Shown here one piece after another: positions 1 through 64,000 of a DNA stretch of 64,000 nt. The notes below the pieces were generated by a model. That model was not told the DNA's origin, did no database searches, and saw nothing but the letters and a program-made list of their open reading frames with translations. The first letter of the stretch is position 1. Each line of letters begins with the position of its first letter. The stretch comes from a virus. The position numbers were made by a program, and so were the translations under genes. The DNA is taken from the IMG/VR virus record IMGVR_UViG_3300006175_000009, positions 14,118 through 78,117 of that record; one strand, given 5' to 3'.

Positions 1-773
1 TTGAAGACGCCGGAGGAGGGCTTCTGAGCCTTCTTCTCGTCAATCCCCAGCGCCTTGATCATGTACTCAGCGCTGACACGCTCGAAGTCGGGGGCCGGAG
101 CAGCGATCGGAGTGGCCTGGGAGGGTTCTTCCCGCTTGTTGTTGAAGCTGCCGGGCAGACGAAGAACCGCAGCCGCGTGGGTGACGGCCTTGTCTCCGCC
201 CAGGTGGGCGAACTTCTCGGCCAGCGCCCGGTTGATCATCTGAAGCTTGACCCCGTCGATCGGGGCAGCCAGTGGGATGACGTACTGGAAGTTCCGGCCA
301 GAGCCCGAGTTCCAGATGAACGCGCCCAGGTCGTATAGCCACTGGAGAGCCTCGTTCATGGCGTCCTCGCCAGGGAACTCGACGTGGTTGACGTCGTTGT
401 CGCCCCAGACCGCCCAGATCTTCTCCGAGGCGTTCGCCTTCTGGCGCTTCGAACGGAGCTGCGGACGGGCCTCAGCGTCGATCGGCTTGAAGGAGCCCGG
501 AGAGAAGTACATCTCGCGAGTGGTCGCACCAGCCATCCAGTGGCCCCCGACCTGGGTCAGAGCGTCAGCCAGATTGGCCGGGAAGTAGTAGGTCTGGTAC
601 CAGCGACGCTGGAGCTTGCCGTCGATCAGGGTAACCTCGTGCTGGGGAAGGTCTTCGACAGCGACCCGGAGCTGAGGCAGGGAGGCGAGGGTGACCATAC
701 CCTCGGAGTTCGCGTGGATGGCGTCCAGCATGGTCAGCGCGATCGACGTGTCGATCATCGGCTTCTCGGTCAT
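1..773 (-). CDS. RepB-type (AEP superfamily) DNA primase domain protein; C-terminal part runs off the window; absent from the ORF track
   Basis: Hand translation from ATG at 773 (RBS GGGAGG): MTEKPMIDTS...IWAVWGDNDV...IWNSGSGRNFQYVIPL...GGDKAVTHAAAVLRLPGSFNNK, open to base 1. The DxD, SG..Q and LRLPGxxNxK motifs are typical of RepB/AEP primases. Confidence 0.75.
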   Translation of the reverse strand, partial: MTEKPMIDTSIALTMLDAIHANSEGMVTLASLPQLRVAVEDLPQHEVTLIDGKLQRRWYQTYYFPANLADALTQVGGHWMAGATTREMYFSPGSFKPIDAEARPQLRSKRQKANASEKIWAVWGDNDVNHVEFPGEDAMNEALQWLYDLGAFIWNSGSGRNFQYVIPLAAPIDGVKLQMINRALAEKFAHLGGDKAVTHAAAVLRLPGSFNNKREEPSQATPIAAPAPDFERVSAEYMIKALGIDEKKAQKPSSGVF

Positions 774-818
774 GGTTTCCCTCCCAGTTGGTGTCTTTCG
801 GACTTGCTGACGAGGAAG

Positions 819-848
819 ACTTAACCACAATCAGTTGTGCTCTGTCAA
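819..848 (-). promoter_or_regulatory. Sigma70/HrdB-like promoter for the primase gene
   Basis: TTGACA followed after about 18-19 nt by a TAAGTC-like -10, then the CTTCCTCGTCAGCA motif. Confidence 0.5.
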
Positions 849-852
849 TCAA

Positions 853-888
853 GAGAACCCCCTCCGGTTGGACCGGAAGGGGCCTCTT
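853..888 (-). terminator. Intrinsic terminator after the Prim-Pol gene
   Basis: GC hairpin (cccctccggt/accggaagggg) followed by a pyrimidine tract on the minus strand. Confidence 0.6.
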
Positions 889-3621
889 CTAGCTGCCCGT
901 AGCCTTTGACAGGATCAGGTCAGTGTAGCGACTCGGGATGGCGCGGTACTTCACGCTCAGGTCCCTGGTGACCGTGTTGCCCTGGCCGTCGTCCATCTCG
1001 ACAGACTTGGCCTTGACGGGCGCTCGCTGCTCTGCGTTGACCCCACGTAGCTCGGTGTCGATACCAGCGGCGTCAGTGAGTGATCGAGTGCGGTAGTCCT
1101 GGCGTCCCACCTGTGACCAAATGTCGGCCAGCTTGGGGACGTTGACCCTGAACTCTCCGTCGCGCTCGTTCCTGTAGACCGCCATGACCAGACCGTGCTC
1201 ACCGGGGCGAGTCGGGAACCCAAGGTGACGCCAGACGGTCGGGATGACCTCCAGGATGACGCTGGAAGCGTTCCCCAGATCCTCCTGAGAGCTGATCCAC
1301 TCGTCTACCAGGCCGACCCACTTGGAGTCGCCTGTGAGGCTCTCCAGAACCCGCGCACCGGCCTTCAGGTAGCCGTAGGACTGACCGACACGAGACGACC
1401 CGTCAACATCTCCGATGGCCTTGCTGTGGCACAGGATCGAAGCCACGAGGCTTCCGGCGATCTTGGTGAAGTCGTTGTTGAAGCGGGCCTTGAGGGGCTT
1501 GACGTCAACCTCGTACTGGTTCTTGCCAGGGTGGCGGAGCGACATGCGGTCCACGATCGTTGGCATGTCCAGCTTGATCAGTCGGTCACGGTTGGCCTTC
1601 TGGGAGTTGAAGTTGGTTGTCATGCCCTCGGACGAGATGATCGTAGCAGCGCGGAACTTGCCACCAGCGCGCTTGCTCGCGTTGGCCACGCTCATCTTGT
1701 TCTTGGCACCCTTGGTGATCGCCAGGCGGATCAACTGCTGTAGCTCTTCGTTGATGTGTACATCGTCAAACCAGACCACGCCGTTGTTGTTGGCCGTGTA
1801 GGCGTTCTCCGCAGACGCACGAGTCCAGGCACCACCTGAAGTGTCTACCCCGATCATCTGGAGTCCGGACTTGGTGTAGCTGGTCTTGCCCGACTCCGCA
1901 AGGCCCTCGATCTGGAGAGCGGGGAACATCTCTCCCTCGGTGAACTGGCCACGCAGGACGACCATGACGAGCCAGGAGCCCAGAACGGCAGCCACCTTCT
2001 CGTCGTGCCAGGTCAACCACTCCTTGAAGATGCTTACGGCCTCTTCGCACGACACTTCGAACCCGTAGGCGGACTTCGAGTTCTCCGTAGCGTACTCGGA
2101 TGGCAGGCAGTCAGCGAAAGGTGCCAGTGCTGCTCGGCCAGGCTTGATCACACCTTCGTTGGTGATGAAGGCGTTGAAGATCTGGTTCCAGCCGGTGAAG
2201 CCGATCTCGGAGAGTTCAGGCAGGTCGAAGCTGTCCAGGAACATGGTGACCTGGTCCGCTGTCACGAACTGACCGTTCGCCTGGTTCGGAGGGTAGGTTG
2301 CCCCACCGAAGGCGCGCATCCACTTCTTGAACTCCCTCTCACCGATCAGCTCTTCGGAAGAGATCATCCGCTCGCCGATCAGCTCGCCAGAGCCCTTGAA
2401 GACGTTGACACGCCAGGCGCGACGGTCGGTGCTCATGATCACACGGGTAGGCACCAGGCTGAAGTTGGCCACAGGCGCGTACGCCACGGTCTTCTTCCCA
2501 GACTTGTCCTCCTGCATGAACCGAACGGTGAACTCGTCGTCCTGGATGCCCAGGAAGCCAGTGCGCTTGGTGAACTGCTCCGCGTTCGCAGGGATGGCCG
2601 GGTTCTCGGGCTTGTTGAAGATCGGGTTGCCTTCACGTTCACGCTTCTTGGCAACCTCCTTCGCCCAGAACCGCTGAAGCTGGCCCGTAACTATCTCGTC
2701 TGTCTGCGGCCTGCGGGAAGCACGCTCATAGTTCAGGACAAAGGCGAGAGCAGCCTCATAAGGAAGTCCGGCCTTGACGAACATCTGGGCAACGCCACCA
2801 GCAACGGCAGTGCTGTTGTCGTTTCCTCGACCGGAAGCACCAGGAGAGGCGAGAGCCTTGACGTACCAGGGAGTTGAGGGATCGACTTCGTCCGGAATGT
2901 GGACCGAACCAGGCATGTCCTCGGGGAGAATCTCAAGATCGTCATTCTCCTTGACCTTGGGCAGGTTCTGAAGGTGGTCAACCCATGCCTGAGGAAGTTC
3001 CGGCAGTTCATCGACTCGCGGAACGCCTTCACTGACCTGACCGACTGGACCGTACCAGCGGTACTGGCGAACCTCTCCCGTGGTTTCGTTGACTACCTCG
3101 GAAGGCCAGGCGACCGCGTACCGATAGTTGTGCTGTACGAAGTCGATGAAACCCGTCTTGGAAGGCCACAGAAGCCCGCTGGGAACACGAAAGAACCGAA
3201 TCCCTGACGGGTTGGCGAACCCGCGTGAGGTAGAGCGCCAGGTGGCGGGAAGGGCTCCGAGCTGCTCTTCGAGTTCCGCAAGCTGGTCTGCTCCATCCTT
3301 CTCGACACCCTTCTTCTCGTAGTGATCCACGTCGATGCCGATGACGTTCTCAGGCATGCGCAGAGCTACGTTGTTGTTGCTGTTGTGCGCCCACACGTGG
3401 ATCTGGTGATCGGTCGGGTAGATCCCGGTGTTGACCATGCCAGTGAACCCCGAAGGAGGGGTCATCTTCTTCATGTGAGGCAGAGGAAGAACGCCACGCC
3501 ACCCGAACTCGGTGTAGAGGTTGACGCTGCTGGCGTACGGACCCTTGCCCATGTCTGCGGAGAGCTGGCACCCGTCCTTAGTGCACGGAGCCTTAGTGGC
3601 TGTGTCGATCATCCTTGTCAA
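889..3621 (-). CDS. Bifunctional DNA primase/polymerase (Prim-Pol) fused to a C-terminal P-loop helicase-like domain
   Basis: N-terminal Prim-Pol motifs (GWRGVLPL, NVALRMPENVIGIDVD, LPATWRSTS, YAVAWPS, LPELPQAW); C-terminal Walker A GLAESGKTS and Walker B VVWFDD. Confidence 0.85.
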   Translation of the reverse strand: MTRMIDTATKAPCTKDGCQLSADMGKGPYASSVNLYTEFGWRGVLPLPHMKKMTPPSGFTGMVNTGIYPTDHQIHVWAHNSNNNVALRMPENVIGIDVDHYEKKGVEKDGADQLAELEEQLGALPATWRSTSRGFANPSGIRFFRVPSGLLWPSKTGFIDFVQHNYRYAVAWPSEVVNETTGEVRQYRWYGPVGQVSEGVPRVDELPELPQAWVDHLQNLPKVKENDDLEILPEDMPGSVHIPDEVDPSTPWYVKALASPGASGRGNDNSTAVAGGVAQMFVKAGLPYEAALAFVLNYERASRRPQTDEIVTGQLQRFWAKEVAKKREREGNPIFNKPENPAIPANAEQFTKRTGFLGIQDDEFTVRFMQEDKSGKKTVAYAPVANFSLVPTRVIMSTDRRAWRVNVFKGSGELIGERMISSEELIGEREFKKWMRAFGGATYPPNQANGQFVTADQVTMFLDSFDLPELSEIGFTGWNQIFNAFITNEGVIKPGRAALAPFADCLPSEYATENSKSAYGFEVSCEEAVSIFKEWLTWHDEKVAAVLGSWLVMVVLRGQFTEGEMFPALQIEGLAESGKTSYTKSGLQMIGVDTSGGAWTRASAENAYTANNNGVVWFDDVHINEELQQLIRLAITKGAKNKMSVANASKRAGGKFRAATIISSEGMTTNFNSQKANRDRLIKLDMPTIVDRMSLRHPGKNQYEVDVKPLKARFNNDFTKIAGSLVASILCHSKAIGDVDGSSRVGQSYGYLKAGARVLESLTGDSKWVGLVDEWISSQEDLGNASSVILEVIPTVWRHLGFPTRPGEHGLVMAVYRNERDGEFRVNVPKLADIWSQVGRQDYRTRSLTDAAGIDTELRGVNAEQRAPVKAKSVEMDDGQGNTVTRDLSVKYRAIPSRYTDLILSKATGS

Positions 3622-3665
3622 CCATTCTGCTTTGAGACCTTGATTCTAACGGTTGGCAATGACTC

Positions 3666-3890
3666 TCAGGCAGCCTCTTCCACGTCCACAACAGTGAGAA
3701 GGTCGATGGGGTTGCAGCCAAGCATGTCGGCGATCTTGTTGATCGTAGGCAGTGTGGGGATTCGCTCGCCACGCTCGAAGTAGGTGGCCGTTCCGTTGGA
3801 ACCAAGGATGCCTGACACGTTGGCCCGTGTCATTCCACGGCGCTCCCGAATGGCCTTCATGGCCTCACCGTTAAACTTCAGTTCCTGCAT
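3666..3890 (-). CDS. XRE-family helix-turn-helix protein
   Basis: MKAIRERRGMTRANVS...YFERGERIPTLPTINKIADMLGC pattern; RBS GAAAGGA. Confidence 0.85.
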   Translation of the reverse strand: MQELKFNGEAMKAIRERRGMTRANVSGILGSNGTATYFERGERIPTLPTINKIADMLGCNPIDLLTVVDVEEAA

Positions 3891-3970
3891 CTCGTATGTC
3901 CTTTCGCGTGTCCTTGCGAGACACAGTTAAGCACATACGTAGGAGTCCAGTCAAGTGTGCTCTTTGGGCA

Positions 3971-4009
3971 AAAAGAAGGCCCTCCCAGGACGAGGATACC
4001 AGGAGGGCC
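3971..4009 (-). terminator. Intrinsic terminator ending the tRNA cluster
   Basis: GGCCCTCC...GGAGGGCC hairpin followed by TTCTTTTT on the minus strand. Confidence 0.7.
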
Positions 4010-4011
4010 GG

Positions 4012-4086
4012 TCGCTCAGGTTGGTCTCGAACCAACGCATCTCCCCGTTATGAGCGGGGTGCCTTAACCAGCTTGGCCACTGAGCG
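4012..4086 (-). tRNA. tRNA-Met(CAU), elongator or Ile2 type
   Basis: Acceptor CGCTCAG/CTGAGCG, anticodon arm CCCCG-CTCATAA-CGGGG, T-loop TTCGAGA. Confidence 0.9.
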
Positions 4087-4091
4087 AAGAG

Positions 4092-4170
4092 AGCGAACAG
4101 ACGGAGTCGAACCGTGATCCACCTGGGTTGCAGCCAGGCCCCAGTTGCCCACTGAGTTAGGACTATCCGC
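4092..4170 (-). tRNA. tRNA-Cys(GCA) with enlarged, atypical D-arm
   Basis: Acceptor GCGGATA/TGTTCGC with U73, anticodon arm CCTGG-CTGCAAC-CCAGG, T-loop TTCGACT. Confidence 0.75.
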
Positions 4171-4217
4171 AGAGCTGGGGAAGGCGGCTCGCCAGCCGTG
4201 CGTCCCTTACCCCAACG

Positions 4218-4296
4218 TGGAGAATCTGGGAGTCGAACCCAGCTCCTGGAGCTTCCCTCGTGGGGCTTTGACTCCAGTCGAAACCAACTATTCCCC
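4218..4296 (-). ncRNA. Mini-tmRNA: tRNA-like domain only (no mRNA-like domain)
   Basis: GGGGAAT-AGTTGGTTTCGA-CTGGAGT-(18 nt)-GCTCCAG-GAG-CTGGG-TTCGACT-CCCAG-ATTCTCC-A. G3-U70 alanine identity pair, stemless D-loop with the tmRNA-like GGTTTCGAC signature, no anticodon arm. Confidence 0.75.
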
Positions 4297-4355
4297 ATAC
4301 CAGACACCTCTCGGGAAATCTCAAGGAGGTGGGCTTTTACTGTCTGATTGCCGCG

Positions 4356-4428
4356 AGCCCCCGACAGGATTCGAACCTGCGTCACCGACTTACAAGGACG
4401 GTGCTAAACCAGCCTCAGCTACAGGGGC
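4356..4428 (-). tRNA. tRNA-Thr(UGU)
   Basis: Acceptor GCCCCTG/CGGGGGC, anticodon loop CT-TGT-AA, T-arm GCAGG-TTCGAAT-CCTGT. Confidence 0.85.
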
Positions 4429-4561
4429 AGCATGCCAGTTTGTTTTGTCAAGCGAAGCTGACACTCTCCGCCTTGGAAGACACGACCTGACCTACACCCG
4501 CGTTAGCGGTTAACAGGTAGTAATTGTAGCCGCAGATCATTACGACTTCATAGCGTGCCCG

Positions 4562-4629
4562 TGGACCCACGGAGAATCGAACTCCGCTGGAGTGCCTTGC
4601 AAAGGCTCCCTGTCACCTTGACCAGGCCC
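4562..4629 (-). tRNA. tRNA-Ala(UGC), short (68 nt) with truncated D-arm
   Basis: Acceptor GGGCCTG/TGGGTCC with G3-U70 and A73; anticodon loop TT-TGC-AA; D hairpin only GTCA-AGG-TGAC. Confidence 0.7.
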
Positions 4630-4701
4630 AAAAAGCATCATAACCGGAACAGCTTGTCCACCGGTAGTGCCTCCCCATGAATCGAGGTCTTTGATGCTAC
4701 G

Positions 4702-4784
4702 TACCGAAGGTGGGACTCGAACCCACAATCCCGAAGGCACTAGTTCCTAAGACTAGCGTGTATATCCAGTTCCACCACTCCGGC
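4702..4784 (-). tRNA. tRNA-Leu(UAG)
   Basis: Anticodon arm CTAGT-CTTAGGA-ACTAG, variable arm CC-TTCG-GG, T-arm GTGGG-TTCGAGT-CCCAC. Confidence 0.9.
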
Positions 4785-4800
4785 ATGTTCAGTTGTTGCG

Positions 4801-4895
4801 TGATCCGAGCAGGAATCGAACCTGCGTTACCCAGCCATCCTAAGCCTCAAGCCTAGGCATCAATCCGGGCGGCTTTCCATTTAGCCTATCAGACC
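4801..4895 (-). ncRNA. tRNA-like RNA with a ~23-nt hairpin insertion in the anticodon arm
   Basis: Acceptor GGTCTGA/TCGGATC, D-arm GGCT/AGCC and T-arm GCAGG-TTCGATT-CCTGC are intact; the anticodon stem CCCGG/CTGGG encloses 30 nt including CCTAGG-CTTGAGG-CTTAGG. Confidence 0.65.
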
Positions 4896-4971
4896 AAGGG
4901 AGACGCAGACGCGGGGGGAGGATCTACGTCTCCACTAGAACCAGGTGGGGGGGCCCTGTGTTCGTGGTACT

Positions 4972-5002
4972 AGCTTAGCACAGTCCATAGCCCCCTCGTC
5001 AA
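4972..5002 (-). promoter_or_regulatory. Promoter of the tRNA cluster
   Basis: TTGACG-N19-TAAGCT with a TGn extended -10. Confidence 0.45.
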
Positions 5003-5009
5003 GCCAGAA

Positions 5010-5957
5010 TCAGTGTCGAGTGAAGTTTTGTGCGAAGCCCAGCTCAGCGAGGTTGCTCAGCTCCTCCTGGTCCCCGTACTTCCGGCCTCGAAGGCAAGCC
5101 TCGGTGAAGGAGCACATGTACTTGCAGGTGTCTTCCTTCGGAGTGCGCTCGTGCCGGTTGTCGAGTCCGTAAGCCTTCAGGACGGTCGCTGTGGCCTCGC
5201 GTGCGATGGTGTCCAGCTCGGAGGGCATCCGGTCCATGTAAGTGCGGGAGAAGCGCTCTTCGGGGGACTGCATCTTTGGCCGGACGCCAGCTCGTTCGCC
5301 AGCTTCCTTTCGAACTTCCCAGCGCTCGATCTCGCCAGGAATGTCGCCCTTGTTCATCTTGGTCTTGACGGCATTATGAACAGCCATGAAAGACGGGTTG
5401 CCCAGTTCCCGTAGGGCCCACAGGTAAAGGCTGAACTGGTCGCTCAGGGCGTAGTCCTGCTCCTTCGGAAGAGTGGAACAGGTCTTATGGTCAAGTACGA
5501 GAAGGCGGTTCTTCTCATCGCGGACGATCAGGTCGATGGAGCCCTTGAGGATGATCTCCCGCTGTCCTTCGAAAAGGGTCGGGAGGGGGACTCGGAACTT
5601 GTGTTCGACGGCTCGGATGTTCCAGAGGGAATCTCCGTAGTAGCGCTCGTGATAGCCTTCGAACATCCAACGGACAATAGCCACAGCCTCCTCATCCGAG
5701 TCCGACTGTACTGGTACTGAGTCGAGTACATGATGAGCTGCCTTCACGCATTCCGCGAGAGGCTTTCCCTCCATTCGACCCAGATAGTACTGCTCGACAA
5801 CGGCATGGAAAAGGGTGCCCTTGCCCAGAGCTGTGTTCAGGTTGTTCTTCTTGGACCACCGCATCTTGTACTCAAGCATGTGCTTGTGAGGGCACGTGCG
5901 GTAGCTGTTGATCTCGGACCACGAGACAACTAGGGGCTCTGGGTTAGGGCTGGACAT
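5010..5957 (-). CDS. Cas4/RecB-like PD-(D/E)XK exonuclease
   Basis: SWSEINSYRTCP, GTLFH, GSIDLI...VLDHKT, QFSLY and C-terminal CKYMCSFTEAC (four-Cys Fe-S pattern); probably leaderless (TAAACT 6 nt before ATG). Confidence 0.85.
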   Translation of the reverse strand: MSSPNPEPLVVSWSEINSYRTCPHKHMLEYKMRWSKKNNLNTALGKGTLFHAVVEQYYLGRMEGKPLAECVKAAHHVLDSVPVQSDSDEEAVAIVRWMFEGYHERYYGDSLWNIRAVEHKFRVPLPTLFEGQREIILKGSIDLIVRDEKNRLLVLDHKTCSTLPKEQDYALSDQFSLYLWALRELGNPSFMAVHNAVKTKMNKGDIPGEIERWEVRKEAGERAGVRPKMQSPEERFSRTYMDRMPSELDTIAREATATVLKAYGLDNRHERTPKEDTCKYMCSFTEACLRGRKYGDQEELSNLAELGFAQNFTRH

Positions 5958-5999
5958 GATCCCAGTTTACCATGAGACCATGCCCAGCGCGCAACATCC

Positions 6000-6434
6000 C
6001 TACTGCTCCGGGTCGAACACCTGGATCTCGAAACCGTAGCCGTAGTAGAACGGGTTCCCGCAGGACCAGTTCACGGTCAGTTCCAGCACGTCACCCATGT
6101 CGGCGTAGATGTGCCAGGTGGTGTATCCGTCCGTGGTTCCCACGCCCATGATGATGTGGTCCACCATCTCCGGGTGCAGCAGGAAGGCTTCCAGGTCCGT
6201 GTAGGCGCAGCAGTCCCCCTGTCCTACTAGGAAGACCTGCTTCCCGTTGTCCAGGGTGATCTTCGGAGCGCGTGCCGATCGCCACCACTCGTCCTCGTTG
6301 TACCCCGGAAGCAGGGCGTTCTTCTCAACGCTGACGATCTTGTGGCCGACGATCGCCTCTTCCAGCTTGGTCTTGCTCTCGACCATCGTGCCGTCGTCGT
6401 CGTCACCGTCGAGGATCTCAGTCTTGTAGTGCAT
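6000..6434 (-). CDS. Hypothetical protein, actinophage-type acidic
   Basis: RBS GGAGGG before ATG 6434; GDCCAYT and GNPFYYGYGF motifs; strong codon bias. Confidence 0.6.
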   Translation of the reverse strand: MHYKTEILDGDDDDGTMVESKTKLEEAIVGHKIVSVEKNALLPGYNEDEWWRSARAPKITLDNGKQVFLVGQGDCCAYTDLEAFLLHPEMVDHIIMGVGTTDGYTTWHIYADMGDVLELTVNWSCGNPFYYGYGFEIQVFDPEQ

Positions 6435-6478
6435 GATGTTCCCTCCGTGTCGTTGTACCAACACCCTATCAGATGTTG

Positions 6479-7159
6479 TCAGGATTGCCAACCCATCTTG
6501 CGCTCGCACTCAGGACCGATGTAGCGCTCCGAGCCGTCCTTGGCCTTGATGGTCGGGTTGAGCTGAGTGCCACACCGGACACATGAGTGGGTCTCCTGGC
6601 CGAACTTCTTGGCCTGCTCGCGGGTGAGCTTGTGGTGCTTGCGGATCTTGTTGATACTGCCAGGGGCAGGCATGAACTTGTGGGTACGGACACCGTTGGA
6701 GATGTGCTCCGGGTGGGTCAGGGCCGTGAGAAGCATGGCGTAGAGGTAACCCCGCTCCGACCGGCGAACCTTGTAGATCGCGTCACTGATCATGTACAGA
6801 CCTTCTTCGATCCCGATGGGGCTCTGGACGAGCGTCCGCAGTCGGTCGATCTCAGTGCTGGCGGACTTGCGGTTGAGCTTGGTCAGATCCAGAATCTCGC
6901 CAGTGGTGTCGATCAGTTCTTCCAGAAGGCGGATCTGGGCTTCGGTGGGCTCCAGAGCCTTCGCCTCGCGGGCACGCTCGATACCCGTCTTGTTGCCGAG
7001 CGCCTTGGTGAGGAGGCCCGACGCCTGTCCCTTGGTCATGCTCTGAATGTCACTCTCGGAGGCCAGGCCCATCTTGCGGATGGTCTTGATCTGGGCGACC
7101 GTGGCAGCGTCATCCTGCCAATTACGGGAAGATGCGCCCAGGATGCTCTGGTTCGACAT
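6479..7159 (-). CDS. Protein with two helical AT.AQI...ASxxI repeats and a C-terminal DUF6011-like Zn ribbon
   Basis: ATVAQIKTI...TKGQASGLL and PTEAQIRLL...NRKSASTEI repeats; CVRCG...YIGPEC; RBS GAAAGGA. Confidence 0.6.
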   Translation of the reverse strand: MSNQSILGASSRNWQDDAATVAQIKTIRKMGLASESDIQSMTKGQASGLLTKALGNKTGIERAREAKALEPTEAQIRLLEELIDTTGEILDLTKLNRKSASTEIDRLRTLVQSPIGIEEGLYMISDAIYKVRRSERGYLYAMLLTALTHPEHISNGVRTHKFMPAPGSINKIRKHHKLTREQAKKFGQETHSCVRCGTQLNPTIKAKDGSERYIGPECERKMGWQS

Positions 7160-7170
7160 GGGGGTTCCTT

Positions 7171-7374
7171 TCAGGAGAGGTCCGCGTAGCAAGCGGTACC
7201 ACTGTAGTAGGTCTGGCTCACCGGTTCAAGCCATGGCTCGGGGTCGAACTTCCTGCGAGGAGAGTAGAGCACCTGCTCGTCGGTCTCCCACAGCTTGACC
7301 ACCTCACCACGTCTGCGAGCCTCCTTGAGCTGCTGGCTCGCCTTGTTCTTGTCGGTGGGCTTCTTGCTGTTCAT
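7171..7374 (-). CDS. Small hypothetical protein, probably leaderless
   Basis: ATG lies 7 nt after a -10 box. Confidence 0.5.
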   Translation of the reverse strand: MNSKKPTDKNKASQQLKEARRRGEVVKLWETDEQVLYSPRRKFDPEPWLEPVSQTYYSGTACYADLS

Positions 7375-7381
7375 GGTCGTA

Positions 7382-7410
7382 ACTGTAGAGCCTCCTGGGT
7401 TGCCTGTCAA
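7382..7410 (-). promoter_or_regulatory. Sigma70/HrdB-like promoter (leaderless transcript)
   Basis: TTGACA-N17-TACAGT. Confidence 0.65.
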
Positions 7411-7517
7411 GCAAAGAACCTCTCGCCGGGGGAGTTGGCAAGAGGTTCTAAGGGAGGTGCTGATGGAGGGGTTGGTCCATCGGAAGACTCCAAGTATTCA
7501 GTTGGGGAAGGGTGGAA

Positions 7518-7796
7518 CTAGGCGGTACGGCGCTCCCTGTTGACCTCCTGGTCGCGAGCCAGATCCTCATCCGAGATGTGGAAGACGTTGTCGCGGAGGT
7601 ACTTGCCGAACTCCTTGGGGGTCTTGGAGAAGGCATCGAGAGCTTCGATGGGGTTAAGGCTGTAGACCTTAACGATCCGGTTGAACAGTTCACGACCAGG
7701 CATCCGGGTTCCGGAGCGGAGTCGCGAGGCGGTGGTGAAGTGGCACTCGACAGCGGCGGCGAAGCTGTAGAGCGTGACACGTGGATGATTCGTCAT
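7518..7796 (-). CDS. Small probable HTH DNA-binding protein
   Basis: TLYSFAAAVECHFTTASRLRSGTRMPG resembles an XRE-like HTH; leaderless promoter TAGACA-N18-TAGCCT upstream. Confidence 0.5.
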   Translation of the reverse strand: MTNHPRVTLYSFAAAVECHFTTASRLRSGTRMPGRELFNRIVKVYSLNPIEALDAFSKTPKEFGKYLRDNVFHISDEDLARDQEVNRERRTA

Positions 7797-7853
7797 GGTA
7801 GTAGGCTATCAGTTGGGTTGACTGTGTGTCTAGTTTAGGTGTAGAGGATCGTA

Positions 7854-8011
7854 GTTCGTAGACAATTCAACGAGGTTCTGGGTGTGAAAAAGGGGTTCAC
7901 CAGACAGGTTCAGATGGTTCAGGTTGCCCCGAACTCTCCGTTCCGATCTTGGTGAACCCCCAGGTCACCGCCGGTTCATGCCCGGCTAGAACCCCCGAAC
8001 TAGCCCTGAAC
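7854..8011. repeat. GAAC/GTTC motif array 1 (intergenic)
   Basis: About 12 GAAC/GTTC copies in 158 bp (hand count). Confidence 0.7.
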
Positions 8012-8310
8012 TACTTAGCCCCGACTGCCTGCCAGATGAGAGCCGCAGTACCTGCCACACCTGCCAGGATGGTCAAGACAGAATGTGGCATACGGCGCTC
8101 TTCCAGCGAGCGGATTCGAGCCTCGAAATCTGGGAGACGCTCGGCAAGCCGGTGACGCTCTAGATCGCGTAGGCGCGGCTCCAGGTCGGACATGCCCGAC
8201 AGGCGGGCCTCGATCCTCTGAAGCGCGTCATGAATAGTGCGAACCTCCGCATATACCTGGCTCAGGTCGATCTGAACGACCGGCTGCTGAGCGCTTTGCT
8301 GGTTAGTCAC
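8011..8310 (-). CDS. Lysis-cassette membrane protein (coiled coil plus C-terminal TM)
   Basis: Repeated E.RlR.LE heptads and a hydrophobic C-terminus; directly after the endolysin. Confidence 0.6.
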   Translation of the reverse strand: MTNQQSAQQPVVQIDLSQVYAEVRTIHDALQRIEARLSGMSDLEPRLRDLERHRLAERLPDFEARIRSLEERRMPHSVLTILAGVAGTAALIWQAVGAK

Positions 8311-8346
8311 GGGTGGCTCTCCTTTAGGTAGTTCGGGGAGTCCCTA

Positions 8347-9351
8347 CTAGGGAGCCATCCATGTCATGAGCCAGGTGATCGGACCAACGATCCCATCGAC
8401 CTGGAGTCCGTGACGCTGCTGGAACTCACGGGTCAGTTCCTGGCAGTGAGGGCCGAAGTAGCCATCGACACCGTTCACAGCCCACGTACGGTCAGTCATC
8501 TTCTGCTGCCAGGTGACAGCCGCAGAATCCTTTCCGTGGTAGGTTCCAGTCCACTGGAGGGTGTGCTGGAAGGCAGGAACGTTGCCGGTCCAGAGCAGCT
8601 TGCGCATGCTGGTCGGGCCAGGGACACCGTCAGCGTCTCCGCCCGAGTAGCCGAGCTTCTGCTGCCACGCCTGGTAGGCTGCGGTGGTGTGGTCGCCCCA
8701 CTGGCCGTCAACGCCCTGAGGGTCACAGCCCTGGTTGGCCAGAAGCTGCTGGGCCTGGGAGACCTGCGCGCCAGAAGCCCCGTAGCCGTAGTCCTGACCG
8801 TCGATGGTCACTCGCTGCCGTGGGAGGGACGGCGCAGGTGTCGGGTCTGGAGTGGGCTGTGGCTGACCGCCCGATGGACGTGGCATGCCAGCCTGAACCC
8901 AGGCGTACAGCTTCTCGCCGGGGCAGTCGGTGTTGAAGCCGTCTCGGTGGCCGTGCTTGGAGAGCGTGCGACCAGTCCGTGAACAGGCGAGGTCGTACAG
9001 GTCATCGCAGGCCGACAGCGCGGCATCCGATGGGTCCTGGTCTCCACCGATGGCGATCTGCACACCGAAGGCGGAACGGTTGTGGTTCGGGCAGTGGGCA
9101 CCCTGGAGGTCCCAGCCGCGACCCTCGAAGACGTTTCCGTCCTGATCGACTACGAAGTGGTAGCCGATTCCAGCCCAGCCGTTCCCCTTGTGCTCAGCGT
9201 CGATGCGCTGAGGAACCTGGTTGCCGGTGATGTTGATGTGGGAGCCTCCGTCGTAGTGGACGTAGAACTCCGTGCGCTCACTCAGGTCAACGTGGTTCGG
9301 AGAGCCATCCCACCCTGTGAAGCCCCAATCGGAGCGGGAGATGATGTTCAT
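8347..9351 (-). CDS. Endolysin: N-acetylmuramoyl-L-alanine amidase (Amidase_2/PGRP-like) with two peptidoglycan-binding domains
   Basis: IISRSDWG, GWAGIGYHF, EGRGW..GAH, GHRD..TDCPG; VDGQWGDHT and VDGIVGPITW. Confidence 0.93.
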   Translation of the reverse strand: MNIISRSDWGFTGWDGSPNHVDLSERTEFYVHYDGGSHINITGNQVPQRIDAEHKGNGWAGIGYHFVVDQDGNVFEGRGWDLQGAHCPNHNRSAFGVQIAIGGDQDPSDAALSACDDLYDLACSRTGRTLSKHGHRDGFNTDCPGEKLYAWVQAGMPRPSGGQPQPTPDPTPAPSLPRQRVTIDGQDYGYGASGAQVSQAQQLLANQGCDPQGVDGQWGDHTTAAYQAWQQKLGYSGGDADGVPGPTSMRKLLWTGNVPAFQHTLQWTGTYHGKDSAAVTWQQKMTDRTWAVNGVDGYFGPHCQELTREFQQRHGLQVDGIVGPITWLMTWMAP

Positions 9352-9456
9352 TGAAACCTCTTTCTCTACGGGTCAAGATTAGACCGTTTTGATAACTGAC
9401 GGTAGTCGGTGGGGGGTGTCAGTTTTCTGCCAGGCAGGCATATGTCGCACTCTTGA

Positions 9457-9825
9457 CTAGATGAGCTTCGCTGGCACGAGGGCGTTGGTGTCGTGGTGGT
9501 AGACAGCGCAGAGGCGGTGGAACCCGTCAGCGATGACCAGCTTGTCGGCACGGATCAGCAGGACGGGGCTCAGGGCCTCGCCCTTCTTGATCTTCTCCAG
9601 ATCCTTGGCCACGTGAGGGTCGGTGGCTGGCAGGACGCGAAGCTCGGAAGCCCGAAGAATGTCCTTCGCCTTCTTCTTGACCGGGTCCACGTTCTCCAGG
9701 GCCTCGATCACCTGGTCAACGGCCTCGTCTGGAATGGCCAGAAGGCCCAGGTAGTCCTTGGCCGCCGGGTAGTCGTGGGCCTCGGGAGCGTCGAGCCACT
9801 TGATCTCGGAGGGGGAGTGTGTCAT
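9457..9825 (-). CDS. ParB/Srx-like N-terminal domain protein
   Basis: LSPVLLI...LVIADGFHRLCAV motif. Confidence 0.6.
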   Translation of the reverse strand: MTHSPSEIKWLDAPEAHDYPAAKDYLGLLAIPDEAVDQVIEALENVDPVKKKAKDILRASELRVLPATDPHVAKDLEKIKKGEALSPVLLIRADKLVIADGFHRLCAVYHHDTNALVPAKLI

Positions 9826-9828
9826 GTC

Positions 9829-10026
9829 CTACTTCCAGTGAGTGAGAGTGAGATAGAGGTTGACCAGCATGGTCAGTGCGCTGACTGCGGAAAGGGTGAA
9901 CTGAAAGGACGTGTGCTTCCGAACCAGTTCCGCTTCCTTGGCGGCCTTGATGGCTTCCTGGGCTTCCCGCCAGGATTCCAGCTTATCCAGCCTGTGTTCC
10001 AGGCTCGTGAGGTCGTCCGCAGCCAT
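9829..10026 (-). CDS. Small membrane protein (holin-like)
   Basis: Coiled coil plus one C-terminal TM; in the lysis region. Confidence 0.45.
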   Translation of the reverse strand: MAADDLTSLEHRLDKLESWREAQEAIKAAKEAELVRKHTSFQFTLSAVSALTMLVNLYLTLTHWK

Positions 10027-10478
10027 TAGTCGATCAGGTGCTTCACGAAGTGCTGACCCTCGAAGTCGGAAGCCGATGCTACGTGAGCGCCTCCGTGCCC
10101 CCGATGGTGGAACTGGCAGAGGAACACAAGGTTTTCGTCAGACTCGATCCAGTGACCCAGTTCGTTTGCGTCTGTGATCTCCGGGTACTGGTGGCGAACC
10201 ATTTCGAGATCGACTTCGTTTTGGAGAGCCCACTCGATGTGCGCGTGGTGCAGCTCCAGCGGCTTGTCCAGGGTGCAGTCGGACATGTCGCCACGGCGCT
10301 TTCCGACAGCGCAGACGTACAGTGAGGGGTCCTTCTTCGCGCGCTTGCGGAAGTGCTCGAACTCCTTGTAGTACGGGTCTTCCTCTCGGGTTCCGTGCTC
10401 AGGGAAGTGCACGTTGTAGTGAGAGGAGTGAGGCTGCTCGTGAGCGGCTGTGACGTGGCCTGGCGTGCTGTTAGTCAT
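10026..10478 (-). CDS. HNH-like protein
   Basis: LELHH...ENLVFLCQFHHRG.GGAH. Confidence 0.55.
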   Translation of the reverse strand: MTNSTPGHVTAAHEQPHSSHYNVHFPEHGTREEDPYYKEFEHFRKRAKKDPSLYVCAVGKRRGDMSDCTLDKPLELHHAHIEWALQNEVDLEMVRHQYPEITDANELGHWIESDENLVFLCQFHHRGHGGAHVASASDFEGQHFVKHLID

Positions 10479-10845
10479 TGGACCCCTTCGAGTATGACGG
10501 GTGGAGCATGATGGACTCGATCCGGTCGAGCTTGTTAGCGATGTACGTCAGAGCCTCATGGTCGGCATCTGCCTTGGCCGTGGACTTGACGTCAAGCTCG
10601 TTCTGGCGTCGCTGGAGAGCGGGGAGTGCCCACCACTGAATCCAGTTGCCGGACAGAACCATCAGGCCAGCCCTGGCCCAAGCTGGCATTGGGAGGATGA
10701 CCAGAGGGGCGATCATGGCTGTGTAGAACATGACTGGAGAGGCCAGAACCTTGTCGGCAACCCAGGACATGAAGCGGTCAGACTTCTCTTCCAGCGAGTG
10801 GAATGGATGCTTGACCGCGTCGTGCGTGCGAAGGAGGTTTGACAT
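10471..10845 (-). CDS. Membrane protein (DUF1003-like, possible holin)
   Basis: Two hydrophobic segments followed by a coiled coil (KADADHEAL). Confidence 0.5.
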   Translation of the reverse strand: MSNLLRTHDAVKHPFHSLEEKSDRFMSWVADKVLASPVMFYTAMIAPLVILPMPAWARAGLMVLSGNWIQWWALPALQRRQNELDVKSTAKADADHEALTYIANKLDRIESIMLHPSYSKGSND

Positions 10846-10865
10846 ATGACTCCAAGTCTAGCGTA

Positions 10866-13412
10866 TTAAGCGATCTGCACCAGCCCGGACGGGAAAGATC
10901 CACCGCCAGCCAGTGTGTTGTACGTCATCTGTGTGATAGGTGCGAAGGTCGGAACGCACTCGGGCGAAAAGAGCATCATGATCGAGTTGATGTAGAGGCT
11001 CTGCCCGCTTGCCAGGCTCTGCACCAGAGGAACGATTCGAGCGAACCTCGCTCCGGCCACAGGGTTGTAGAAAGCGACCTGGTCCTTCCACGTGTTCGCT
11101 GGAATGTTGAAGGTGGTGTAGTTCGAGGTGCTGATGTAGTTGCCGTTGGAATCGTACCAGTCAACGGACAGGTCGATCTGCTGATTTGCCACGGTGCAGT
11201 AGAACTTGCACGCAACCATGTAGAAGAAGGAGTTGAACGATGAGTTCGCATCTCCCACTTCGGAAGCCCAACTTGTGACCACTGGCAGGAATTCGGACTG
11301 AACCTTGCTCTGGGCGGTTCCGGTCGAAAGGATTCGGCCTGATAGACCACTGACTCCGGTTGCCGGAGATGGTGAGGACACCACTGAGAACGTAGCTCCA
11401 CCAATTGGGGTGTAGTACGTGGTTCCGGCCAGGAAGAGCGGGTCGCGGTTCAGTGGCGTCAGGTTGCTCATGGTCCCTTCTGCAACCCCGGTGACCAGGT
11501 TCTTGTAGTTCTTGGTCCAGGTGGTGGCCTTGCTTGCCAGGTGCTGTAGATTTGAGTAGCGATTGAAGTCGTTACCCGGAGAGAGGAGGTAGTCCTCCCA
11601 TGTGTGAACCAGCTTGGAAGGGACTCCCGCTGCGGTGTAGGTCTGGGCACCCTGGCTGAATAGTCCGATGGGGATAGCCACAGGAGTGTTCAACGGGTTG
11701 CCGTTTTGCCCGATGACAGTTACCGAACTCCAGGCTCCGTCCACGTCGTTGTTGTTGAAGTGACGGGTTCGCTGAAGAGCATTGGAAAGGTTCTGAACTC
11801 CATTGGCGAACCCCACCTGAACGTATGAACTTGAGTCCACTCCAGGGCCTACCTGAACCACGATATGGTAGGTAGTACCTGAAACCAGCGAGTAGTTGTA
11901 GTCAGGCAGGGGGACGGAAATACGTGGAACTGGACTGAGGGTTGCCGAGATGATGGTTCCGGAGTTCGGGGCCATTCGAAACAACTGCCACTGGCCGGAG
12001 TTTCCGGTCTGGAATGCAGCCCAAGGCGCGACAATTGCCTCAGTCCAGCGGAACATTTCCCACTGCGGGGCGAAGTCTCCATTGGCGGCAGTAAGAACCT
12101 GACAGAAGCTGGTGTTTCCAGAGCCACCTGAGCTGACTAGGCCCCCCATAAGGGCAATGCAGGAGTCGGTGACGACAAAGCTCGACTGACCGCCGCCCTG
12201 GGCAACTACACCGATTGGGAGGGTAGGGCCCTTCTGCCAGGTTCCGATGATGTTTCCGGTCACCGGGTCTAGGTTGGCGATCCAGACGTTGGTGACACCA
12301 GCTCCACCACCGCCACCAGTGATGCTTGTAGCGCCTCCGGCGTAGATCAGGAAGTTGCCCAGAACGGCCATGTAGCCACCCCAGGTAGCAACCGGCACAG
12401 TCGGACCGCTGTTCCAGGAACTGATCTGCCCGTTGGACGGAGTGGTGTAGTAGACGTTCGAGTTGACGTTACCCGCCGTGTCCACGCCACCCGCGATATA
12501 GACCGTGTTCGTAACGGGGTTGACCGCCGACACGGAGTAGTTCATCACGGAGGGAAGGGACGCCTGAGCCGACCAGGACCCGATGACACCCGTCAGGTTG
12601 GACCAGGAGGCCGTGTAGACGGTGTTCAGGGCGCTGGAGTTGGTCCGTCCACCCATGTAGACCACCGTGTTGCTAGTGGCCGCCAGAGCGCCTCCGTAGG
12701 ACGCTGAAGGGATGGCTGGCATGGCGATGGCTCCACCCATGGTGGTTCCACCGAGGTACTGAGCTACAGCGGTTGTGGTGGTCGGGTTACCGCCTGAGTC
12801 CTGTCCGCCAGCCATGAGGAAGAAGTTGCCGCTGTAGGTGGATGAGCTGAAGCCTGATGAAGACGAACCGGAGGTCGATGAAGGGCCAACCCAGTTCGAA
12901 GAAGTGGCTCCACCAGCCAGTGCCATGGTGTTGAACATCGGGTGCGCCAGGGGTCCGCCCTGAGAAAGGCCGTACTGCGCACCGAGGTTGGCCAGCCAGT
13001 TGGCAGGAATGAGAGTCTGGGCAAGTGGGGCCGCGACGTTAGGTGATGTTCCTCCGCCGTTGTCTGTGCACAGGCTGACCTTGACTGGCGCACCGTTGTT
13101 GATGGCCAGCAAGGGAAGCGTTACCCGAAAGACAGTTCCCGTGAAGCCACTGGGGAGAACGAACGGCTGGGTGTAGTCCAGGGTCGCCTTGTTGGTTACC
13201 CAGGTGAAGTTGGTTCCGCCGGTCACAGGGGTTGTCGGAGCCACGGGATCGCCGATGTAGCACGGCACGTTCGTGTGAGTGCCGAGGAACTGGTTGATGT
13301 GGTCAGACTTGTTCGTCCCGGTCACGTCGGTGGTTCCGGTCGGGCGAACTAGGCCATTGTGGGCTGCCTGCCAGTACGGAGGGTTGTTGGGCGATCCCGA
13401 GATGTAAGTCAT
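10866..13412 (-). CDS. Minor tail / receptor-binding protein with Kelch-like repeats and a C-terminal CBM-like domain
   Basis: Repeated ..Y.AGG...W..GP.LP motifs; C-terminal WYDSNGNYIST...PANTW...PVAGARFARI. Confidence 0.7.
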   Translation of the reverse strand: MTYISGSPNNPPYWQAAHNGLVRPTGTTDVTGTNKSDHINQFLGTHTNVPCYIGDPVAPTTPVTGGTNFTWVTNKATLDYTQPFVLPSGFTGTVFRVTLPLLAINNGAPVKVSLCTDNGGGTSPNVAAPLAQTLIPANWLANLGAQYGLSQGGPLAHPMFNTMALAGGATSSNWVGPSSTSGSSSSGFSSSTYSGNFFLMAGGQDSGGNPTTTTAVAQYLGGTTMGGAIAMPAIPSASYGGALAATSNTVVYMGGRTNSSALNTVYTASWSNLTGVIGSWSAQASLPSVMNYSVSAVNPVTNTVYIAGGVDTAGNVNSNVYYTTPSNGQISSWNSGPTVPVATWGGYMAVLGNFLIYAGGATSITGGGGGAGVTNVWIANLDPVTGNIIGTWQKGPTLPIGVVAQGGGQSSFVVTDSCIALMGGLVSSGGSGNTSFCQVLTAANGDFAPQWEMFRWTEAIVAPWAAFQTGNSGQWQLFRMAPNSGTIISATLSPVPRISVPLPDYNYSLVSGTTYHIVVQVGPGVDSSSYVQVGFANGVQNLSNALQRTRHFNNNDVDGAWSSVTVIGQNGNPLNTPVAIPIGLFSQGAQTYTAAGVPSKLVHTWEDYLLSPGNDFNRYSNLQHLASKATTWTKNYKNLVTGVAEGTMSNLTPLNRDPLFLAGTTYYTPIGGATFSVVSSPSPATGVSGLSGRILSTGTAQSKVQSEFLPVVTSWASEVGDANSSFNSFFYMVACKFYCTVANQQIDLSVDWYDSNGNYISTSNYTTFNIPANTWKDQVAFYNPVAGARFARIVPLVQSLASGQSLYINSIMMLFSPECVPTFAPITQMTYNTLAGGGSFPSGLVQIA

Positions 13413-13900
13413 TAGTTGTGAATCCTGATGGCTGTGATCTTGGTGGAGGTGTTGTTGATCGTTAGGTTTGCACCTGTGACCTGGTACGGATACATCTCGA
13501 AGTAGTCGGAGGTCCCATTGAAGAAGGACACTCCAGAGCAGTTCATGACGCTGTGGTAGTACGAATCCGTGATGGTAGGCAATGCCTGAGCAGCAAAGGC
13601 ACCTGCGGCTCCCAGGTTACCATTCTTCTTCAGGTCAACGTCACGTCCGGAGTTGTTGCTTGTCTGAAAGTCTAGCTGCCCGATTACCAGGTAGTAACCA
13701 GCGAGACGGGGAGTGATCCTGGTCGGAGTTCCAGCAGACCACATGCCATAGGGATCGACGTTTGGTGCAGGCCAAGTCAGAGGCGTGTTGACATAACCCG
13801 ATGGCCAGCTAACGGCGGAGCCCAGGACGATCTGGATGAAGGGCTGAGATGCCAGCGTGTCGATCTGGGTCGAGTGGATCAGCTCAAGCGGAGAAGGCAT
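13412..13900 (-). CDS. Minor tail protein, C1q/TNF-like paralog 3
   Basis: True start MPSPLELIH at a TAATG overlap; PTRITPRLAGYYLVIGQ, FFNGTSDYFEM. Confidence 0.7.
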   Translation of the reverse strand: MPSPLELIHSTQIDTLASQPFIQIVLGSAVSWPSGYVNTPLTWPAPNVDPYGMWSAGTPTRITPRLAGYYLVIGQLDFQTSNNSGRDVDLKKNGNLGAAGAFAAQALPTITDSYYHSVMNCSGVSFFNGTSDYFEMYPYQVTGANLTINNTSTKITAIRIHN

Positions 13901-14415
13901 TAGACGTGCACCTTTACGAGGTTCAGAGAAGTTCGTCCCGCGTCGATGGTGGTGTTGGCTCCAGAGAACTGCCAGCCATAGACCTCCATGTAGTCGTTGA
14001 CTCCGTCGAAGAAGCCAATTCCACTCATGGTCATGGTGAAGATGAAGGCGTTGTCGGTGAACGGCGAGATGGTGTTCTGGACGAAAGTGCTCACGCCGCC
14101 GTTGCCTGCTCCGGTTCCACCACCATTCTTGTTCAGGTTGATGATCCGGGAGCCTGATGCAGCTCCGGTGTCGGCCCAGTCGATAACGCAAGTCGCCAGG
14201 TAGTAACCAGCCACTGGGGGCTTGATTCGAGTCGGTGAGCCCGAGGACCACATTCCATAGGGGTCGAAAGGTGCGGAGTCCCAGGGGAGAGGCTGATTCG
14301 GGCTGACGAACCCTGTGGTGAAGGTGTGGCTGGCCGTCGTGATGACGCGGCACATCGGAGGTGCGGACAGCACGTCGATCTGGGTCTGGTGGAAGAGTTC
14401 CATCGTGGAAGCCAT
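13900..14415 (-). CDS. Minor tail protein, C1q/TNF-like paralog 2
   Basis: Start MASTMELFH at a TAATG overlap; PTRIKPPVAGYYL, FFDGVNDYMEV. Confidence 0.7.
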   Translation of the reverse strand: MASTMELFHQTQIDVLSAPPMCRVITTASHTFTTGFVSPNQPLPWDSAPFDPYGMWSSGSPTRIKPPVAGYYLATCVIDWADTGAASGSRIINLNKNGGGTGAGNGGVSTFVQNTISPFTDNAFIFTMTMSGIGFFDGVNDYMEVYGWQFSGANTTIDAGRTSLNLVKVHV

Positions 14416-14918
14416 TAGACGTGAATCCTCAGGATAGAAATCTTGGTCTGGGGGGCATTCAGGTTCAGGTTGCTGCCTGTGCCCTGATAGACGGCTAGCT
14501 GGACGAAGTCTGTTGTGCCGTTGAAGAAATCCACTCCAGAGCAATTTACGACGTTGTCATAGTTGTTGTCGCTTGCAGGCGCTCCGACCACCTGTCCGAT
14601 GGTCTGAGTTCCCGCACCGCCGTTCTTGGAGATGTTCAGGATTCGAGATCCTGTGGCGTTCTGAGCGAAGGCGACCTGGCCGATGACCAGATAGTAACCG
14701 GAAATCTGTGGCGTGTACTTGGTCGGGTCCAGTGAGGACCAACCGTTATAGGAGTCGAGATCTGGTGTCGGCCAGGAGACCTTCGGAACGGATGAAATCG
14801 GGGTCGAGGAAGTCACGCTCGCCACGGACTGGGTTGATGCCAGCTTGGCCAAGAACATGGGCTCGGAGATCAGGAGGTCAATCTGAGCGTGATTGATGAA
14901 TTCCAGGGTGGCTACCAA
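14415..14918 (-). CDS. Minor tail protein, C1q/TNF-like paralog 1
   Basis: PTKYTPQISGYYLVIGQ, FFNGTTDFVQL. Confidence 0.7.
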   Translation of the reverse strand: MVATLEFINHAQIDLLISEPMFLAKLASTQSVASVTSSTPISSVPKVSWPTPDLDSYNGWSSLDPTKYTPQISGYYLVIGQVAFAQNATGSRILNISKNGGAGTQTIGQVVGAPASDNNYDNVVNCSGVDFFNGTTDFVQLAVYQGTGSNLNLNAPQTKISILRIHV

Positions 14919-14927
14919 CTCAACTCC

Positions 14928-15755
14928 TTAGGTGACGATGGTGAGAACTCCAGCAGAAGTGCTGACGTTGTTTCGGTAGGACTGGACATAGCTCATGATT
15001 CCAGCCTGCCCGGCCGTATATTCGTAGACAGACGTGATGAAGTTGTTGACGGGGGCAGTTCCGGAAGTCTTACGGAACTGAACCGTCCAACGCTGACCTC
15101 CGTCTTCCCAGGTTCCCACGATGGATGACCCAAGGTTCTGGACGGAAAGAGGAACCTGATCGTAGATGGCATACGCCAGACCGAATGCCTGAGCAGTCCA
15201 CGTGGTTCCGTTGGAAGAGGTCGAGCAAACTCCTCCAGAAGTGGTGGTCGCCTGGACGATTCGGTAGTTGACTCCATCGTTGGGTCCTGGAGTCGTCACA
15301 ACCCAGTACTTGGTAGAAGGTGTCAGTCCGGTAACGGGGATCGGAATCAGAAGCGGATAAGGGGCCTGAAAGACAAACTCTCGGGTCAGGGTGGTGAGAA
15401 CCAGTGGAGAAGTGATGACCGGGGAGTTCGACCCCGAATCCGGATACAGGCCAACGGTGATCGGTAGCGAGGTTGTTGGGCTTCCAGGGTTCGAGCAGAT
15501 CATGTTCAGCGAGATGTAGCCAACCGTGGTCTGAGTCGAAGTGGTGGTGAACGGAATGCCGACATACAGGTTCGTGCACGTCTGGTTAGTCGTGGTAACA
15601 GTGGCTGCGGACGACTGGGCTCGGATGTTCGCCTGGTAGAGAATGGACGCCTGGTGCCCACCCATGAACTGGTTCACCTGGCCAGCGAAGAGGGCTGAAC
15701 CCGCGTTGGCTCCAACCCAATCGGGCGTCTGCGGAACGATGAAATTTCCGGGCAT
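14928..15755 (-). CDS. Minor tail protein
   Basis: Thr/Ser-rich beta protein; paralogous to 15756..16616. Confidence 0.65.
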   Translation of the reverse strand: MPGNFIVPQTPDWVGANAGSALFAGQVNQFMGGHQASILYQANIRAQSSAATVTTTNQTCTNLYVGIPFTTTSTQTTVGYISLNMICSNPGSPTTSLPITVGLYPDSGSNSPVITSPLVLTTLTREFVFQAPYPLLIPIPVTGLTPSTKYWVVTTPGPNDGVNYRIVQATTTSGGVCSTSSNGTTWTAQAFGLAYAIYDQVPLSVQNLGSSIVGTWEDGGQRWTVQFRKTSGTAPVNNFITSVYEYTAGQAGIMSYVQSYRNNVSTSAGVLTIVT

Positions 15756-16616
15756 CTAGAGCACCTGAGTCTGGAAGGAGTTCTGGGAAAGACTGATCGA
15801 CCTGATGGTCTGGACGTACGTCCTGTTGTTGGAAATCTGTCCAGGCCAGTACTCGTAGTAGCTCGATGCGATGGAACCAATGGCTCCGTTGCGATAGAAG
15901 AGCATGTAGGGGGAATTGTCCCCACCGCCATCGAGAGCAACCCAGGCCAGAAGACCTGTGACGTCGCTGGTGAAGAACTGGACGTACATTCCACCGGTCT
16001 GGTTCGTCCAGGTGGAACCGGAGTTGGTCGAGGTGGAGTAGTACTGGTTGACGTCGGCTGTGGTCTGGTACTGCCAGAAGTAGTTCTCGGTTCCGGAACT
16101 TGTCCTGGTTCCGCTGATGACTACCCAGTAGAACTGCCCGGACACAACGGAAGTCGAAGGGATGCTGACTGGAACCATGAGGGTCAGTGGAGTCGCGTAC
16201 AGGTACTCCTGGGTCATGGTCATCTTGGGAGACTGGGGCGTGATCGGTGCTCCAGGCTTCCCGGCGACGTCGGTCCAAATCTGCACGCTTACCGGGTCTA
16301 GCGAGCCATCAGGGTAAGTACCGAGACCAAAGTTGGTCAGGATGTACCCGATGGACGACCCGTTGGACTGAAAGCGCTGAGCAACCCATAGGCCAGTGGT
16401 ACCGCCAGTGAATGACAAGGTGTTGGTGGGGTTGGCGTTGATCGTGGTCGGACCGATCCCCTGGTAGTACGGGATCATTCCATGGGTGAGCAGGAGCTGG
16501 TTGGCGTGAGCAGCCAGAGCAGGCTGGGCAGTTCCACCACTTGTCAGCAGTGGTGTGTTGACGTTCCAGCCGTTTCCGGTGGCCGACTGGTAGTTCGCGT
16601 TGTTGACATTTGGCAT
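15756..16616 (-). CDS. Minor tail protein
   Basis: Position in the tail-tip operon; paralogous to 14928..15755. Confidence 0.65.
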   Translation of the reverse strand: MPNVNNANYQSATGNGWNVNTPLLTSGGTAQPALAAHANQLLLTHGMIPYYQGIGPTTINANPTNTLSFTGGTTGLWVAQRFQSNGSSIGYILTNFGLGTYPDGSLDPVSVQIWTDVAGKPGAPITPQSPKMTMTQEYLYATPLTLMVPVSIPSTSVVSGQFYWVVISGTRTSSGTENYFWQYQTTADVNQYYSTSTNSGSTWTNQTGGMYVQFFTSDVTGLLAWVALDGGGDNSPYMLFYRNGAIGSIASSYYEYWPGQISNNRTYVQTIRSISLSQNSFQTQVL

Positions 16617-17182
16617 TACTGCCCCAGGAGGTTGAACGTGGCCTGAAGGATCAGGGTGTTCGGGTTGGTGACGGTCACGGTCGGGGTGAAGACCCAGTGG
16701 TCCAGGAGGATGCCAGCGGTCTGCACGTTGGCGTTGCTGGAAGTGCCATTGGCGAAGACTCCCGCCTCACCTACCGTGTAGCTTGTGGCTGGAGTTGGGA
16801 AGTAGAACGTCCAAGTGGCCTGAGAAGCGATCGTAGGGGTGGCTGGAGCGCTTGAACCGGCCCCTACGGTCACTCGTGCCAGTTCGGCCCCCAGAAGGAC
16901 GTCAGCGGCCGTTGCAGCCGTTGTGGACGACCCGATAGCCCCCCAGAGCGGGGTCAGGTAGTACGAGGTGGTGACGCCCAGGTTCGCGGCCTGGTCCTGG
17001 ATGCCGGAGTACACCAGCGCGTTGGCAATGGCTGTCATGCCTGCCGTACACATGGTGTTCTTGCCATGTCGCTCGTCCACGACATTTCCGTCAGGATCAA
17101 CGACGTAGACGGACAGGCGTCCCTCGAAACCGATGAAGGCGTCTAGCCCCACGTCACCATTCCCCACTGTCCCATGTCCCAC
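16616..17182 (-). CDS. Minor tail protein (tail-fibre/collar attachment type); start uncertain
   Basis: KNTMCTAG, AIGSSTTAA..AD..LGAELARV and VGEAGVFA motifs. Confidence 0.65.
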   Translation of the reverse strand: MGHGTVGNGDVGLDAFIGFEGRLSVYVVDPDGNVVDERHGKNTMCTAGMTAIANALVYSGIQDQAANLGVTTSYYLTPLWGAIGSSTTAATAADVLLGAELARVTVGAGSSAPATPTIASQATWTFYFPTPATSYTVGEAGVFANGTSSNANVQTAGILLDHWVFTPTVTVTNPNTLILQATFNLLGQ

Positions 17183-17352
17183 TTCGGATTCGCCCTTACG
17201 TTGGTGGTCATCGTGTCCGAGACCGTTGAGTTCTCATTCGGCTGGGCGAAGTAGCCCTGGAGCGGAACGATAGAGCCCTGGAACGACTGACTCTGCTCAT
17301 TCAGCTGATTGATGATATCAGGAAGGGTATACGGGCGGACAAGTCCCGGCAT
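17143..17352 (-). CDS. Small tail-tip protein
   Basis: RBS GGAG; C-terminal W...WG...WG motif. Confidence 0.55.
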   Translation of the reverse strand: MPGLVRPYTLPDIINQLNEQSQSFQGSIVPLQGYFAQPNENSTVSDTMTTNVRANPKWDMGQWGMVTWG

Positions 17353-17361
17353 GTTGTACTC

Positions 17362-18789
17362 CTAGATTCGTACAGCCTTGATGGAGCAAATCTTGTAGCC
17401 CCCCTGGATGAACTGAATGCTGTTCCCGATCACGATGAAAGTCTGATTCGTCAGACCCCAACTGTAGTTGGTTCGGTCGTCCGGGATGAAGCTGGAGGTG
17501 AGCTGGAAGGTCTGTCCTGCCTGAATCCAGCCGAGCCATTCCGGTGAGGTCGAGAAGTTGATGCGCTCCGCCACGAAGGCATATTCCTGACGCTGCCGCA
17601 TGGCACGAGCCTGAGCCATCGGAACCGTGGTCAGAGAGCTGTCGGAGATGTACTCCATGAACACGCCCCCGTTCGGCCCGGTGTACGTGGTCTGCGAGTT
17701 CACGTCGTTCGCCTGAGCGATGATCGGAACCTGGTAGTCGTACCAGAGCTTGATCGTCTGACCACCGGCAGGAGCGCCTGTAGGTGAGTTCAGGAACCAT
17801 GAACCGATGACGTTCTGGGCAATGGACCAGCCGGTTCCGGTGAATGAACCACCAGCCGAAACCAGGGTGACAGGGGTGACCGTGTTGTTCACGGTGAGAA
17901 CCGGAGAGCCCGTTACGGTGTACCGCAGGGGCCAGGACCGCTGGATTCCATCTGTCAGCCAGGTGTCAGTCGGGTTGTTCTGACGGTAGTTCCCGTACTT
18001 GATGATCTGGGTCGCACCCTGAACCAGAATGCGGTTACGAACCGATGCTCCGTCCCATTCGTATCCATAGCTGTTTTCGAAGGAGATGTGTCCTTCGGTC
18101 AGGTTCGGAGTGGATGAACCGACGTACGTTGGGTTTGTCGTGAACGTGACACCAGAAGGCTGGGCAGTGGTCTGGTCATAGAAGTGAAGCTGACGATTCT
18201 GGTCTACATACCATCCGTAAGGAGTGGTCTGAGTGGCGAACTTGGCCAGCTTCACCCACGCGGAAGACAGGGTGGAGTAGTTCAGAACGAAGGACTGAAT
18301 CAGGGGTGCTGGAGTGACGAATCCGGGAGCACCTGGCGTTGACTGGGAAGTCTGAATGGCCGTGATGCCACAGTTGGCCTGCTGAGTGAGAGCAACGATG
18401 ATCTGATCAATCGTCATGCCGATGAAGGTGCCCTGCACGATTGCGTTATCCGCATAGAAGGCGTAGTCTGTGCAGCTCAGGTTCCAGTAGTTGATGCCAT
18501 TGAGCGAGTCCAGTGTGACGTGGGTGATCACGCCCGCGAACATGGAGACGTTGGCGGTGTTATCGAAGAACGAAACCTGAGAGAGAGGCTTGATCACGAA
18601 CGCCGGGGTACCTGTTGTCGAGTAGTCGTCAACGAGCGTGAAGGTGGCGGTCGAGCCCTGTCGTCCGAAGTTCTGGTTGATGGTCGGAGAAGCAGCACCC
18701 GACCATGCCAGATTGTTCGTGTAGGCCGTGGCCGATCCGCCAGGTGGTGTGACTGTGAACGTCAGTGACGGTGTGGGGATCAGACTCAT
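17362..18789 (-). CDS. Tail-tip hub / minor tail protein
   Basis: Immediately after the tape measure gene; F.G.I...LSCTDY, WYVDQNRQLHF, VRNRILVQG. Confidence 0.75.
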   Translation of the reverse strand: MSLIPTPSLTFTVTPPGGSATAYTNNLAWSGAASPTINQNFGRQGSTATFTLVDDYSTTGTPAFVIKPLSQVSFFDNTANVSMFAGVITHVTLDSLNGINYWNLSCTDYAFYADNAIVQGTFIGMTIDQIIVALTQQANCGITAIQTSQSTPGAPGFVTPAPLIQSFVLNYSTLSSAWVKLAKFATQTTPYGWYVDQNRQLHFYDQTTAQPSGVTFTTNPTYVGSSTPNLTEGHISFENSYGYEWDGASVRNRILVQGATQIIKYGNYRQNNPTDTWLTDGIQRSWPLRYTVTGSPVLTVNNTVTPVTLVSAGGSFTGTGWSIAQNVIGSWFLNSPTGAPAGGQTIKLWYDYQVPIIAQANDVNSQTTYTGPNGGVFMEYISDSSLTTVPMAQARAMRQRQEYAFVAERINFSTSPEWLGWIQAGQTFQLTSSFIPDDRTNYSWGLTNQTFIVIGNSIQFIQGGYKICSIKAVRI

Positions 18790-18807
18790 AAGCCTATGGT
18801 ATCTCTC

Positions 18808-21800
18808 TTAGTAGTGGATTCGTACTCCCGCCTGAGGCAGAGTCTTGACAGCAACCTGCTCACCGATGCGGCGAACGAGATCCTGCATGCCCTGCTGTCC
18901 GGCGATCACAGCGTTACCGAGGTCAACGTGAACGTGAACGTCTCCGCCGCCAGCAGCTCCCGCTGTCATTCCGCCAGAGGTCAGCCCCAGGCCAGTTGCC
19001 ATGACTGTGCCAGCAGCGTTCAGACCATTGACACCGATGTTAACTGCACCCTTGACACCGATGGCCTGTGGTAGCTTACCAGCCATGTCCGCTACAGCGT
19101 TGACTGCCTCACTGGTGTGGGCCACAACGCCCTGAGCGACACCGTGAGGAATCCACTTACCAACTTCCGACGCGAAGAGCCTTGACGGAGAGCTGATGCC
19201 TAGGAAAGACTTAGCCGCGTCGAGAGCGGAGTGAGCCAGATCCTTCAGCTTGCTGAGCAGCGCCCCGCCCGCGTTCTCGACACCGGAAATGATACCGTGG
19301 ACGATGTTCGAGCCCACGCTCATGAACCAAGATCCGATTCCCGAAAGGAAGCTCAGGATGCTGTTGAACCCACCGGAAATCGCGTTGCCAATGCTGCCCA
19401 TGAGGCTGGCCAGCTCGTTGTAGGCTTCGCGGAATGGGTTGATGATGTAGCCCTTGACCGAGTTCCAGGCTGAGCTGGCTGCGGACGCCACGTAGTTCCA
19501 GGCAGATGACAGTGTGCTGCCAATGGCGTTACCGATCGAAACCAGGACATTCCAGGCAGACTTGATCGGATTTACGATGTATTCCTTGATCAAGTTCCAG
19601 GCAGCCTGCGCTCCTTCCTTCAGGCCATCCCAGATCATGACAAAGAAGTCCTTGATCGCATTCCAGACGGTCTTGGCCACAGAAGTGATCGTCTCGTGGA
19701 AGTGATTCCAGATCGAGACCAGAACCGCGATCGGGAAGGCGAAGATCACCAGAAGCAGCGGCCACCACTTCTCGAAAAAGCCCTTGATCGCATCGAACAC
19801 GGATACGATTCCGCTCCAGATCGCCTGAGCTGCGCCCATCACGGCGGAGACCACTGCGTTCCAGGCAGTTTCGAGTGCATGCCAAACTGCCAGCGTGGCG
19901 GACTTAACTGCTTCGTACGCAGTTTCGATTCCGTGCCACATTGGTAGGATGCCGTTGTCGTAAACCCAGACGGCCGCAGCGGCGATGGCGTGGAAGGCTG
20001 CCTCCAGACCGTGCCAGGTGGCCATCGCTCCTTCCTTGAGCCCGTTCCAGACCGTGTTGACGAAATCGTGGAACCACTTGAAGTGGTTGTAGGCGTAGAC
20101 GACACCGACACCGAGAGCCACAAGGGCGGCGATGACAAGCTCGATGGCCAGAACGATGGCACCCAGAGGGTTGGCATCTGCGGCAGCGTCGAAGGCTACC
20201 ATGCCAGCCGTACCAGCCTCTTCGGCGGTGGTGAAGAGACCCATGGCAGCACTCAGCACACCGAAGGCGGCACTCAGGGCCTTGACGGTCTCCGCGACCA
20301 CCATGAGGGCCTTGAAGCCTGCGACCATGGTGACGACAGCCGCAGCAGCTCCGACAAGAAGCTTGACCAGAGTCTGGTGATGCTGGATCAGAGTGGCCAG
20401 CTTCTCGACCCAAGGCAGGATTGCCTGAACGATCTTGGTGACGATCGGAAGCAGCGTTGTGCCTAGGACGATGCCCGCTGCCGCGAACGCCTCCTTGGCC
20501 TGCTTCATCTTGAAGTTGAGAGTCTCCTGAGTCTGGTTCCAGCCCTGGATCTTACCGTTGGCAGTCCCGGCCGCCCCGGAGATCTCGTCCGTCTTGCTCT
20601 TAAAGTCCGCCAGGTGGCTACCGGTCAGCATAAGAGCTGCCTGCATGGTGTTCTGGTCACCTGTGGTAGCCTTCAGCGCGGCATCGAAGTCCGCGAATCC
20701 TGGCTTACCAGACTTCAGCGCGTCGTTGAAGCCGTTGGCCTTCTCGGCTAGAGAGAGGAACTGTGCACCCTGGCCAGCGCCCTGAGCACCCATCTCCTTG
20801 ACGGCCTTGGTGTACTCCTTCGCCCCAAGGTTACCGTCCAGGAACTTCTGGGACAGGGCCTGAAGGTTCGGGCTCATGCTCTGAAGCATGCTGTTCAGCG
20901 CGGAACCCGCGTCGGCGGACTGCTTGAACGCCTTCGCCGCGTCCTCTCCACCGGGAGCGATCTTCAGGGCAGCCTGAGTCGCCAGGTCGAGTGCAGCCGC
21001 AAGACCACCAGGACCGTGAAGAGTGTCGGTCATCTGCTGAGCTGTGATGCCAGCCTGGTTCCACGCATTACGCATGGTGTCAGTGGGTGCCTGGAGCTTC
21101 TGAATGGTGTGCGCAAGCTCCTGGGAAGCCTGCTGAGCGCTCATACCCTGCTTGGTCATGACACCAAGCGCTGCGGCGACTTCTGACAGGCTGACGCCAG
21201 CGGAAGACGCGAAAGGCAGAACGGACGAGAGGCTGTTGCCAAGATCCTGCATGGACATACCACCGACCTCGACGGCCTGACCCAGGATGTTGGACACCTG
21301 AGCAGCCGATCCAGCCTTCTCGCCATAGCTGTTCATGGCGTCAGCCACGGACTTCACTGTGGTGGCAAGGTCTGCATGGTGAACCTGGGCCATCTCGGAG
21401 GCCGAGGTCATGATCTCCATGGACTTGGTGACGTCGCCGGTACGCGAGTTCACCTGGAAGAAGCCGTCAGACAGCTCCTTCGTAGACACACCAGCCTGTA
21501 CGGACAGGTCCAGGAGGTACTTTCGCACTTCGTCAATGCGGTCAGCAGAGACACCGGCACCGGTTACAAGGGTGGTGGTGCTCGCCTGGAAGTCTCCGGC
21601 CAGCTTGACGGAAGCCCCGGCAGCGACAAGAATGCCTGCTGAAGCGAGAGTAGCCGCCTTACCGGCAGCCATGATGCCATCCTTGACCACGGTGCCAGCG
21701 TTGGCCACGACGAGGTTCGCGTCGGCAAGGTTTCGCTGAGCACCCTCAAGCTCCCGCGCGGACACAGCAGCAGCGGTCTCAGCGTTTCGGACGCCCACCA

Positions 21801-22128
21801 TGGCAGCCTCTAGCTGGGAGGCGTCACCAGCCATGAGGGCAGCATTAAGACGCGCCTGAGCATCTGCCAGAGCACTGGTGGTCAGTGCCGCATTCTCCTG
21901 GGCACGAGTCAGGTTTTCTTCAACGGCTGACATCTTGACAGCGTCGATCTCCCCGCGAGCGTAGGCCGCGTTGAGGCGGTCCATGGCTGCTGTTGAGGAG
22001 TCCGACGCTGCGTTGATGGTCGAACCGAGGTTACGGAAGACGTCAGCAACACTCTTGAGGACGTTGGTTGCCTGGTCCTGAGCTTCAACGACGGCAAGAA
22101 GTGTCATCACTTCGGCTGTGGAAGGCAT
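18808..22128 (-). CDS. Tape measure protein
   Basis: 1106 aa, Ala-rich, TP901-type core, TM segments, 11-residue W repeats, LGISSPSRLF motif. Confidence 0.95.
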   Translation of the reverse strand: MPSTAEVMTLLAVVEAQDQATNVLKSVADVFRNLGSTINAASDSSTAAMDRLNAAYARGEIDAVKMSAVEENLTRAQENAALTTSALADAQARLNAALMAGDASQLEAAMVGVRNAETAAAVSARELEGAQRNLADANLVVANAGTVVKDGIMAAGKAATLASAGILVAAGASVKLAGDFQASTTTLVTGAGVSADRIDEVRKYLLDLSVQAGVSTKELSDGFFQVNSRTGDVTKSMEIMTSASEMAQVHHADLATTVKSVADAMNSYGEKAGSAAQVSNILGQAVEVGGMSMQDLGNSLSSVLPFASSAGVSLSEVAAALGVMTKQGMSAQQASQELAHTIQKLQAPTDTMRNAWNQAGITAQQMTDTLHGPGGLAAALDLATQAALKIAPGGEDAAKAFKQSADAGSALNSMLQSMSPNLQALSQKFLDGNLGAKEYTKAVKEMGAQGAGQGAQFLSLAEKANGFNDALKSGKPGFADFDAALKATTGDQNTMQAALMLTGSHLADFKSKTDEISGAAGTANGKIQGWNQTQETLNFKMKQAKEAFAAAGIVLGTTLLPIVTKIVQAILPWVEKLATLIQHHQTLVKLLVGAAAAVVTMVAGFKALMVVAETVKALSAAFGVLSAAMGLFTTAEEAGTAGMVAFDAAADANPLGAIVLAIELVIAALVALGVGVVYAYNHFKWFHDFVNTVWNGLKEGAMATWHGLEAAFHAIAAAAVWVYDNGILPMWHGIETAYEAVKSATLAVWHALETAWNAVVSAVMGAAQAIWSGIVSVFDAIKGFFEKWWPLLLVIFAFPIAVLVSIWNHFHETITSVAKTVWNAIKDFFVMIWDGLKEGAQAAWNLIKEYIVNPIKSAWNVLVSIGNAIGSTLSSAWNYVASAASSAWNSVKGYIINPFREAYNELASLMGSIGNAISGGFNSILSFLSGIGSWFMSVGSNIVHGIISGVENAGGALLSKLKDLAHSALDAAKSFLGISSPSRLFASEVGKWIPHGVAQGVVAHTSEAVNAVADMAGKLPQAIGVKGAVNIGVNGLNAAGTVMATGLGLTSGGMTAGAAGGGDVHVHVDLGNAVIAGQQGMQDLVRRIGEQVAVKTLPQAGVRIHY

Positions 22129-22149
22129 TGCTATCCTCGCAAAGAGTTG

Positions 22150-22750
22150 CTAGACTCGGTGTTGTCCCTGAGGGGCGGGACGGGACTGGCGTTCGCGCTG
22201 AGCCTGCTCTTCCCTCTGGATGAGTTCGATGAAGAACATGTAGTCCTTGATCTCCTGCGCTGGTCGTTCCATCAGATCTTCGCGCCTGAGGCCAAGGCGC
22301 TTGAACATCTCAGCCTCAAGCAGGAAGGTTGCCAGAGAGGGAACGTTATGCCGAGTCCCCATCCGAATTGCCGCTGAGGCTTCCGACGCGAAAGGTGGCC
22401 TGCTCCTCCGGAGTGCGCTTGCCGTTGTCCTGGTTGATGGAGTTGAAGATCGTGTTGAACACCGAGATCGGAAGGCGAGCAACCGACTGAGCATTGATGG
22501 GCCAGATGTGACCGTTCTCGTCGTCCAGGTTCCAGTCGTCAATGGCAGCGAGGACCAGTTCCTTGCGGTACTTCGCAATGTCTGGCTCGGAGACCAGCTC
22601 ACCACTCACACTCTTGGTCTTCAGAAGGCAGGCTTCGGCCTTCTCCTGGGCACCCTGAGTCAGGTACTTCTTGATATCAACCCAGTACTTGCCTTCCGGG
22701 TCGCCGACCTGAACGCGAGTAGTGCCTGTGTAGGCGGAGAGAAATCCCAT
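22150..22750 (-). CDS. Tail assembly chaperone (22346..22750) plus a predicted frameshift-extended form ending at 22150
   Basis: Lies between tail tube and tape measure; AIDDWNLDDENG motif; overlapping downstream ORF in the +1 frame. Confidence 0.75.
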
Positions 22751-22816
22751 GATCGCACCTTAGGGTAGAGAGATTGAGCGGTGGCGGGCCAATCCGAAGA
22801 TCAGCCCGCCTCCATG

Positions 22817-24475
22817 TTACAGCGAGAGGTACTGCGAGTTCGAGATGATCGCCGTGATGGTGTTCAGGTAGTTGCCTGCCACCGGCTTGGTTGCCTCGAA
22901 CGAGAGGGAAGACAGGACCACGTCTTCCATCTTAATGTCGTTGCCGTACTTGGACAGAACGACCTGCGGAAGGAAGATCGTCACGGTTCCGCCATTGGAC
23001 GGGTGAGTGAACGACAGGGTGAGCTGGCCCAGGGTGCCGTTCTGCATGTTGACGAAGTCGCCGTAGACCGGGTCGTTCAGGCTCGACCACACGACCTCGA
23101 AGGTACCGGACACATGCAGAGTCACCGGAGTGATGAAGCTCGGGCCGTGGTTGTTCGAGTAGGTGTAGGTGGTCTTCAGTCCGTTGTCGATGGTGACGTT
23201 GACGTTGCGGACTTCAGTGCGAGCGTTGTTGAACAGGGTCAGGTTCGCCTCAGCGAAGACGAACGGGTTCTCGTTGGTAACGGAAACCGCTGTCGGGGTT
23301 GAGAGGATCTGGACCGAGCGACCAGTCATGTCGGCTGTAATGTCGATCGGGTTGTTACCGACCGGAGCCTTCAGGTCGAGCTTACCGATCTTGCAACCGG
23401 CGAACTGGAGCGACTGGAACCCACCGATGTTCTTCTCAACCGTGAAAGACGACAGGGACTGTGCATCCTGAATGGTGTGAGTGAACGGGGTGGAGACGAC
23501 CGTAACGACCGCTCCAGAGGCGTGAGCGTAGGTCAGAGGCTGGTCCAGGGTCACGGTGGTGGTGACCACGTTGGTGACCTTGCGAACCTCGCTGGTGAAC
23601 CCTCCAGTGACGCTGTTGACGTCGATCTGGATGATGGTTCCCTGGGTGATGCCGGTTGCAGAGGTCACGGTGACCGTGGTTGCAGTGGCGATCGACGGGG
23701 CAGACAGGGTGGTGGTGTTCGCTGTGACTGCCGGGACCAGAGTGTTGTGAGCCAGGAAGAAGCCCTGGTCAACGGTGATCACATTGACAGCCACGTTGGT
23801 GATGCGGCGAGTTTCGGCGAGAGCGCCCACGTCAACCGTGATGAACTGGCCAACGGCGAAACCGGTGGCGGAGGTCAGGGTGACGGTGGTTGCGCCAGCA
23901 GTGGTGGAACCGTTGACAGTGGTCGAGGTCAGACCGTTGGTGGTGACGGCCACGCCTGAGATGTGGTTCTGGCTGAAGGCCGAGTCCACGGTGATGTTCA
24001 GACCGGAGATGGACGCGATGCGCTTGGTCTCCGCGTTGATGCCAGAGTCCACAGTGATGGTCTGGCCGACTGCGAACCCGGTGGCGGAGGTGACAGCCAC
24101 GACGGTAGCAGGGGTGACGATCGCTGCTGTGGTGGTGGTGCTGACGGCCGCTGTGACGAACGGCGTGCCGGTGACACCCAGACCAATCTGAGCGTCGAAC
24201 CCGATGGCTCCAGTGAGGAACTGGATACCGTTGGTTGGGAAGAGTGGACCGTTGATCGCACCGACGAACTTGGCCTCACCGTACAGGTTGTAGATCTGTA
24301 GGGCGCGGTTGTTCTGCATGACGTGCGGCGAGAACCAACCTGGATCGAAGTCCATGGAGTTGGACAGCATCGGCAGGAAGGACGTTGCGGTCACCGGAGT
24401 GCCAGGAGTGGTCTCCTTGGCTAGACCGGTAGCAGAGAGCGAACCATAGCGCTCTGTGACCGTTGGGAATGCCAT
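22817..24475 (-). CDS. Major tail tube protein with three inserted beta-rich repeats
   Basis: GLAKETTPGTP N-terminus, SFTVEKNIGG..QFAGCKI; three ~70-aa TSATG..G..I.(V/I)D repeats. Confidence 0.85.
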   Translation of the reverse strand: MAFPTVTERYGSLSATGLAKETTPGTPVTATSFLPMLSNSMDFDPGWFSPHVMQNNRALQIYNLYGEAKFVGAINGPLFPTNGIQFLTGAIGFDAQIGLGVTGTPFVTAAVSTTTTAAIVTPATVVAVTSATGFAVGQTITVDSGINAETKRIASISGLNITVDSAFSQNHISGVAVTTNGLTSTTVNGSTTAGATTVTLTSATGFAVGQFITVDVGALAETRRITNVAVNVITVDQGFFLAHNTLVPAVTANTTTLSAPSIATATTVTVTSATGITQGTIIQIDVNSVTGGFTSEVRKVTNVVTTTVTLDQPLTYAHASGAVVTVVSTPFTHTIQDAQSLSSFTVEKNIGGFQSLQFAGCKIGKLDLKAPVGNNPIDITADMTGRSVQILSTPTAVSVTNENPFVFAEANLTLFNNARTEVRNVNVTIDNGLKTTYTYSNNHGPSFITPVTLHVSGTFEVVWSSLNDPVYGDFVNMQNGTLGQLTLSFTHPSNGGTVTIFLPQVVLSKYGNDIKMEDVVLSSLSFEATKPVAGNYLNTITAIISNSQYLSL

Positions 24476-24485
24476 TCAAGGCTCC

Positions 24486-24728
24486 TTAGCTTACTGGTGT
24501 GGCCTGGTCAGAAGTGGTGTCCTTCTTGGCCTTGGATGGCGTAGAAGGCGGAGCAACAACAGGCTCCGGCTCCGGGGCGGGATCTGGTGCTAGGGAAATG
24601 TCGCCGCGAGAGAGATAAGCCTCTGCCTGGTCGTCAGGAACCGAGAATGCGTCTCCCGGATGAACCTCTAGATTGAGACTCATGAAGGCGATCGAGGTGT
24701 TGCCGTCGTAGACGAGTCGTGTCGTCAC
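24486..24728 (-). CDS. Small head-tail region protein
   Basis: VHPGDAFSVPDDQAEAYL motif and Pro-rich tail; typical of the gene preceding the tail tube. Confidence 0.55.
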   Translation of the reverse strand: MTTRLVYDGNTSIAFMSLNLEVHPGDAFSVPDDQAEAYLSRGDISLAPDPAPEPEPVVAPPSTPSKAKKDTTSDQATPVS

Positions 24729-25174
24729 TACTCTTCTACCTCCTTAGAGATGTTCGCTGCCAGCCTCTCCATGATCCACGGCCTGAGAGTCTGAAGGGCC
24801 TTGCGTGGAAATGGATTCGGACGAGTGCCCGGATGGTTTACCGAGCGTGCGAATACATCTCGTCCACCTTCCATCCAGTGTAGTGCGCGTGCGTTCCTAG
24901 GTTCAATACGGTGCGCCCTCGAACCATCGGTTACCACACGAGCATAGGGAGCATCTGAGAGGTATCGGAGCTGAAGTCCTGCTCCCTGCCCACGCTGCTC
25001 ATATCGAATGGAAGAGCGCAGGCGTCCTCCGCCTTCCTTGGGAGAAAGGGGCGCTCGCCTGCGGATTTCCGTGGCAATGACGGGGCCGATCTCGGCAGCC
25101 CAGGTGTTCAGGGCGACTTCGAGTTCTCCGCCTGTGAGCTTGTTCTTCGTCTTGACGGTCATCGTGAACGTCAT
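24728..25174 (-). CDS. HK97 gp10-like neck/tail completion protein
   Basis: RRAP...GRLRSSI...APYA..V..G...VNHPGTRPNPF; start at a TAATG overlap. Confidence 0.8.
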   Translation of the reverse strand: MTFTMTVKTKNKLTGGELEVALNTWAAEIGPVIATEIRRRAPLSPKEGGGRLRSSIRYEQRGQGAGLQLRYLSDAPYARVVTDGSRAHRIEPRNARALHWMEGGRDVFARSVNHPGTRPNPFPRKALQTLRPWIMERLAANISKEVEE

Positions 25175-25680
25175 TACGCCTGCACCACCTCGTAGACGTT
25201 CATGCCGATTCGAGCTGAGTAGTACAGCATTCGAAGGGTATTCGGAGTGCGCTCCGGAAGCATTTCCAGATCCCACTCTTCACCGACAGCCTGAATCTGA
25301 GAGACGACTCCGGTGAGCGGATCGGTGATGAACGTCGGCATGGGAACGGTCCACAGCTTCGCCAGAACGGCATCCACAATAGCCGGGAACTCCTGATCGG
25401 CCGTAACCGAATCGGGCGTAGTTTCGTACGCCAGGTAGATATCCACAGTCCAGTCGAGGTGCTTGAAGCCTGACTTTCCAGTTCCGATTCCCGCTGTTGT
25501 TCGAGGAGCCGTCTGACGACGACCGCGACAACGCCCGCCCCAGACGTAAGCCTTTGGTCGATCAAGATCTTCGACGGTTGGAGGGGTGATGTATGCCTCC
25601 AGTGGTCGAGTCCCGCCAATGGGGACTTCGAGTCCGTCAATCTGGTTGGCGATGAACTGCTGAACGCTGTTCAGTGGCAT
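25174..25680 (-). CDS. Tail terminator-like protein
   Basis: Position and size in the head-tail module. Confidence 0.5.
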   Translation of the reverse strand: MPLNSVQQFIANQIDGLEVPIGGTRPLEAYITPPTVEDLDRPKAYVWGGRCRGRRQTAPRTTAGIGTGKSGFKHLDWTVDIYLAYETTPDSVTADQEFPAIVDAVLAKLWTVPMPTFITDPLTGVVSQIQAVGEEWDLEMLPERTPNTLRMLYYSARIGMNVYEVVQA

Positions 25681-25752
25681 AGAGCAACCCTCCTCTCACA
25701 TACTGTCGTGCCAATAGTACACGAGGGGAGGGTTGTCAAGGAAGAACAACTC

Positions 25753-26055
25753 CTACCACTGGTGGTGAGGTGCGTTGACCGCGTGAACGGACGAGCCTCC
25801 CATAGTGCTACGGCGCTGACCTGGGGCGTTTACGCTGCGTAGACCGGAGATGTGCGCTCCGGCATCCTCGCGACGCTTCTTGCCTGTCGCGGAAGGGGCG
25901 TTGACAGTCTTCAGGCGGGTGGCATGAGTTCCTAGACGCTTGGTGGTCACAAGAGTTCCAGCAGCTCGACGTGAGGCCGCTACCGCTCTCCGGGGACCGC
26001 CGTTGTGCTTAGCTGTCGCCACAGCTCGACGGTTTGTTGCCTTGGTCATGTACAT
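25753..26055 (-). CDS. Small, very basic protein
   Basis: R/K/A-rich with repeated VNAP motifs; RBS GGAG. Confidence 0.5.
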   Translation of the reverse strand: MYMTKATNRRAVATAKHNGGPRRAVAASRRAAGTLVTTKRLGTHATRLKTVNAPSATGKKRREDAGAHISGLRSVNAPGQRRSTMGGSSVHAVNAPHHQW

Positions 26056-26060
26056 GACTC

Positions 26061-27002
26061 CTAGATGACGCGCTTGTACGGAGCGAGAAGAAGATCCGCT
26101 TCGAGCAGGAGATCGTGAATGCCCTTACCTCCAGAGGTCATGGAACCCGGGATGTTCTGGATCGAGACGGACGTGATGCCCGCTTCGAGAGCCTGAGCAG
26201 TGGCGTACAGCATGGTGGCCCAGATGATGGAACCCGGAAGCGTTGAGGCCACAGTACCACTCACGTGGTTGAACGCAAGGGGTGCAGAGAGAGTGAGTGT
26301 GCCGGGACCTGACGGGACGGTTCCGATGTTGTTCGGCAGGGCCAAAGGGGTGGTCGCAGTGACGGAGGTGACCGTGAATGATTCGCGGTTGTCTGAGTCG
26401 TAGAGAGTGCCGACAGCTCCAAGCCAACCCGTAACGTCGTCCACGTGGAGCACACTGTCCCCAATGGATGCAGCCTGAGTCAGCGAGGTGTGGGGCCATC
26501 CGTTCTCGTACGAGATCAGGTACCGGAAGCCATCACGGCCCTGATACCAGCCACCATAACCGGGGGCCACCATGATTGTCTGGCCACCATCGGCGGAACC
26601 TGTCGGGGCAGAGGACTGATAGAGGCCAAGCACTGGGTGGTCAATATCGTACATCCCGGCTGGAATGGTCTTCCACTGTCGGGGAAAGACGGCATTCGCT
26701 GAAACCTGAATGGCCAGAATGCTCGTGACGGGCCAGCGGTTCAGAATGATGCGGGTGTTGCCCGTTCCGTTTTCCATCTGAACTCGGTAGCTGCCTGGGC
26801 CGGAAAGCTGCTCATTGTCCACGGTGCAGCGTGCAACCTGGTTCAGATACCCATCGACAATCGCTGTCGCACGAGTACAGATGTTGGTCTGCTCGGAAAG
26901 CTGCTGAGCAGTGGTCGCCTTGGGGAAAGGAATGATCGACCACGAAACGCCAGTGGGCGCGTTGATCAGCATGTTTGGCGTCACGTATGGAGTGAGGGCC
27001 AA
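26061..27002 (-). CDS. Head-to-tail adaptor with an inserted beta domain
   Basis: PYVTP..RATAIVDGYLN...LPGSIIWATM..LLAPYKR pattern. Confidence 0.7.
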   Translation of the reverse strand: MALTPYVTPNMLINAPTGVSWSIIPFPKATTAQQLSEQTNICTRATAIVDGYLNQVARCTVDNEQLSGPGSYRVQMENGTGNTRIILNRWPVTSILAIQVSANAVFPRQWKTIPAGMYDIDHPVLGLYQSSAPTGSADGGQTIMVAPGYGGWYQGRDGFRYLISYENGWPHTSLTQAASIGDSVLHVDDVTGWLGAVGTLYDSDNRESFTVTSVTATTPLALPNNIGTVPSGPGTLTLSAPLAFNHVSGTVASTLPGSIIWATMLYATAQALEAGITSVSIQNIPGSMTSGGKGIHDLLLEADLLLAPYKRVI

Positions 27003-27087
27003 GGCTAGCGCTCCTTCTGGCTAAATGAAAGTAGACCTCCCACCGATCATCTCACAGAGAAAGGCAGGAGGTCTACTGACGATGGTC

Positions 27088-27684
27088 TTACTCGCCCTGT
27101 AGGCGGCTGATCAGAGTGGCCTTGGAGATGTTGCCCTTGGCGGGTACTCCACGCTCCTCTGCGAGGGCCTTGAGCTGCTGGAGAGTCATGTCCTCAAGGG
27201 GAAGATGCCCGAAGCCTCCAGCCTCTTCCGGAATGACAACGTCAGCTCGCAGGCCACATTCACCGCAGAACTTGGCGTCGTCCTTCATGGCCTCACCACA
27301 GCCCGTGCAAGTACGGGTGCTGGCCTTCTTCTGAGTGTGCTCAGGATTGGCGAACATCTGGGCTAGCTGAGCGATAGCCGCAGGAAGGTCACCGAGCGAA
27401 CCAAGCTTGGCCAGGGCTTCGGCGGTCTGGTTCTGCTGATCCTGACGGCCCTTCACTTCCTGGTCCTCGCGGTACGCCTTCTCGTCGGGGGTCTCCGGAA
27501 TTCCAGAGATCGTGCGAGACCAGTGGGGGTCCTCAATGAGGTGTGTCTCGCAGTTGTCGCACTCCAGAGTCCAGAGCTTGACAGGTGCTCCCTTGTCTAC
27601 GGGTCGGCTGTGAGTGTTTCCACAACCTCCGTGCGCAGGGGAAATGGACACGGCCGAAACGTCGGACCGCGCGTGCATTGCCAT
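27088..27684 (-). CDS. Zn-ribbon protein with a C-terminal HeH/Rho-N-like domain
   Basis: CTGCG...FCGECG; MTLQQLKALAEERGV...KATLISRL. Confidence 0.6.
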   Translation of the reverse strand: MAMHARSDVSAVSISPAHGGCGNTHSRPVDKGAPVKLWTLECDNCETHLIEDPHWSRTISGIPETPDEKAYREDQEVKGRQDQQNQTAEALAKLGSLGDLPAAIAQLAQMFANPEHTQKKASTRTCTGCGEAMKDDAKFCGECGLRADVVIPEEAGGFGHLPLEDMTLQQLKALAEERGVPAKGNISKATLISRLQGE

Positions 27685-27696
27685 GGAGGAACTTCC

Positions 27697-28014
27697 TTAG
27701 TTGGGAGCTGAAGTGGTAGCCGAGATGATTGCGGTACCACCGATTCCTGTTCCGTACAGAGTCTGAGCCACTGCACCGAGGGGAACGTTGATGGTGATGC
27801 TCTGACCAGCGTTGACGATGGCTCCATTTCCCGTCGCCAGGGAAGCCTGGTTGGGGCCGTAGGACACCGCAGCGCCAGACGTGTAGGCGTTCAGAATGAC
27901 CTGTACGGGGCCCGCTGGAACGTCAATGATCTTGGTGGCATTCACGCCAGCGGGGGTAAGCGAACTTGCCGCTCCACCACTGTTCAGGAATACCTGTTCT
28001 ACTCGGATCGTCAT
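27697..28014 (-). CDS. Small virion decoration-like protein (paralog C)
   Basis: Similar to the 29532 and 29822 proteins. Confidence 0.5.
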   Translation of the reverse strand: MTIRVEQVFLNSGGAASSLTPAGVNATKIIDVPAGPVQVILNAYTSGAAVSYGPNQASLATGNGAIVNAGQSITINVPLGAVAQTLYGTGIGGTAIISATTSAPN

Positions 28015-28337
28015 TAGGGAACGTACTCCTCTAGGGTCGCTTCACGAACAGCTTCACGATCCTCCGGAACCGTTTCCCCACCGCACTTGCTGCATGTCTT
28101 GTTCCATGCGTTCCAGAGACGGTTGCAGGGTGGACACCAGCGACCATTCGACGTGCCGAAGCTTGTTGACTGCTTGGCGGAAATGAAGCCCTGCTTCGCG
28201 TACTCACCCTTGTTGATGTGAGCGGCGTGCTTGTCGGAGACCTCTACCGATCCACCGGACTTCTTGGCGGTATACTTCGTTCCGTCTCGGGCTTCGAAGC
28301 CATAGCAGCCAGGAGGTAGGTTCACCTTCACACCCAT
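28014..28337 (-). CDS. Zn-ribbon hypothetical protein
   Basis: CPPC...CSKCG. Confidence 0.55.
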   Translation of the reverse strand: MGVKVNLPPGCYGFEARDGTKYTAKKSGGSVEVSDKHAAHINKGEYAKQGFISAKQSTSFGTSNGRWCPPCNRLWNAWNKTCSKCGGETVPEDREAVREATLEEYVP

Positions 28338-28385
28338 AGCGCACCTCTATTCGTAGACTTACCTCCTGGCAGTATAGCGCAAGGG

Positions 28386-29006
28386 CTAGAACTCAAGCCA
28401 GGTGAGACTGATGTTCCATCGCTGGGCAATGTCGCCAGCCAGGGTACGCATGACAAAGCCCTCACCCGGCAGAATTTCGGCCAGGGCGGCTGAAGAAGCA
28501 GGAGTGAAGGCTGCGGACGCGGAGCCACCGCCACCAGTAGCGAAAGGTGGGGTTGACGGAGCGACGGGAATCCCGGTTCCCAGAAGCGTGACGGTCGGGT
28601 TGTTGATCCGAACCTCTGCCACGGTGTCCGGTTCAAGGGTGATGTACTTGGTGACCGAACTGAAGGGAATCAGCGTTCCACCGGAAGCTGCCGTTGTTCG
28701 GTAGCCCGCCATCGAGTTCGGTGAACCCGTGTTGGTGGTCGCGTAGGACTCAATGGCCAGAGACAGCAGGGACATTTGCCGAATGCTGCCAACAGGGTTG
28801 AAGACGCTGATGAAGTTGTTGGTTGCGACTACACCAGGGACGTCGATGATGGTGAAGTTGTAGACCGAACCTGCTGGGAAGTAGTTCGGAACGTCACCAT
28901 GCGTGTCTGTTAATGCAAAGACGCTGGTATGCGAACCGGGCTGGAGCTGTAGCGATACATTTCCAGACCCGTTCGCTGTGACCAGGCTCGGGTTACGAGC
29001 CATCAA
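28386..29006 (-). CDS. Virion structural/decoration protein
   Basis: Beta-rich; ILPGEG..R...W.E C-terminus. Confidence 0.5.
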   Translation of the reverse strand: MMARNPSLVTANGSGNVSLQLQPGSHTSVFALTDTHGDVPNYFPAGSVYNFTIIDVPGVVATNNFISVFNPVGSIRQMSLLSLAIESYATTNTGSPNSMAGYRTTAASGGTLIPFSSVTKYITLEPDTVAEVRINNPTVTLLGTGIPVAPSTPPFATGGGGSASAAFTPASSAALAEILPGEGFVMRTLAGDIAQRWNISLTWLEF

Positions 29007-29015
29007 GGACCACCC

Positions 29016-29522
29016 TTAGGAGGCGACTACCACATAACTGATGAGGTAGGTGTGAGCAGCAGTCAGAGCTGGCGCAGCAATACTGAAGCCAGTGGTCGAG
29101 AAGGTGCCCGCACCGCACGCTGTGGTCAGGATGGGTGAACCTGTGGTGTCGGTCAGGGTGGCCACGACAGCAACCGGAGCGGCAGCCAGAGCGGTTCCGA
29201 ACGTGATGGTGGCAACCACACCGGCAGCAGGAGTACCCGCAGTGGTCAGGACGAAGGAGCCTCCGAGATCGTGACCCTTGAAGCTACCGACAGAGGAACC
29301 GACACCGGCACCAGCGGTGACAGCAGCAGGAGTGGGAGCGGGGCCAGTTCCATTGAGGGTCTGACCCGTCAGAGCACCAGTTGTGGCAACGGCACCTGTC
29401 GAGGTGAACGTTCCCTGAACGGTGACAGGAGCTGAACTGGTGAAAGTAACCGGTCCGTCGAAGGTGGTGGCACTCTCAACAAGAGCGGTGCCGGGTGGCT
29501 GAAGAGTTCCCGCCAGAGACAA
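29016..29522 (-). CDS. Virion fibre/decoration protein
   Basis: Thr/Ala-rich; TITFGTA...P.VV...TTGFSI gp53/H-lectin-like end. Confidence 0.5.
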   Translation of the reverse strand: MSLAGTLQPPGTALVESATTFDGPVTFTSSAPVTVQGTFTSTGAVATTGALTGQTLNGTGPAPTPAAVTAGAGVGSSVGSFKGHDLGGSFVLTTAGTPAAGVVATITFGTALAAAPVAVVATLTDTTGSPILTTACGAGTFSTTGFSIAAPALTAAHTYLISYVVVAS

Positions 29523-29531
29523 GGGATTCTC

Positions 29532-29801
29532 CTAGAAGACAGATGGAACGACGCTGAGGAATGGGGCACCAGTTCCGACAGCCCCGACCCCATAAATGGC
29601 AAATGGCACGCGGTTGAGAGTTACCTTGTCCCCCGGAAGAATGGGCAGCCCAACGGATGAGGTGACTCCGGTCTGTCCGATGTAGGCAATGTCCTTGCCC
29701 TCATTGAAAATCGTCACAGAGTCTCGTACGCCGATGGGCTGGTAAACCAGAGTGGCAGAGGTGCCCAGCTGAGTGGGCTTCTTTTCCCCGACTGCTGACA
29801 C
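29532..29801 (-). CDS. Small decoration-like protein (paralog B)
   Basis: GTG start; SVTIFNEG..AYIG..GVT...GLPI.PG. Confidence 0.55.
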   Translation of the reverse strand: MSAVGEKKPTQLGTSATLVYQPIGVRDSVTIFNEGKDIAYIGQTGVTSSVGLPILPGDKVTLNRVPFAIYGVGAVGTGAPFLSVVPSVF

Positions 29802-29821
29802 GCGGCTGGGCACCTTTCCTG

Positions 29822-30145
29822 CTAGTCTACGATGTTGACGGTCGCTAGACCGGACACGACGGTGGCAGTACCGGACGCTGTGATGGCGTAGATGGCGGTA
29901 CCACCCGAACCGGCTGGGGTTGAAGATCCCTCGAAGGTGACCTGAACACCAGAAGCCAGCGGGAGACCAGTCGCGGTGGTCACGGTCGAACCACCCAGGT
30001 AGACGGTCACCGAACCAGCGTTCTCGATGGTGACGTCCTTGAGCGGACCGGCGAGAGTTGAGAAGGGAGCAGCGTTCGGGTTGAAGACTGCGGTAGCAGA
30101 GTTGCCGACCGAAGTGGTCTGCACATTGTTGCCAAAGATGGCCAC
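29822..30145 (-). CDS. Small decoration-like protein (paralog A)
   Basis: RBS AGGAG plus GTG; DVTIENAG..VYLG..VTTATGLPLASG. Confidence 0.6.
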   Translation of the reverse strand: MAIFGNNVQTTSVGNSATAVFNPNAAPFSTLAGPLKDVTIENAGSVTVYLGGSTVTTATGLPLASGVQVTFEGSSTPAGSGGTAIYAITASGTATVVSGLATVNIVD

Positions 30146-30249
30146 CAGGGTTCTCCTGTTCGTGGAAAGAGCCGGGGTGATTGGGTGCGACAACCACCCC
30201 GGCAGCTTGTGTTAGGCTCAGCCAGAAAGGGCCCGAAGGCCCTCGCTGG

Positions 30250-32094
30250 TTAGCTGAACGGTGTTACGTCCGAGACCTGGAGACCCTGGAGGATGCCCGA
30301 GTACTGCGGAGCGTGAGCGACCATCGCGCCGTACATGAAGATGCTGTAGCGGAAGGTCGCGTCCACGACAGGCCACGCGATGGACATGTAGTCCTGGACC
30401 ACGGTCATCTCCCAGGCGTTGGCCACGTTCGACCAGGTCTGTGGGAGCTGGTAGCTCATCAGCATGGCGGTACCCTGGGTGAGCCACGGGTGGACAACCA
30501 GCTTCAGAACCGAGCGGGTGATCGGGTTCTGGAACTCGGAGACCGCAGCGCCAACGCGGACGCCACCAACGTCAGGCTGGTCCAGGAAGAGACGGTAGTT
30601 GGTCGCCGCGCCCTGAGAGATCACGTCGTTCGAGAGGCGCATGATATCGCCACCCTCACCCACGATCTCCGCCGGGTCGGCACGGAACGCGCCTGGGTTG
30701 TTACCGGCACCCTGAGCGCCATCCCACAGACCCTGGAGGGCGGTGTAGAGAGCGTTGAAGCTCAGGTGGGTACCCACGTTGGTGTTGACGTAGCCGCCCT
30801 GCCAGTTCGACGGGTAGACGCCGGAAGCGGCGCTCTTACCAGTCAGGGTCGGGATCAGACCCTCCATGCGGTTGTTGTTACCGGTACCGGTGTCCGCAGC
30901 CGGAGGGTTCGCACCAGAGCCCGGAGGAGTTCCCTGGATGGTGTACTTGGAGCCACCGACACCAGCCTTGACCAGGAAGGCGTTCGCACGGGTTGGCGAA
31001 GCGTTGGTCGAGACGTAGATGTTGAACTGCTGTCCACCGGCTGGTAGGGTTGCGTTCAGGTCAACAACCTGACCCGAAGTGGTGGAGATGGTGCTGGACT
31101 GCGCAGCCACGGTCTCACCGTAGTAGTTCGTCGCGGTGACGAACACGGTGAAGTTGGTGTTGGCACCAACGGTGGTCTCACCGGAACCGGCGGTACGGGC
31201 AGTCAGGGAGACGATGGTCGGAGCGCTCAGCGTGGTGCTGGAGCCCGCGATCATCTGGTACTCCTCGCCCAGCATGAACTCCTGAAGGAGGATCAGGTTG
31301 GCGAGAGCAGAAATGTCCTCGAAGCCCTGACCGGCGAACTGAGCCAGCCACGAGAGCGACTCGGTCATACCGAAGAACTTGTACGGAACGTTGAGGGTGA
31401 CCTCAGTCTGCGCACCCGCAGGCGGCAGGTTCAGTGGCCACTGAGAAGAGCTGAGACCAGCACCGGACTGCACAAGCTCCGGGATCGAGATGTCAACAAC
31501 ACCCTGACCACCGGTCTGAGAGCCGGAGATACCGGTGAAGACCTTCTCGATGCGGCTGGTGCCCTGACCCTGAGGGCGAGGCAGCTTGTTGCGGAAGACC
31601 GTGTACATCGGGTAGATGAGACGGCTTGGCGCGAGCAGGTCGAACGGAACCAGGCCGTAGATCGAGCCGATGCCCAGGTTGCCTGCGGTGAAGGACTTGA
31701 CGGCGTCCGCACCACCCGGCATACCACCGACGAGCTGCATGACCTGGTCACCGATGGACGGTGCGGTCAGCGCGCTCTTCAGGTAGCCGAACTGGTTCAG
31801 GAAGCCCTGGTTCATGCCCTTGACGACCTGCTGCTTGTCCGAGTAGCCCTGGTAGGTGCTCGTACGAAGGTCCAGTGTCGCCTGGTGCGCCTTGGTGACG
31901 ATCTGAGACTCGTCAACCAGCGGTGTGTTACCGCCAGGCTTGGCGAATCCAGCGCCCTTGACTAGGCCGGACATGCGGTTCTTCAGCATGTCGCCAGCGT
32001 AGGTGAAGCGTCCAGCGTCCCGAGCGGCGTCGTTCATGACACCGTTGGCTCCCGCTGGCGCAATGTTCTCTGCGGAGAGAAGCTCCATTGCCAT
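30250..32094 (-). CDS. Major capsid protein with an inserted Ig/FN3-like domain
   Basis: Follows the protease; strongest codon bias; FDLLAPSRLIYP..FRNKLPR; insert with VTATNYYGET..FNIYVS. Confidence 0.8.
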   Translation of the reverse strand: MAMELLSAENIAPAGANGVMNDAARDAGRFTYAGDMLKNRMSGLVKGAGFAKPGGNTPLVDESQIVTKAHQATLDLRTSTYQGYSDKQQVVKGMNQGFLNQFGYLKSALTAPSIGDQVMQLVGGMPGGADAVKSFTAGNLGIGSIYGLVPFDLLAPSRLIYPMYTVFRNKLPRPQGQGTSRIEKVFTGISGSQTGGQGVVDISIPELVQSGAGLSSSQWPLNLPPAGAQTEVTLNVPYKFFGMTESLSWLAQFAGQGFEDISALANLILLQEFMLGEEYQMIAGSSTTLSAPTIVSLTARTAGSGETTVGANTNFTVFVTATNYYGETVAAQSSTISTTSGQVVDLNATLPAGGQQFNIYVSTNASPTRANAFLVKAGVGGSKYTIQGTPPGSGANPPAADTGTGNNNRMEGLIPTLTGKSAASGVYPSNWQGGYVNTNVGTHLSFNALYTALQGLWDGAQGAGNNPGAFRADPAEIVGEGGDIMRLSNDVISQGAATNYRLFLDQPDVGGVRVGAAVSEFQNPITRSVLKLVVHPWLTQGTAMLMSYQLPQTWSNVANAWEMTVVQDYMSIAWPVVDATFRYSIFMYGAMVAHAPQYSGILQGLQVSDVTPFS

Positions 32095-32159
32095 TGATGA
32101 AACCCTTTGCTATGCTTGCAAGTGAGAGGAGTTGGTTGGGGCTATGACCCCTGAAAGGA

Positions 32160-34862
32160 CTAGGCCATGCCCCGCATCTTCATGAGTGACGACCATGCAG
32201 CCTCCCGCTGCGCTGGGTCGGGGCTGGTGCGGAACTGAGACTCCAGCTCGCGCATCATCATCATCTGAGTCTGCTCCGCAGTCTCCGCGATGGTGCGAAC
32301 AGGTGTGGCGCTCTTGTTGACTGGGTGAGAAAGAGCAACACCCTTGAACGCTGCTACAGACGGATCTGGCATGCTGGCCATTGAATCCAGAGTGGACTGT
32401 AGCTTGTCATTACGCTTGCGCTCTGCCTTCAGCGACTTGGTGACGGTGCGCAGCTCCGCTGCAAACTCGTCCTTCATCTGCTGGAACAGGGCAGTCAGGT
32501 CGGTCACCTGTGGGGTAGCCGCCTTTACAACATCAACTGTATCCGACTTGCTGGCCGGAGAGCCAACAGGCTGCGGAATCTCAGTCTCGCCCATTGGCAC
32601 GTGGCCAAGGTCCTTCACGCCGCCCGGTGAGCCCATTGGGCACAGGTCTGGGAAGGTGTGGCTGATGTGGTCGTGGATCGCGTTCATCGCAGCCTTGGCG
32701 GCCTGACGAGAAGCGTCACTGTAGTCAACCGGCTTGACGACGCCAGTCTGGGATGGGTACTTGATCGGACGTGGGTCCATGCTCTTGTTCGACGGAGACT
32801 CGTCCGAGTGACCCGAAGACAGATATCCACCAGTGAAGTCAGACGCGGCGATCGAGCCAGACGGAACATCGTGAGTGTTCGGTCCCTCGGCACCAGGCGA
32901 ACGACGAGCGTGCCCCTCCTGGATGAATGGGCGCTTGAACTGGCCTGCACGTGGCTGAGTCGGGACCGGAGCAGTGCCCGGACCCATCTGAGCATCTGAG
33001 AACGCCTTGTGAAGTTCCATGCGGGCTTCGGTCAGCTCGGAGACGTGGTTCGTCGCCATGTTCTTCAGAGTCTCAGCAGCCTGCCAACGCTCGGTCGCAC
33101 GGGCAGCCTCATCGAGAGGGGCTACGGAAGCAGCGTGAAGGGCCTCGTTCTGCCAGTAGCTCACGTCGATCGACTTGAGGGAGTGCGCTGGGTGGCACTT
33201 CTCGGCGTCGGCCGGGTGGAAGCCATCGCAGGTGAGGTCGTGGAGAGCACCGAGGTCAGAAGGCACGTTCAGGCTCTTCAGCAGCATGGCTGTGACCATC
33301 ACGTGATCGTCGCTCTTGGTGGCTGGCAGACCATCTGGAGTAGGCGTCTTTCCGGGAACCGGAACCTTGCCGTTCTTCTTGGGCTTCTTCTCGTAGTACT
33401 CGGTGTCCGAGTCCAGAGACTTCGGCTTGCCCTGCTTCTTCGGCTTCTTCTTGGCGTCCTTGACAGGGGTGACCGCAGTGGTCTCCTGTGGCTCGCCAAC
33501 AGTCTTGGAGCCAGGGACGTCAGCCTTCATGGCACCTGGCTGAGGAGCACCCTCGATGGGCATCTGGACTGTCATGTGGCCGTTCGCGTCGGTCGGGTCG
33601 GCTGGTGCCCCCTGGTCTGGAGTGGCACCCTTATCTGAGCTGTCAACTGGAGCACCGCACATAGGGCAGAAGTTCATGCCCGGACCAACATCATGTCCGG
33701 TCTGGTCCATGTGATCCTTGGCGAGAATTGCACCAGAAGGAGCGTTCGGGTCCGCCGGAGCTGCCGCAGGATCGTGTGCAGGAGGAGCTGTGTGGCCTGT
33801 AGGGGCCGCCTGAGCCTGCGGAGTCGGGTGCTGAGGGGTTACCTGCCCTGGGGCCCCGTGAGGCGCTGGACGAGGTGCCTGAGCCTGTGCGTGGGCCGGT
33901 GGCGTAGGAGCTGCACCCGGAGTCGGTGGTGTGTGAGGTGGCATGCCACCCTGTGGAGCTGGAGTACTCATGGCACCCTTCTCGGCGCTGTCGTTTGACC
34001 AGGAATCAGGAAGGGCCGACTCGAAGCCCTTGCGACGCGCGATTGAGGTCAGGCGACGCTGGAACTTCTCCATGGGAATCTGGGGCTTGGCCCGCCCATA
34101 TGAGCTTACCGCGTCGGAAACATCTGCCGCAGTAACGACCGGGAATCGACGGCCCTTGGGGTCAACGAAGTCCTCGGAAGGGATCTTGTCCCGATCGACT
34201 CCACCGCCAACATCCGGGTCCATGTCCCGCTTCTCGGCAACACGACGGTGCTCCAGGAGCTTGGCCAGATCGGACGGCGAGAATGTACCCGCAGCCTTCT
34301 GGACAGTCTCCTCTTCGGGGCCCTCGTGCAGGATGCCGGTGATGGCAGCGTTCGCCCCAGCAGCCTTGGCCAGCTCTAGGTAGCTCGAAGGGTTGGCCGG
34401 ACGGTCCACGATGGACAGCTCGGAAAGCTCGCCACCACAGATGATACCACCACGTGCACGGCCAGTTGGGTCGCGCTTGATGACTGGGTGCGAGATGCCA
34501 ACGGAGTAGGCGCGAAGAACACCCTTCTCAACGAGGCGCTGTGCAGTCGGGTCCACAATGACGGACTTGACCCAGTGCTTGCCATCGCCGTCTCGGTCGA
34601 TCTCAACCGAAAGGCCCTTGCCGACCGGGCGCTGAGCGTCATGGCTCATGCGGACATTTCCACCGGTCTCAAGCCACTTGGCGAGCGCTCCGGCAGACCA
34701 ATCGGGGTCTACGATCTGGTAGTCGCTGTCAACAGAACCGTCAGTGGCCACGCCCTTGACGATTAGGTCGCCATCCGCATCCTTCTCCATCTTGGAAATG
34801 GGGAAGCTGACCGTGATGGTTTCGACCTGTGTCGATTCGACTTCGGTTAGCGTGGTGGCCAC
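32160..34862 (-). CDS. Capsid maturation (HK97-type prohead) protease with scaffold and extra domains
   Basis: VKGVATDGSVDSDYQIV, NVRMSH, AYSVG, ELSIVDRPANP; DUF6582-like RRFPV..AADV.DA segment; C-terminal coiled coil. Confidence 0.85.
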   Translation of the reverse strand: MATTLTEVESTQVETITVSFPISKMEKDADGDLIVKGVATDGSVDSDYQIVDPDWSAGALAKWLETGGNVRMSHDAQRPVGKGLSVEIDRDGDGKHWVKSVIVDPTAQRLVEKGVLRAYSVGISHPVIKRDPTGRARGGIICGGELSELSIVDRPANPSSYLELAKAAGANAAITGILHEGPEEETVQKAAGTFSPSDLAKLLEHRRVAEKRDMDPDVGGGVDRDKIPSEDFVDPKGRRFPVVTAADVSDAVSSYGRAKPQIPMEKFQRRLTSIARRKGFESALPDSWSNDSAEKGAMSTPAPQGGMPPHTPPTPGAAPTPPAHAQAQAPRPAPHGAPGQVTPQHPTPQAQAAPTGHTAPPAHDPAAAPADPNAPSGAILAKDHMDQTGHDVGPGMNFCPMCGAPVDSSDKGATPDQGAPADPTDANGHMTVQMPIEGAPQPGAMKADVPGSKTVGEPQETTAVTPVKDAKKKPKKQGKPKSLDSDTEYYEKKPKKNGKVPVPGKTPTPDGLPATKSDDHVMVTAMLLKSLNVPSDLGALHDLTCDGFHPADAEKCHPAHSLKSIDVSYWQNEALHAASVAPLDEAARATERWQAAETLKNMATNHVSELTEARMELHKAFSDAQMGPGTAPVPTQPRAGQFKRPFIQEGHARRSPGAEGPNTHDVPSGSIAASDFTGGYLSSGHSDESPSNKSMDPRPIKYPSQTGVVKPVDYSDASRQAAKAAMNAIHDHISHTFPDLCPMGSPGGVKDLGHVPMGETEIPQPVGSPASKSDTVDVVKAATPQVTDLTALFQQMKDEFAAELRTVTKSLKAERKRNDKLQSTLDSMASMPDPSVAAFKGVALSHPVNKSATPVRTIAETAEQTQMMMMRELESQFRTSPDPAQREAAWSSLMKMRGMA

Positions 34863-35006
34863 TGGACTCCTAGCGGGATTGGTCAGAGTACAAACCCTGA
34901 CTGTGATGATGTTAAAGCCTAGAGTTAGGTCTTGACAACTCCGGCTGCCATTTGAATTTTACAAAGACGGGCGGGCTGACCCGAATGAGCCAGCCCGCCC
35001 CCTTTC

Positions 35007-38000
35007 CTAGTTTCCTCCGCCTGCACCGGAAGGAGCCTGGTGGACAAGCCCTGAGGCATCCTGACCGGTCATGTTTCCGTAGCGGACCTGGCAGAACGTA
35101 CGCGAATTCTCCAGACCGAGCGTCTGTGTAGCCAGGGTTACACAACGGCCAATGTCGCCAGTGGTTCCCCACTTGATCTGGGCGGCACCAGCTCCGGTCT
35201 CGAAGAAGTCGATCAGAGTCGGGTCCTGCATCATGATCGACTCGTCAACAACGCCCTGCTGGGAGACGTGCTGCTCAGGAGCTGGGGCAACTGTCGGTGT
35301 GGCAGCAGGAGCCGACTGTCCTCCACCTAGCTGCTCGTGGATTGCCATGCCCATGCCCTTGTCGGCCTTGATGGCATCCCACTCATCGCACACGTCTTCA
35401 GCCTTGATCAGGCCCTCGACCAGAGTGCAGGAACCCGAAGGCAGGAACATGCTGCACGTTCCACAGCGCTTGTTCGGGTTGTCCGACTCACGGTAGTCAA
35501 CGGACTCCTTGGAGACCTTCTGACCCTTCTCCGCGTCCGGTCGTGCAACCGTAGCAGAACCAGACTGCTTGCCATCCTTGGCGAACTGGTAACTGTGCGT
35601 CTGCTCCCAGCGATCGTCGTCTTCTGGAACGAATCCCAGGTAAGTGACGAACGGGCGACCAAGCTTCTTGTAGGCAAGCACGCGGTGGTGCCCGTCCACA
35701 ATCTTGATTCGGCTGTCACCTTCGGTCTGACGGATGCTGATTCCAGGCTTGAGTTCCTTGCCCTTCTTCAGCTTCTTGGCCATCTCCGCCACGGACTCAG
35801 GTTCGTTCGCAGCAGCCCAGTTGTCCGCGTCATCAAAGTCGATGCGCTCCAGTGGAACTTCCACCGGTCCGACCCAGCGAGCATCCTTGACCCACTTGAG
35901 ACCCTTGTCATCGAAGTCTCCGCGCATCATGTTCAGCACGTGAGTCTCAGCAACAGGGTTCGGGTCGTCAAGATCCTTGGCACCCTTGCCAACTGCATCT
36001 CCGGAGACATGCATGTCGTTGACGTCATGAGGCTGAAGCTCGTAGCCTCCGTGCGTGTAGTCTCCAGGACGCCAGTCCCCGATGAGATCCTTCCAGAACA
36101 CCTGACCAGCAGAATCCACGAGGCGCTGCTGACGGACCATCTCCACAGCCTGGTCAACCTCTGCACCCTTGGCCATGTACTCGTTGATCCGAGCAAGCAC
36201 ATCACTGCTCAGGTGGCGTGGTTCCCAGTCGGAGACCTGACGCCCCTTCTTGACGTGGCGAGCCATCGACTCCAGCTCGGAGAGAATCGCTCGTGTCTTG
36301 CTGGCGAACACCCGAGCCACATCGGCATCGCTGACGTCCTGCGCCTTGACCGACTGCGGTGGAAGCTTTCCGGAAGCGCGTACGCGGCCGTTGATCAGCT
36401 CCGCAACGCGGTCCTTCATGTCTCCACGGGACAGCTCGGTCATGCCACGGTCCTCGTGAGGCTTTGTGGCAGTGTCCTTCCGCTTTGCCTCCGAGTACTC
36501 AAGAGAGCAGTTGCAACGCGGCCCACCCTCACAGATATCCCCGAAAGCGCCGTCACCCGGGTATCCCGGTAGCTCGCTCAGGGAGAAGGTCTGACCATCG
36601 CGGTCGATGCACAGAGCGCAGTTCTCGCCAGAGCCCAGGTGCCAAGTGGCTTCCCACTCACCCCCGCTTGCCCTGACAGCATCACCATACGCCTTGTTGT
36701 ACGCGAACTGCAAGCTCTGCGCATAAATGCCGATGCGACCCTTGAGCTTCTTGTCAGGCTTGGCGATGGCCGTCTGGATCAGACCGTCCAGCCACTGACG
36801 CTGACCCTCAGCCAGCTTCCACTCCTGCTCGTGACCTGCGCTGTTTCCAGTGTAGTCCAGCTCAAGATCGTCGGTGGCGTCGTCTACGGCCTTGGACATG
36901 ACGTCCTTGTAGCCCGCCGTGAGGAACGTGACCCCAAGGTGCACAGCCTTGTTGCGGTCGATCTTGCCATCCCGAACAGACTCTACAAGCTGCTCAAGCT
37001 GGTCGCCGACCTTCTCTGTGAACTTGTCGATCCGCTTGGTGCGGCGGTCCTGGAACTTGTTCCCACCCTTGACGATCTCAGGCTCTTCGCCCTTGGCCAT
37101 CGGAAGCGGAACCTCTGGGGTGTCAGCACCGGCAGTGGCAGCGTGATGACCTGGAGTCATCTCAGGCTCGCCAGCCGGAACCTCAACACCACCGGCAGGA
37201 GAAGCCAGATCGGGGGTCGAAGGCTCAGCGGGATCACCCGGAACAGGCTCGCCTGAGTCTGCCGAAGCACCGGCCCCAGAAGGACCGCCAGGGCCTGTTG
37301 CAGGCATACCGTCCGGGCTGACGAAGACAGAGCCTTCCTGGGCACCTGTACGGGCCGCAGCGATGGCCTCTGTGAGCGGAGTCCAGCCAGTAGCGGTCGC
37401 CCAACCTGGGTCGCTGGTCTCAGGCAGGCCCCAAGGCTGAAGGTCAAGCTCCTCGCGAGCCTCGTCAATCGAGCGGAGAGCGGAGCCAACCTGGTCAATC
37501 AGGATCTGAGTCTTGATCTGCTCGTCTTCGCCCTCTTCCAGACCCTCGAACATGAAGCGCATGTCCGACTGGCCGCAGACCTCCTGAATGATCACATTCA
37601 TAATGTCGGCGACGAAGGAGAGGAAAGGCTTGGTGGCCTTGCGCTCGTGAATGTTCTGGCTCGACTTGCTCATCTGGTTGGCTGCGCCAGGCGAAACGGT
37701 GGTCGAGACCTTCGGCATGATGCCCAGCTCCATTGGCTGAACGTCAAATGCCATGCAGACCTGGTTCATCACGATCTCATCGAACTGGTCCGCAAGCTGG
37801 CCCTGCTTCTGCGGCATGACCTTCGAGTCGGCAGGCAGAACGATGATCTTGTGCTTCCATGCCGGGTCACCAGCAATCGCGTTCAGGGCGTCCTGAAGCT
37901 CGCGAATCTGGTTCGGGGTCATGTTCGCATTCGCACCACCAGGAGAGATGTAGACGGCCGGAACCGTTCCCTCACGGTAGTAGTCAAGCTGGAAGCCCTG

Positions 38001-38990
38001 CTTCTGGAGACCGGCCATGACCGGAATCAGAGCGCGCTCAACTGGCGGGAATCCATAAGGAGTCCAACGACGTGCCACCATCGGCAGGTACAGAAGCTGA
38101 CCAGCGTGGAACTGGCTCACCTCGGAGCCATTCAGTCGGCCGTCGTCCAGATCCCTTTCGGTGATCAGGGACATGAGATCAACGCGAGGAACTCCGTACA
38201 GATACTGCTGGTAAGCGGGCGCTGGTGGACGTGGGCGCTCACCGTGCATGCCGAATAGCGGCCTGATGGTCGGGCCGGAGATCAGCGAAAGAGAGTCAAG
38301 GTCGGACCCAAGAAGCCCATGCCCATGACCACGAGCCCACTTGGGCCGGATAAGCAGAGACAGCGCATCGAAGACGAAGACCTCTTCGGAAAGCGCGTCC
38401 AGGAAAGAGGCCCAGTTGAAGAAGTCCGGGTCGGGACGCTTGAAGAACTTGACGACCTCCGCCCTGCGAGAACCGAAGCTCTTGGCCAGGGACGGGCTTC
38501 CTCGCATGGCCTTGGAGGCGTCACGGGTCGGCAGAATGTCCCACTCGACACCACGGACCTCGTTCTTGCGGAGTTGAATGCAGGCACGTGCGACCGAATA
38601 CAGATCGGCCAGAGTCTTGAGAGTGGAGAAGTCGGCGAGCTTTACGCCCTCAGAGCCAGGCTGGCCTACCGGAAGGTTCCAACCTACCTGGTATTCCTGG
38701 AGACGTGGCTCGGAAAAGCCACTGTCCTGTGAGGGAACATCGACCGGAACCGGAAGAATCGGGTTCTGCGGACCGAATGAACCATCGGAGAAGATGGACG
38801 GATCACGAGGAAGGACTAGGCTGCCACTTCCGTATGCGTGACCCCAGCTCATGGTGTCCATGCTGTTGGCCATGGCGGCTGCGCCATTACCCCAAGCGCC
38901 ACCCGAAACAGGAGCCCCGCCCATGCCAGACATTCCACCTGGAGATGGAAATGCCTTGTTGGCTGCGAGGATTGACTTGCGACTTGCCAC
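35007..38990 (-). CDS. Portal protein fused to MuF-like, ParB/Srx-like, HiPIP-like and C-terminal domains
   Basis: Portal motifs (YGFPPVE, YYREGTVP, CMAFDVQPMELG, SIDEAREEL); CALC...GGPRCNCSL; IVDGHHR; C..C.MF....C..VEG.I....CDEW. Confidence 0.85.
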   Translation of the reverse strand: MASRKSILAANKAFPSPGGMSGMGGAPVSGGAWGNGAAAMANSMDTMSWGHAYGSGSLVLPRDPSIFSDGSFGPQNPILPVPVDVPSQDSGFSEPRLQEYQVGWNLPVGQPGSEGVKLADFSTLKTLADLYSVARACIQLRKNEVRGVEWDILPTRDASKAMRGSPSLAKSFGSRRAEVVKFFKRPDPDFFNWASFLDALSEEVFVFDALSLLIRPKWARGHGHGLLGSDLDSLSLISGPTIRPLFGMHGERPRPPAPAYQQYLYGVPRVDLMSLITERDLDDGRLNGSEVSQFHAGQLLYLPMVARRWTPYGFPPVERALIPVMAGLQKQGFQLDYYREGTVPAVYISPGGANANMTPNQIRELQDALNAIAGDPAWKHKIIVLPADSKVMPQKQGQLADQFDEIVMNQVCMAFDVQPMELGIMPKVSTTVSPGAANQMSKSSQNIHERKATKPFLSFVADIMNVIIQEVCGQSDMRFMFEGLEEGEDEQIKTQILIDQVGSALRSIDEAREELDLQPWGLPETSDPGWATATGWTPLTEAIAAARTGAQEGSVFVSPDGMPATGPGGPSGAGASADSGEPVPGDPAEPSTPDLASPAGGVEVPAGEPEMTPGHHAATAGADTPEVPLPMAKGEEPEIVKGGNKFQDRRTKRIDKFTEKVGDQLEQLVESVRDGKIDRNKAVHLGVTFLTAGYKDVMSKAVDDATDDLELDYTGNSAGHEQEWKLAEGQRQWLDGLIQTAIAKPDKKLKGRIGIYAQSLQFAYNKAYGDAVRASGGEWEATWHLGSGENCALCIDRDGQTFSLSELPGYPGDGAFGDICEGGPRCNCSLEYSEAKRKDTATKPHEDRGMTELSRGDMKDRVAELINGRVRASGKLPPQSVKAQDVSDADVARVFASKTRAILSELESMARHVKKGRQVSDWEPRHLSSDVLARINEYMAKGAEVDQAVEMVRQQRLVDSAGQVFWKDLIGDWRPGDYTHGGYELQPHDVNDMHVSGDAVGKGAKDLDDPNPVAETHVLNMMRGDFDDKGLKWVKDARWVGPVEVPLERIDFDDADNWAAANEPESVAEMAKKLKKGKELKPGISIRQTEGDSRIKIVDGHHRVLAYKKLGRPFVTYLGFVPEDDDRWEQTHSYQFAKDGKQSGSATVARPDAEKGQKVSKESVDYRESDNPNKRCGTCSMFLPSGSCTLVEGLIKAEDVCDEWDAIKADKGMGMAIHEQLGGGQSAPAATPTVAPAPEQHVSQQGVVDESIMMQDPTLIDFFETGAGAAQIKWGTTGDIGRCVTLATQTLGLENSRTFCQVRYGNMTGQDASGLVHQAPSGAGGGN

Positions 38991-39199
38991 TCTATTGGCC
39001 TCCGGCCGTGTTGTGGACTCAACGTCTCCGACGCCAAGCCTCTTGACTAAAGACCTACTCTACAGCCGTTAGGTTCCAAGTGGAAGCTGGAGAGCTATGG
39101 TTGCTGGCTGGACTACCACGGGGTCAGTCGTTTGTGCGAGAACTGGAACGGTCGGTAGACGCAGAGTGATCCCACTCGCGGTAATGGACACAACCGGCA

Positions 39200-39994
39200 T
39201 TAGATGGCCGTCCAAACGGTTCCATCAGAAATCAGGGTGACCTTGGCTCCGGCAGACGACAGAACCAGTGACGACAGACCGTCGATCAGCGCTCCGCCGA
39301 CAGGAACCTGGACCGTAACCGTGTTGAGGGAGGTGTCTACCTTCTTGATGACGACCTGCATCGACGGAGGCGCGGAAGGGGGCAGCGTAACGACAATGGG
39401 CGCAGTGAGAGCGTTGGCCTTGACAACGTCCCAGAAGTTCGCAGTGACCGACACATTGACATTCCGAACGAAGTAGAGCGGAACGCCACCGAGATTCGCC
39501 AGAGCAGTCGAAGGAGCTGTCAGGTCTGAAAGGTTGTTGGCCTTCTGAGTGGCATTCACGATTCGGGGATCATTGCCCGCTGCAATCGTTCCAGGCCCAG
39601 TTCCAACCTGAACGACCTGAACCCAGATAGCAGCACCTGGCGTGGCATTGGTGCAGATATACGCGGTCGAGGTCACCGTGTTCATCCACAGCGAGGCCAC
39701 TCCGTAGCCCTGGGTGGAGTCATTGGCGACAGTCGGATTGACCTTGCTCTGAAGGTTGCAGGCACCTGTTCCGGTTACGAACTGACGCAGGTTTCCCCAG
39801 TACCCCTGAACCTTCGGGCCGTAGAAACCTGCGTAGTTGTTGCTGTCGATGTAGAAGTCGCCGTCGTTGCCAACGGTTCCCGGATCTGGAACTCCCTGTC
39901 CTACGAGCCAGCTAACACCGGTTGCCACTGGACTTGGCCCCACAATCACATTCGCGCCAGAAACACTGACGAGTCCACTCTGAACGGCTGCCAT
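39200..39994 (-). CDS. Virion fibre-like protein
   Basis: G.GVP...GNDGDFYID, KANNLSDL..A.ANLG and TLP..IKKVD...ISDG..W motifs. Confidence 0.6.
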   Translation of the reverse strand: MAAVQSGLVSVSGANVIVGPSPVATGVSWLVGQGVPDPGTVGNDGDFYIDSNNYAGFYGPKVQGYWGNLRQFVTGTGACNLQSKVNPTVANDSTQGYGVASLWMNTVTSTAYICTNATPGAAIWVQVVQVGTGPGTIAAGNDPRIVNATQKANNLSDLTAPSTALANLGGVPLYFVRNVNVSVTANFWDVVKANALTAPIVVTLPPSAPPSMQVVIKKVDTSLNTVTVQVPVGGALIDGLSSLVLSSAGAKVTLISDGTVWTAI

Positions 39995-40374
39995 TACTGG
40001 GCCATCGCGATCTGCTGAGCGAAGGCAGTCCCTGATACCCAGGCCGTAGCGTCAGAGAGACCGGGGTCCATCCACAGCGAGTAGACGTAGCCCTTCTGGG
40101 TCAGTGCTCCGGTAGCAGTAGGGGACAGGATCACCTGCACGGTCATCTTGTTCGTGTCCACCACGATGGAACCAGCAGCACTGGAGGCAGAGGATAGAAC
40201 CTTGATTGCAGGGGTCACCGAAGAAGCCTCGGAAGGGTCGTTTCGAACGACGAATTCCCAGGTCTTGCCCGTGATGTTGAACGGAGTGCCGTCAGAGTTC
40301 TGAATGGTGTAGGTCTGAGACCACTGGGAACCGATGCCCACATTGATACTCAGGGCGTTTGGTAGAGCCGCCAT
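39994..40374 (-). CDS. BppU-like Ig-fold virion protein
   Basis: DGTPFNITG..F.VR...YVYSL pattern. Confidence 0.5.
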   Translation of the reverse strand: MAALPNALSINVGIGSQWSQTYTIQNSDGTPFNITGKTWEFVVRNDPSEASSVTPAIKVLSSASSAAGSIVVDTNKMTVQVILSPTATGALTQKGYVYSLWMDPGLSDATAWVSGTAFAQQIAMAQ

Positions 40375-40389
40375 CCTACCCCCTCCTTG

Positions 40390-41538
40390 TTATGGTGCTG
40401 CTGTTGGAGTTGCGGGCGGAGAAGTGATCCCGGCCTGCTGTTGCACTAGGGTGACCGCGTCAGAATCTGCCCAGTTTAGCGTCTTACAGCTTAGCAGTGA
40501 CGGGTCCTGATTGGAATTGTACTGCTGCTGACAGTAAGCGTTGAACGTTGCCGTGAAAGCTACCAGGGCTGACGGGTCAAAATACGGAAACGGTGGGACC
40601 AGTGCTACCGGAGTCCCCGTAATCGGGTTGTCCATGTAGTAAACGTAAGTAGGTGAATTGTTGCCGGACACGAGCTTGTTAGCCATGGCTGCGCGTACCA
40701 ATCCAGTCGTTAACCCAACCGGTAGCCTTGATCTCGGTCACGTCGATGACGCCCATGCGCCAAGCCAGTTCGCAATACTGGCCCACCAGGCTTTCGAAAT
40801 GCGTCAGCTCATCGCCCCGATCGAATCCGAAAGGAGGGCTCAGCGTGATGTCACTTCGAGTGACAGGGTTCTGGAGCTTTTCGACCTTGAAGCGATAGGG
40901 CTCCCCCGTGCTCATATTGATCAGATCGGACATGCCTTACTCGTCCTCCAGCAGGTCTGGCTGTGACAGAATGCCAAGCTCCCAAGCCTGTCGAGGTTCC
41001 CAGAATTCGACCCTGGTCACAGTCCCACCGGCCCCAAACTCCATACTCTTCAGTCGGGGGCAGGGCTGCCTGTCGAGAGGGACGTTGGGTACGAGGGAAT
41101 GGATGCCCGCACACCAGATACAGATCGTGTGGTCTTCCAGCTTCTTCGCTGGCTCGACCTCTGGTTCTTCGGGTACCGGCCAGGCTCCTACTGTGGTAGG
41201 ATCTTCCCGCTCAGCCAGATCCGTGATCGTCGCCACCATGAGGCGTCCTTGGCTCCTTCAGACTTGTTCAGCAGGTATCGCAGGACGTGTACGCCACGAA
41301 CACCTGAATCCTGCGTAGGCATCATGATCGTGGCCATGATGACATGGGCTCCCGTGAATGCCGCAAGAGCCTGAGTGTCATTGTCGAGATCGACACCCAT
41401 CTCCCGGAAGGTCTCACGAACTCCCGCACACCACTGGTCGCGCTGCGCAACAGGGATCGAGGCCAGAGGAACTCCGCAGAACTCCTCCAGCTTCTCTACG
41501 CCAGTGCGAGCCTGGTCCCGTAGGGTCACTTCGCTCAC
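40390..41538 (-). other. Block of four small hypothetical genes between terminase and portal (40390-40701, 40679-40933, 40937-41239, 41188-41538)
   Basis: Tightly packed same-strand ORFs. Confidence 0.5.
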
Positions 41539-41827
41539 CTCTTAGCCACCAGCAATCCCGAGTGTTCCGCCTGGCCAAGCACGGAGATGATTCCTGCGCT
41601 TGCCTCACGGGCCGAACAGAAGACCTCGTGAGCCTGACGCTGCTTCACTGCCTCATCGTACTCCGGCCACGAGTTGGCAATCCAAAGCCTGCCGCAGAAG
41701 TTGATATCCGCCTGACAGAGAAGGACGGTCGGAATGGTGCGAGGAGTCCCGTAGACAACCTCACCCTGAGAGATCGGGGCAGTCTTTACCATGGGACTAT
41801 GGTATGGGTTATTCGCCTCATGGTCAA

Positions 41828-43282
41828 TTACGCAGCGCTCTCGAACACGTGCGGGTCGCCACACTTCGGGCAGCGAAGCGGGTTGGTCTTGAGTACGAAG
41901 GGCCTGTCACAGCCCCCACAGCGCACTACCCCATAGGCGGACGACCAAGACCCTCCAGATAGACCTGTTAGGCCCGTGATGGCCCACACAAGGGCGTCCA
42001 GACGGTCAGGAGACTTGCCGCTGACTCCGGGAATCCAGTCGCACATCTCGTCTTCGAGCTGAGTGAGCATGCCAATGTGGTGGATGCGCTTCTGCTCATA
42101 CAGCGACGCCACTGGCTCAGCACGGATTTCCTTACCGCGCGAGGCTCGAACAGTCTTGAACGGAACATGTGGATCGACGTGTCGAAGCACGGACCCGATG
42201 TAGTCACCACCGTTGTTGACCTCAGCCACCACCGAGTCAGCATGGAACTCGTGGTAAGCCTTGACGGCTTCCCGCATTGCAGCTTCCGGAGAAGCCTTCA
42301 CTGAGCGGTCTGCAAGCACATACCCATGACCACGATCATCGGAAGCAACAACGACAATGCCAGTGAGGTCAGAGCTTTCGTCACTAGTGACAGCAGGGTC
42401 CACAGCAACCACCACCTGGACGAGATCCTCAGGAACCTCATCGCGGGTGATTCGTGCATCGTCAATATCGACACGCTTGAAAAGCGCGCCCTCAATGTCC
42501 TCAAGAAGGACACCGTACAACTCCTGCTGACCTAGTCGTGTTCCGTCGTATCGACGCTTTAGTTCGTCCAGCGCAACCGCTGAAAGGTGCTCGCGATTGT
42601 CGAATGAGGAACCGCGAGTCAGGTGGACCGTGCCGTCACGTCGGCTGTACAGATCCTTGACGAGTGGGGTTGGTCGTGGGGTGGTGGTCACCACGATCCG
42701 GGGGTGGTCGCCCTTACGTACGGCGGGGACGATTCCCTCATACCAGATCTCGGGGCGACGCCAGGAACCGATCTCGTCGGCCCAGACACCCCAGAGATTC
42801 AGACCACGCGCGCGCTCAGGTTCGTCAGCCGAGATGCCGTGAATCTTGGAGCCGTTGGTCAGCTTGATCTGAAGCTCATTGCGGAGATACTGCTGCATCT
42901 CCCCTTCGTTGAACCGCTTCAGAATTCCGGAGTCACCTTCGAAACAGGTTCGCTGGACGTCACGGAATGTCGGAGCAACTACGAGCCATTCCGAGTTTGG
43001 GATGGAGAGAGCCTGGTGAACAATCCACGACGCCCCAACAAACGTCTTTCCGAATCCACGCCCAGCAAGCAGTAGCCAGATGTTCCACGAATCGTCGGGA
43101 ACTCCGTCGCAGGAGGGGCAGGCGTGTCGTTCGTCGTCTGGTGGGAACTGGGCAGCACGGGCTGTGGCTGAGTACTCACGGTCAGTGAACTCAGGAGCGC
43201 TAAGAGCATCCAGTTCATCCCGAAGGCGCTTCAGCTCTTCTAGCTGAGCTAGCTTGGCCTTCAGCAGGGGTGACTGTGACAT
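41828..43282 (-). CDS. terL: Terminase large subunit
   Basis: AGRGFGKT, RGLNLWGVWADE, TTTPRP, VAVDPA, SPDRLDALVWA. Confidence 0.95.
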   Translation of the reverse strand: MSQSPLLKAKLAQLEELKRLRDELDALSAPEFTDREYSATARAAQFPPDDERHACPSCDGVPDDSWNIWLLLAGRGFGKTFVGASWIVHQALSIPNSEWLVVAPTFRDVQRTCFEGDSGILKRFNEGEMQQYLRNELQIKLTNGSKIHGISADEPERARGLNLWGVWADEIGSWRRPEIWYEGIVPAVRKGDHPRIVVTTTPRPTPLVKDLYSRRDGTVHLTRGSSFDNREHLSAVALDELKRRYDGTRLGQQELYGVLLEDIEGALFKRVDIDDARITRDEVPEDLVQVVVAVDPAVTSDESSDLTGIVVVASDDRGHGYVLADRSVKASPEAAMREAVKAYHEFHADSVVAEVNNGGDYIGSVLRHVDPHVPFKTVRASRGKEIRAEPVASLYEQKRIHHIGMLTQLEDEMCDWIPGVSGKSPDRLDALVWAITGLTGLSGGSWSSAYGVVRCGGCDRPFVLKTNPLRCPKCGDPHVFESAA

Positions 43283-43304
43283 ACCCTTAGCGCTCCTGTG
43301 CTAC

Positions 43305-43628
43305 TTACTTCTTGGCCGGGTTGACGGTCTCAGCGCTGGCGAGATCGCTCTCCACCACAGCCTTGGCCGCAACAACATCCGCCTTGACCTCGTCCGCGAC
43401 CTTCACGGCATCGGCCTTGACCTCAGCCACGATGGGCTTCTCCTCGGCAGCGACCTGAGCCGCGTCAGCCTTGACTTCAGCCACAACGGCCTCCGAATCG
43501 TGCTTGAAGTGGTCACGCAGGTGGCCCAGGGCGTTCTCCAGCTTGGTGGTCTGGGTGTGGCCCTCGCTCTTCAGCCAGTCAACGACTGCCTGGATATCGG
43601 CCTCAATGGCCTTGAAAGGGTTGCTCAT
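43305..43628 (-). CDS. Hypothetical Ala/Val-rich protein with EVKAD repeats
   Basis: RBS GAGGAG; strong codon bias. Confidence 0.6.
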   Translation of the reverse strand: MSNPFKAIEADIQAVVDWLKSEGHTQTTKLENALGHLRDHFKHDSEAVVAEVKADAAQVAAEEKPIVAEVKADAVKVADEVKADVVAAKAVVESDLASAETVNPAKK

Positions 43629-43908
43629 GTTTCTCCTCGGGGGTTAGGTACCTACCGCAGACAATTGTACTTGTACACCAAGCACATCGCTACATCTGAT
43701 TGTGGTTATCCCATGCTGCCTTGGCGACGGCTACCAGAATCGCAGACCCCAGCAGAAGATCACCTATGACGAGCATCGTCCACTGGGTCATGGCCGCCGG
43801 TAGCTGTCCGACGAACGTCCCGATCAAACTTCCACTCCCGGTAGAACGAAACGGTGAGGCAGACGCCACACAGGACAAGCACGGACCAGGCGATCCAAAA
43901 CCACATGG

Positions 43909-44415
43909 CTACTCGAACTTCAGGAAGTCCGCAGGAACCACGTAGCCTGGCCATTCGCCCTCGAACAGAGGCTTGCCGATCCGGCGGTAAACCTCCGCGA
44001 TGAGCTGTGAGCAGATCTGGTGGCCAGAGCCGGTGACACGGTTCTTGACCCACGGAAGGTTGATCTTGAAGTGGTGCAAGATGATGGCGATGTAGTCCAG
44101 GAAAGAGTACTTGACACCGAGCATCTTGCTGGCCTCGTTGCCAATCTGAGCCTGCTCCTCATCAGTCAGTTCCATCGGACGAACCCAGAGGATCTTCTCG
44201 CCTTCGTAACGCGAGCTGACGCGACTGATCACAGCACCACCAGGCTGACCCTCAAGCGCCCAGTCGGTTCCCACGCAGAGCATCGAGTGCTCCCACTTCG
44301 CGTCCTTCCAGCTCGATCCGTTGAGCCACTGGCCGACGCGGATGAACCACCCAGTCAGTCCACGAACCTTCACGAGACCGATATCCCCCGTGCGGGGAAT
44401 CTCAACAGCAGTCAT
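43909..44415 (-). CDS. Permuted papain-like NlpC/P60 (YiiX/YaeF-type) enzyme
   Basis: GDIGLV, WEH..L, YSFLDY, ICSQLIAEVY, VVPADF; catalytic His precedes Cys. Confidence 0.75.
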   Translation of the reverse strand: MTAVEIPRTGDIGLVKVRGLTGWFIRVGQWLNGSSWKDAKWEHSMLCVGTDWALEGQPGGAVISRVSSRYEGEKILWVRPMELTDEEQAQIGNEASKMLGVKYSFLDYIAIILHHFKINLPWVKNRVTGSGHQICSQLIAEVYRRIGKPLFEGEWPGYVVPADFLKFE

Positions 44416-44581
44416 TCTCCACCTGTTCCATTCGAAGCCAGTTGACCACGTTGTCCATCTCAGTGCCCTCAAGAGGCGGCAGGCCGAGACGAGCACGTGC
44501 TTCGTTGATTGTAAGGTCTCCGAAGTAGACTGCGTCAGTCATCTCTTCGAGGAGATCCTGATCCTGCTGGTAGTCCTTCAC
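44402..44581 (-). CDS. 59-aa protein containing a portal C-terminal-like motif; absent from the ORF track
   Basis: GTGA overlap with the upstream stop; MKDYQQDQDLLEEMTDAVYFGDLTINEARARLGLPPLEGTEMDNVVNWLRMEQVENDCC. Confidence 0.55.
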   Translation of the reverse strand: MKDYQQDQDLLEEMTDAVYFGDLTINEARARLGLPPLEGTEMDNVVNWLRMEQVENDCC

Positions 44582-44952
44582 TTCTTCACCCTCAAGAGTC
44601 GAAGTTCAGCCACCGCCAGTTGATCGGCGAGCTGTCGGTTACGCGCCTGCTCTTCGTCCAGAGCATCGGTGAGAACAGCCATCTCTGCCGGATACTCCTT
44701 GACGTCCTCTCGAAGCTTTTCGATGGTGACGTAGAGCGTTCCGACCTTGGAATTTAGACCACCAAGGGTCCGCTTGAGCTGTTGGAGTTCAGTCTCCGCC
44801 TCTTCTGCTACAGCCGAAGCCAGTGCAGCCAGAGCGTGAAGGTCGCCCGCAGTCCAAGACGAGCCTTCTTCGTACGAGTAGAGCGCATCGGCAATACTCC
44901 TTATCTTGTCATGGAGCAGCGTCTTCTGTGGATTGGGCTTCCTTCTGCTCAT
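44578..44952 (-). CDS. Coiled-coil hypothetical protein, probably leaderless
   Basis: TGG-TACTGT 6 nt upstream of ATG. Confidence 0.55.
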   Translation of the reverse strand: MSRRKPNPQKTLLHDKIRSIADALYSYEEGSSWTAGDLHALAALASAVAEEAETELQQLKRTLGGLNSKVGTLYVTIEKLREDVKEYPAEMAVLTDALDEEQARNRQLADQLAVAELRLLRVKK

Positions 44953-45078
44953 GGGTACACAGTACCACAGTTGTTGCACCTGTGGCAAGACTAAAGCCCG
45001 CCTCCTCAGCTCACGGGAGACGGGCCCTAGTGGAAGGAAACCCAACCCCAGGCGTCCTTCGCTTCTTCCGCAATGATC

Positions 45079-45594
45079 CTAGCCGACGATCTCCGCATCC
45101 ACAACCGGAGCTTCAAGGGCTGGCCTCCCGGAACGGGCAGCGATCTCTGCCTTCAGGCGTTCGATCTCGGCATTGACGGTCTGCATCTCGACCACTTCGA
45201 CCTGGGTCTTGATCGCGGCCTCGACACCTGTAAGCTTGGCGATACGCTCCGACACCTTCACGGCAATGTCGATGGCCCTGGTGTTGCCACGCTCGATGCC
45301 CGTCTGGAGCGAGTTGTACAGCGTGTTGAGGCGCTTCAGCTCGATCATGCGAAGGACTTCCTGGGACGTGCGCTCGTTGTGGAGATACTCTTCCTCCAGC
45401 GCATCGTGTACGTCCTTTGCAGCAGCCTCGGCTGTGCCGTAGCCGAGCTGGTAGGAAATCTCCGCGTAGTCATAGCCCTGGATTCGCATCTCCATGGCCT
45501 GGCGTGTCTTGCCCAGGCGCTTGGCTGCCGCCTCCTTGGCTAGAGCGCGGTCCTCGGAGTCGTCGTACTCTTCATCGAATTCAAGCTTTGCCAT
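45079..45594 (-). CDS. Terminase small subunit (HTH)
   Basis: AMEMRIQGYDYAEISYQLGY...IELKRLN.L...ERIAKLTG; typical of actinophage TerS, upstream of terL. Confidence 0.7.
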   Translation of the reverse strand: MAKLEFDEEYDDSEDRALAKEAAAKRLGKTRQAMEMRIQGYDYAEISYQLGYGTAEAAAKDVHDALEEEYLHNERTSQEVLRMIELKRLNTLYNSLQTGIERGNTRAIDIAVKVSERIAKLTGVEAAIKTQVEVVEMQTVNAEIERLKAEIAARSGRPALEAPVVDAEIVG

Positions 45595-45745
45595 GTCGCA
45601 CCCTTCTAGTGGTGCTTATAGCATAGAACGAGGGGCCAGGCGGGAGCTATCCTCAACCAGTCCTGACCCCTCGTAGTGTTGGAGCCGGGCCTCCCCCAAA
45701 GTGGCTCACACAACACCGATTCGATGATAGACCATCAGATGGCCT

Positions 45746-46093
45746 TTAGGCAACATCCTTTGGACCATTGCAGAGGCACTCCCTGCACGACCCGGATGCA
45801 CCATGGTTGTCCACGAAGTGCTTGCACACCGAACACCTTGCCCCCACGACTGCATCGTTGACCTGGAGGTCTCGGACCGGCTGGAGGATTCCACCAGGCT
45901 TGCTGAACCTGACGGCCTTGTCCGTCACAGGAAGTGAAGGCTCGCTGGCTTCAGCCGAGGCAATAGATGCCCACATCTGAGCCATCTGGCAGTTGTACTC
46001 CCGCATACGCTCGTAGTTCAGACCCGAACGTTCCGCGTCCTTGGCATACCGATGAGCGTTGGTGAGAGCCTCGTTCCAGCCGTCCCAACTCAC
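45746..46093 (-). CDS. Hypothetical protein with C-terminal Cys/His Zn finger
   Basis: GTGA overlap; CSVCKH...H...CRECLC. Confidence 0.5.
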   Translation of the reverse strand: MSWDGWNEALTNAHRYAKDAERSGLNYERMREYNCQMAQMWASIASAEASEPSLPVTDKAVRFSKPGGILQPVRDLQVNDAVVGARCSVCKHFVDNHGASGSCRECLCNGPKDVA

Positions 46094-46734
46094 TGAGTGA
46101 CCTCCTTGATACGGGCAGTCAGGGCATCGTGCTCCTTGTCGCCATCCTGAAGAGCCTTGAAGCTGTCGTCCTGCTTGCCGGAGACACACAGGGTGCCAGC
46201 CAGCTTGTAGTCGTTCAGCATGGCAACGAAGTGCTTCTGGGTCTCCTCGTCTGGAGCAGGCTTGGACTGGTCCATCGCCTTCTGGACGTCGGTGACCATG
46301 CTCGGGCAGAAAATCTGCTGGCTCATCTCGTTGGTCCGATAGTCTCCAGACTTCATCGCACCCTGGTCCATGACCACGGCCATGAGGGGGCCCAGCTCGT
46401 CCATCTGCCACTTGGACAGGTTGGCCTTCGTCTCAGCCTTGCTCGGAGCGGAAGCGACCACCGACACGGAAGCAGAGGGCTTCGCCGCCGGAGCAGGAGA
46501 CTTCTTGTCCGAACCGCTGAGTGCCCAGAGTCCACCGACACAGAGGGCAGCTACTGCAACCAGGGTAGCTCCCCGGAGAACTGTGCTGCTGCGTCGAGGC
46601 TTGGGTGTTCCCTCGGACCACGGACCAGCACTGTAGGTGGTCTCTGCGGCCTTCTGGTAGACGTTGGCGACAGGGTGCTGGCGGTGATCCTTCATCAGAC
46701 CGTCGCGTAGCTCGTCGTCGGAATGGTCGTTCAC
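46090..46734 (-). CDS. Single-TM membrane protein with an extracellular domain
   Basis: RBS AAGGAG plus GTG at 46734; TM segment, then a PAPAAKPS linker. Confidence 0.6.
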   Translation of the reverse strand: MNDHSDDELRDGLMKDHRQHPVANVYQKAAETTYSAGPWSEGTPKPRRSSTVLRGATLVAVAALCVGGLWALSGSDKKSPAPAAKPSASVSVVASAPSKAETKANLSKWQMDELGPLMAVVMDQGAMKSGDYRTNEMSQQIFCPSMVTDVQKAMDQSKPAPDEETQKHFVAMLNDYKLAGTLCVSGKQDDSFKALQDGDKEHDALTARIKEVTQ

Positions 46735-46850
46735 GTGTCTCCTTGGGTTGTCGTTACGGGAGAAGCCTCCCACAACAGTTGTCCTACTGTCAAGTACAAG
46801 GGCATGAAGAAACCCCCAGCCATGGGAGTGACCAGGGGCTTCCTCGAAGT

Positions 46851-47246
46851 TCACCGGTTGCGCTGATCCACACGCACAGAAACGTTTATCGGTGAGGCGT
46901 TGTGTCGGCCGCCCGATGAACCTCGCATATAGGCTAGCACCCCGATGATCCCGAGGATCAAGCCCAGAGCAGTTGTGGCCTTTGCAAGGGCCTCAAACAT
47001 GAAGCTCAGACCCCATGCAGCAGCGCCAAGACCAGCAAGAGCAAAACCAGCTCCGGCAAGACGCTGAGCAAGAGGATCAATCCCAGGACGCCCAGATACT
47101 TCACGAACTTCATGGGTTTCGTAACGGGGTCGGACATGGCGAACTCCTCGGTCGGTTGCCCGGAAAGGCTCCAGCTCTCGCTGCGCAGCCTCTCGATAGT
47201 CCACGAGAAGAGCGTCTAGCTGCTCTCGGAGATCAACATCGTTCAT
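46851..47246 (-). CDS. Two-TM membrane protein resembling small Spd-like proteins of Streptomyces conjugative elements
   Basis: IDPLAQRLAGAG..AG.G + second TM + INVSVRVDQR tail; family recognised from memory only. Confidence 0.45.
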   Translation of the reverse strand: MNDVDLREQLDALLVDYREAAQRELEPFRATDRGVRHVRPRYETHEVREVSGRPGIDPLAQRLAGAGFALAGLGAAAWGLSFMFEALAKATTALGLILGIIGVLAYMRGSSGGRHNASPINVSVRVDQRNR

Positions 47247-47249
47247 GCA

Positions 47250-47530
47250 ACCACGTTACTACCTACTTGTTCCCGTGTCAAGGGTTTCCGGCAGCTATGG
47301 CAGTGCCATGGTTGGATCTAGGGTTTTCGGAGGGTGTTTCCGCAGGTCAGAGCCTGTTTTCTATGGTTACTACGGTACTAGGGAAGAAGTAGTAGACAAA
47401 GAAGTACACAACTAGAAGAAACAATAGGGATTCAACCGTTGCAACCGATGCAGCCGTAGCAACTTGACTCCTACCGCAGTAGCACCTACACTGGAACCTC
47501 ACCCCTGAACTCCTCGAAAGGAACCTGAAC
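47250..47530. other. AT-richer divergent intergenic region; candidate replication origin or genome-end region
   Basis: Strand switch; purine-rich AT tract 47378-47430; three 9-bp tandem repeats at 47434-47460. Confidence 0.45.
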
Positions 47531-47955
47531 CGTGTCGAACCACCGCTTCCTGATCCCACTGGACGAAGATGAACTGGATGAACTCCAGTCGAACGACGAC
47601 GTATGGAGGCCCTGCCCGAACTACCCTGGCTACGACGCCTCATGGAATGGCTGGGTTCGTTCATGGACCGTTCCGAACCACACGGTTCACGGCTACTACT
47701 ACGAGGTTCATCGCGTGAACCCCAAGGTGAACGGCCAGGTTCTGAACCGGCACCGTGGTCAGCTCGTGGCCGACGCCTTCCTGGTTCAGCCCGAACCGCA
47801 GTGGAACCTGACCTGGGAGGACGGAAACAAGCTGAACCATGCAGCCAAGAACCTCTCATGGGAGGACAGGCTGACCAGGGTTCAGCGGGCGAACCAGGCT
47901 GCTAAGCTGAACGGCAACCGTCCGCACAAGAGTCACTGCATCTGGGGACATGAAC
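47494..47955. repeat. GAAC/GTTC motif array 2
   Basis: About 28 copies in 462 bp (hand count), mostly inside the HNH-like CDS. Confidence 0.75.
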
Positions 47956-48230
47956 TGTCAGGGGACCTGGTTAGGATCACGGGTGACGGTTCCAACATGT
48001 GCATCGTCTGTTCACGTGCGCACGCCTCCCGGTACCAGGAGATCAGGACCCTGAAGAAGAAGGGCCTTCCGTATGACCATGTCACCCATGAGTACGTCCT
48101 GAAGCGTAAGGGCGTGTGGGTACCGGAAGACCAGCGACCTGAGGGTGCCCGGAAGAGGCCCCGATCCAACAAGCGAAACCAGAAGCTCAGGGAAGGACGT
48201 ATCACTCATGGCTCGGATGCTGCTTCGTGA
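47532..48230 (+). CDS. NUMOD4-HNH-like protein, probably catalytically degenerate, with a C-terminal Zn finger
   Basis: WRPCPNYPGYDASWNGWVRS (NUMOD4); LVADAFL..WEDGNKLNHAAKNLSW; KSHCIWGHEL...CIVC. Confidence 0.7.
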   Translation: MSNHRFLIPLDEDELDELQSNDDVWRPCPNYPGYDASWNGWVRSWTVPNHTVHGYYYEVHRVNPKVNGQVLNRHRGQLVADAFLVQPEPQWNLTWEDGNKLNHAAKNLSWEDRLTRVQRANQAAKLNGNRPHKSHCIWGHELSGDLVRITGDGSNMCIVCSRAHASRYQEIRTLKKKGLPYDHVTHEYVLKRKGVWVPEDQRPEGARKRPRSNKRNQKLREGRITHGSDAAS

Positions 48231-49068
48231 GGCGAAGCGCCACCACCACTACTGCTGTCCCGGTCACACTGCTAAGGGCTTCGATGCCCAGAACGCGAGG
48301 TCTCGTGAGCGCAATGTATGGCGCAAGGATGCTCGGTACCTTCTCGGCTCCAACCTGCCCAAGCTGCCGGAGGTCTTCGGGGCTGGACTGCGCTGAGATC
48401 GCACGGGCCAAGCAGGCTCAGCGACAGTACGAGAAGCGATCATGGCGGAAGGAGGTTGCACAACAGCGGGAAGAGGTGTAAGCTTGTCATCAGGACAAGG
48501 CAAGGAGGACAAGTGCTCCACTTCATCTACAACACCCTGGCAGTCATCGGGGGCTTCTCGGTGGTGATCTTCCTCTGGCAGTTCATCGTGGCGATCGTCA
48601 CCGTGATCGAGCTGGACCGGAAGGCCACTGCCGACAAGGCGGCCGAGGAGAACGAGATCCGCGAGAACCTGGAGAACGTGCGATGACCATCGACACCTTC
48701 ATGACGGGCTCTCTCGCTGTCATCATGGGCATCCTCGTCCTCGCGTTCGTGTACTGGGGCTGGAAGTTCGCCTCTCTCGCGTACTACGAGGAGAAGCTCA
48801 AGCTGGAGCAGAAGTACAAGGCCGAAGAGCCGAAGGACCAGAAGTGAACGGCCCGCTCATCGGTGTTATGGCCGTGATTGTGGCTGCCTTCGTGGTGGCC
48901 ATGATCTGGGAGGGCATCAAGGAGTACCGCAAGATGAAGGCTTGGGAGCACGACTTCCAGGCCAGACTGGACGCGGTCCGTCGTGAGCACGTAGCAATGC
49001 GTGATCAGATGTACCTCGACCACTTCAACCGCAAGATGAGTGACAGGCTCTCCAAGGAGGAGAAGTGA
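48208..49068 (+). other. Cluster of small hypothetical genes, several single-TM (e.g. 48513-48686, 48683-48847, 48844-49068)
   Basis: Chain of ATGA/GTGA overlaps, RBS AAGGAGG, high GC3. Confidence 0.5.
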
Positions 49069-49475
49069 AGGTCAAGTACGACGAGGTCGGCACCGTGACG
49101 GTCAGTGGCCGTGTCGTGCTGGGTCTGGCTGCTACGGTTGTGGCAGTCGGTGCGATCGGGTACGGTAGCTACGAACTGTTCTGGGACGTGAAGTCCAACA
49201 CCACCGACCGGAACGCCCAGATCGGCCGCCAGAACCTTGCGTTCCAGCAGAGCCGCATGGACGAGATCAGCCGCAAGCTCAACGAGAAGACCGCGCTGGA
49301 GAACGCTCTCGGCTCCGATGCCTCCCCGGAGGACGTGGCCAAGAACAAGGCGCAGGTCACCGCCATCCGCGACCAGATCTGCTCCGACTACGGGGATCTG
49401 ACCACCTCGTACAAGAACACACTGAACCCGGAGCGCTACTCCACTCTGGTACAGCTCTGCGAGGTGCAGAAGTGA
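49065..49475 (+). CDS. Membrane-anchored hypothetical protein
   Basis: N-terminal TM; helical domain with two Cys. Confidence 0.65.
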   Translation: MKVKYDEVGTVTVSGRVVLGLAATVVAVGAIGYGSYELFWDVKSNTTDRNAQIGRQNLAFQQSRMDEISRKLNEKTALENALGSDASPEDVAKNKAQVTAIRDQICSDYGDLTTSYKNTLNPERYSTLVQLCEVQK

Positions 49476-49943
49476 GCGCCATCAAGGAACTGAAGCCGTG
49501 CCACAACAAGAAGTGTGACCGGCACTACGAGGAGGCCAACACCCTCTTCTGCTGCAACAACTGCGCCAAGGCTGACGAATGGATGCTGAACCTGGCAGAC
49601 GTTCTGATCTCCGAGGACCCGCGCGTCGAGAACGTCCGCGAGTTCGAGAACGAGCTTCCCCACAAGCACTCGCCTGAGTGCCTGGCTCCCGCTTCCTGAT
49701 GAGCCGCAAGGACTGGACTGCCCGGCAGCATATCGAGAGAGCTTTCCATGTCTCCTTCATGCTGCCGGAGCAGGCGGCCCAACTGCTTGACGAGTATCGG
49801 GCCGAGGTTCGTGCCGAAGCCTTCCAAGAGGCCGTTGACTTCGTAAGGTCAGGGCCGGTTCCGAAAGAATCCGGGCGTCACTGGCATTGGTACCAGTTCG
49901 CCCTCAACCGAGCCGCAGACAGGCTCAAGGAGAGGTTCCTACA

Positions 49944-50537
49944 GTGAAGAACTACAAGCGCCCCCTGCTCGCCCTTGGTGTCACGGCCGCCATGGCGTTC
50001 AGCTTGACCGCCTGCTTCGGTGACGACTCCAGCCCGAAGGACTCCAACCAGCAGAAGGAGCAGCAGCAAGCCACCAACGGCATCAGCCAGCTCCTGGCCG
50101 CCCAGCCGGTTCACAGCTACTCCTACAGCCAGCTTCGCCAGAACCTTCAGGAGCTGGAGGACGCCCAGGCCAACGGCACGGTCACCACGGCCTTCTTCAT
50201 GCACATGGGCCTGAACGACCCGATCTTCTCCTGCCCCGCCATCGGTGCCCCGATCGCCTCCACCACGGAGCTGACCAACCCGCACCAGACGGAGCGCCAC
50301 GACGGGCAGTACAACGGCGGAAACACCGTTCTGGACCAGATGGACCCCACGGGCGTCTACTCCGGCCAGAGCACCGGTACCTACGTCATGTGCGTGGGTC
50401 AGAACGGCCAGGTCAACCCGGTCTACTGGGAGGGCTCGGTCCTCACCGCCTACGGTCCCGCGCACTGGGACAAGGCCGCGCACAACATGGTCATCGACGG
50501 CCCTTCGGGCTCCAAGTTCTCCGGGGTGAAGAAGTGA
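49944..50537 (+). CDS. Lipoprotein
   Basis: Signal peptide with lipobox SLTA-C; near-complete GC3. Confidence 0.7.
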   Translation: MKNYKRPLLALGVTAAMAFSLTACFGDDSSPKDSNQQKEQQQATNGISQLLAAQPVHSYSYSQLRQNLQELEDAQANGTVTTAFFMHMGLNDPIFSCPAIGAPIASTTELTNPHQTERHDGQYNGGNTVLDQMDPTGVYSGQSTGTYVMCVGQNGQVNPVYWEGSVLTAYGPAHWDKAAHNMVIDGPSGSKFSGVKK

Positions 50538-50707
50538 GCTACCACCCGCACACCACGCACGTCGTGCACACCCACAGCGTCCACGTGGTTCACCACTACC
50601 ACTGGTACCAGCCGCACTACTACTATGGCTCTGGTGGTCACCTGTTCCTCACGATCATGCTGTTCTTCGCGCTGATCGGTGTGGCAGTCTGGCTCGTCAA
50701 GCGGTAG
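50534..50707 (+). CDS. Small His/Tyr-rich membrane protein
   Basis: GTGA overlap; His-rich N-terminus and one TM. Confidence 0.55.
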   Translation: MSYHPHTTHVVHTHSVHVVHHYHWYQPHYYYGSGGHLFLTIMLFFALIGVAVWLVKR

Positions 50708-50713
50708 GAGATC

Positions 50714-50745
50714 GCCCCTCGGGATTCCGGGGGGCTTTCTCGTTT
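50714..50745 (+). terminator. Intrinsic terminator
   Basis: GCCCC...GGGGC hairpin followed by TTTCTCGTTT. Confidence 0.7.
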
Positions 50746-50747
50746 GC

Positions 50748-50777
50748 TTGACAACCTAACGGTGGTTGCACTACCTT
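50748..50777 (+). promoter_or_regulatory. Promoter for a leaderless gene starting at 50784
   Basis: TTGACA-N18-TACCTT, ATG 6 nt downstream. Confidence 0.6.
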
Positions 50778-50783
50778 AGGGGC

Positions 50784-50993
50784 ATGAAGAACGAGGAGAG
50801 CGTCACCGGGTGCCGATACTGCGGATGGGACGGATCGCACGGATTCGCCGCACCGCACAAGTACACCCCACCCGCAGAAGACCAGCTCAAGCAGCGTATG
50901 AAGTTCAGGCGAGTGATTCGTGAACTGAAGAGCTTGCGGAACGAACTGAACCGTGCTAACCTGGATGCACAACGACGGGGGGATCTCCCCTGA
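50784..50993 (+). CDS. Small Cys/His protein
   Basis: GCRYCG...H...H..TPP...LKQRM. Confidence 0.55.
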   Translation: MKNEESVTGCRYCGWDGSHGFAAPHKYTPPAEDQLKQRMKFRRVIRELKSLRNELNRANLDAQRRGDLP

Positions 50994-51017
50994 GGAAACG
51001 TTCTAGGGAGTACCCCC

Positions 51018-51263
51018 ATGGCAGTTCGCAAGAAGAACCCCAACGTGCGCGACTTCATCAAGAAGGTCCGCGCGGGTCTCGGGATGAGCCAGGCGGCCTT
51101 CGCCAAGTACATCGGCACCAATCTGGCCACTCTTCAGCGCTGGGAGTCCGCCACCGCAGCTCCGGGTGGGCTCATGGTGATCCGCCTGTTCGAAGCGGGC
51201 GTGGATATCACGGAGCTGGGCAAGGCATTCGAGGCCGACGCGGCCCTTCCGGCTGCGGCCTAA
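51018..51263 (+). CDS. XRE-family HTH regulator
   Basis: IKKVRAGLGMSQAAFAKYIG...TLQRWES. Confidence 0.85.
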   Translation: MAVRKKNPNVRDFIKKVRAGLGMSQAAFAKYIGTNLATLQRWESATAAPGGLMVIRLFEAGVDITELGKAFEADAALPAAA

Positions 51264-51273
51264 ACCAAGAAAC

Positions 51274-51308
51274 GCGAAAGCCCCGGCGATCCAGACCGGG
51301 GCTTTCGC
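51274..51308. terminator. Bidirectional-type hairpin terminator
   Basis: GCGAAAGCCCCGG / CCGGGGCTTTCGC 13-bp inverted repeat. Confidence 0.65.
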
Positions 51309-51334
51309 TGACAACACAAGGAGGAGTGGTTGCA

Positions 51335-52333
51335 ATGACGAGTATGAACGGTTCCGGTTTCGAAAGCAAGCTCAACGAGATCAAGGGACACAAGACCGCC
51401 AAGTCCGAATTCAACCGGGACCGTGCGGCGAAGGTGATCATCTGGGGTGCCACCGATCTGGTCGCGCTCTTCGCGCTGGCGCTGGGAGCCTGGTCCAACC
51501 AGACCGTGGCCAAGTGGCTCGGGTTCCCGGACCTGGCTGGCTGGGGCTTCTCCATCGTGATCGACGGTGTGTGGCTCGTGTCCATCGCCCTGATTCAGCT
51601 CCACCGGGAACAGCCCTGGAAGGCCGTACAGGCTTACCAGGCGGTCTACTACATGGTGGCCCTGAGCGCACTGACCAACTTCGGACACGGACTGATCCGA
51701 TTCGGTGTGAGCTGGCACGGCGCAGCGGCTGGTCTGGCCTTCGCGGTCCTGCCGATCTCGCTGAAGTGGCTCATCTCGGCTTCGACCAACAACCGGATGG
51801 GAACCCTCCTGAAGGCCCCGAACGCAAAGTCGCGGCTGAAGGATGCCGGGATGGTTCGGGCGGAACTGGAACTGAACGAGGCTCTCCAGCCGCTCATGAA
51901 CCTGGTGAACCAGTCGAGTTCCGATGAGGAGTCGCAGGTTCGGGCCCTTCAGAACCCGATCGAGAACGAGACCCCGGTTCAGGTTCGCCTGGATCGAGTC
52001 GAGGAGGAGGACCCGTTCGAGATTCCGAGCTGGGTGAACACTCCTCGCGCTGCGATCGAACCTCCGAAGCCTGTGGTTCCTGCTCAGCCGAACCTGGTTC
52101 CGGTGGAGAGCCCGAAGGTTCCGACCCAGGTTCAGATCAACTCCCGGCAGGAGCGGGTGAACGACCTGGCGCAGAGGATCGGCCAGAACGGCGGCCAGCT
52201 CAACTCCGTGACCTTCGCCCAGATCTCCGAGTGGTACGGGATCGACGCCAGCAAGAAGAGCACCCTCTCGGTCCTCCGCAAGGACGCACACCAGCGCTAC
52301 CTGGACAAGGCGACGCAGGGCCCGTACATGTGA
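51335..52333 (+). CDS. DUF2637/Spd-like membrane protein with a probable C-terminal DNA-binding domain
   Basis: Four TM segments (A.WLG...AGWGFSIVIDG, LSALTNFGHG, AVLP); Pro-rich linker; C-terminal VTFAQISEWYGI...STLSVLRK HTH-like segment. Confidence 0.65.
   Translation: MTSMNGSGFESKLNEIKGHKTAKSEFNRDRAAKVIIWGATDLVALFALALGAWSNQTVAKWLGFPDLAGWGFSIVIDGVWLVSIALIQLHREQPWKAVQAYQAVYYMVALSALTNFGHGLIRFGVSWHGAAAGLAFAVLPISLKWLISASTNNRMGTLLKAPNAKSRLKDAGMVRAELELNEALQPLMNLVNQSSSDEESQVRALQNPIENETPVQVRLDRVEEEDPFEIPSWVNTPRAAIEPPKPVVPAQPNLVPVESPKVPTQVQINSRQERVNDLAQRIGQNGGQLNSVTFAQISEWYGIDASKKSTLSVLRKDAHQRYLDKATQGPYM
51854..52189. repeat. GAAC/GTTC motif array 3, inside the DUF2637-like gene
   Basis: About 22 copies in 336 bp (hand count); many produced by GTT-C and GAA-C codon choices. 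Confidence 0.75.
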
Positions 52334-52342
52334 TCGAGACAG

Positions 52343-52388
52343 GAAGCCCCTCATTTCACTTCGGTGAAGTGGGGGGCTTCTTTGTTTT
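52343..52388 (+). terminator. Intrinsic terminator
   Basis: GAAGCCCC.CA.TTCAC-TTCG-GTGAAGTGGGGGGCTTC followed by TTTGTTTT. Confidence 0.8.
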
Positions 52389-52416
52389 GACTCTGCGTCA
52401 ATTTGCCCTCTAGGAT
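52387..52416 (+). promoter_or_regulatory. Promoter of the traB-like gene, with a palindrome over the -35
   Basis: TTGACT-N18-TAGGAT; TTGAC-N5-GTCAA. Confidence 0.6.
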
Positions 52417-52444
52417 TGTTAGTCCATCAAGGAGGCTCTTTGAA

Positions 52445-54289
52445 ATGCAGACGCACTGGCGGAACACCCTAACCGGAAGCATCGCAGTGGCTACAGCGGC
52501 CACAGTCACAGGACTTGTCACCCATGCCGAGTACGGCCAGCAGGCTCAGCTTGTCGAAACTCTGGTCGCTGGACTGGGGGGGACGGCTGCCCTGAAGCTG
52601 CTCTTCGACCAGAAGGACGGGCACGGCTTCAAGGAGGGCCTTGGCACCTCTCTGGGCTGGCTGGCCACCTTCGCCGGAGACGCTGCCATTGCGGGCTGGG
52701 AGGGTGGTGGACAGCAGTCGTTCTGGGCTTGGCTCGGTGGAGCTGCTGCTTCCGTGGCTCTTGGGTTCTCGTGGGCTGAGCATCGCCGCCACGACCGTCT
52801 AGAGCGTCACCACCGGACCGTGAGCATCAGGACCATGGAGACCAATTCCAAGATCGCCCTTATGCGTGAGGAGATGGCTGGACTGAAGCTCCTCCGGGAG
52901 CAGGAGAAGATGATGCCAAGTCCGGCTGAACAGCCGCCGGTATTCACCCGGAACATCGCGGGGAACATTCAGCACGCCATCTGGGAACTCAATGCGGGGA
53001 AGGTCATCATTCCGAGCGCTCATGTCACGGAGAACAAGCGTGGCTGGGAGGCCCGTCTGACACTTCCCAATGGCTACGGCCTGAAGAAGCTTGAGCGGGA
53101 TTGTGACGGCATCGCCCAGTCACTCGATCTGCTGGAGGTCCCGGAGGCCGTCTCTGGCGCTTCCAAGGGCCTGGCTGTCCTCAAGTACCGGGAGCCCGTT
53201 GAACTGCCGTCAGAGGTGCGCTGGAGCCCCGTCTCGCCCGGCAAGTGGTCCGACCCCGTGCTGCTCGGCATTGATGAGGACGGGAACACGGTCACCCTGG
53301 ACCTGAATGTTCACGCTCTGGTGGCTGGTGCTACCGGATTCGGGAAGTCCACCCTGATCAACACCATCATTCTCCAGCTTGCAGAGCGTGAGCATGTCAA
53401 GGTTACGGGCATCGACATGAAGCCCTTCTCTCCGGAATTCACTCCGCTCAAGCCGATCCTGAATGGCCTGATCTCCGATCTGGAAACCGCTCACTCGGTG
53501 CTCGACACCATCCGGGACGAGCTGTACATCCGTGGCGAGATCATGCAGAAGAACGGGTGGAAGAAGTGGCAGCCCTCTGCCGAAAAGCCCATCCGCTACT
53601 ACTTCTTCGATGAGTACGCGGAGCTGATCCGGCAGGACAAGGAACGCATCAAGGAACTCAAGGCAGCCAAGGGTCAGGCGAAGATGGATCAGGAGGCTTC
53701 CGACTTCAAGACGATTCAGTCCAAGGTCGAATCCATCCTGGCCATGTCGCGCGCCTACGGGCTGTACCTGGTGCTGGCCACTCAGCAGCCTTCAGCGGCT
53801 CTCTGGGGTGATGACACAGGCGCTCGTGGCAACTGCCCAATCCGCATCTGCTTCACCATGTCAGAGGCCACCCACGACCGTTTCGTGCTACCTGCTGGTT
53901 GGTCCACCGAGATCCTGGACGGTAAGCGCGGCCGGTTCGTCATGAAGAGCCCCATGCACATGACACAGGACCCGTACCTGGCGTTCATCGTGGATGACGA
54001 CCAGCTTGCCGACGAAGTGTTCCGCATTTCCATGAAGGTCCCTGAGCGCCCTCTGAGTGACTCGGAGGACACGATGGACACTCGGGTTGACTGGCTCACC
54101 AAGAGCCAGGGACAGAGCCCGCGAGAGCGTGTCATGAGCGTCCTCATGGCTGGTCCGGCCACCAAGCGGGAGATCGCCGACAAGACCAACCTGGACCCCG
54201 TTGGCTCCCAGCTCAAGCACGCGCTGAACGGCCTCCGCAAGGAAGAGGTCATCCAGGTGGACCCTGACAACGTGTGGTCCCTGACGTAA
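52445..54289 (+). CDS. TraB-like FtsK/SpoIIIE DNA translocase (N-terminal TMs, ATPase, C-terminal winged HTH)
   Basis: RBS AAGGAGG; VLLGIDEDG, HALVAGATGFGKST, GIDMK, FFDEYAEL, SRAYGLYLVLATQQP; C-terminal ERVMSVL..GPATKREIADKT...LNGLRKEEVI...W. Confidence 0.8.
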   Translation: MQTHWRNTLTGSIAVATAATVTGLVTHAEYGQQAQLVETLVAGLGGTAALKLLFDQKDGHGFKEGLGTSLGWLATFAGDAAIAGWEGGGQQSFWAWLGGAAASVALGFSWAEHRRHDRLERHHRTVSIRTMETNSKIALMREEMAGLKLLREQEKMMPSPAEQPPVFTRNIAGNIQHAIWELNAGKVIIPSAHVTENKRGWEARLTLPNGYGLKKLERDCDGIAQSLDLLEVPEAVSGASKGLAVLKYREPVELPSEVRWSPVSPGKWSDPVLLGIDEDGNTVTLDLNVHALVAGATGFGKSTLINTIILQLAEREHVKVTGIDMKPFSPEFTPLKPILNGLISDLETAHSVLDTIRDELYIRGEIMQKNGWKKWQPSAEKPIRYYFFDEYAELIRQDKERIKELKAAKGQAKMDQEASDFKTIQSKVESILAMSRAYGLYLVLATQQPSAALWGDDTGARGNCPIRICFTMSEATHDRFVLPAGWSTEILDGKRGRFVMKSPMHMTQDPYLAFIVDDDQLADEVFRISMKVPERPLSDSEDTMDTRVDWLTKSQGQSPRERVMSVLMAGPATKREIADKTNLDPVGSQLKHALNGLRKEEVIQVDPDNVWSLT

Positions 54290-54292
54290 CGC

Positions 54293-54323
54293 GAAAGGCC
54301 CCCGGCTCATCACCGGGGGCCCT
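54293..54323. terminator. Terminator between convergent blocks
   Basis: GGCCCCCGG / CCGGGGGCC hairpin. Confidence 0.7.
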
Positions 54324-54326
54324 CGT

Positions 54327-55148
54327 TCAGATCTGGTGCGGATGGTTCAACCTGTCGTTGAAGCGGTCCACCATCTCCACATCGACCTTGCGAGCGATGT
54401 AGAAGGTTCCCTGGGGGGAGTCCCAGACGGAGATCCCGTCCTTGTCCAGCTCCTTCAGGATGATGGCCTTCACGTTGTTGATCTTCTGAACATCTTCGTT
54501 CGTGATGGTCAGTGCGGCCTTGTGGATGGCCAGATGGGGCTTTCCCTCGTAGAAGGTGCCATCCGTTCCGCCCAGAACGTACATCTCGCTCATGTGTAGA
54601 GGCATCAGAAATTCACCTCGTTCATCAGCTCCGCGTACTGGTTCTCGATGTGCCAGGCCAGGTCACGCATGTCCACCCTCATGACGAAGGTCTCGTTTCC
54701 TCGGTAGCACATGCTCAGCTCCTCCACCGAGCGCCAGTCGGCACCCTTCTTGAGGAAGACGTCCAGGTGTTCTCCGGTGCCCGTCTCGTAGCAGAACTTC
54801 TTGCCCTCGTTGAGCTCCAGGGCGTCGAACTTGTTCCGAACATCCTGCCGGAGGCTCGCCCGGTTGATGCGCTTGCCATTGCTTGCTCGTGCCAGCATTT
54901 CGTGCTCCTTGCCTTGCTTGCGTGCTACTACAGTAGCAGTCTTACGAAGTCGGGTCAACCCAGTCAACAGACTGGATCTGAACATGACCAAGAGCAGCAC
55001 ACCCCAGCAGATACACAGCAAGAGCATTCTGAAGGTCATCCTCTCCGGCCCACTGATCAGGGTCCAGAGTAACCATCATACGGACGGAAACAGGGACGCG
55101 CCGCTCCTCATCGAAGAGCGACGCGTCCTCCTTGAGCTTCTTGATCAA
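54327..55148 (-). other. Three small hypothetical genes (54327-54605, 54605-54898, 54942-55148)
   Basis: Packed ORFs with phage codon bias. Confidence 0.5.
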
Positions 55149-55627
55149 CGCTTGCCACCACTCGCGGGACGCGCAGGGGCCGGAGCCGCAGGACGCGGAG
55201 CAGGCGCAGCGGGCTTGGGGGCCGAACCGGCGGGCTTGTTGTTGTTCACCGTGACGTTCGTGGTCTTGTTGATCGTCACGTTGGTGGTGCGGCCCGGCTG
55301 GTAGCTGCTGCGCTTCACGTAGACCGTGCTGTAGTTGGCCGGACGCGGAGCGGTGGACCAGCAGCCGCAGTAGCCCGTGCGGGGGTAGTACACGTGGTAG
55401 GAGTAGGGGATCACCGTACCCATCGGGTAGCAGTTGTTGACGTAGAGGCCCGCGCCCCAGCTCATCACGCACTCCTGGCCGGGGTGGGCCAGGACGTAGG
55501 TGTTGTAGGTGGCCTGCTCGGCGGCGGTGGGCTCCGGAACGTAGTCACCATCGTCCGAGCCACACGCGGTCAGAGCGAAGGTGAGAGCGGCACCGCAGAG
55601 CGCGAGCTTCCAAGCCTTGCTGTTCAT
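55145..55627 (-). CDS. Lipoprotein with Tyr/Cys-rich core and Pro/Ala tail
   Basis: Lipobox ALTA-CG; RBS GAAAGGA. Confidence 0.7.
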   Translation of the reverse strand: MNSKAWKLALCGAALTFALTACGSDDGDYVPEPTAAEQATYNTYVLAHPGQECVMSWGAGLYVNNCYPMGTVIPYSYHVYYPRTGYCGCWSTAPRPANYSTVYVKRSSYQPGRTTNVTINKTTNVTVNNNKPAGSAPKPAAPAPRPAAPAPARPASGGKR

Positions 55628-55669
55628 GTGAGTTCCTTTCGAGCCCTTGTCTTGCTGACAAGAAGAACT

Positions 55670-56206
55670 CTACACCCTCCCGAGCAGTTGTGCAACCTCC
55701 TTGAGGTACAGCCTGCGGACCTGGTTCCAGCGGGCGTCGGCAAGGGCGTTGTGGGCCCCTGAAGGCTGTTCAGGCATCGCCGGGTACCCGAGACGTTCGC
55801 ACTCCTGCATTATGTCGTTGGTGCGCATGGGGAAGCCCGCAGGAAGGTCGATCATCCGCCCGAAGAACTGGCACACCGCGACGTGATCGTAGGACGCGAA
55901 GTAGGCCCACAGAGAAGGGTTGGTCGTGTCCATGACGAAGCGTCGAATGTCAGCGGCGATCTCGTCCTTGGTCTTGATCTTGTCGAAGTCCGGATGCGTC
56001 TCGTCCCAGGGGTCTTCCCTGTCGAACCTCACGGGCAAGCTGTTCATGACGTTCTGCATGAGCCATGCGTGCTTCCGGATGCGCGGCAGTGGCATGTCAC
56101 GGTTGACAGCGTAGTACTCCTTGCCATCTGCCCTGACCATGCCAATCGAGATGGGCTCGATGGTGACGCCGTCCTCAAGGAACTCAAGGTCGTAGTCGAT
56201 TTCCAC
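55670..56206 (-). CDS. DEDD 3'-5' exoribonuclease, Rv2179c/RNase AS-like
   Basis: YDLEFLEDG...ISIGMV, W...NV, LWAYFASYDHV, HNALADARW. Confidence 0.85.
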   Translation of the reverse strand: MEIDYDLEFLEDGVTIEPISIGMVRADGKEYYAVNRDMPLPRIRKHAWLMQNVMNSLPVRFDREDPWDETHPDFDKIKTKDEIAADIRRFVMDTTNPSLWAYFASYDHVAVCQFFGRMIDLPAGFPMRTNDIMQECERLGYPAMPEQPSGAHNALADARWNQVRRLYLKEVAQLLGRV

Positions 56207-56258
56207 GATTCTCCAATCACCGATGGCCCCGCCTCACAAGGAGACGGGGCCGTTGGGG

Positions 56259-57359
56259 TTACTGCATTTCGGTGGGCTCTTCACCCAGGACGTTCTTGCC
56301 ACGGGTCAGGTAGTCGGCCGAGACCGACTTGACCAGCGCCAGACCCCTCAGGAGAGGAGAAGTGCGAGGCGGGGCGGCCTGGACCACGACACCCTCACGG
56401 ATGTGCAGCTCGCGGCCGGAGAACTGCTCCATACCGTCCGTCAGCTCGGCCACCTTCTCCTTGCTGTATGGACCGACGTAGAGCACCGGCACGCACGGAA
56501 CCTCGCGGGGAAGCATGGCGTGCGGGCTGACCCACTGCTCTCCGGTCTGGTACTTCAGCAGCATGGCGTAGGCCGCGAAACCGACCTTGCCCGTACGGCC
56601 GTTGGCACCGTAGTGGAGATCCTGCACACCCTCACCGAACACCTCACCGAACAGCGAGATGCTGACAGCGTGCGGGAAGCTCAGCGCCAGAGTGGCCAGA
56701 GCCTCCTTCAGGCTGTACTCATGGGCCGCCCGCCAGTAGAGGTTGTGCTCGTCCTCCTTGAGCGCGTAGCCGTCCTTGGAGATGCCCTTCGAGCTGACCT
56801 GGAGAGTGTCCGTGGCCGTCTCGTAGGTGCTCACGAAGCAGGTTCCGTGGAGCTTCTCCGTGATCTCCACCTGCTCGCCCTCGGTGAAGACCTTGCCATA
56901 CTTCTTGACCGACTCGACCTCGAACATCGGGACCAGGTCAGGCGCGGCCTCGATGGTACCGCTCATCGCGATGGCCACCTCGGGCACGAACTTGACGATC
57001 CCCAGAGCCTCGGCCCAGGTGTCACCAGGGCGAGCGCCGTTCTCGGTGGCGATCCGAGTTGCCACGGGCTCCGGGATGATCAGACCCTGCGACAGCTCAC
57101 CACGGAGCTTGATGGCCTTGACCACGTTCTTGGTCTTGCCGCCGAGACGACCCTTCAGCCCCAGCTCGTCCAGGATCTTGTCGGGGACGATACCGCCCTC
57201 GGGGACGTAGACAACCTCGTCGTAGTCCTTGTAGGCGTTCAGCCCGGTGACCACCTGGAAACCGTCCTCGGAGCCCACGTTGGCCAGGCTGAGCGAGTCC
57301 GCGTTCGGGTGCTTGCGGCAGTTGTGGAGCTTCTCCACCGTGACTTCGTACTGAGCCAT
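56259..57359 (-). CDS. RNA ligase, DRB0094 (Rnl5)-type with an N-terminal OB-like domain
   Basis: HPNADSL, KLRGELSQGL, TEKLHGT, FGEVFGEGVQ, REGVVV, KSVSADYL. Confidence 0.9.
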   Translation of the reverse strand: MAQYEVTVEKLHNCRKHPNADSLSLANVGSEDGFQVVTGLNAYKDYDEVVYVPEGGIVPDKILDELGLKGRLGGKTKNVVKAIKLRGELSQGLIIPEPVATRIATENGARPGDTWAEALGIVKFVPEVAIAMSGTIEAAPDLVPMFEVESVKKYGKVFTEGEQVEITEKLHGTCFVSTYETATDTLQVSSKGISKDGYALKEDEHNLYWRAAHEYSLKEALATLALSFPHAVSISLFGEVFGEGVQDLHYGANGRTGKVGFAAYAMLLKYQTGEQWVSPHAMLPREVPCVPVLYVGPYSKEKVAELTDGMEQFSGRELHIREGVVVQAAPPRTSPLLRGLALVKSVSADYLTRGKNVLGEEPTEMQ

Positions 57360-57489
57360 GTGCTTTTCCTCCCTGTCGTTGTGCTACGAGCTTACCAGCT
57401 CCTAGCCTCCAGCGCAAACAAAACTTGCCTAGAAAGCCAAGTTGCCAGTTACAGGCAAGTGGCCATTCTAGGCAAGTTGTGCCGATCTG

Positions 57490-58410
57490 CTAGAAGTTGC
57501 CAGGTGCCACCTGCCAGGTCGTGAGACCCATCAGGCGATACACGTCAACCACCATGTTCCGGTCGTCCAGGGCCAGCTTGACGTCGTAGTTCGGGGCGAT
57601 GTGCTCCCAGAACATCTCAGGCTTGACGATGCCGTCCGAACGAGTGTCATGCGGCGGGCGCATGAACAGATCGTCGTAGAAGACCTTGTCCCGCTTGAGC
57701 GTCGTCACGGTGTGGTCCCGGTAGAGACCGTCCCGTCCAGAGGCCAGCACGATGGCGTAACCGGCCGCTGCAAACAGCTTGATGGCCTCGTGCGTCATCG
57801 GCTTGATGGTGTCCTTGTAGACCGCGTAGAAGGCGTACGGAGACCGGTCGCCCATCTCGTACAGCGTTCCGTCAAGGTCCACCAGGATGGCCTTGGGCTT
57901 CCCCGGAGTCCCCTCGTACTTACGGACCGAGATCTTGAGGTCGTTCATCCACTCGTTGGTGAGGGTGAACCCCTTGCGCTCCTGGTCCAGAAGAGTCCGG
58001 TTCATCTTCTTGATCACGTCAGCCCCGACCTGAGCTGGGCCTTCACGGAACGAGTCGTTCCAGATGCAGCTCTCGGCAGAGACGTATGTGAAGTCCCGAA
58101 CGTAGAAGGTGACGTCCTCCAGCGCAAGGGCCTTCTTGTACTTCTTGAGCCAGTCAAGGCGGATGTGGCAGTTGTCGATCACCACGTTGTGACCCGCCCT
58201 GACCATGGTGACCAGGCTGGTGAGCATGAGATCGAAGGCTACCGCCTCCTTCTCCTTGGTCCACAGGTCCGATCCGTTCTCGAAGCCCAGCATGGCCCTG
58301 TAGGAGTCCATGTTGAGCCGGTAGTGGTTCGGGCTGTCGGCGACGAAACGAGAGGCCCACGTGGACTTACCGCTTCCTGGCAGGCCCCTCGTCACGTATA
58401 CGTCTGTCAC
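57490..58410 (-). CDS. Polynucleotide 5'-kinase / 3'-phosphatase (T4 PseT-like)
   Basis: RGLPGSGKST, VIDN; HAD motifs DLDGTL, SGR, LFMR, DDR. Confidence 0.93.
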   Translation of the reverse strand: MTDVYVTRGLPGSGKSTWASRFVADSPNHYRLNMDSYRAMLGFENGSDLWTKEKEAVAFDLMLTSLVTMVRAGHNVVIDNCHIRLDWLKKYKKALALEDVTFYVRDFTYVSAESCIWNDSFREGPAQVGADVIKKMNRTLLDQERKGFTLTNEWMNDLKISVRKYEGTPGKPKAILVDLDGTLYEMGDRSPYAFYAVYKDTIKPMTHEAIKLFAAAGYAIVLASGRDGLYRDHTVTTLKRDKVFYDDLFMRPPHDTRSDGIVKPEMFWEHIAPNYDVKLALDDRNMVVDVYRLMGLTTWQVAPGNF

Positions 58411-59546
58411 TCGTCCTCGTCCTTCCGGAAACGAACCTTGCCGTAGGGCTCCACCTGCTTCCAGAGCCACTTGTCCAGTCCGGCAGTGTTCTTGTCGTAC
58501 AACATGAACAGTACCTTACTGAACTCGCTCCCCGCAACCGCCAGCGCGAAATCCTTACGGGCGCTGACCTTCTCGTAGCCCACGCCAAGCATGGCCTTGT
58601 TGTACTCGCGGGTGAGGCGAGCCTTCAGACGGGAGCGCTGGCCCTTGAGCTTCTTCTCCACGCCCTTGGCCCACTCCATCAGCTCATCCGGTGCACCCTT
58701 GTCCATCAGGTCGTTCAGGGTGCCACCGTTGGACAGGAGACGCCAGATGCCCTTCTCCGTGGTCTCGGTGAACAGGCCGTGGAGCTGGAGGTACTTGGCG
58801 CTCTTGCACTTGGCCATGGTGCCGTCCGGCCACTGGAGAACCAGGCCCTCGAAGTCCGTGCCCGCGTCCGTAGACTGCTTGATCCACGCGGACAGGGTCT
58901 TGGCGTCCTTGCCGTAGACGGGCCACTGCTTGACGACAGAGCCGATTGGGGCCCAGCCCTCCGCCAGGGTCTCCAGGCGCTGGTAGGCACCCGTGTAGAG
59001 GCTCCTCGCACCCAGCAGGATCAGGTCGGTACGGCCCTTGTAGTCCACCACGATCCGGAACTGCGGAGCGATGAACTCGGCAAGGTACGTGAGCGAACGG
59101 TCCAGCATCTTGGTGTTCTTGGTGTCCAGGTACTTCTCGGCCGCGATGGAAACGTCGGATGCGAACGATCCCTTGGACGCCACACGCCACTTGCCGTCGT
59201 ACCAGTAGACGATGGCCAGAGAGCCATCCTCCTTGGTCGTGGCGACCGGAGTGGTGTTCGGAAGAGGCTGAACGTGCTTCGGCCGGTCCTCACCCTGCGC
59301 CTCGTGGAGGTCCACCAGGAAGGTCTTCGGGAACGGCAGGGCCACGATCTCGCCAATGTCGTCCACGATCAGGCCGCGAGTCTGCTTGGTGACGTCGGTC
59401 CAGTGGGAGTCGAACACACAGGCGTTCTCGTAGACGTACAGGGCCAGCTCATACTGGTCGTGGTACTTCTCGCGGACGTACCCGGAACGGATCTCGTTGT
59501 CCAGCTCCTTGGTGTCCATCAGGTCGTGGATCGTCAGTCGAAGCAT
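58407..59546 (-). CDS. RNA ligase 1 (T4 RnlA-like)
   Basis: RGLI...PFPK.F, KEDGSL, SKGSFAS, RIVVDY, EGLV, K.KS..YL.LH. Confidence 0.9.
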   Translation of the reverse strand: MLRLTIHDLMDTKELDNEIRSGYVREKYHDQYELALYVYENACVFDSHWTDVTKQTRGLIVDDIGEIVALPFPKTFLVDLHEAQGEDRPKHVQPLPNTTPVATTKEDGSLAIVYWYDGKWRVASKGSFASDVSIAAEKYLDTKNTKMLDRSLTYLAEFIAPQFRIVVDYKGRTDLILLGARSLYTGAYQRLETLAEGWAPIGSVVKQWPVYGKDAKTLSAWIKQSTDAGTDFEGLVLQWPDGTMAKCKSAKYLQLHGLFTETTEKGIWRLLSNGGTLNDLMDKGAPDELMEWAKGVEKKLKGQRSRLKARLTREYNKAMLGVGYEKVSARKDFALAVAGSEFSKVLFMLYDKNTAGLDKWLWKQVEPYGKVRFRKDEDE

Positions 59547-59636
59547 CGCTTCCTCCTTGGTTGATGCCACCATAGTAGCAGAGAGCTTTCCACCCTGTCA
59601 ACGAAGAAGGCCCCTGGTTTCCCAGAGGCCCTCCCG

Positions 59637-62600
59637 TTACTTCTTGCGCCTGAAGTTCAGCGAGATCTGCTTCTTGCCCTGCCGGTCGGTGTAGTGGAAC
59701 GTACCCGTGTGGGTCTCGTCCTCCCCTACCACCCTGCCCCGATAGGTCCAACCACCGCTTTCGTTCACCTGCGCAACGTCCGGACCCTCACCCGAAGGCT
59801 TGTTCTCCTTCGCGCTACGCTTGCGACCTAAGGCCATGGCTCAGCCCTCCTTCATCTCCTCGATGCGGCGCAGGTTCTTGCGGAGATCCAGGTTCTCCGG
59901 TGACCGGAACACGAAGCTCTTCCAGTGATCCAGGTTGTCGCGCTCGCCCTTGTCCATGTCGTCCAGGTGACCGAGCAACCAGTACGTGTCCCCGAAGGTC
60001 CCGTAGGTGTACTCCTCGTCGGCGATGGTCGGGCAGTCGCACTTGATCAGCGCTTCCAGGTCCATGTACTCGCACCCGGACTCACAACCATACGAACCGT
60101 TGATCGCCTCAGCGTTCTCGGCCCTCATGGTGTCACACGAGGCCAGGTGAAGCTGGTAGTCCAGAGCGGCCGGGTCGAACAGCGTCTGTTCCCGGTACAT
60201 CTGGGCGACCATCCGGGTCACCTTGTCGTCAGCACTCTCGGTCATGCTCGACCTCCATCGGGTCAGCGTAGGTGGATACGGCCCACACGTCGAACTGGTC
60301 ACCGTCGCACCAGCCAACGTCGTGGATCTTCGAGACTTCCCCGTCGTTCCCGATCAGGAATCGACGTGTCTTCAGTTCCTCGAACAGAGCGTTCGCGATC
60401 AGGTCCGAGGGCGTGTAGGCCCGGAGAAGCTTGCGGAGTTCGCCTTCAGCGGAGTTCATTTCGTGCCTCCCTGTGTTGGTGCTACCAGCATAGCACGACA
60501 TAGCGCCCAGGGCAACAAGAAAGCCCCCCGTTTCCGAGGGGCCGTCTTGTCTGGCGGTTACCAGCGAGAGGTGATGCCCTCGTTGGTCGTCATCGTGCTG
60601 GACTGCTGTGCGGACTGCTGAGCGTTCGCCATGGAGCCGTTGATCTCCTGCTTGGCGTACGCCTGGTGGTCCGCGCTCTGGTGGTGCTGGTAGGTCGCTA
60701 AGTCGCCACCAGCGGGCTTCGCGGTCGGGTCGTAGTCGCTCATGACTTCTTCTCCTCCAGGGTGGGCCACGTGACGGCCGGGCGGTGCCAGACCATCTTG
60801 TGCGTCTTGTTGTCCGGAACGATCTTGTGGACACCGGTGATGGTGCCCTTCTCGAAGTCAGTGTCCTCGTTGATGGTGTTCAGCACACCCGAGAACTTCT
60901 TCTCCGGGAACAGCTTGAGGACGTGCTCCATCTCCTCGATCAAGTACCAGTTGTCCGCGTCGAAGCAGTGCGCCTCCATGCGGGAGCAGCTCTTCTTGAT
61001 CATGGTGCCCTCGGCCGTGTGGACCGTCTCCGTGTCGATCACCAGCTCCAGGCTGCGGAGAACGAGGTTGTCGTCCACGTAGTGAGCAGCGCGGACGCCC
61101 TTCTCGATCTGCTGGATCTCGAACCAGTTGAGGGCGGGCTCGATCTTGATGCTGCCCTCAGCGCTCTTGAAGCTCATGTCAGTTCCTTTCGGGATTTGCC
61201 CTGACTGGGCTGGGCTGACTTCACTGCGTTCAGTCTACTATGACCGTTGCGGTGAAGTCAACCCGGCCGGGTCAGATCAGTCCTCGTCCTTCACGTCCTC
61301 GGACTGCTTACCCTCACCGTTGAACCCCGCGTAGTCGTTGGGGTCGTAACCGGTCTTGCGACTATCGTGGTTCGCCTTGGCCACCACAGCCTCAGCCTTG
61401 GCGGCCTTGACCGCGTTGCTGATCTTGTCTCGCAGGCCCATCAGTTCTCCACCTTCCGGAAGTTCATGGAGTCACCACAGCGGTCCAGCTCGAACTTCAT
61501 GGGACGGTCGGGCTCCCACGGCCCCTGGATCTGCATCTTGCAGTGGTTCTCACGGTCCAGGGCGACGATCAGGGTGACCCGGTCCTTGTGGTCGTTGGAC
61601 CAGTTGCCACGGGCGACCCTCTTGCCGAGGAACAGCCCCTCGATGGTCAGGGTCTCACGCTCACCCCAGTGCCGCTGAATGTCGAACGCGATCTTGTCGC
61701 CGAACTCGAAGTCCATGGTGTGCCTTTCAGGCTAGGTTAGGCCGGGTGGCCTTGGCTGTGCACCTATCGTAGCACTTGACCGACAGATGCACAACCAGGG
61801 TTACCCGACTTACTACTTGCTCAGGTCAGCCTTGTTACGGGCCGCACGAGCGCGAGACTCCTTCTCCTCGTACAGAGCCGCACCGAAGATGCCGAGGACA
61901 ACCGCCCCAGCGATCAGGGTGACGACCGGGTACCCCAGGTAGAGCAGGTACCCCACACCGGAACCCAGGACACCAGCAGCCGTGAGAGGCTCAGCGACGA
62001 GCTTCAGGACGATCTTGTTGGTGTAGGTCACGGTGAAGAACCCCATCACGGTCAGCACGGACAGGAAGACTGCCAGGCCGATGTGCAGGGGGGTCAGGCT
62101 GTGGAAGTGGTGGAGCGTCGAGAGGAAGCCTCCCGCGAGCCAGATCAGGCCGAAGTAGAGCGAGATCCGGACGGCGGTCGAGTCGTGACTCATGGTTTCT
62201 CCTCCTCAGTGTGGGACTGACTGTCCCGGGCTGTGCACCTAGCTTACTACAACTATTGCCAGATGCACAACCCACGGACCTTCAGGTTACCGAGTGGTAT
62301 AACCCTTTTCCGCCAGACGCTGGAGTCGGTCCAGGTGCTGCGCGGCCTTCTGAACTGCACAAACGGCCAGCCAGACCTCCATGTACCCGTTCAGCTTGCC
62401 GGGCTCCAGGTCAAGCAGCTTGGCAGCCTCCCGGACGCTGGAAGTGCAGTTCTCGTTCTCGTTGCTCCAGGTGTAGGGGTCCTCCATGACAGACCCGATA
62501 CGGCTCTGAGCCTCCCGCATCCTTCGAGCGGCCCGGTCAATGTCAATGCTGGTCACGATGCCTCCCACGCCCTCTCGGCGCGCTTGTTCTTCAGGTCCTG

Positions 62601-63947
62601 GTCAACATGACCATTGTGCTGGCTGGTCAGGTGGTAGACGGGCAAGCCGTCGATCTTGAACTTGGGGTGACAGATGTAGACGTCCTTCTCCCCGATCTGC
62701 CCGTATTCGATGATCCGGATGGCCACCAGCCGCTGAAGGGCCGACATAGCGGCAGCCTTCGAGTAGAAGATGACCTTGTTGCAGCGGGGGCACCTGCGGG
62801 CGTCTACTTCGAGATGCCCCCTCTGGATAGCTCGCTCAGTGCGGTTCACTACTCCTCCTCGTGGATCTTCAGCAGATCGACCAGCAGACGTCGCTCCAGG
62901 TTGGTGGCGCGCATCTCTCGGCGGTACAGGTCGAACGTTCCCCGCCAGTCCTTGCGGATCTCGACCATGTAGGTCAGGTCACCCTTGAGCCACTCGCCCA
63001 CAGAGGGCTGCTCGTCGTAGTAGTTCACGGTGTAGATCAGGTTGCAGTCCGTGAACTCGATGTACCAGCGACGGTACATGCCCATCTCAAGCGGGCCGGT
63101 GATCTCCTGAATGGTCTCGATGTTCATGGCGTTCCTTTCGGGTTGGGATCTAACTTCTCGGGCTGTCTTCGACAAGCATAGCACAACTACCGTCGAAGGC
63201 AACCCCAGAAGCAGGATCAGTTAGCGAGAACCATCATGGCCATGACCTCTTCGTCAGTGGCCGGACGCGGGTTCTCCAGCATCTCGAACGTGTCCACCGG
63301 GTTACCGGTTTGCGTCGAGATCATCCACTGAGAGTTGTACCGGAACAGGACCCACCGGAGACCGGTCAGCTTGTTGCGGTCGGCCCAGACGGTCACAGCA
63401 GCTCCGCAGTGGGACGCACGGGCATTGGTGAGCATCGGGCTCAGGCGGGTCAGCAGGTTGTGCATCGGTGATCCTTTCGGGATCGAACAGGGTTAACTCG
63501 TCGCATCCCTTGAGCTTGGCCATTTGAGGGCCTTTCGGGCTCGTTTCGTGCTGACAAGTAAGACTCTAGTGGTACGACGGAAGGGTGTCAACCCCCTTAG
63601 ACCATCTCCTTAACCCGCGCAGCCTGCGCCTTGTGGATCTTGTTGATGCGCATCTGCTCGGCGTTGGCCCGTCGCTCTCGGTCTCGCTTGGCGCGGGTCT
63701 CGTACTTCTCCTTGTGCACCGGATTCAGGTTCACAGAAGCCTCCCTGAGCGCCTCGTACGGGTCGGTTGGACACCAGGCCCCAGCCTCACCCTTTGGGGG
63801 CAGTACAGCGCACTCCAGGCCCTCGACATGAGCTGCACATGCCCGGTCGATCAACCGCATGTTGTGTCCGGCCGCAAGCGTCAGCCCCTTGGCCTTCTTC
63901 TTGTTGACCCGTACATCACATGATCCGATGGGCGGGTAGAGCTGCAT
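59637..63947 (-). other. Array of small hypothetical early-type genes (59637-59837, 59841-60245, 60229-60459, 60558-60743, 60740-61177, 61441-61716, 61813-62193 multi-TM, 62287-62568, 62553-62849, 62849-63127, 63217-63465, 63597-63947)
   Basis: Short packed ORFs with GAAAGGA/AGGAG RBSs and interspersed promoters and terminators. Confidence 0.55.
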
Positions 63948-64000
63948 GGTGCCATCATTGCCATAGGCGATAACGACGAAACGCCAGCACTCGCAAGCGA

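Follow-up and report, generated by a model that had tools for sequence, protein, structure and literature searches.

Known tmRNAs reduced to the tRNA-like domain

The closest described relatives of the gene reported here are tmRNAs that consist of a tRNA-like domain (TLD) only. 'Mycobacterium phage DS6A (TLD only)' is an entry in the list of Hudson, Lau and Williams (2014; PMC4131195), and the 2025 tmRNA database paper repeats this entry and adds two plastid forms of ~65 bp (PMC11915505). In these two sources, DS6A is the only phage named as a carrier of a TLD-only tmRNA. CDS-less tmRNAs have also been described from organelles, namely from jakobid and oomycete mitochondria and, as the ~65-bp forms, from plastids of Mallomonadaceae (PMC11915505, PMC4131195). 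Full-length phage tmRNAs are carried by Bxz1-type mycobacteriophages, Bacillus phage G and marine myophages (PMC4131195, PMC9004378).

In complex with SmpB, the TLD behaves like an entire tRNA; together with EF-Tu, it moves into the empty A site and takes the nascent chain (PMC3985003). Furthermore, in E. coli, a TLD molecule resembling that of DS6A is a strong inhibitor of tmRNA (Mao 2009, cited in PMC4131195 and PMC11915505). In the account of that work given in PMC4131195, the inhibition is strong whether or not the molecule is chargeable, 'perhaps acting by titrating SmpB'.

Here, we analysed a window of 64,000 nt, meaning the whole stretch from 14,118 to 78,117 of the IMG/VR record IMGVR_UViG_3300006175_000009, from a soil phage. 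The virus record is linear, 78 kb long and 77% complete according to CheckV. Its Prim-Pol/helicase shares ~26% identity with proteins from Streptomyces and Arthrobacter phages, and its proteins show only distant likeness to phages of Actinomycetota. Judged from protein similarity only, it would be a phage of actinobacterial type. A query of IMG/VR with its PD-(D/E)XK nuclease retrieved no close relatives of the phage. The same DNA was seen again in rhizosphere and soil metagenomes.

A 79-nt tmRNA gene in a phage tRNA cluster

The mini-tmRNA gene is part of a cluster of seven genes, which are arranged in the order Ile-like with an insert, Leu, Ala-like, Thr, mini-tmRNA, Cys-like and Met (Table 1). 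Upstream of the cluster, on the same strand, lie the PD-(D/E)XK nuclease gene and an endolysin gene, and downstream of it an HTH gene and the Prim-Pol gene. None of the genes read at the 3' end (Met, Thr, Leu and mini-tmRNA) encodes CCA.

Table 1. Features of the tRNA cluster and of the mini-tmRNA gene, in window coordinates. R1 is a covariance model built from eight equal-length family members.
Feature	Position	Strand	Evidence
Intrinsic-terminator-like hairpin and U-run at the cluster end	3975..3996	-	terminator-like structure
tRNA cluster, seven genes including the mini-tmRNA	4010..4895	-	ARAGORN, Rfam, folds
Cys(GCA)-like gene	4092..4171	-	RF00005 18.7 bits, below cut-off
GC-rich hairpin, 46 nt, in the 3' trailer that separates the mini-tmRNA from the following tRNA-like gene	4172..4217	-	z -2.6
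TLD-only mini-tmRNA gene, 79 nt, last base = discriminator A73	4218..4296	-	RF00023 50.5 bits, R1 89.2 bits, MFE fold, no RF00005 match
Acceptor stem 3' strand AUUCUCC, with U70; A73 = 4218	4219..4225	-	sequence; family conservation
GA of GGA motif, 1-nt linker G, T-arm CUGGG-UUCGACU-CCCAG	4226..4245	-	Rfam alignment, fold
Helix 2, C20-G51 plus 6 bp, 18-nt loop	4246..4277	-	Rfam alignment, fold, family covariation, strain comparison
Stemless D-loop AGUUGGUUUC and GAC; tmRNA consensus GGxUUCGAC	4277..4289	-	Rfam alignment to tmRNA consensus
Acceptor stem 5' strand GGGGAAU, G3 of the G3-U70 pair	4290..4296	-	sequence; pairs 1-7 with 72-78 (Rfam alignment, fold)
Ala(UGC)-like gene	4563..4630	-	
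'tRNA-Ile(GAU)' with insert	4800..4895	-	z -3.3 (long hairpin)

According to the preliminary description, a 79-nt element of a tRNA operon has the acceptor GGGGAAU/AUUCUCC-A including G3-U70, a D-loop that lacks a stem and ends in GGUUUCGAC, a helix 2 of 7 bp with a closing loop of 18 nt, and a canonical T-arm. All of these are present, read from 4296 to 4218 on the minus strand within the seven-gene cluster. The acceptor forms 7 bp, and the D-loop aligns to the tmRNA consensus. Helix 2 reads CUGGAGU/GCUCCAG with U-G as its last pair; beyond C20-G51, its strands are UGGAGU (5') and GCUCCA (3'), followed by GGA, whose first G (4246) also closes the helix. The loop of 18 nt, CAAAG-CCC-CACGA-GGG-AA, comprises the A-rich CAAAG and then the tip hairpin CCC-(C)ACGA-GGG. 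The unconstrained minimum-energy (MFE) fold is exactly this structure, including helix 2 and the T-arm. CCA is not encoded, the gene end reading ACGU, and a U stands directly before G1.

The preliminary description had also taken the element for a tmRNA reduced to its tRNA-like domain, to be matched by the tmRNA model at both ends only and to be missed by a tRNA scanner. The two ends of the element indeed align to the tmRNA model RF00023 (positions 1-374), with 16 nt in place of 308 internal model positions. The match scores 50.5 bits compared with a gathering score of 47, with E values of 1e-18 in a 1.2-kb scan and 1.7e-20 over the whole record. When the record was searched with the tRNA model RF00005 alone, there was no match at the mini-tmRNA with E ≤ 10, and ARAGORN did not call it. 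An Rfam scan of the whole window at the gathering threshold dropped the gene, presumably due to the speed filters.

The individual domains lead to the same assignment. The tRNA-like domain is complete, with a G3-U70 acceptor, A73, the stemless D-loop GGxUUCGAC, the GGAC junction and the T-arm. As had been stated, anticodon, tag ORF and pseudoknots are absent from the sequence and fold of the 79 nt. Helix 2 is closed by 18 nt only, which leaves no mRNA-like domain with resume codon, tag frame and stop, and no sequence remains to form PK1-PK4. From helix 2 to the 3' end with CCA added, no frame contains a stop codon, and therefore the RNA of the window has no tag frame. A tRNA cloverleaf with D-stem and anticodon arm is likewise missing, in line with the lack of an RF00005 match and of an ARAGORN call. 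The alternative of a degenerate tRNA thus fails, as RF00005 gives no match, and the gene at 4296-4218 is a tmRNA reduced to its tRNA-like domain.

Comparison with DS6A and other tmRNAs

The DS6A gene was located at JN698994 28478-28560 (tmRNA Website tmID 11587). Like the window gene, it is phage-encoded and ~80 nt long, and it combines a G3-U70 and A73 acceptor, a stemless D-loop ending UCGAC, a short helix 2 and a T-arm with the absence of tag and pseudoknot. Both genes contain an A-rich stretch with a small tip hairpin (CCG-CACG-CGG in DS6A, CCC-CACGA-GGG in the window) and a G(G/C)A-C junction, and 38 nt separate UCGAC from the T-loop in both. Of 83 alignment columns, 42 are identical (~51%). 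RF00023 gives 43.2 bits for DS6A, which is below the cut-off, and 50.5 bits for the window gene, which is above it; with R1, the scores are 60.8 and 89.2 bits, respectively. The two genes differ in their setting: in DS6A, a temperate phage with an integrase, the gene has only protein genes around it, whereas the window copy belongs to a seven-gene tRNA cluster of a record without a tyrosine integrase. A length of ~65-95 nt, a complete TLD and a helix 2 closed by a short loop or hairpin, which mark the DS6A type, are all found here, and the structure is under selection, as seen from covariation and from three compensatory pairs against a related strain (below). The window gene is therefore of the same kind as the DS6A 'TLD only' tmRNA, and this kind itself is already known.

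Standard SsrA (RF00023) shares the whole tRNA-like domain with the window gene, namely the alanine-identity acceptor, the D-loop and the T-arm, as well as the GAC/GGA tandem non-canonical junction of helix 2a. In comparison with it, the window gene lacks 308 model positions, which hold PK1-4, the resume codon, and the tag frame with its stop. The full-length one- and two-piece phage tmRNAs are similarly phage-borne, ssrA-derived and often adjoin tRNA genes; however, they keep the tag frame and are found by ARAGORN, neither of which applies to the window form. The likeness to the organellar CDS-less forms, as judged from their published descriptions, lies in a tRNA-like part that is kept alone and under selection while SmpB is encoded elsewhere. 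In contrast, the organellar form is the sole tmRNA of its organelle, whereas the window gene is an additional, viral copy in a host whose own tmRNA is intact. Therefore, competition with the host tmRNA would be expected, not its replacement.

A widespread family of mini-tmRNAs

A first search pattern consisted of the positions common to the window and DS6A genes (GGGG, UCGAC, GUUCGAxUC, CUCCA and a short middle). In IMG/VR, it returned at least 120 matches with at least 96 distinct sequences. Among the matches listed, lengths range from 67 to 92 nt (mode 79) and the GC content of the loci from 29 to 70%. In an anchor parse, the acceptor pairs at 7 of 7 positions in 117 of the 120 matches listed, though only four pairs had been fixed. 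Several features that had not been imposed are nearly universal among the matches listed, namely acceptor pairs 5-7, a helix 2 of 5-9 bp, and an A-rich stretch with a tip hairpin of 3-4 bp, typically UAAAG-CCG-CAYG-CGG-A. The GGA-C junction is near-invariant among them as well, though it lay outside the search pattern. In the searchable literature, we found no description of the breadth of this family or of the conserved tip motif.

RF00023 at the gathering threshold found 17 of 20 tested members, whereas ARAGORN found no member correctly. Its 'tmRNA' calls over six of the 120 listed members have far-upstream 5' ends and implausible tags, and were read as artefacts. A blastn search of the mini-tmRNA against GenBank phages matched tRNA T-arms only. 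A tiny tag ORF was considered too, given the GCA UGA-like tips of some members, yet GCN-started frames that reach a stop are under-represented (18 of 97 family members, compared with 41 ± 5 in shuffles), and this candidate was rejected.

A pattern scan of GTDB identified true members in MAGs of Spirochaetaceae, Butyrivibrio, Aquaspirillum, Actinomycetes and Bacillota. In addition, a conserved mini-tmRNA of 80-81 nt with the tip AAACCAACAAACGGAC occurs in eleven Nostocales genomes (loci L146, L152, L160, L161, L166, L167, L179, L208, L213, L219 and L231). The family size is a lower bound, and TLD-only forms are common in phages. The preliminary description had regarded such forms as rare, with some mitochondria and a mycobacteriophage as examples. 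The examples are borne out (DS6A and the mitochondrial cases, PMC11915505), while the rarity is contradicted by at least 120 matches in each of two IMG/VR scans (the second described below) and by the members in bacterial MAGs and Nostocales genomes.

Other genome matches were discarded. About 55 matches in Eremiobacterota/Vulcanimicrobiota (e.g. L203 1400-2600) are not mini-tmRNAs, their 'acceptor' being part of a 10-bp stem and their fit to the pattern a chance match of motifs. These genomes contain tandem repeats of ~310 nt, each with a tRNA-like element of 72-76 nt and a T-arm; the 10-bp closing stem is GCUGGGGCGC/GCGCUCCAGC, and ARAGORN calls some of the elements tRNA-Ile or tRNA-Val. About 30 further matches proved to be ordinary tmRNA 3' ends with a chance GGGG...TCGAC upstream.

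Covariation and comparison with a related strain

Model R1 gave one match in 97 of 98 sources. In the resulting alignment of 98 sequences, which was fitted to R1 and so leans towards structure, and with which the alignment-free anchor parse agrees, 94.8% of the cells are pairing compared with 66% in shuffles. Covariation scores 0.677, compared with 0.139 for shuffles; none of 500 shuffles reached the observed value, which drops to 0.10 or less once the partners are slid by 1-3 columns. Changes on both sides occur in 16 of 22 pairs among the 98 sequences, and helix 2 covaries.

A related strain is represented by a contig of an independent 2023 metagenome (X6 record 7), which covers the 1.2-kb stretch from end to end and differs by 34 substitutions. 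Inside the mini-tmRNA, there are exactly six differences, which make up three compensatory pairs of helix 2: 21-50 (U-A to A-U), 22-49 (G-C to A-U) and 24-47 (A-U to C-G). Acceptor, D-loop, tip and T-arm are identical, while the flanking spacers bear more substitutions and indels.

Neighbouring elements of the cluster

In the same strain, all seven substitutions and the one deletion in the 46-nt trailer hairpin preserve its pairing, with two compensatory pairs, three wobble-compatible changes and the loss of a bulged U. This hairpin is possibly a processing element or signal.

Three other genes of the cluster are unusual. The Ala(UGC)-like gene has a second alanine identity (G3-U70, A73), a shortened D-arm and an A-A mismatch in the anticodon stem, is called by neither ARAGORN nor RF00005, and differs at 2 of 70 positions in a ~92%-identical relative (X16 record 1). 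The Cys(GCA)-like gene has the discriminator U73 and an odd D-arm, and ARAGORN misses it. In 'tRNA-Ile(GAU)', an insert of ~27 nt in the anticodon loop stretches the anticodon arm into a long hairpin. The insert is too short for a group I intron, and the gene encodes either a tRNA-like RNA or an oddly inserted tRNA. A permissive Rfam scan of 3900-5100 (E ≤ 10) gave no match to the 6C RNA family, a member of which had been proposed at 4899-4967. In the RNA-seq library X16 and the doubtful X20, contigs cover parts of the 1.2-kb stretch, and 4218-4296 lies outside them.

Conservation of the alanine identity

While the first pattern imposed G3-U70 and A73, a second scan of IMG/VR left the acceptor free (UCGAC...GGACnnnGGUUCGAnUCC) and returned at least 120 matches. 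Among the matches listed with a well-paired acceptor, G3-U70 is found in 104 of 107 and A73 in 105 of 107, and pair 4-69, the neighbour of G3-U70, varies freely between G-C, C-G, A-U and U-A. CCA is encoded in 35 of 120 family genes among the matches listed. Because G3-U70 and A73 are near-invariant when not imposed, charging with alanine seems to matter. This conservation pattern is as expected for AlaRS charging under selection and argues for it.

The alanine identity bears on the idea of a pure sponge, an RNA that would titrate host SmpB (perhaps AlaRS or EF-Tu) without ever acting on the ribosome and would shut trans-translation down. The features on the SmpB side, GGxUUCGAC and GGA-C, are all retained, none of 50 other mini-tmRNA-bearing records (below) encodes a phage SmpB, and a similar TLD molecule inhibits tmRNA whether chargeable or not, according to the account of Mao 2009 in PMC4131195. 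However, precisely because an unchargeable TLD reportedly still inhibits tmRNA, a conserved alanine identity is not expected of an RNA that only holds SmpB. An uncharged sponge needs neither G3-U70 nor A73, yet both are kept in 97-98% of the matches listed without being imposed, next to a covarying pair, and among the matches listed 35 of 120 genes encode CCA. We consider the pure sponge rather unlikely. Since the alanine identity is conserved, a role on the ribosome would be favoured over pure titration.

Genomic setting and partner genes

Other tRNA genes lie nearby at only 25 of 120 loci among the matches listed. The commonest setting among these matches is a late structural operon, with the mini-tmRNA on the same strand as its genes: the terminase large subunit lies ~109 nt upstream in 18 loci, and in 22 loci the portal lies ~67 nt downstream, with prohead protease and capsid genes after it. 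The position between terminase and portal on the coding strand is seen in L010, L053, L064 and about 20 others, many of them small siphovirus-type contigs. It follows that co-transcription with the late structural mRNA would be expected at these loci.

No gene for SmpB, a CCA-adding enzyme or a tyrosine integrase was found in the 78-kb record, which is 77% complete; the integrase search covered the tyrosine type. As the record brings neither SmpB nor a CCA-adding enzyme, the mini-tmRNA should draw on the SmpB, the CCA addition and the AlaRS of the host. We also surveyed 50 other mini-tmRNA-bearing records, 19 of which are at least 90% complete. SmpB was found in none of the 50, a domain of the RF-1/ArfB type in one and a tyrosine integrase in six. 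The mini-tmRNA travels without a protein partner, mostly in phages without a tyrosine integrase. The single RF-1/ArfB case is a 115-kb phage record, in which a protein of 123 aa (L316, G013 27616-27801) carries a peptidyl-tRNA hydrolase domain of this type (60.9 bits).

These data also bear on whether the gene is a non-coding relic or punctuation mark. It would then be a fragment of attP or ssrA, or else a degenerate tRNA that the RNA operon retains only for cutting by RNase P/Z. The gene does sit among several odd tRNA-like genes, 46-58 nt from either neighbour, and ssrA 3' fragments are frequent in phage attP sites (PMC10865867). The preliminary description had allowed for such an ssrA-targeting attP relic. 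However, an ssrA 3' fragment would not hold both TLD halves, which are present here, pair with each other and covary across the 98 sequences, with three compensatory pairs against the related strain. The record has no tyrosine integrase and therefore none to make an attP relic, and only 6 of the 50 mini-tmRNA-bearing records have one. Furthermore, GAC/GGA, G3-U70 and A73 are conserved though a cutting site does not need them, and the tRNA model gives no match. This explanation is very improbable.

In another alternative, the RNA is strictly a tag-free rescuer, which would free ribosomes stalled by host defences that cleave mRNA or tRNA and leave phage proteins unmarked; release by host ArfB, ArfA-RF2 or Pth, or the addition of repeated alanines, would follow. 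The conserved alanine identity fits this proposal, as do the lack of a tag frame (18 of 97, against 41 ± 5 in shuffles) and the placement of the gene in many phages between terminase and portal, where the translation load is highest. CDS-less mitochondrial tmRNAs are, moreover, retained together with SmpB (PMC11915505). On the other hand, just one of 50 records has a release factor along with the gene, a link of the mini-tmRNA to defence or anti-defence genes was not found, and the A site left empty after translocation is again a substrate for the host tmRNA, so that tagging may not be avoided. Strict tag-free rescue thus appears distinctly unlikely.

Proposed mode of action

From the sequence alone, the preliminary description had suggested that the RNA may act as an SmpB sponge or may rescue ribosomes without tagging in the face of RNA-cleaving defences. 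We propose that the gene is a functional phage TLD-only tmRNA, which probably serves as an alanine-charged competitor of the host tmRNA and uncouples rescue from tagging. In this proposal, the RNA would be transcribed together with the tRNA cluster, excised by host RNase P and a 3' processing endonuclease, completed with CCA by the host enzyme, and charged with alanine by host AlaRS through G3-U70 and A73. Host SmpB would bind at the D-loop/T-loop elbow and the GAC/GGA junction. Since TLD.SmpB acts as a whole tRNA, a tag-less copy would rival the host tmRNA, with the Ala-RNA.SmpB.EF-Tu complex competing for SmpB and stalled ribosomes.

On the ribosome, the mini-tmRNA would accept the nascent chain (plus one Ala) and, having no resume codon, would offer no tag. 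After peptidyl transfer, the outcome may be release by ArfB, ArfA-RF2 or Pth, re-entry of another tmRNA, or a block. Rescue would thereby be uncoupled from ssrA tagging, and host trans-translation would be damped in infection. The net result in infected cells may be reduced ssrA tagging and possibly also reduced rescue.

Implications

The context adds to the single locus a large, structurally conserved phage family, which spans 29-70% GC and is often placed between terminase and portal. Its alanine identity, conserved without being imposed, separates a decoy from an RNA that acts on the ribosome, and does so in a testable way. The family would also define the smallest natural tmRNA. ARAGORN, the tRNA/tmRNA finder used here, misses it. 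In genome annotation, the mini-tmRNA and its three odd tRNA-like neighbours would be left out.

It is conceivable, though on balance doubtful, that the mini-tmRNA is a natural minimal substrate of trans-translation, that tag-free rescue replaces tagging during infection by phages of many bacterial phyla, and that the A-rich stretch and tip are a contact to SmpB or the 30S subunit. If so, an Ala-charged, SmpB-bound RNA would take the chain and pass the complex to release and recycling factors, or add alanines repeatedly, and UAAAg-CCG-CAYG-CGG-A would be a functional contact and not a mere helix cap.

Follow-up and report, generated by a model that had tools for sequence, protein, structure and literature searches.

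In the contig of an uncultured soil phage, the sole plus-strand block may hold at its 3′ end a membrane DNA-translocation cassette that is built like the TraB/Spd/clt systems of Streptomyces plasmids and belongs to a separate phage/prophage lineage, an assignment made tentatively and at somewhat less than even confidence. The stretch analysed (the window) covers 64,000 nucleotides, positions 14,118 to 78,117 of the IMG/VR record IMGVR_UViG_3300006175_000009. The preferred explanation of its function is a TraB/Spd-like, sequence-directed pump for double-stranded DNA (dsDNA) that moves phage DNA across hyphal septa, which is plausible, with the chances slightly against it. Phage spread inside a compartmented mycelium is poorly understood, and a phage-borne DNA pump with a matching genomic site would, if true, be a route needing neither virions nor receptors and would change how the containment of plaques, the spread of lysogens and Streptomyces gene flow are viewed.

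The phage (~100 kb) is represented by a siphovirus/tailed-phage contig that is ~77% complete. Its hosts were probably Streptomyces-like bacteria, judging by sequence similarity; the endolysin shares 47–68% identity with Streptomyces phage endolysins, and one Streptomyces genome contains a terminase 63% identical to that of the phage. Another contig of 102 kb encodes proteins identical to those of the cassette phage. No integrase was found across 78 kb of the ~77% complete contig, and no plasmid replication module was seen on it.

The plus-strand block (47.5–54.3 kb) ends with the XRE, membrane-protein and ATPase genes. It is the sole one in the contig, as might be expected of an assembly chimera or a recently inserted foreign element, an explanation that is close to refuted and extremely improbable: single contigs from three sequencing runs cover positions 45000–56500 with zero differences, the GC3 of the block agrees with that of the neighbouring early genes, the same motif array is present elsewhere in the genome, and a related phage contig also has the ATPase. 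The possibility of a chimeric region, raised in the first-pass annotation, can thus be set aside. No form lacking the block was seen in the three runs, which possibly stem from one sampling campaign. The cassette and its signals are as follows (window coordinates; strand where one applies).

51018..51263, plus strand: XRE-family helix-turn-helix regulator, 81 aa (Pfam HTH_3, E 1.7e-8)
51335..52333, plus strand: four-helix membrane protein, 332 aa, with a membrane domain, a Pro-rich linker and a C-terminal three-helix domain
51797..52198: GAAC/GTTC array A, 24 copies, where the membrane-protein gene encodes the linker; putative cis-acting site
52341..52382, plus strand: terminator-like hairpin, 19 pairs, 3′ of the membrane-protein gene
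52387..52416, plus strand: promoter-like site TTGACT-18-TAGGAT preceding the ATPase gene; consensus match only
52445..54289, plus strand: single-motor FtsK/SpoIIIE-family ATPase, 614 aa, with a predicted membrane anchor and a C-terminal winged helix
54297..54321: GC-rich hairpin GGCCCCCGG / CCGGGGGCC between convergent gene ends, read off the sequence

The ATPase open reading frame (ORF) spans 52403–54289, with a likely ATG start at 52445 behind AAGGAGG, and the product is identical to database protein P0003. It matches PF01580 (E 1e-13), and its Walker A (GATGFGKS) and Walker B (DEYAE) motifs are invariant across eight family members. The N-terminus (residues 8–111) contains three to four Gly/Ala-rich, weakly hydrophobic helices, of which one passes the hydropathy threshold in a region of low model confidence. 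The C-terminus (residues ~559–613) is modelled as a winged helix (pLDDT 80–88) and was matched by Foldseek to Crp/MarR-type winged helices. The first-pass annotation had described an XRE gene followed by an FtsK/SpoIIIE ATPase with a winged helix-turn-helix at its C-terminus and its own promoter; the Pfam matches bear out the regulator and the ATPase, the model and the Foldseek matches agree with the winged helix, and the terminator hairpin and then the promoter-like site precede the gene, both as consensus matches only. The regulator also matches PHROG repressor and regulator families.

The ATPase family profile matched both solved FtsK (1.9e-17) and TcpA, a coupling protein of conjugation (4.3e-16), and TcpA and FtsK ranked at the top of the Foldseek search with the motor (TcpA, E 6e-11). 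TcpA of the Clostridium plasmid pCW3, the best structural match of the motor, is a conjugation ATPase with an N-terminal membrane anchor, but it belongs to a multi-protein transfer system with a relaxase in a unicellular Firmicute and is only 18–20% identical to the phage ATPase. The phage ATPase has the fold of its motor in common with chromosomal FtsK/SpoIIIE, along with the overall layout: a membrane anchor, a motor and a winged helix that reads short DNA motifs. From the pre-motor domain to the winged helix, the phage protein is collinear with pIJ101 Tra (hhalign probability 97.6%, E 2.7e-12); the order of predicted membrane anchor, single motor and winged helix, previously noted as TraB-type, is that of a proven transfer protein.

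TraB identity itself was not upheld. In the ATPase tree, the protein fell outside both the chromosomal FtsK clade (support 99%) and the canonical TraB clade and within a third clade of phage and prophage proteins, where it was united with ATPases of cultivated Streptomyces phages (e.g. Gilgamesh gp10) and prophages (SH-aLRT 94). NF041214-type TraB formed its own clade (support 100), excluding the phage ATPase, and pIJ101 Tra was placed on a long branch on the FtsK side; EccC was not among the sequences, and the branching order of the three deep clades is not fixed. The NCBIfam TraB model gave 42.5 bits against a cut-off of 800, a model that also misses pIJ101 Tra, and HMM scores showed no consistent preference for TraB over FtsK. 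None of the Pfam domains FtsK_4TM, FtsK_alpha and FtsK_gamma was found on the ATPase, which has the beta domain (PF01580) only, while the canonical FtsK matches all carry PF17854 and PF09397. As the first-pass annotation had expected, the protein does not group with chromosomal FtsK. The ATPases of cultivated Streptomyces phages (e.g. Gilgamesh gp10) and of Kitasatospora/Streptomyces prophages share just 33–38% identity with it over the motor domain. By their sequences, the cassette ATPases are a phage clade of their own, not a borrowed FtsK or TraB.

EccC and EssC models and structures were the weakest among the ATPase matches, and the type VII EccC/EssC architecture (three tandem ATPase domains, >1200 aa) was ruled out because the ATPase has a single motor within 614 aa. 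The tree does not join the ATPase clade to characterised TraB, a point that was counted against a septum-crossing pump.

Large lytic phages that infect unicellular hosts, Bacillus among them, often carry FtsK/SpoIIIE-like genes; Bacillus phages accounted for 156 of the 250 phage records matched, and the block resembles part of the early region, with GC3 similar to that of the neighbouring early genes. Such observations would fit a helper of lytic growth, for example one pulling the injected genome in or moving host or phage DNA during replication, with no intercellular movement. This role is nonetheless highly unlikely: Bacillus and Mycobacterium phage proteins lie on the FtsK side of the tree, outside the ATPase clade; that clade and the DUF2637 proteins came, among the collections searched, only from Streptomycetaceae phages, plasmids and genomes; and a pump produced after infection cannot aid the entry of the same genome.

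The membrane-protein ORF (51326–52333, likely ATG start at 51335 behind AAGGAGG) yields a product identical to database protein P0123. Hydropathy and the AlphaFold model place four helices within residues 34–159, in line with the four transmembrane segments annotated earlier. The accompanying DUF2637 label was not borne out by Pfam's own model (PF10935), which gave zero matches on the protein, and was supported by profile methods: the family matched the pRL2 DUF2637 protein (hhalign E 1.2e-7) and a set of four DUF2637 proteins (E 1.1e-9), and PF10935 was present in 11 of the 35 remote HMM matches. In a protein atlas, DUF2637 and SpdB clusters were closest (SpdB score 0.89), which serves as a lead only. 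Judged by these profiles, the protein is a divergent DUF2637 relative below Pfam's threshold for membership. Its architecture of four helices and a C-terminal domain is like that of SpdB/SpdB2 proteins. It resembles pIJ101 SpdB only weakly (hhalign E 0.009, probability 4.6%), with DGxWL and LPxxxK motifs in common, and a DUF2637 set gave zero match to SpdB.

The gene pair was observed repeatedly in related phage contigs, in Kitasatospora and Streptomyces prophages and on plasmid pRL2. Relatives of both proteins occur together on contigs of 102,035, 75,851, 43,194 and 29,523 bp, and a phage contig with an 82% identical terminase also encodes the ATPase. Five of the nine Streptomycetaceae genomes having a full-length ATPase relative carry a DUF2637 gene directly upstream of it, with a terminase 7–8 kb downstream in two of these five loci. 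The prophage of Kitasatospora mediocidica has the same gene order, the same array position and a terminase nearby. Plasmid pRL2 has the order GntR regulator, DUF2637 gene and FtsK-like ATPase, and at two chromosomal loci a DUF2637 gene adjoins a TraB gene or lies <2 kb from it. Going by these loci, the phage ATPases and a DUF2637 gene move about together as a fixed pair. In Gilgamesh, the DUF2637 and FtsK-like genes are ~68 kb apart; BlueOtter has a DUF2637 protein and lacks an FtsK-like gene.

The arrays are visible directly at the DNA level. Array A holds 24 GAAC/GTTC copies, where synonymous-codon resampling of the protein sequence predicts 8.6 ± 2.0, and 24 was reached in 0 of 2000 resamplings; the copies lie in both orientations (14/10) and several codon phases, 250–650 bp upstream of the ATPase gene. 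The other arrays are listed below.

47470..47960: GAAC/GTTC array B, 28 copies, extending from the promoter region into the block's first gene
7840..8020: GAAC/GTTC array C, 12 copies in 180 bp, intergenic
~8.4 kb of the contig, beyond the window: fourth GAAC/GTTC array

Inside its ORF, array B has 24 copies against 9.7 ± 2.2 expected (24 reached in 0 of 2000 resamplings). The array motif varies between elements: the DUF2637-gene linker of the Kitasatospora prophage contains 15 CGCATC copies (2.3 expected) and that of another prophage 10 AGGGCG copies (2.5 expected). Array A and these two prophage arrays all fall where the DUF2637 gene encodes its linker, with motif copies facing both ways and spread over several codon phases. 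Element-specific arrays embedded in this gene offer a direct handle for binding and mobilisation assays. An apparent array in one prophage is merely an Ala-Glu peptide repeat, a point counted against the septum-crossing pump.

In published work, clt sites consist of short-repeat arrays to which the Tra protein binds (PMC3583192, PMC4447253). Two domains are candidate readers of the phage arrays, namely the ATPase's winged helix and the membrane protein's three-helix domain. The recognition helix of the ATPase is near-identical in four prophage cassettes whose arrays differ, and the ATPase may therefore not be the reader. A more specific proposal is that the part of the membrane-protein gene encoding the linker also serves the cassette as a loading site, a dense element-specific array written into a poorly constrained coding region. 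The C-terminal helix-turn-helix of the membrane protein would read the array and hand the DNA to the FtsK-like pump, with four arrays serving the passage of this virion-forming phage's genome as naked dsDNA between hyphal compartments by a phage-specific third lineage beside FtsK and TraB. Taken as a whole, this proposal is rather unlikely.

The same elements could serve superinfection exclusion or defence, with the membrane ATPase and its partner stopping foreign DNA at the membrane as it comes in, or expelling it. In PADLOC, the motor domain matches FtsK-like components of defence systems (mad8, E 1.4e-14; SspH, E 1.9e-9), the cassette lies in a block of opposite orientation that is separately promoted and has an XRE regulator, which resembles prophage-expressed accessory genes, and the Kitasatospora prophage has an Mrr-type nuclease gene after the cassette. 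The PADLOC matches, however, are limited to the generic ATPase domain, no full defence system was matched in PADLOC, the membrane protein matched none, and a device against foreign DNA would not need motif-specific arrays on the phage's own genome. Defence is a very improbable role.

The arrays could also be centromere-like, in a device that maintains or segregates a phage-plasmid or carrier state. The helix-turn-helix membrane protein would tether the phage DNA, and the ATPase would sort or clear copies at closing septa, including sporulation septa, so that compartments and spores inherit the phage genome. Points for such a device are the distribution of four arrays over the contig rather than at a single site, the lack of a detected integrase in 78 kb, ATPase relatives on circular Streptomyces "plasmids" of ~130 kb, as large as phage Gilgamesh, and a 93-kb plasmid with a DUF2637 gene adjoining a ParB-domain gene. 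Chromosomal FtsK and SffA act at sporulation septa, another point in its favour. The published view of phage ftsK genes as possible tools for manipulating host development (PMC10117723) was counted for it as well. Against it, the region showed neither ParA nor any other partition ATPase, the contig is only ~77% complete, and prophage copies reside in integrated elements, which need no partition system. The device is unlikely, and it differs from a septum-crossing pump in purpose only, the mechanism being the same.

Under the preferred explanation of a pump acting across septa, the ATPase would be anchored in the membrane by its N-terminal helices, with the DUF2637-type protein as its membrane partner. 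From the behaviour of its relatives, we infer that it forms a hexameric ring pumping dsDNA. One small DNA-binding domain would read the GAAC/GTTC arrays, so that the phage genome is chosen as cargo. In a mycelial host, the likely use would be the virion-free transport of phage DNA, replicating or resident, through hyphal cross-walls and perhaps also between mycelia. The explanation is sensible only alongside replication, because dsDNA pumping takes a copy out of the donor compartment.

The closest known systems are TraB/Tra/TraA-Spd-clt of Streptomyces plasmids and AICEs (pSVH1, pIJ101, pWTY27), compared here by their published properties (PMC4447253, PMC3583192, PMC3429521). As in the cassette, where the anchor is a prediction, their single FtsK-type motor is anchored in the membrane at its N-terminus and ends in a winged helix; an SpdB2-type four-helix membrane partner with a C-terminal domain, a short-repeat array nearby, membrane-protein genes that are small and translationally coupled, and a neighbouring repressor gene are likewise in common. 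The phage cassette differs in having an XRE instead of a GntR regulator, the membrane-protein gene upstream of the motor gene, an array inside a coding region with three further genomic copies, and a tailed phage rather than a conjugative plasmid or AICE as its carrier. The XRE type, set against the GntR type of plasmid kil-kor pairs, was counted against a pump across septa.

A phage/conjugative hybrid is not new in kind. Actinophage SpdB2 homologues were suggested by Thoma et al. 2015 to aid phage DNA spread (PMC4447253). For the plasmid-phage pZL12, a tra gene is described as required for conjugal transfer (Zhong et al. 2010, J Bacteriol 192:3747, cited in PMC3583192); so described, pZL12/phiZL12 is a phage and at the same time a replicon moved by conjugal transfer, and therefore a published precedent. 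It has a plasmid lifestyle and is likened to the cassette phage by description, not sequence.

Upstream of the cassette, the plus-strand block contains the following.

47464..47492, plus strand: promoter-like site TTGACT-17-TACACT at the head of the block; consensus match only
47532..50537, plus strand: operon for an HNH-like protein (232 aa), four small membrane proteins of one helix each, a Cys-rich protein (75 aa) and a lipoprotein (216 aa)
50714–50735: terminator-like hairpin downstream of the operon
50766..50993, plus strand: 75-aa Cys-containing protein upstream of the XRE gene; matches no family

An ORF ahead of the block (46851–47246, 131 aa), earlier called a two-transmembrane Spd-like gene, has two hydrophobic segments and no family match, and its GC by codon position (0.75/0.49/0.48) is unlike that of real genes of the phage, so the label was dropped. 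Any role of the 47532..50537 operon genes in the cassette would be conjectural. The operon includes a weak homing-endonuclease match, its four small membrane-protein genes have 4-bp overlaps, and its lipoprotein carries the lipobox LTAC.

The membrane protein (332 aa; 51335-52333) and the FtsK/SpoIIIE ATPase (614 aa; 52445-54289) are encoded at the 3' end of the sole plus-strand block of the window (47532-54289, from a simple gene call using third-codon-position GC), and the DUF2637/ATPase pair that they represent is a conserved cassette. The cassette is tentatively read as a TraB/Spd-like, sequence-directed pump for double-stranded DNA, which would move phage DNA across hyphal septa. Start contexts and consensus matches gave the following features for the two genes:

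51335, plus strand: most likely start (ATG after AAGGAGG) of the membrane protein, 332 aa
52341-52382, between the two genes: strong terminator-like hairpin
52387-52416, between the two genes: promoter-like TTGACT-18-TAGGAT
52445, plus strand: most likely start (ATG after AAGGAGG) of the ATPase, 614 aa

As far as consensus matches reach, the hairpin and the promoter-like element back the first-pass annotation, which had placed the ATPase on its own promoter. The XRE gene upstream of the pair (51018-51263) is real (HTH_3, E 1.7e-8), and the remaining genes of the block encode an HNH-like protein, four small one-helix membrane proteins (4-bp gene overlaps), a Cys-rich protein, and a lipoprotein. 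A further Spd-like gene had been called at 46851-47246; this 131-aa ORF has codon-position GC values of 0.75/0.49/0.48, unlike the real genes nearby, and no family match, and the call was dropped.

The window covers bases 14118-78117 of a linear viral contig of 78,117 bp, which comes from a public collection of virus sequences and has an estimated completeness of 77%. Three window genes have identical protein counterparts on a 102,035-bp contig, so a genome of approximately 100 kb fits. The phage is a siphovirus, with the following genes:

41828-43282, minus strand: large terminase
35007-38990, minus strand: portal fusion of 1327 aa, the C-terminal part including a ParB-like domain (residues about 1044-1113)
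18808-22128, minus strand: tape-measure protein
8347-9351, minus strand: endolysin with Amidase_2 and PG_binding_1 domains
889-3621, minus strand: primase-polymerase

There are hints toward a host in the Streptomycetaceae. Of the 219 phage records matched by the endolysin, 100 are from Streptomyces phages, whose endolysins share 47-68% identity with it; a terminase with 63% identity was found in a Streptomyces genome, and the closest cellular relatives of the ATPase are from Kitasatospora. The DNA of the window is carried by rhizosphere metagenome runs, and no RNA run was present among the sequencing runs listed as carrying it. A chimeric assembly was rejected: in three sequencing runs, possibly from one sampling campaign, 45000-56500 is spanned by one unbroken contig each, with zero differences. 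No joined form lacking the plus-strand block was found among the contigs from sequencing runs, and the GC at the third codon position (GC3) of the block is in line with that of the adjoining early genes. Megablast of the cassette region against phages gave no useful match.

The ATPase has the FtsK/SpoIIIE motor first assigned to it (PF01580 present, Walker A and B motifs invariant), and its C-terminal winged helix was modelled at pLDDT 80-88. The N-terminal transmembrane part was recovered less firmly, as three to four predicted helices that are Gly/Ala-rich and weakly hydrophobic. Against solved structures, the profile of the eight-member ATPase family matched FtsK motors (E 1.9e-17) and TcpA, the coupling protein of pCW3 conjugation (4.3e-16), and far more weakly EccC (4.4e-7); Foldseek ranked the matches in the same order. 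The family is collinear with pIJ101 Tra, for which transfer has been proven by experiment, from the pre-motor domain through the winged helix (probability 97.6%, E 2.7e-12). The window's ATPase scored 42.5 bits with the NCBIfam TraB model vs 34.7 with FtsK, the order being inverted for one family member. The TraB model fails to detect pIJ101 Tra and is thus too narrow for discriminating; HMM scores do not decide between TraB and FtsK. Since they were indecisive, true TraB genes were gathered from Streptomycetaceae genomes and a tree was built.

Three well-supported groups were obtained: canonical TraB (100), chromosomal FtsK (99), and a third group. The FtsK group also includes the FtsK of Mycobacterium phage WXIN and has a Bacillus phage Goe3 protein as sister. 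The third group consists of the query family (100) and a clade (100) of Kitasatospora and metagenome proteins, Streptomyces phage Gilgamesh gp10, and a protein of a 130-kb Streptomyces plasmid, the two halves joining at SH-aLRT 94. The tree does not fix how the three groups are ordered, and pIJ101 Tra and pRL2-11 have very long branches in it. The ATPase lies outside the chromosomal FtsK group, and EccC is far weaker in the profile comparison, so the grouping with FtsK or EccC that would have counted against the proposed TraB-type module was not seen; placement in the characterised TraB clade was not obtained either. Scans of IMG/VR with the protein and both family alignments gave no relatives, nor did a genome-contig scan with the ATPase family, and a metagenome scan gave relatives at 22-28% identity only.

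At 130-133 kb, four circular Streptomyces plasmids (NZ_CP070374.1 and three others) are about as large as phage Gilgamesh (129 kb), and in the tree the FtsK-like protein they encode is the sister of Gilgamesh gp10. These plasmids may be phage-plasmids.

In the membrane protein, four membrane helices lie within residues 34-159, followed by a long amphipathic helix, a disordered Pro-rich linker (about residues 205-270), and a compact C-terminal domain of three helices predicted at pLDDT about 90. The protein had no match in Pfam (including the DUF2637 model), NCBIfam, or PADLOC, and its model had no significant Foldseek match. The 18-member family aligned both with four DUF2637 proteins taken as a set (probability 96%, E 1.1e-9) and with the one encoded on pRL2, a linear Streptomyces plasmid (probability 94%, E 1.2e-7); hhalign was negative with the Gilgamesh DUF2637 protein (E 0.16). 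When 1.8 billion representative proteins were searched with an HMM, 39 relatives emerged; PF10935 was found in 11 of the 35 outside the close family, and several of these remote relatives have C-terminal helix-turn-helix domains. In a protein atlas, DUF2637 clusters were nearest to the membrane protein and SpdB clusters close after (0.89-0.91), which is a lead only. Compared directly with pIJ101 SpdB, the membrane protein shows weak similarity (E 0.009) that includes the motifs DGxWL and LPxxxK, and the DUF2637 set was negative against the same SpdB (E 0.33). No DUF2637 or PF01580 gene was detectable in phiC31, despite the SpdB2 homologue ascribed to it in the literature. As used by Smith et al. 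2013 in their title, "putative adaptation" reportedly refers to the rare UUA codon and not to DNA spread.

Relatives of both proteins, matched by shared lengths, co-occur on four contigs. An 87,841-bp contig encodes a terminase 82% identical to that of the window's phage and an ATPase 42% identical. In Kitasatospora mediocidica, a 334-aa DUF2637 protein (PF10935, E 1.8e-7) is encoded ahead of the ATPase relative and matches the architecture of the window's membrane protein, including the C-terminal G-x-Y-L ending; a terminase gene 8 kb downstream of the pair marks the locus as a prophage. An Mrr-type restriction endonuclease gene (L044, the K. mediocidica locus: 12350-13078) directly follows this pair. 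A second DUF2637/ATPase locus has a terminase 7.4 kb downstream. Relatives of the K. mediocidica ATPase were present in 10 of the 301 Streptomycetaceae genomes sampled, and in five of nine full-length cases a same-strand DUF2637 gene lies immediately upstream, against a background of 4-10 DUF2637 genes per genome of about 8.5 Mb. A purely lytic helper role for the pair is weakened by the restriction of the ATPase clade to Streptomycetaceae and is given little credence. On pRL2 the gene order is a GntR regulator, small genes, a DUF2637 gene, and an FtsK-like ATPase. Of two chromosomal loci, one has a DUF2637 gene beside a TraB-like gene and the other a DUF2637 gene 2 kb away from a true TraB gene. 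The DUF2637 relatives within the phage and plasmid collections were all from Streptomyces.

Among 4- to 6-mers, GAAC-based words show some of the strongest local clustering in the genome. They form arrays at 51797-52198 (array A, in the linker-coding part of the membrane-protein gene), 47470-47960 (array B, at the head of the plus-strand block), and 7840-8020. Array A contains 24 GAAC/GTTC copies vs 8.6 ± 2.0 expected from resampling of synonymous codons with the protein unchanged (24 reached in 0 of 2000 resamplings), and the part of array B within the ORF 24 vs 9.7. The copies in array A occur in both orientations and several codon phases, and Val is encoded by the locally rare GTT in 8 of 14 cases; the ATPase gene and the membrane-domain part of the membrane-protein gene have no such excess. 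A fourth GAAC/GAACC array, at 8.35-8.7 kb of the contig and about 5.7 kb before the window start, comprises 18 copies within 300 bp (P about 4e-10 for GAACC) and falls in a minus-strand ORF of 618 aa and unknown function.

At the same position, prophage cassettes carry arrays of different motifs, also with copies in either orientation and in several codon phases. K. mediocidica has 15 copies of CGCATC vs 2.3 expected, an array common to a related cassette, and another genome has 10 of AGGGCG vs 2.5. Two further prophage arrays were set aside, that of L064 as the product of an Ala-Glu peptide repeat and that of L068 as ambiguous. The clt loci of Streptomyces plasmids are arrays of short direct or inverted repeats that vary between plasmids and are bound by the cognate Tra via helix 3 of its winged helix (PMC3583192, PMC4447253); the arrays in the phage and prophage cassettes are likewise short-repeat and element-specific. 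Four prophage cassettes with different arrays have almost the same presumed recognition helix in the ATPase (SRDTVRRAL), and the C-terminal domain of the membrane protein varies together with the array motif, an anecdotal pattern from three independent lineages that does not fit a simple TraB model. From these sequence patterns, the membrane protein may be the array reader.

A role in exclusion or defence, to which PADLOC matches of a generic ATPase domain would point, leaves the arrays on the phage's own genome unexplained and is likewise given little credence. A role in segregation or spore loading, for which the mechanism would be the same, is a less likely reading than the pump across septa, though four dispersed arrays, plasmid-borne relatives, and the lack of an integrase favour it. 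The first-pass annotation had reported no integrase in the window, and no tyrosine/serine recombinase domain was found in the 78 kb; with the contig 77% complete and about a quarter of the genome outside it, this absence decides nothing.

The FtsK-like genes of Streptomyces phages have been routinely noted as of unknown function (PMC13587820, bioRxiv 10.1101/2024.02.16.580700, PMC10117723). Actinophage SpdB2 homologues were proposed to aid the spread of phage DNA (Thoma et al. 2015, PMC4447253), and conjugal transfer of the plasmid-phage pZL12 is cited in PMC3583192 as requiring a tra gene and two neighbours. To these, the present case adds a separate phage/prophage ATPase clade, a fixed DUF2637/ATPase pair, and element-specific arrays inside the linker-coding region.

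Close to one terminus of the linear plasmid pRL2 (528-880), nine copies of AACTGAAC lie within 300 bp; they form the record's strongest local word cluster, the core of which resembles the phage GAAC motif. In the phage, GC3 is lower in virion genes (about 0.60-0.72) than in early genes and the plus-strand block (about 0.75-0.93), which suggests different histories or expression regimes for the virion and early halves. Four tRNA genes (Met, Thr, Leu, Ile) were located at 4010-4895 by ARAGORN and Rfam, the latter giving no other match, and no 6C-like RNA, at gathering thresholds in the whole window. An RNA-repair-like trio on the minus strand (55670-59573) encodes an Rv2179c-like 3'-5' exoribonuclease, an RNA ligase with an OB/tRNA-binding domain, and a T4 Rnl1-type RNA ligase, and could repair tRNAs cleaved by host defence nucleases.

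What the first reader, a model, noticed from the sequence alone, without database searches (positions are those of the whole stretch)
51854..52189. GAAC/GTTC array written into the coding sequence of the DUF2637-like gene
Seen: about 22 GAAC/GTTC in 336 bp, versus about 3 expected from base composition. They arise from otherwise uncommon synonymous choices in frame (GTT CGG, GAA CTG GAA CTG AAC, GTT CAG GTT CGC, GTT CCG), while the TM-coding part of the same gene uses mostly GTC/GTG. This points to selection on the DNA. Known: TraB binds clustered clt repeats near its gene, and some Spd proteins bind sites within their own locus. Inference: this is a cis-acting binding array (clt-like or centromere-like) for the C-terminal HTH of this membrane protein or for the TraB wHTH, tethering phage DNA to the membrane.
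Basis: partly seen in the sequence, partly recalled or inferred. Interest (0 to 1): 0.8.

Follow-up and report, generated by a model that had tools for sequence, protein, structure and literature searches.

The report
Translocase-linked DNA motif array in phage
A soil phage has written about 22 copies of a 4-5 base DNA word into the coding sequence of a membrane-protein gene next to its FtsK-type DNA pump; four related phages carry the same kind of array at the same spot, three of them with a different word, which points to a docking site for the pump like those of Streptomyces conjugative plasmids.

Summary
There are 22 GAAC/GTTC (12 GAACC/GGTTC) in 51854-52189. Base composition predicts 2.4, the window average is 4.9, and nulls that keep the protein and the codon context give about 10 (0 of 3000-5000 simulations reach 22).

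It is not unique in this 78-kb phage. A fourth lies in the helicase gene outside the window.

The main result is comparative. In four related uncultured phages, the membrane-protein gene just upstream of the FtsK-like gene carries a dense array on both strands and in several reading frames. Each lineage has its own 5-mer: GAACC, GGACA, GGACC or CGAGC (z 6.4-11). No genome has an array of another lineage's word. Homologues on contigs that show no FtsK gene have no array.

Best reading (about 0.45): a clt-like docking array for the phage's TraB/FtsK-like translocase. Binding is untested, and the membrane protein's own C-terminal domain remains a rival reader. LexA boxes, RNA structure, foreign composition and KOPS-like polarity were tested and rejected. 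The "DUF2637" label has no Pfam support. I class it as a new variant of a known kind.

The parts
51854..52189 (.). Array R1: 22 GAAC/GTTC (12 GAACC/GGTTC) on both strands, in the linker-coding part of the membrane-protein gene
   Evidence: In-array consensus is about GGTTC(A)(G): G at -1 in 64% of in-array sites against 29% outside.
51335..52333 (+). Gene for a 332-aa membrane protein: 3-4 hydrophobic segments, a variable Pro/Val/Gln/Glu-rich linker, and a conserved C-terminal domain of about 55 aa (…LNSVTFAQISEWYG…KSTLSVLRKDAHQ…)
   Evidence: ORF. Hydrophobic segments at 34-52, 71-89 and 129-147. Homologue alignment A1. phrog_10376 E 2e-6. No Pfam family.
52445..54289 (+). FtsK/SpoIIIE-like translocase gene (614 aa from ATG 52445; the ORF opens at 52403), with a C-terminal winged-helix-like domain
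   Evidence: PF01580 E 1e-13. phrog_1358 E 1e-38. PDB matches to TcpA and FtsK motor domains. The best plasmid matches are Streptomyces FtsK/SpoIIIE-domain proteins. The C-terminal 60-70 aa align with winged-helix models at TM 0.71-0.76.
51018..51263 (+). Xre-type HTH gene heading the module; it is conserved upstream of the G003 module
   Evidence: PF01381 E 1.7e-8. The G003 counterpart was read.
52341..52416 (+). Terminator-like hairpin (52341-52382), then a promoter-like site (52387-52416), between the two genes
   Evidence: consensus scans only.
47494..47930 (.). Array R2: 27 GAAC/GTTC. It starts right after a promoter-like site (47464-47492) in non-coding DNA and runs through the first 133 codons of an HNH endonuclease gene (47532-48230)
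   Evidence: HNH PHROGs.
7854..8011 (.). Array R4: 12 GAAC/GTTC in non-coding DNA. It is arranged as a long imperfect dyad, and the minus-strand RNA folds at -85.4 kcal/mol (z -7.0)
17609..17908 (.). Weaker candidate array inside the gene 17362-18789 (-): 14 sites against 5.8 expected, z 4.1

Best explanation
The array is a cis-acting cluster of protein-docking sites. It belongs to the phage's three-gene DNA-translocation module: an Xre regulator, a polytopic membrane protein and an FtsK/TraB-like ATPase with a C-terminal winged helix.

The elementary site is a 5-6 bp word, about GGTTC(A). It is placed at irregular spacing and in either orientation, about every 15 bp over 340 bp. It sits in the one part of the upstream gene, an inter-domain linker, that tolerates recoding.

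The most likely reader is the winged helix of the FtsK-like protein. Six flexible winged helices on a hexamer could engage several nearby words. The pump would then load on phage DNA rather than host DNA, as TraB loads at clt on Streptomyces plasmids. The further arrays elsewhere in the genome would be additional loading sites.

Shown here: DNA-level selection, conserved position with lineage-specific words, and co-occurrence with the FtsK-like gene.
For: 1. The excess is at the DNA level. It exceeds protein- and context-preserving nulls. GAAC or GAACC is among the two most enriched k-mers in all three coding arrays. R2 and R4 extend into or lie wholly in non-coding DNA.
2. Non-motif codons in the arrays follow normal phage codon usage.
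3. The position is conserved across five lineages whose FtsK-like proteins share only 17-38% identity. The linker of the membrane-protein gene directly upstream of the FtsK-like gene carries an array in each:
   - G003: 34 GAAC/GTTC in 200 codons (z 7.3), plus 12 sites across the spacer and the adjoining gene ends.
   - G002: GGACA, z 11.1.
   - G001: GGACC, z 6.6 and 9.0. The FtsK-like identity of the downstream gene comes from phrog_31069, E 1e-93.
   - G006: CGAGC, z 6.8.
4. Each genome has arrays of its own word only. The module array ranks among the three strongest local 5-mer clusters in each genome scanned.
5. The words occur in 2-3 reading frames and on both strands. In G006, by my reading of the sequence, the same 11-bp unit is read as EQL in one frame and as SSS in another.
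6. Only 10 of 28 (G000) and 38 (G003) site-bearing codons align between the two genomes. The array is therefore maintained through turnover of individual sites.
7. Homologues at about 49% identity on contigs without an FtsK gene have no array of any k-mer.
8. The recognition helix of the winged helix is alike in the two GAACC phages (SQLKHALNGL and STIKNALWKL) and different in the others.
9. Precedent in the literature: clt loci lie beside or overlap tra genes and hold plasmid-specific 5-9 bp repeats bound by the TraB winged helix (PMC4447253, PMC3583192).
Against: - No binding data exist.
- Known clt repeats are direct repeats of 7-9 bp in a single locus. Here the word is 5-6 bp, on both strands, and forms at least four arrays 4-50 kb apart.
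- Co-variation of the winged helix with the word is confounded by relatedness: G000 and G003 are each other's closest relatives.
- The membrane protein's C-terminal domain co-varies as well.
- The winged-helix fold rests on an Atlas model of a short stretch. My own single-sequence model was poor (pLDDT 52.6).
- Cultured phages with other FtsK-gene contexts show no array (Omega, Gilgamesh) or only a weak one (Hiyaa).
- In G000 the arrays in the HNH and helicase genes are as dense as R1.
Confidence: 0.45

Rival explanations
1. The reader is the membrane protein's own cytoplasmic C-terminal three-helix domain. The protein would be inserted into the membrane while its gene is still being transcribed and translated. 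It would then bind the words in its own gene and hold phage DNA at the membrane beside the pump.
For: The domain is the best-conserved part of the family, with invariant K308, T310, S312, L314, R315, K316 and H319. Its putative recognition helix is nearly identical in the two GAACC phages and different or absent in the GGACA, GGACC and CGAGC phages. The array lies in this protein's own gene in all five lineages.
Against: Homologues L004 and L005 carry the same LRKDAH helix but no array in the linker or anywhere on their 2.6-4.5 kb contigs. G002's protein lacks this domain yet has the densest array. SpdB2, the plasmid analogue, binds DNA non-specifically (PMC4447253).
Confidence: 0.2
2. The arrays are spreading or roadblock-type operator arrays for a regulator, either the Xre protein of the module or another small phage protein. 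They would keep a toxic translocase and other genes silent until needed, as in the kil-kor control of traB by TraR.
For: An Xre gene heads the module here and in G003. R2 starts right after a promoter-like site. R1 lies 200-250 bp upstream of the promoter-like site of the FtsK-like gene. Unregulated traB is toxic (PMC4447253).
Against: 20-40 sites over 300-650 bp, mostly inside genes and far from promoters (as in the helicase mid-gene array), is not how HTH_3 operators look. No fixed dyad spacing was found. The Xre recognition regions of G000 and G003 differ although their word is the same, by my reading.
Confidence: 0.1
3. The arrays serve replication, packaging or recombination, for example secondary origins, pac-like sites or recombination hot spots. 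They would sit next to the translocase gene only by shared ancestry.
For: Short words written into coding DNA are known for lambda ori in gene O and P1 pac in pacA (my own knowledge). A homologue (P0015) and a close relative in a public run both change sequence abruptly near the start of the array, which suggests recombination there.
Against: The relatives already have separate, duplicated iteron-rich control regions with a different word: GGAACAC or GAAGACC. The position next to the FtsK-like gene holds across lineages that share only 17-38% identity while the word itself changes, and shared ancestry alone does not predict that.
Confidence: 0.1
4. No protein reads the array. It would be a by-product of repeat expansion in a low-complexity linker, of RNA or DNA secondary structure, or of local mutational bias.
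For: The linkers are low-complexity and variable in length. R4 and the G003 spacer form strong hairpins built from the word.
Against: The coding arrays have no unusual RNA folding energy: z -1.7, -1.7 and -0.45. The words occur in several frames and on both strands. Arrays also lie in globular-protein genes, the HNH and helicase genes. Five lineages keep the array while its sites turn over.
Confidence: 0.12

Closest known systems
[quoted passage not shown] Sources: PMC4447253, PMC3583192
   Same: It is a cluster of many short repeats beside, or running into, the gene of an FtsK-like translocase that ends in a winged helix. The word is specific to the element and changes between relatives. A polytopic membrane protein is encoded next door, as SpdB2 is on plasmids.
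   Different: It lies in a virion-forming phage. It is written almost wholly inside a coding sequence. The word is 5-6 bp on both strands with irregular spacing, rather than direct repeats. There are 20-40 copies rather than 3-9, and several arrays per genome. Neither binding nor a cis requirement has been tested.
KOPS / SRS guide sequences of FtsK / SpoIIIE
   Same: These are short words read by the C-terminal winged helix (gamma domain) of an FtsK-family pump.
   Different: KOPS are 8-mers, dispersed genome-wide, over-represented and strand-polar. Here the genome-wide counts equal the order-2 Markov expectation and show no polarity switch; the excess is purely local.
P1 pac site in pacA and lambda ori iterons in gene O (my own knowledge)
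   Same: These are functional arrays of short DNA words embedded in a protein-coding sequence. In lambda they lie in an inter-domain linker of a gene of the same functional module.
   Different: Those serve packaging or replication and are single loci. Here the neighbour is a translocase, and the relatives have separate iteron regions with another word.
Omega (pSM19035) heptad operators and ParG/ParR-type iteron centromeres (my own knowledge)
   Same: They are dense arrays of a short word that work in either orientation.
   Different: Those units are contiguous at a fixed 7-11 bp period and lie in promoters. Here the spacing is irregular; a period near 10.7 bp is only weakly suggested (p 0.0035 within 9.5-12 bp, 0.19 over all periods).

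Membership tests
clt locus of TraB-type conjugation | Lies beside or overlaps the translocase gene | tested here: met
   R1 ends 256 bp before ATG 52445. In G003 the array runs through the spacer into the first codons of the FtsK-like gene. In G006 the two genes overlap.
clt locus of TraB-type conjugation | Multiple copies of a short (5-9 bp) repeat | tested here: met
   22 copies of GAAC/GTTC, 12 of them GAACC/GGTTC.
clt locus of TraB-type conjugation | Repeats are direct (one orientation) | tested here: not met
   11 GTTC and 11 GAAC on the + strand. No preferred pair geometry.
clt locus of TraB-type conjugation | The word is element-specific and differs between related elements | tested here: met
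   GAACC (G000, G003), GGACA (G002), GGACC (G001), CGAGC (G006). No cross-motif arrays.
clt locus of TraB-type conjugation | Bound by the cognate translocase and required in cis for transfer | not testable with these tools
   Needs EMSA or ChIP and a transfer or spread assay.
TraB / FtsK-SpoIIIE translocase (neighbouring gene) | FtsK_SpoIIIE P-loop motor domain | tested here: met
   PF01580 E 1e-13, above the cut-off. PDB matches to TcpA 6o1z and FtsK 2ius.
TraB / FtsK-SpoIIIE translocase (neighbouring gene) | [quoted passage not shown] | tested here: inconclusive
   In the Atlas model, residues 545-614 align with DprA-WH, IclR, HTH_5 and TrmB models at TM 0.71-0.76, but this is a short stretch. 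My own AF2 model had pLDDT 52.6, with an H-H-H-strand pattern.
TraB / FtsK-SpoIIIE translocase (neighbouring gene) | N-terminal transmembrane anchor | tested here: inconclusive
   Only one segment (36-54) passes a Kyte-Doolittle threshold of 1.5.
DUF2637 (PF10935) | Match to the Pfam model | tested here: not met
   No hit at E <= 0.01 for the protein. No hit at E <= 0.1 for any of 14 homologues. Only the G001 counterpart hits, and weakly (E 0.0028, below the cut-off).
SpdB2 spread protein | Sequence relation to plasmid SpdB2; four TM helices | tested here: not met
   No tblastn match in 72,556 plasmids. 3-4 hydrophobic segments give an architectural resemblance only.
LexA (Cheo/SOS) box of Gram-positives and Actinobacteria | GAAC-N4-GTTC dyad | tested here: not met
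   Only 2 such sites in the 78-kb genome, neither in an array. No N4 pairs among the in-array spacings.
KOPS/SRS-type guide words | Genome-wide over-representation with strand polarity | tested here: not met
   Observed against order-2 Markov expectation: GAACC 209 vs 218, GGTTC 157 vs 181. No polarity switch.

The most novel reading that the evidence does not exclude
These phages run a complete TraB-clt-type double-stranded DNA transfer system of their own. The arrays would be loading sites that let the membrane-protein/FtsK-like pump move unpackaged phage genomes across septa, either between compartments of a filamentous actinobacterial host or into spores. That would give virion-independent cell-to-cell spread. 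The docking sites would be hidden inside coding sequences and would evolve together with the pump's winged helix.
Probability: 0.2. Interest if true: 0.9.

Novelty: new variant of a known kind. Interest (0 to 1): 0.7.

Why it matters
FtsK-like translocase genes are annotated in many actinobacteriophages, but I found no paper that gives their function. One paper on plasmid spreading suggested that phage SpdB2 homologues might help phage DNA spread (PMC4447253).

A position-conserved, lineage-specific word array next to the pump gene supplies the missing cis element. It makes the idea directly testable by binding assays, synonymous recoding and swapping winged helices between lineages.

It is also a clear example of a regulatory or structural DNA code overprinted on a protein linker, strong enough to shape the amino-acid sequence (VQVR, ELEL, VRT, EQL/SSS). 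Annotators and codon-usage studies should be aware of that.

Tried and rejected
- **LexA/Cheo boxes** (a lead from earlier notes): only two GAAC-N4-GTTC sites in the genome, none in an array.
- **RNA structure:** R1, R2 and R3 fold no better than shuffles (z -1.7, -1.7, -0.45). Only the non-coding R4 is a strong hairpin.
- **Foreign or mosaic composition:** non-motif codons in the arrays are typical of the phage.
- **Composite sites or fixed spacing:** none found. A period near 10.7 bp is only suggestive.
- **KOPS-like polarity:** none.
- **Relatives through single proteins:** megablast and tblastn of the region against cultured phages found nothing. Single-protein scans of IMG/VR found nothing. 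Alignment A1 found nothing in IMG/VR or in prokaryote genomes. Relatives were finally reached through a helicase alignment.
The DNA of the 87-41% identity homologues P0002-P0015 could not be examined.
- **Read laying** listed only 40 of 493 differences, none inside an array. The one useful item is a loose end of a roughly 93% identical relative that diverges after 51910 yet shows GGTTC, GAACC and GGTTC within 30 nt.
- **C-terminal domain of the translocase:** the sequence search found only the protein itself, and single-sequence AF2 gave pLDDT 52.6.
- **Cultured phages:** Omega and Gilgamesh have no array near their FtsK-like genes. Hiyaa has only a weak GGTCCGG/CCGGA cluster in a Gly/Ser-rich region.
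- **Control-region iterons of relatives** (GGAACAC, GAAGACC) looked like the same phenomenon at first, but they are a separate, duplicated intergenic element.

Full report
**1. Where the window lies**

The window is bases 14118-78117 of a 78,117-bp IMG/VR phage contig (59.9% GC, CheckV completeness 77%). Almost all genes are on the minus strand. A 7-kb plus-strand block (47532-54289) holds:
- an HNH endonuclease gene;
- several small genes;
- an Xre-type HTH gene (51018-51263);
- a 332-aa membrane-protein gene (51335-52333);
- an FtsK/SpoIIIE-like gene (52403/52445-54289).

The nearest cultured relatives by helicase are Streptomyces phages of the Hiyaa group, at 40% identity. Public runs that hold the sequence are mostly rhizosphere and soil metagenomes.

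**2. The observation**

Region 51854-52189 holds 22 GAAC/GTTC, 11 in each orientation. 12 of them are GAACC/GGTTC. Base composition predicts 2.4 and the window averages 4.9 per 336 bp.

I tested the excess against nulls that keep the protein sequence:

| Null | Mean count | Simulations reaching 22 |
|---|---|---|
| Synonymous permutation within the region | 12.3 | 0 of 5000 |
| Resampling from phage codon usage | 7.8 | 0 of 5000 |
| Codon-order shuffle | 9.7 | 0 of 5000 |
| Codon choice conditioned on the next 1-3 bases | 9.4-10.4 (z 5.5-6.0) | 0 of 3000 |

The last null was needed because this genome has a strong codon-context rule. T-ending codons are favoured before C and avoided before A, and GTT is the commonest Val codon before C (46%).

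Among 4-mers, GAAC is the most enriched word of the region under the null; among 5-mers GAACC ranks second. The flanking parts of the gene show no excess. In-array sites prefer G at -1 (64% against 29% outside) and A at +4, so the word is about GGTTC(A).

**3. It is one of several arrays**

| Array | Place | Content |
|---|---|---|
| R2 | window 47494-47930 | 27 sites; starts in non-coding DNA right after a promoter-like site, then covers the first 133 codons of the HNH gene |
| R3 | genome 8300-9000, outside the window (locus L001) | 30 sites, 20 of them GAACC, mid-gene in a DinG-type helicase gene; z 6-8 |
| R4 | window 7854-8011 | 12 sites in non-coding DNA, forming a long dyad |
| Weaker candidate | window 17609-17908 | z 4.1 |

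Genome-wide, GAAC and GAACC occur as often as an order-2 Markov chain predicts, with no strand polarity. The excess is purely local.

**4. Explanations excluded**

- *LexA boxes:* GAAC-N4-GTTC occurs twice in the genome and never in an array.
- *RNA structure:* the three coding arrays fold no better than shuffles.
- *Foreign DNA:* codons outside the motif use normal phage codon preferences.
- *Fixed composite sites:* there is no dominant spacing or pair geometry. A period near 10.7 bp is only weakly suggested.

**5. Comparative evidence**

Homologues of the 332-aa protein exist at 87-41% identity. Two metagenome loci at about 49% identity (L004, L005) have the same conserved C-terminal domain. 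No FtsK gene lies downstream on L004, and neither has an array of any k-mer in the linker.

Through an alignment of helicase homologues I reached several related IMG/VR phages. I fetched four of them whole.

| Genome | Module | Array in the membrane-protein gene |
|---|---|---|
| G003 (97 kb) | Xre, 337-aa membrane protein (C-terminal part 42% identical), FtsK-like (38%) | 34 GAAC/GTTC in 200 codons against 13.1 expected (z 7.3); 12 more sites across the spacer and the adjoining gene ends, including the perfect palindrome GGGGTTCAGGTTCCG-GTT-CGGAACCTGAACCCC |
| G002 (85 kb) | membrane protein, FtsK-like | 22 GGACA/TGTCC against 4.7 expected (z 11.1) |
| G001 (89 kb) | membrane protein (same PHROG 10376 as ours), a 449-aa protein, then an FtsK-like protein (phrog_31069, E 1e-93) | GGACC/GGTCC arrays in the first two genes (24 and 35 sites; z 6.6 and 9.0) |
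| G006 (57 kb) | 298-aa membrane protein overlapping the FtsK-like gene | 20 CGAGC/GCTCG against 6.1 expected (z 6.8); by my reading of the sequence the same 11-bp unit CGAGCAGCTCG is read as EQL in one frame and SSS in another |

Further points:
- Every genome has arrays of its own word only.
- The module array ranks among the three strongest local 5-mer clusters of each genome scanned.
- The words occur in two or three reading frames and on both strands.
- Between G000 and G003, only 10 site-bearing codons are aligned, out of 28 and 38. The array is kept while its sites turn over.
- G003 and G002 also have secondary arrays elsewhere. One of G003's lies in a gene whose G000 homologue shows a mild excess.
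- A roughly 93% identical relative in a public run diverges within the linker. Its divergent stretch still shows three copies of the word in 30 nt.

**6. Which protein reads it?**

There are two candidates.

*(a) The C-terminal domain of the FtsK-like protein.* It looks like a winged helix: Atlas model matches to DprA-WH, IclR, HTH_5 and TrmB at TM 0.71-0.76. My own model was too poor to use. Its putative recognition helix is similar in the two GAACC phages and different in the GGACA and CGAGC phages.

*(b) The membrane protein's own C-terminal three-helix domain.* It is likewise shared by the two GAACC phages and different or absent in the others.

Both correlations are confounded by relatedness. 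Two facts favour (a). G002 lacks the conserved domain of (b) yet has the densest array. L004 and L005 have that domain but no array on contigs that show no FtsK gene. The plasmid precedent also points to (a): the TraB winged helix reads the clt repeats, whereas SpdB2 binds DNA non-specifically (PMC4447253, PMC3583192).

**7. Comparison with what is known**

The closest known system is the TraB-clt pair of Streptomyces conjugative plasmids.

Shared features:
- a short-repeat cluster beside or overlapping the translocase gene;
- an element-specific word;
- an FtsK-type motor that ends in a winged helix;
- a polytopic membrane partner.

Differences:
- a phage context;
- a coding-sequence location;
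- words of 5-6 bp on both strands at irregular spacing;
- 20-40 copies;
- several arrays per genome.

On the proteins:
- The motor domain passes Pfam's threshold, and its best plasmid matches are Streptomyces FtsK-domain proteins.
- The membrane protein has no Pfam DUF2637 match.
- The membrane protein has no plasmid homologue, so it is SpdB2-like in architecture only.
- Phages with other FtsK-gene contexts (Omega, Gilgamesh) have no such array, and Hiyaa has only a weak cluster. The feature therefore belongs to this module type, not to all phage FtsK genes.

**8. Verdict**

The array is a selected DNA feature tied to the membrane-protein/FtsK-like module and conserved in position across five lineages, which between them use four different words. 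The clt-like docking-site reading is the best supported (about 0.45 with the FtsK-like winged helix as reader, about 0.2 with the membrane protein's domain). Binding and function are untested. I class it as a new variant of a known kind, with interest about 0.7.

Noticed in passing
window 47250-47490 and L001 11990-12290 (genome 11990-12290): Two inverted copies of an intergenic control region of about 300 bp. They share blocks such as GGTCAGAG and TATGGTTACTA, plus CTACGG/CCGTAG repeats. Relatives have the homologous region twice, 43-51 kb apart, packed with lineage-specific 7-mers (GGAACAC in G001 and G002, GAAGACC in G003), a TATATA stretch and a GTCAGAGG block. These are candidate origins or early-promoter control regions, distinct from the GAAC arrays.
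   Followed up: partly
window 7840-8015: The non-coding GAAC/GTTC array is also a long imperfect hairpin. The minus-strand RNA folds at -85.4 kcal/mol (z -7.0) and the plus strand at -66.5 (z -2.9). The inner stem GGGGGUUCACC…GGUGAACCCC is followed by UUUUU, so it may double as a terminator between the lysis genes and the gene at 7518-7796.
   Followed up: partly
whole genome: There is a strong codon-context rule. In all four-fold codon families, T-ending codons make up 29-46% before C but only 3-15% before A. Any synonymous-site test on this phage needs a context-aware null.
   Followed up: yes
proteins P0015 and P0003; window about 51910: Homologue P0015 has a diverged TM half (41% identity overall) but a linker and C-terminus almost identical to the P0002 type. 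A roughly 93% identical relative in a public run becomes unalignable after 51910. The array region looks like a recombination boundary within the gene.
   Followed up: no
window 55670-59573: Cluster of RNA-repair-type genes: an Rv2179c-like 3'-5' exoribonuclease (55670-56206), an RNA ligase with a tRNA-binding OB fold (56259-57359) and a T4 Rnl1-type ligase (58407-59573). An RNase E-like PHROG lies at 45079-45594.
   Followed up: no
It sits immediately downstream of control-region copy 1, just as array R2 sits downstream of copy 2.
   Followed up: no
window 47520-47534 and G003 spacer (L070 1336-1356, minus strand): Nearly the same translation-start context is used by the HNH gene here (GAAAGGAACCTGAACC-GTG) and by the FtsK-like gene of G003 (GAAAGGACCTGAACC-ATG).
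   Followed up: no
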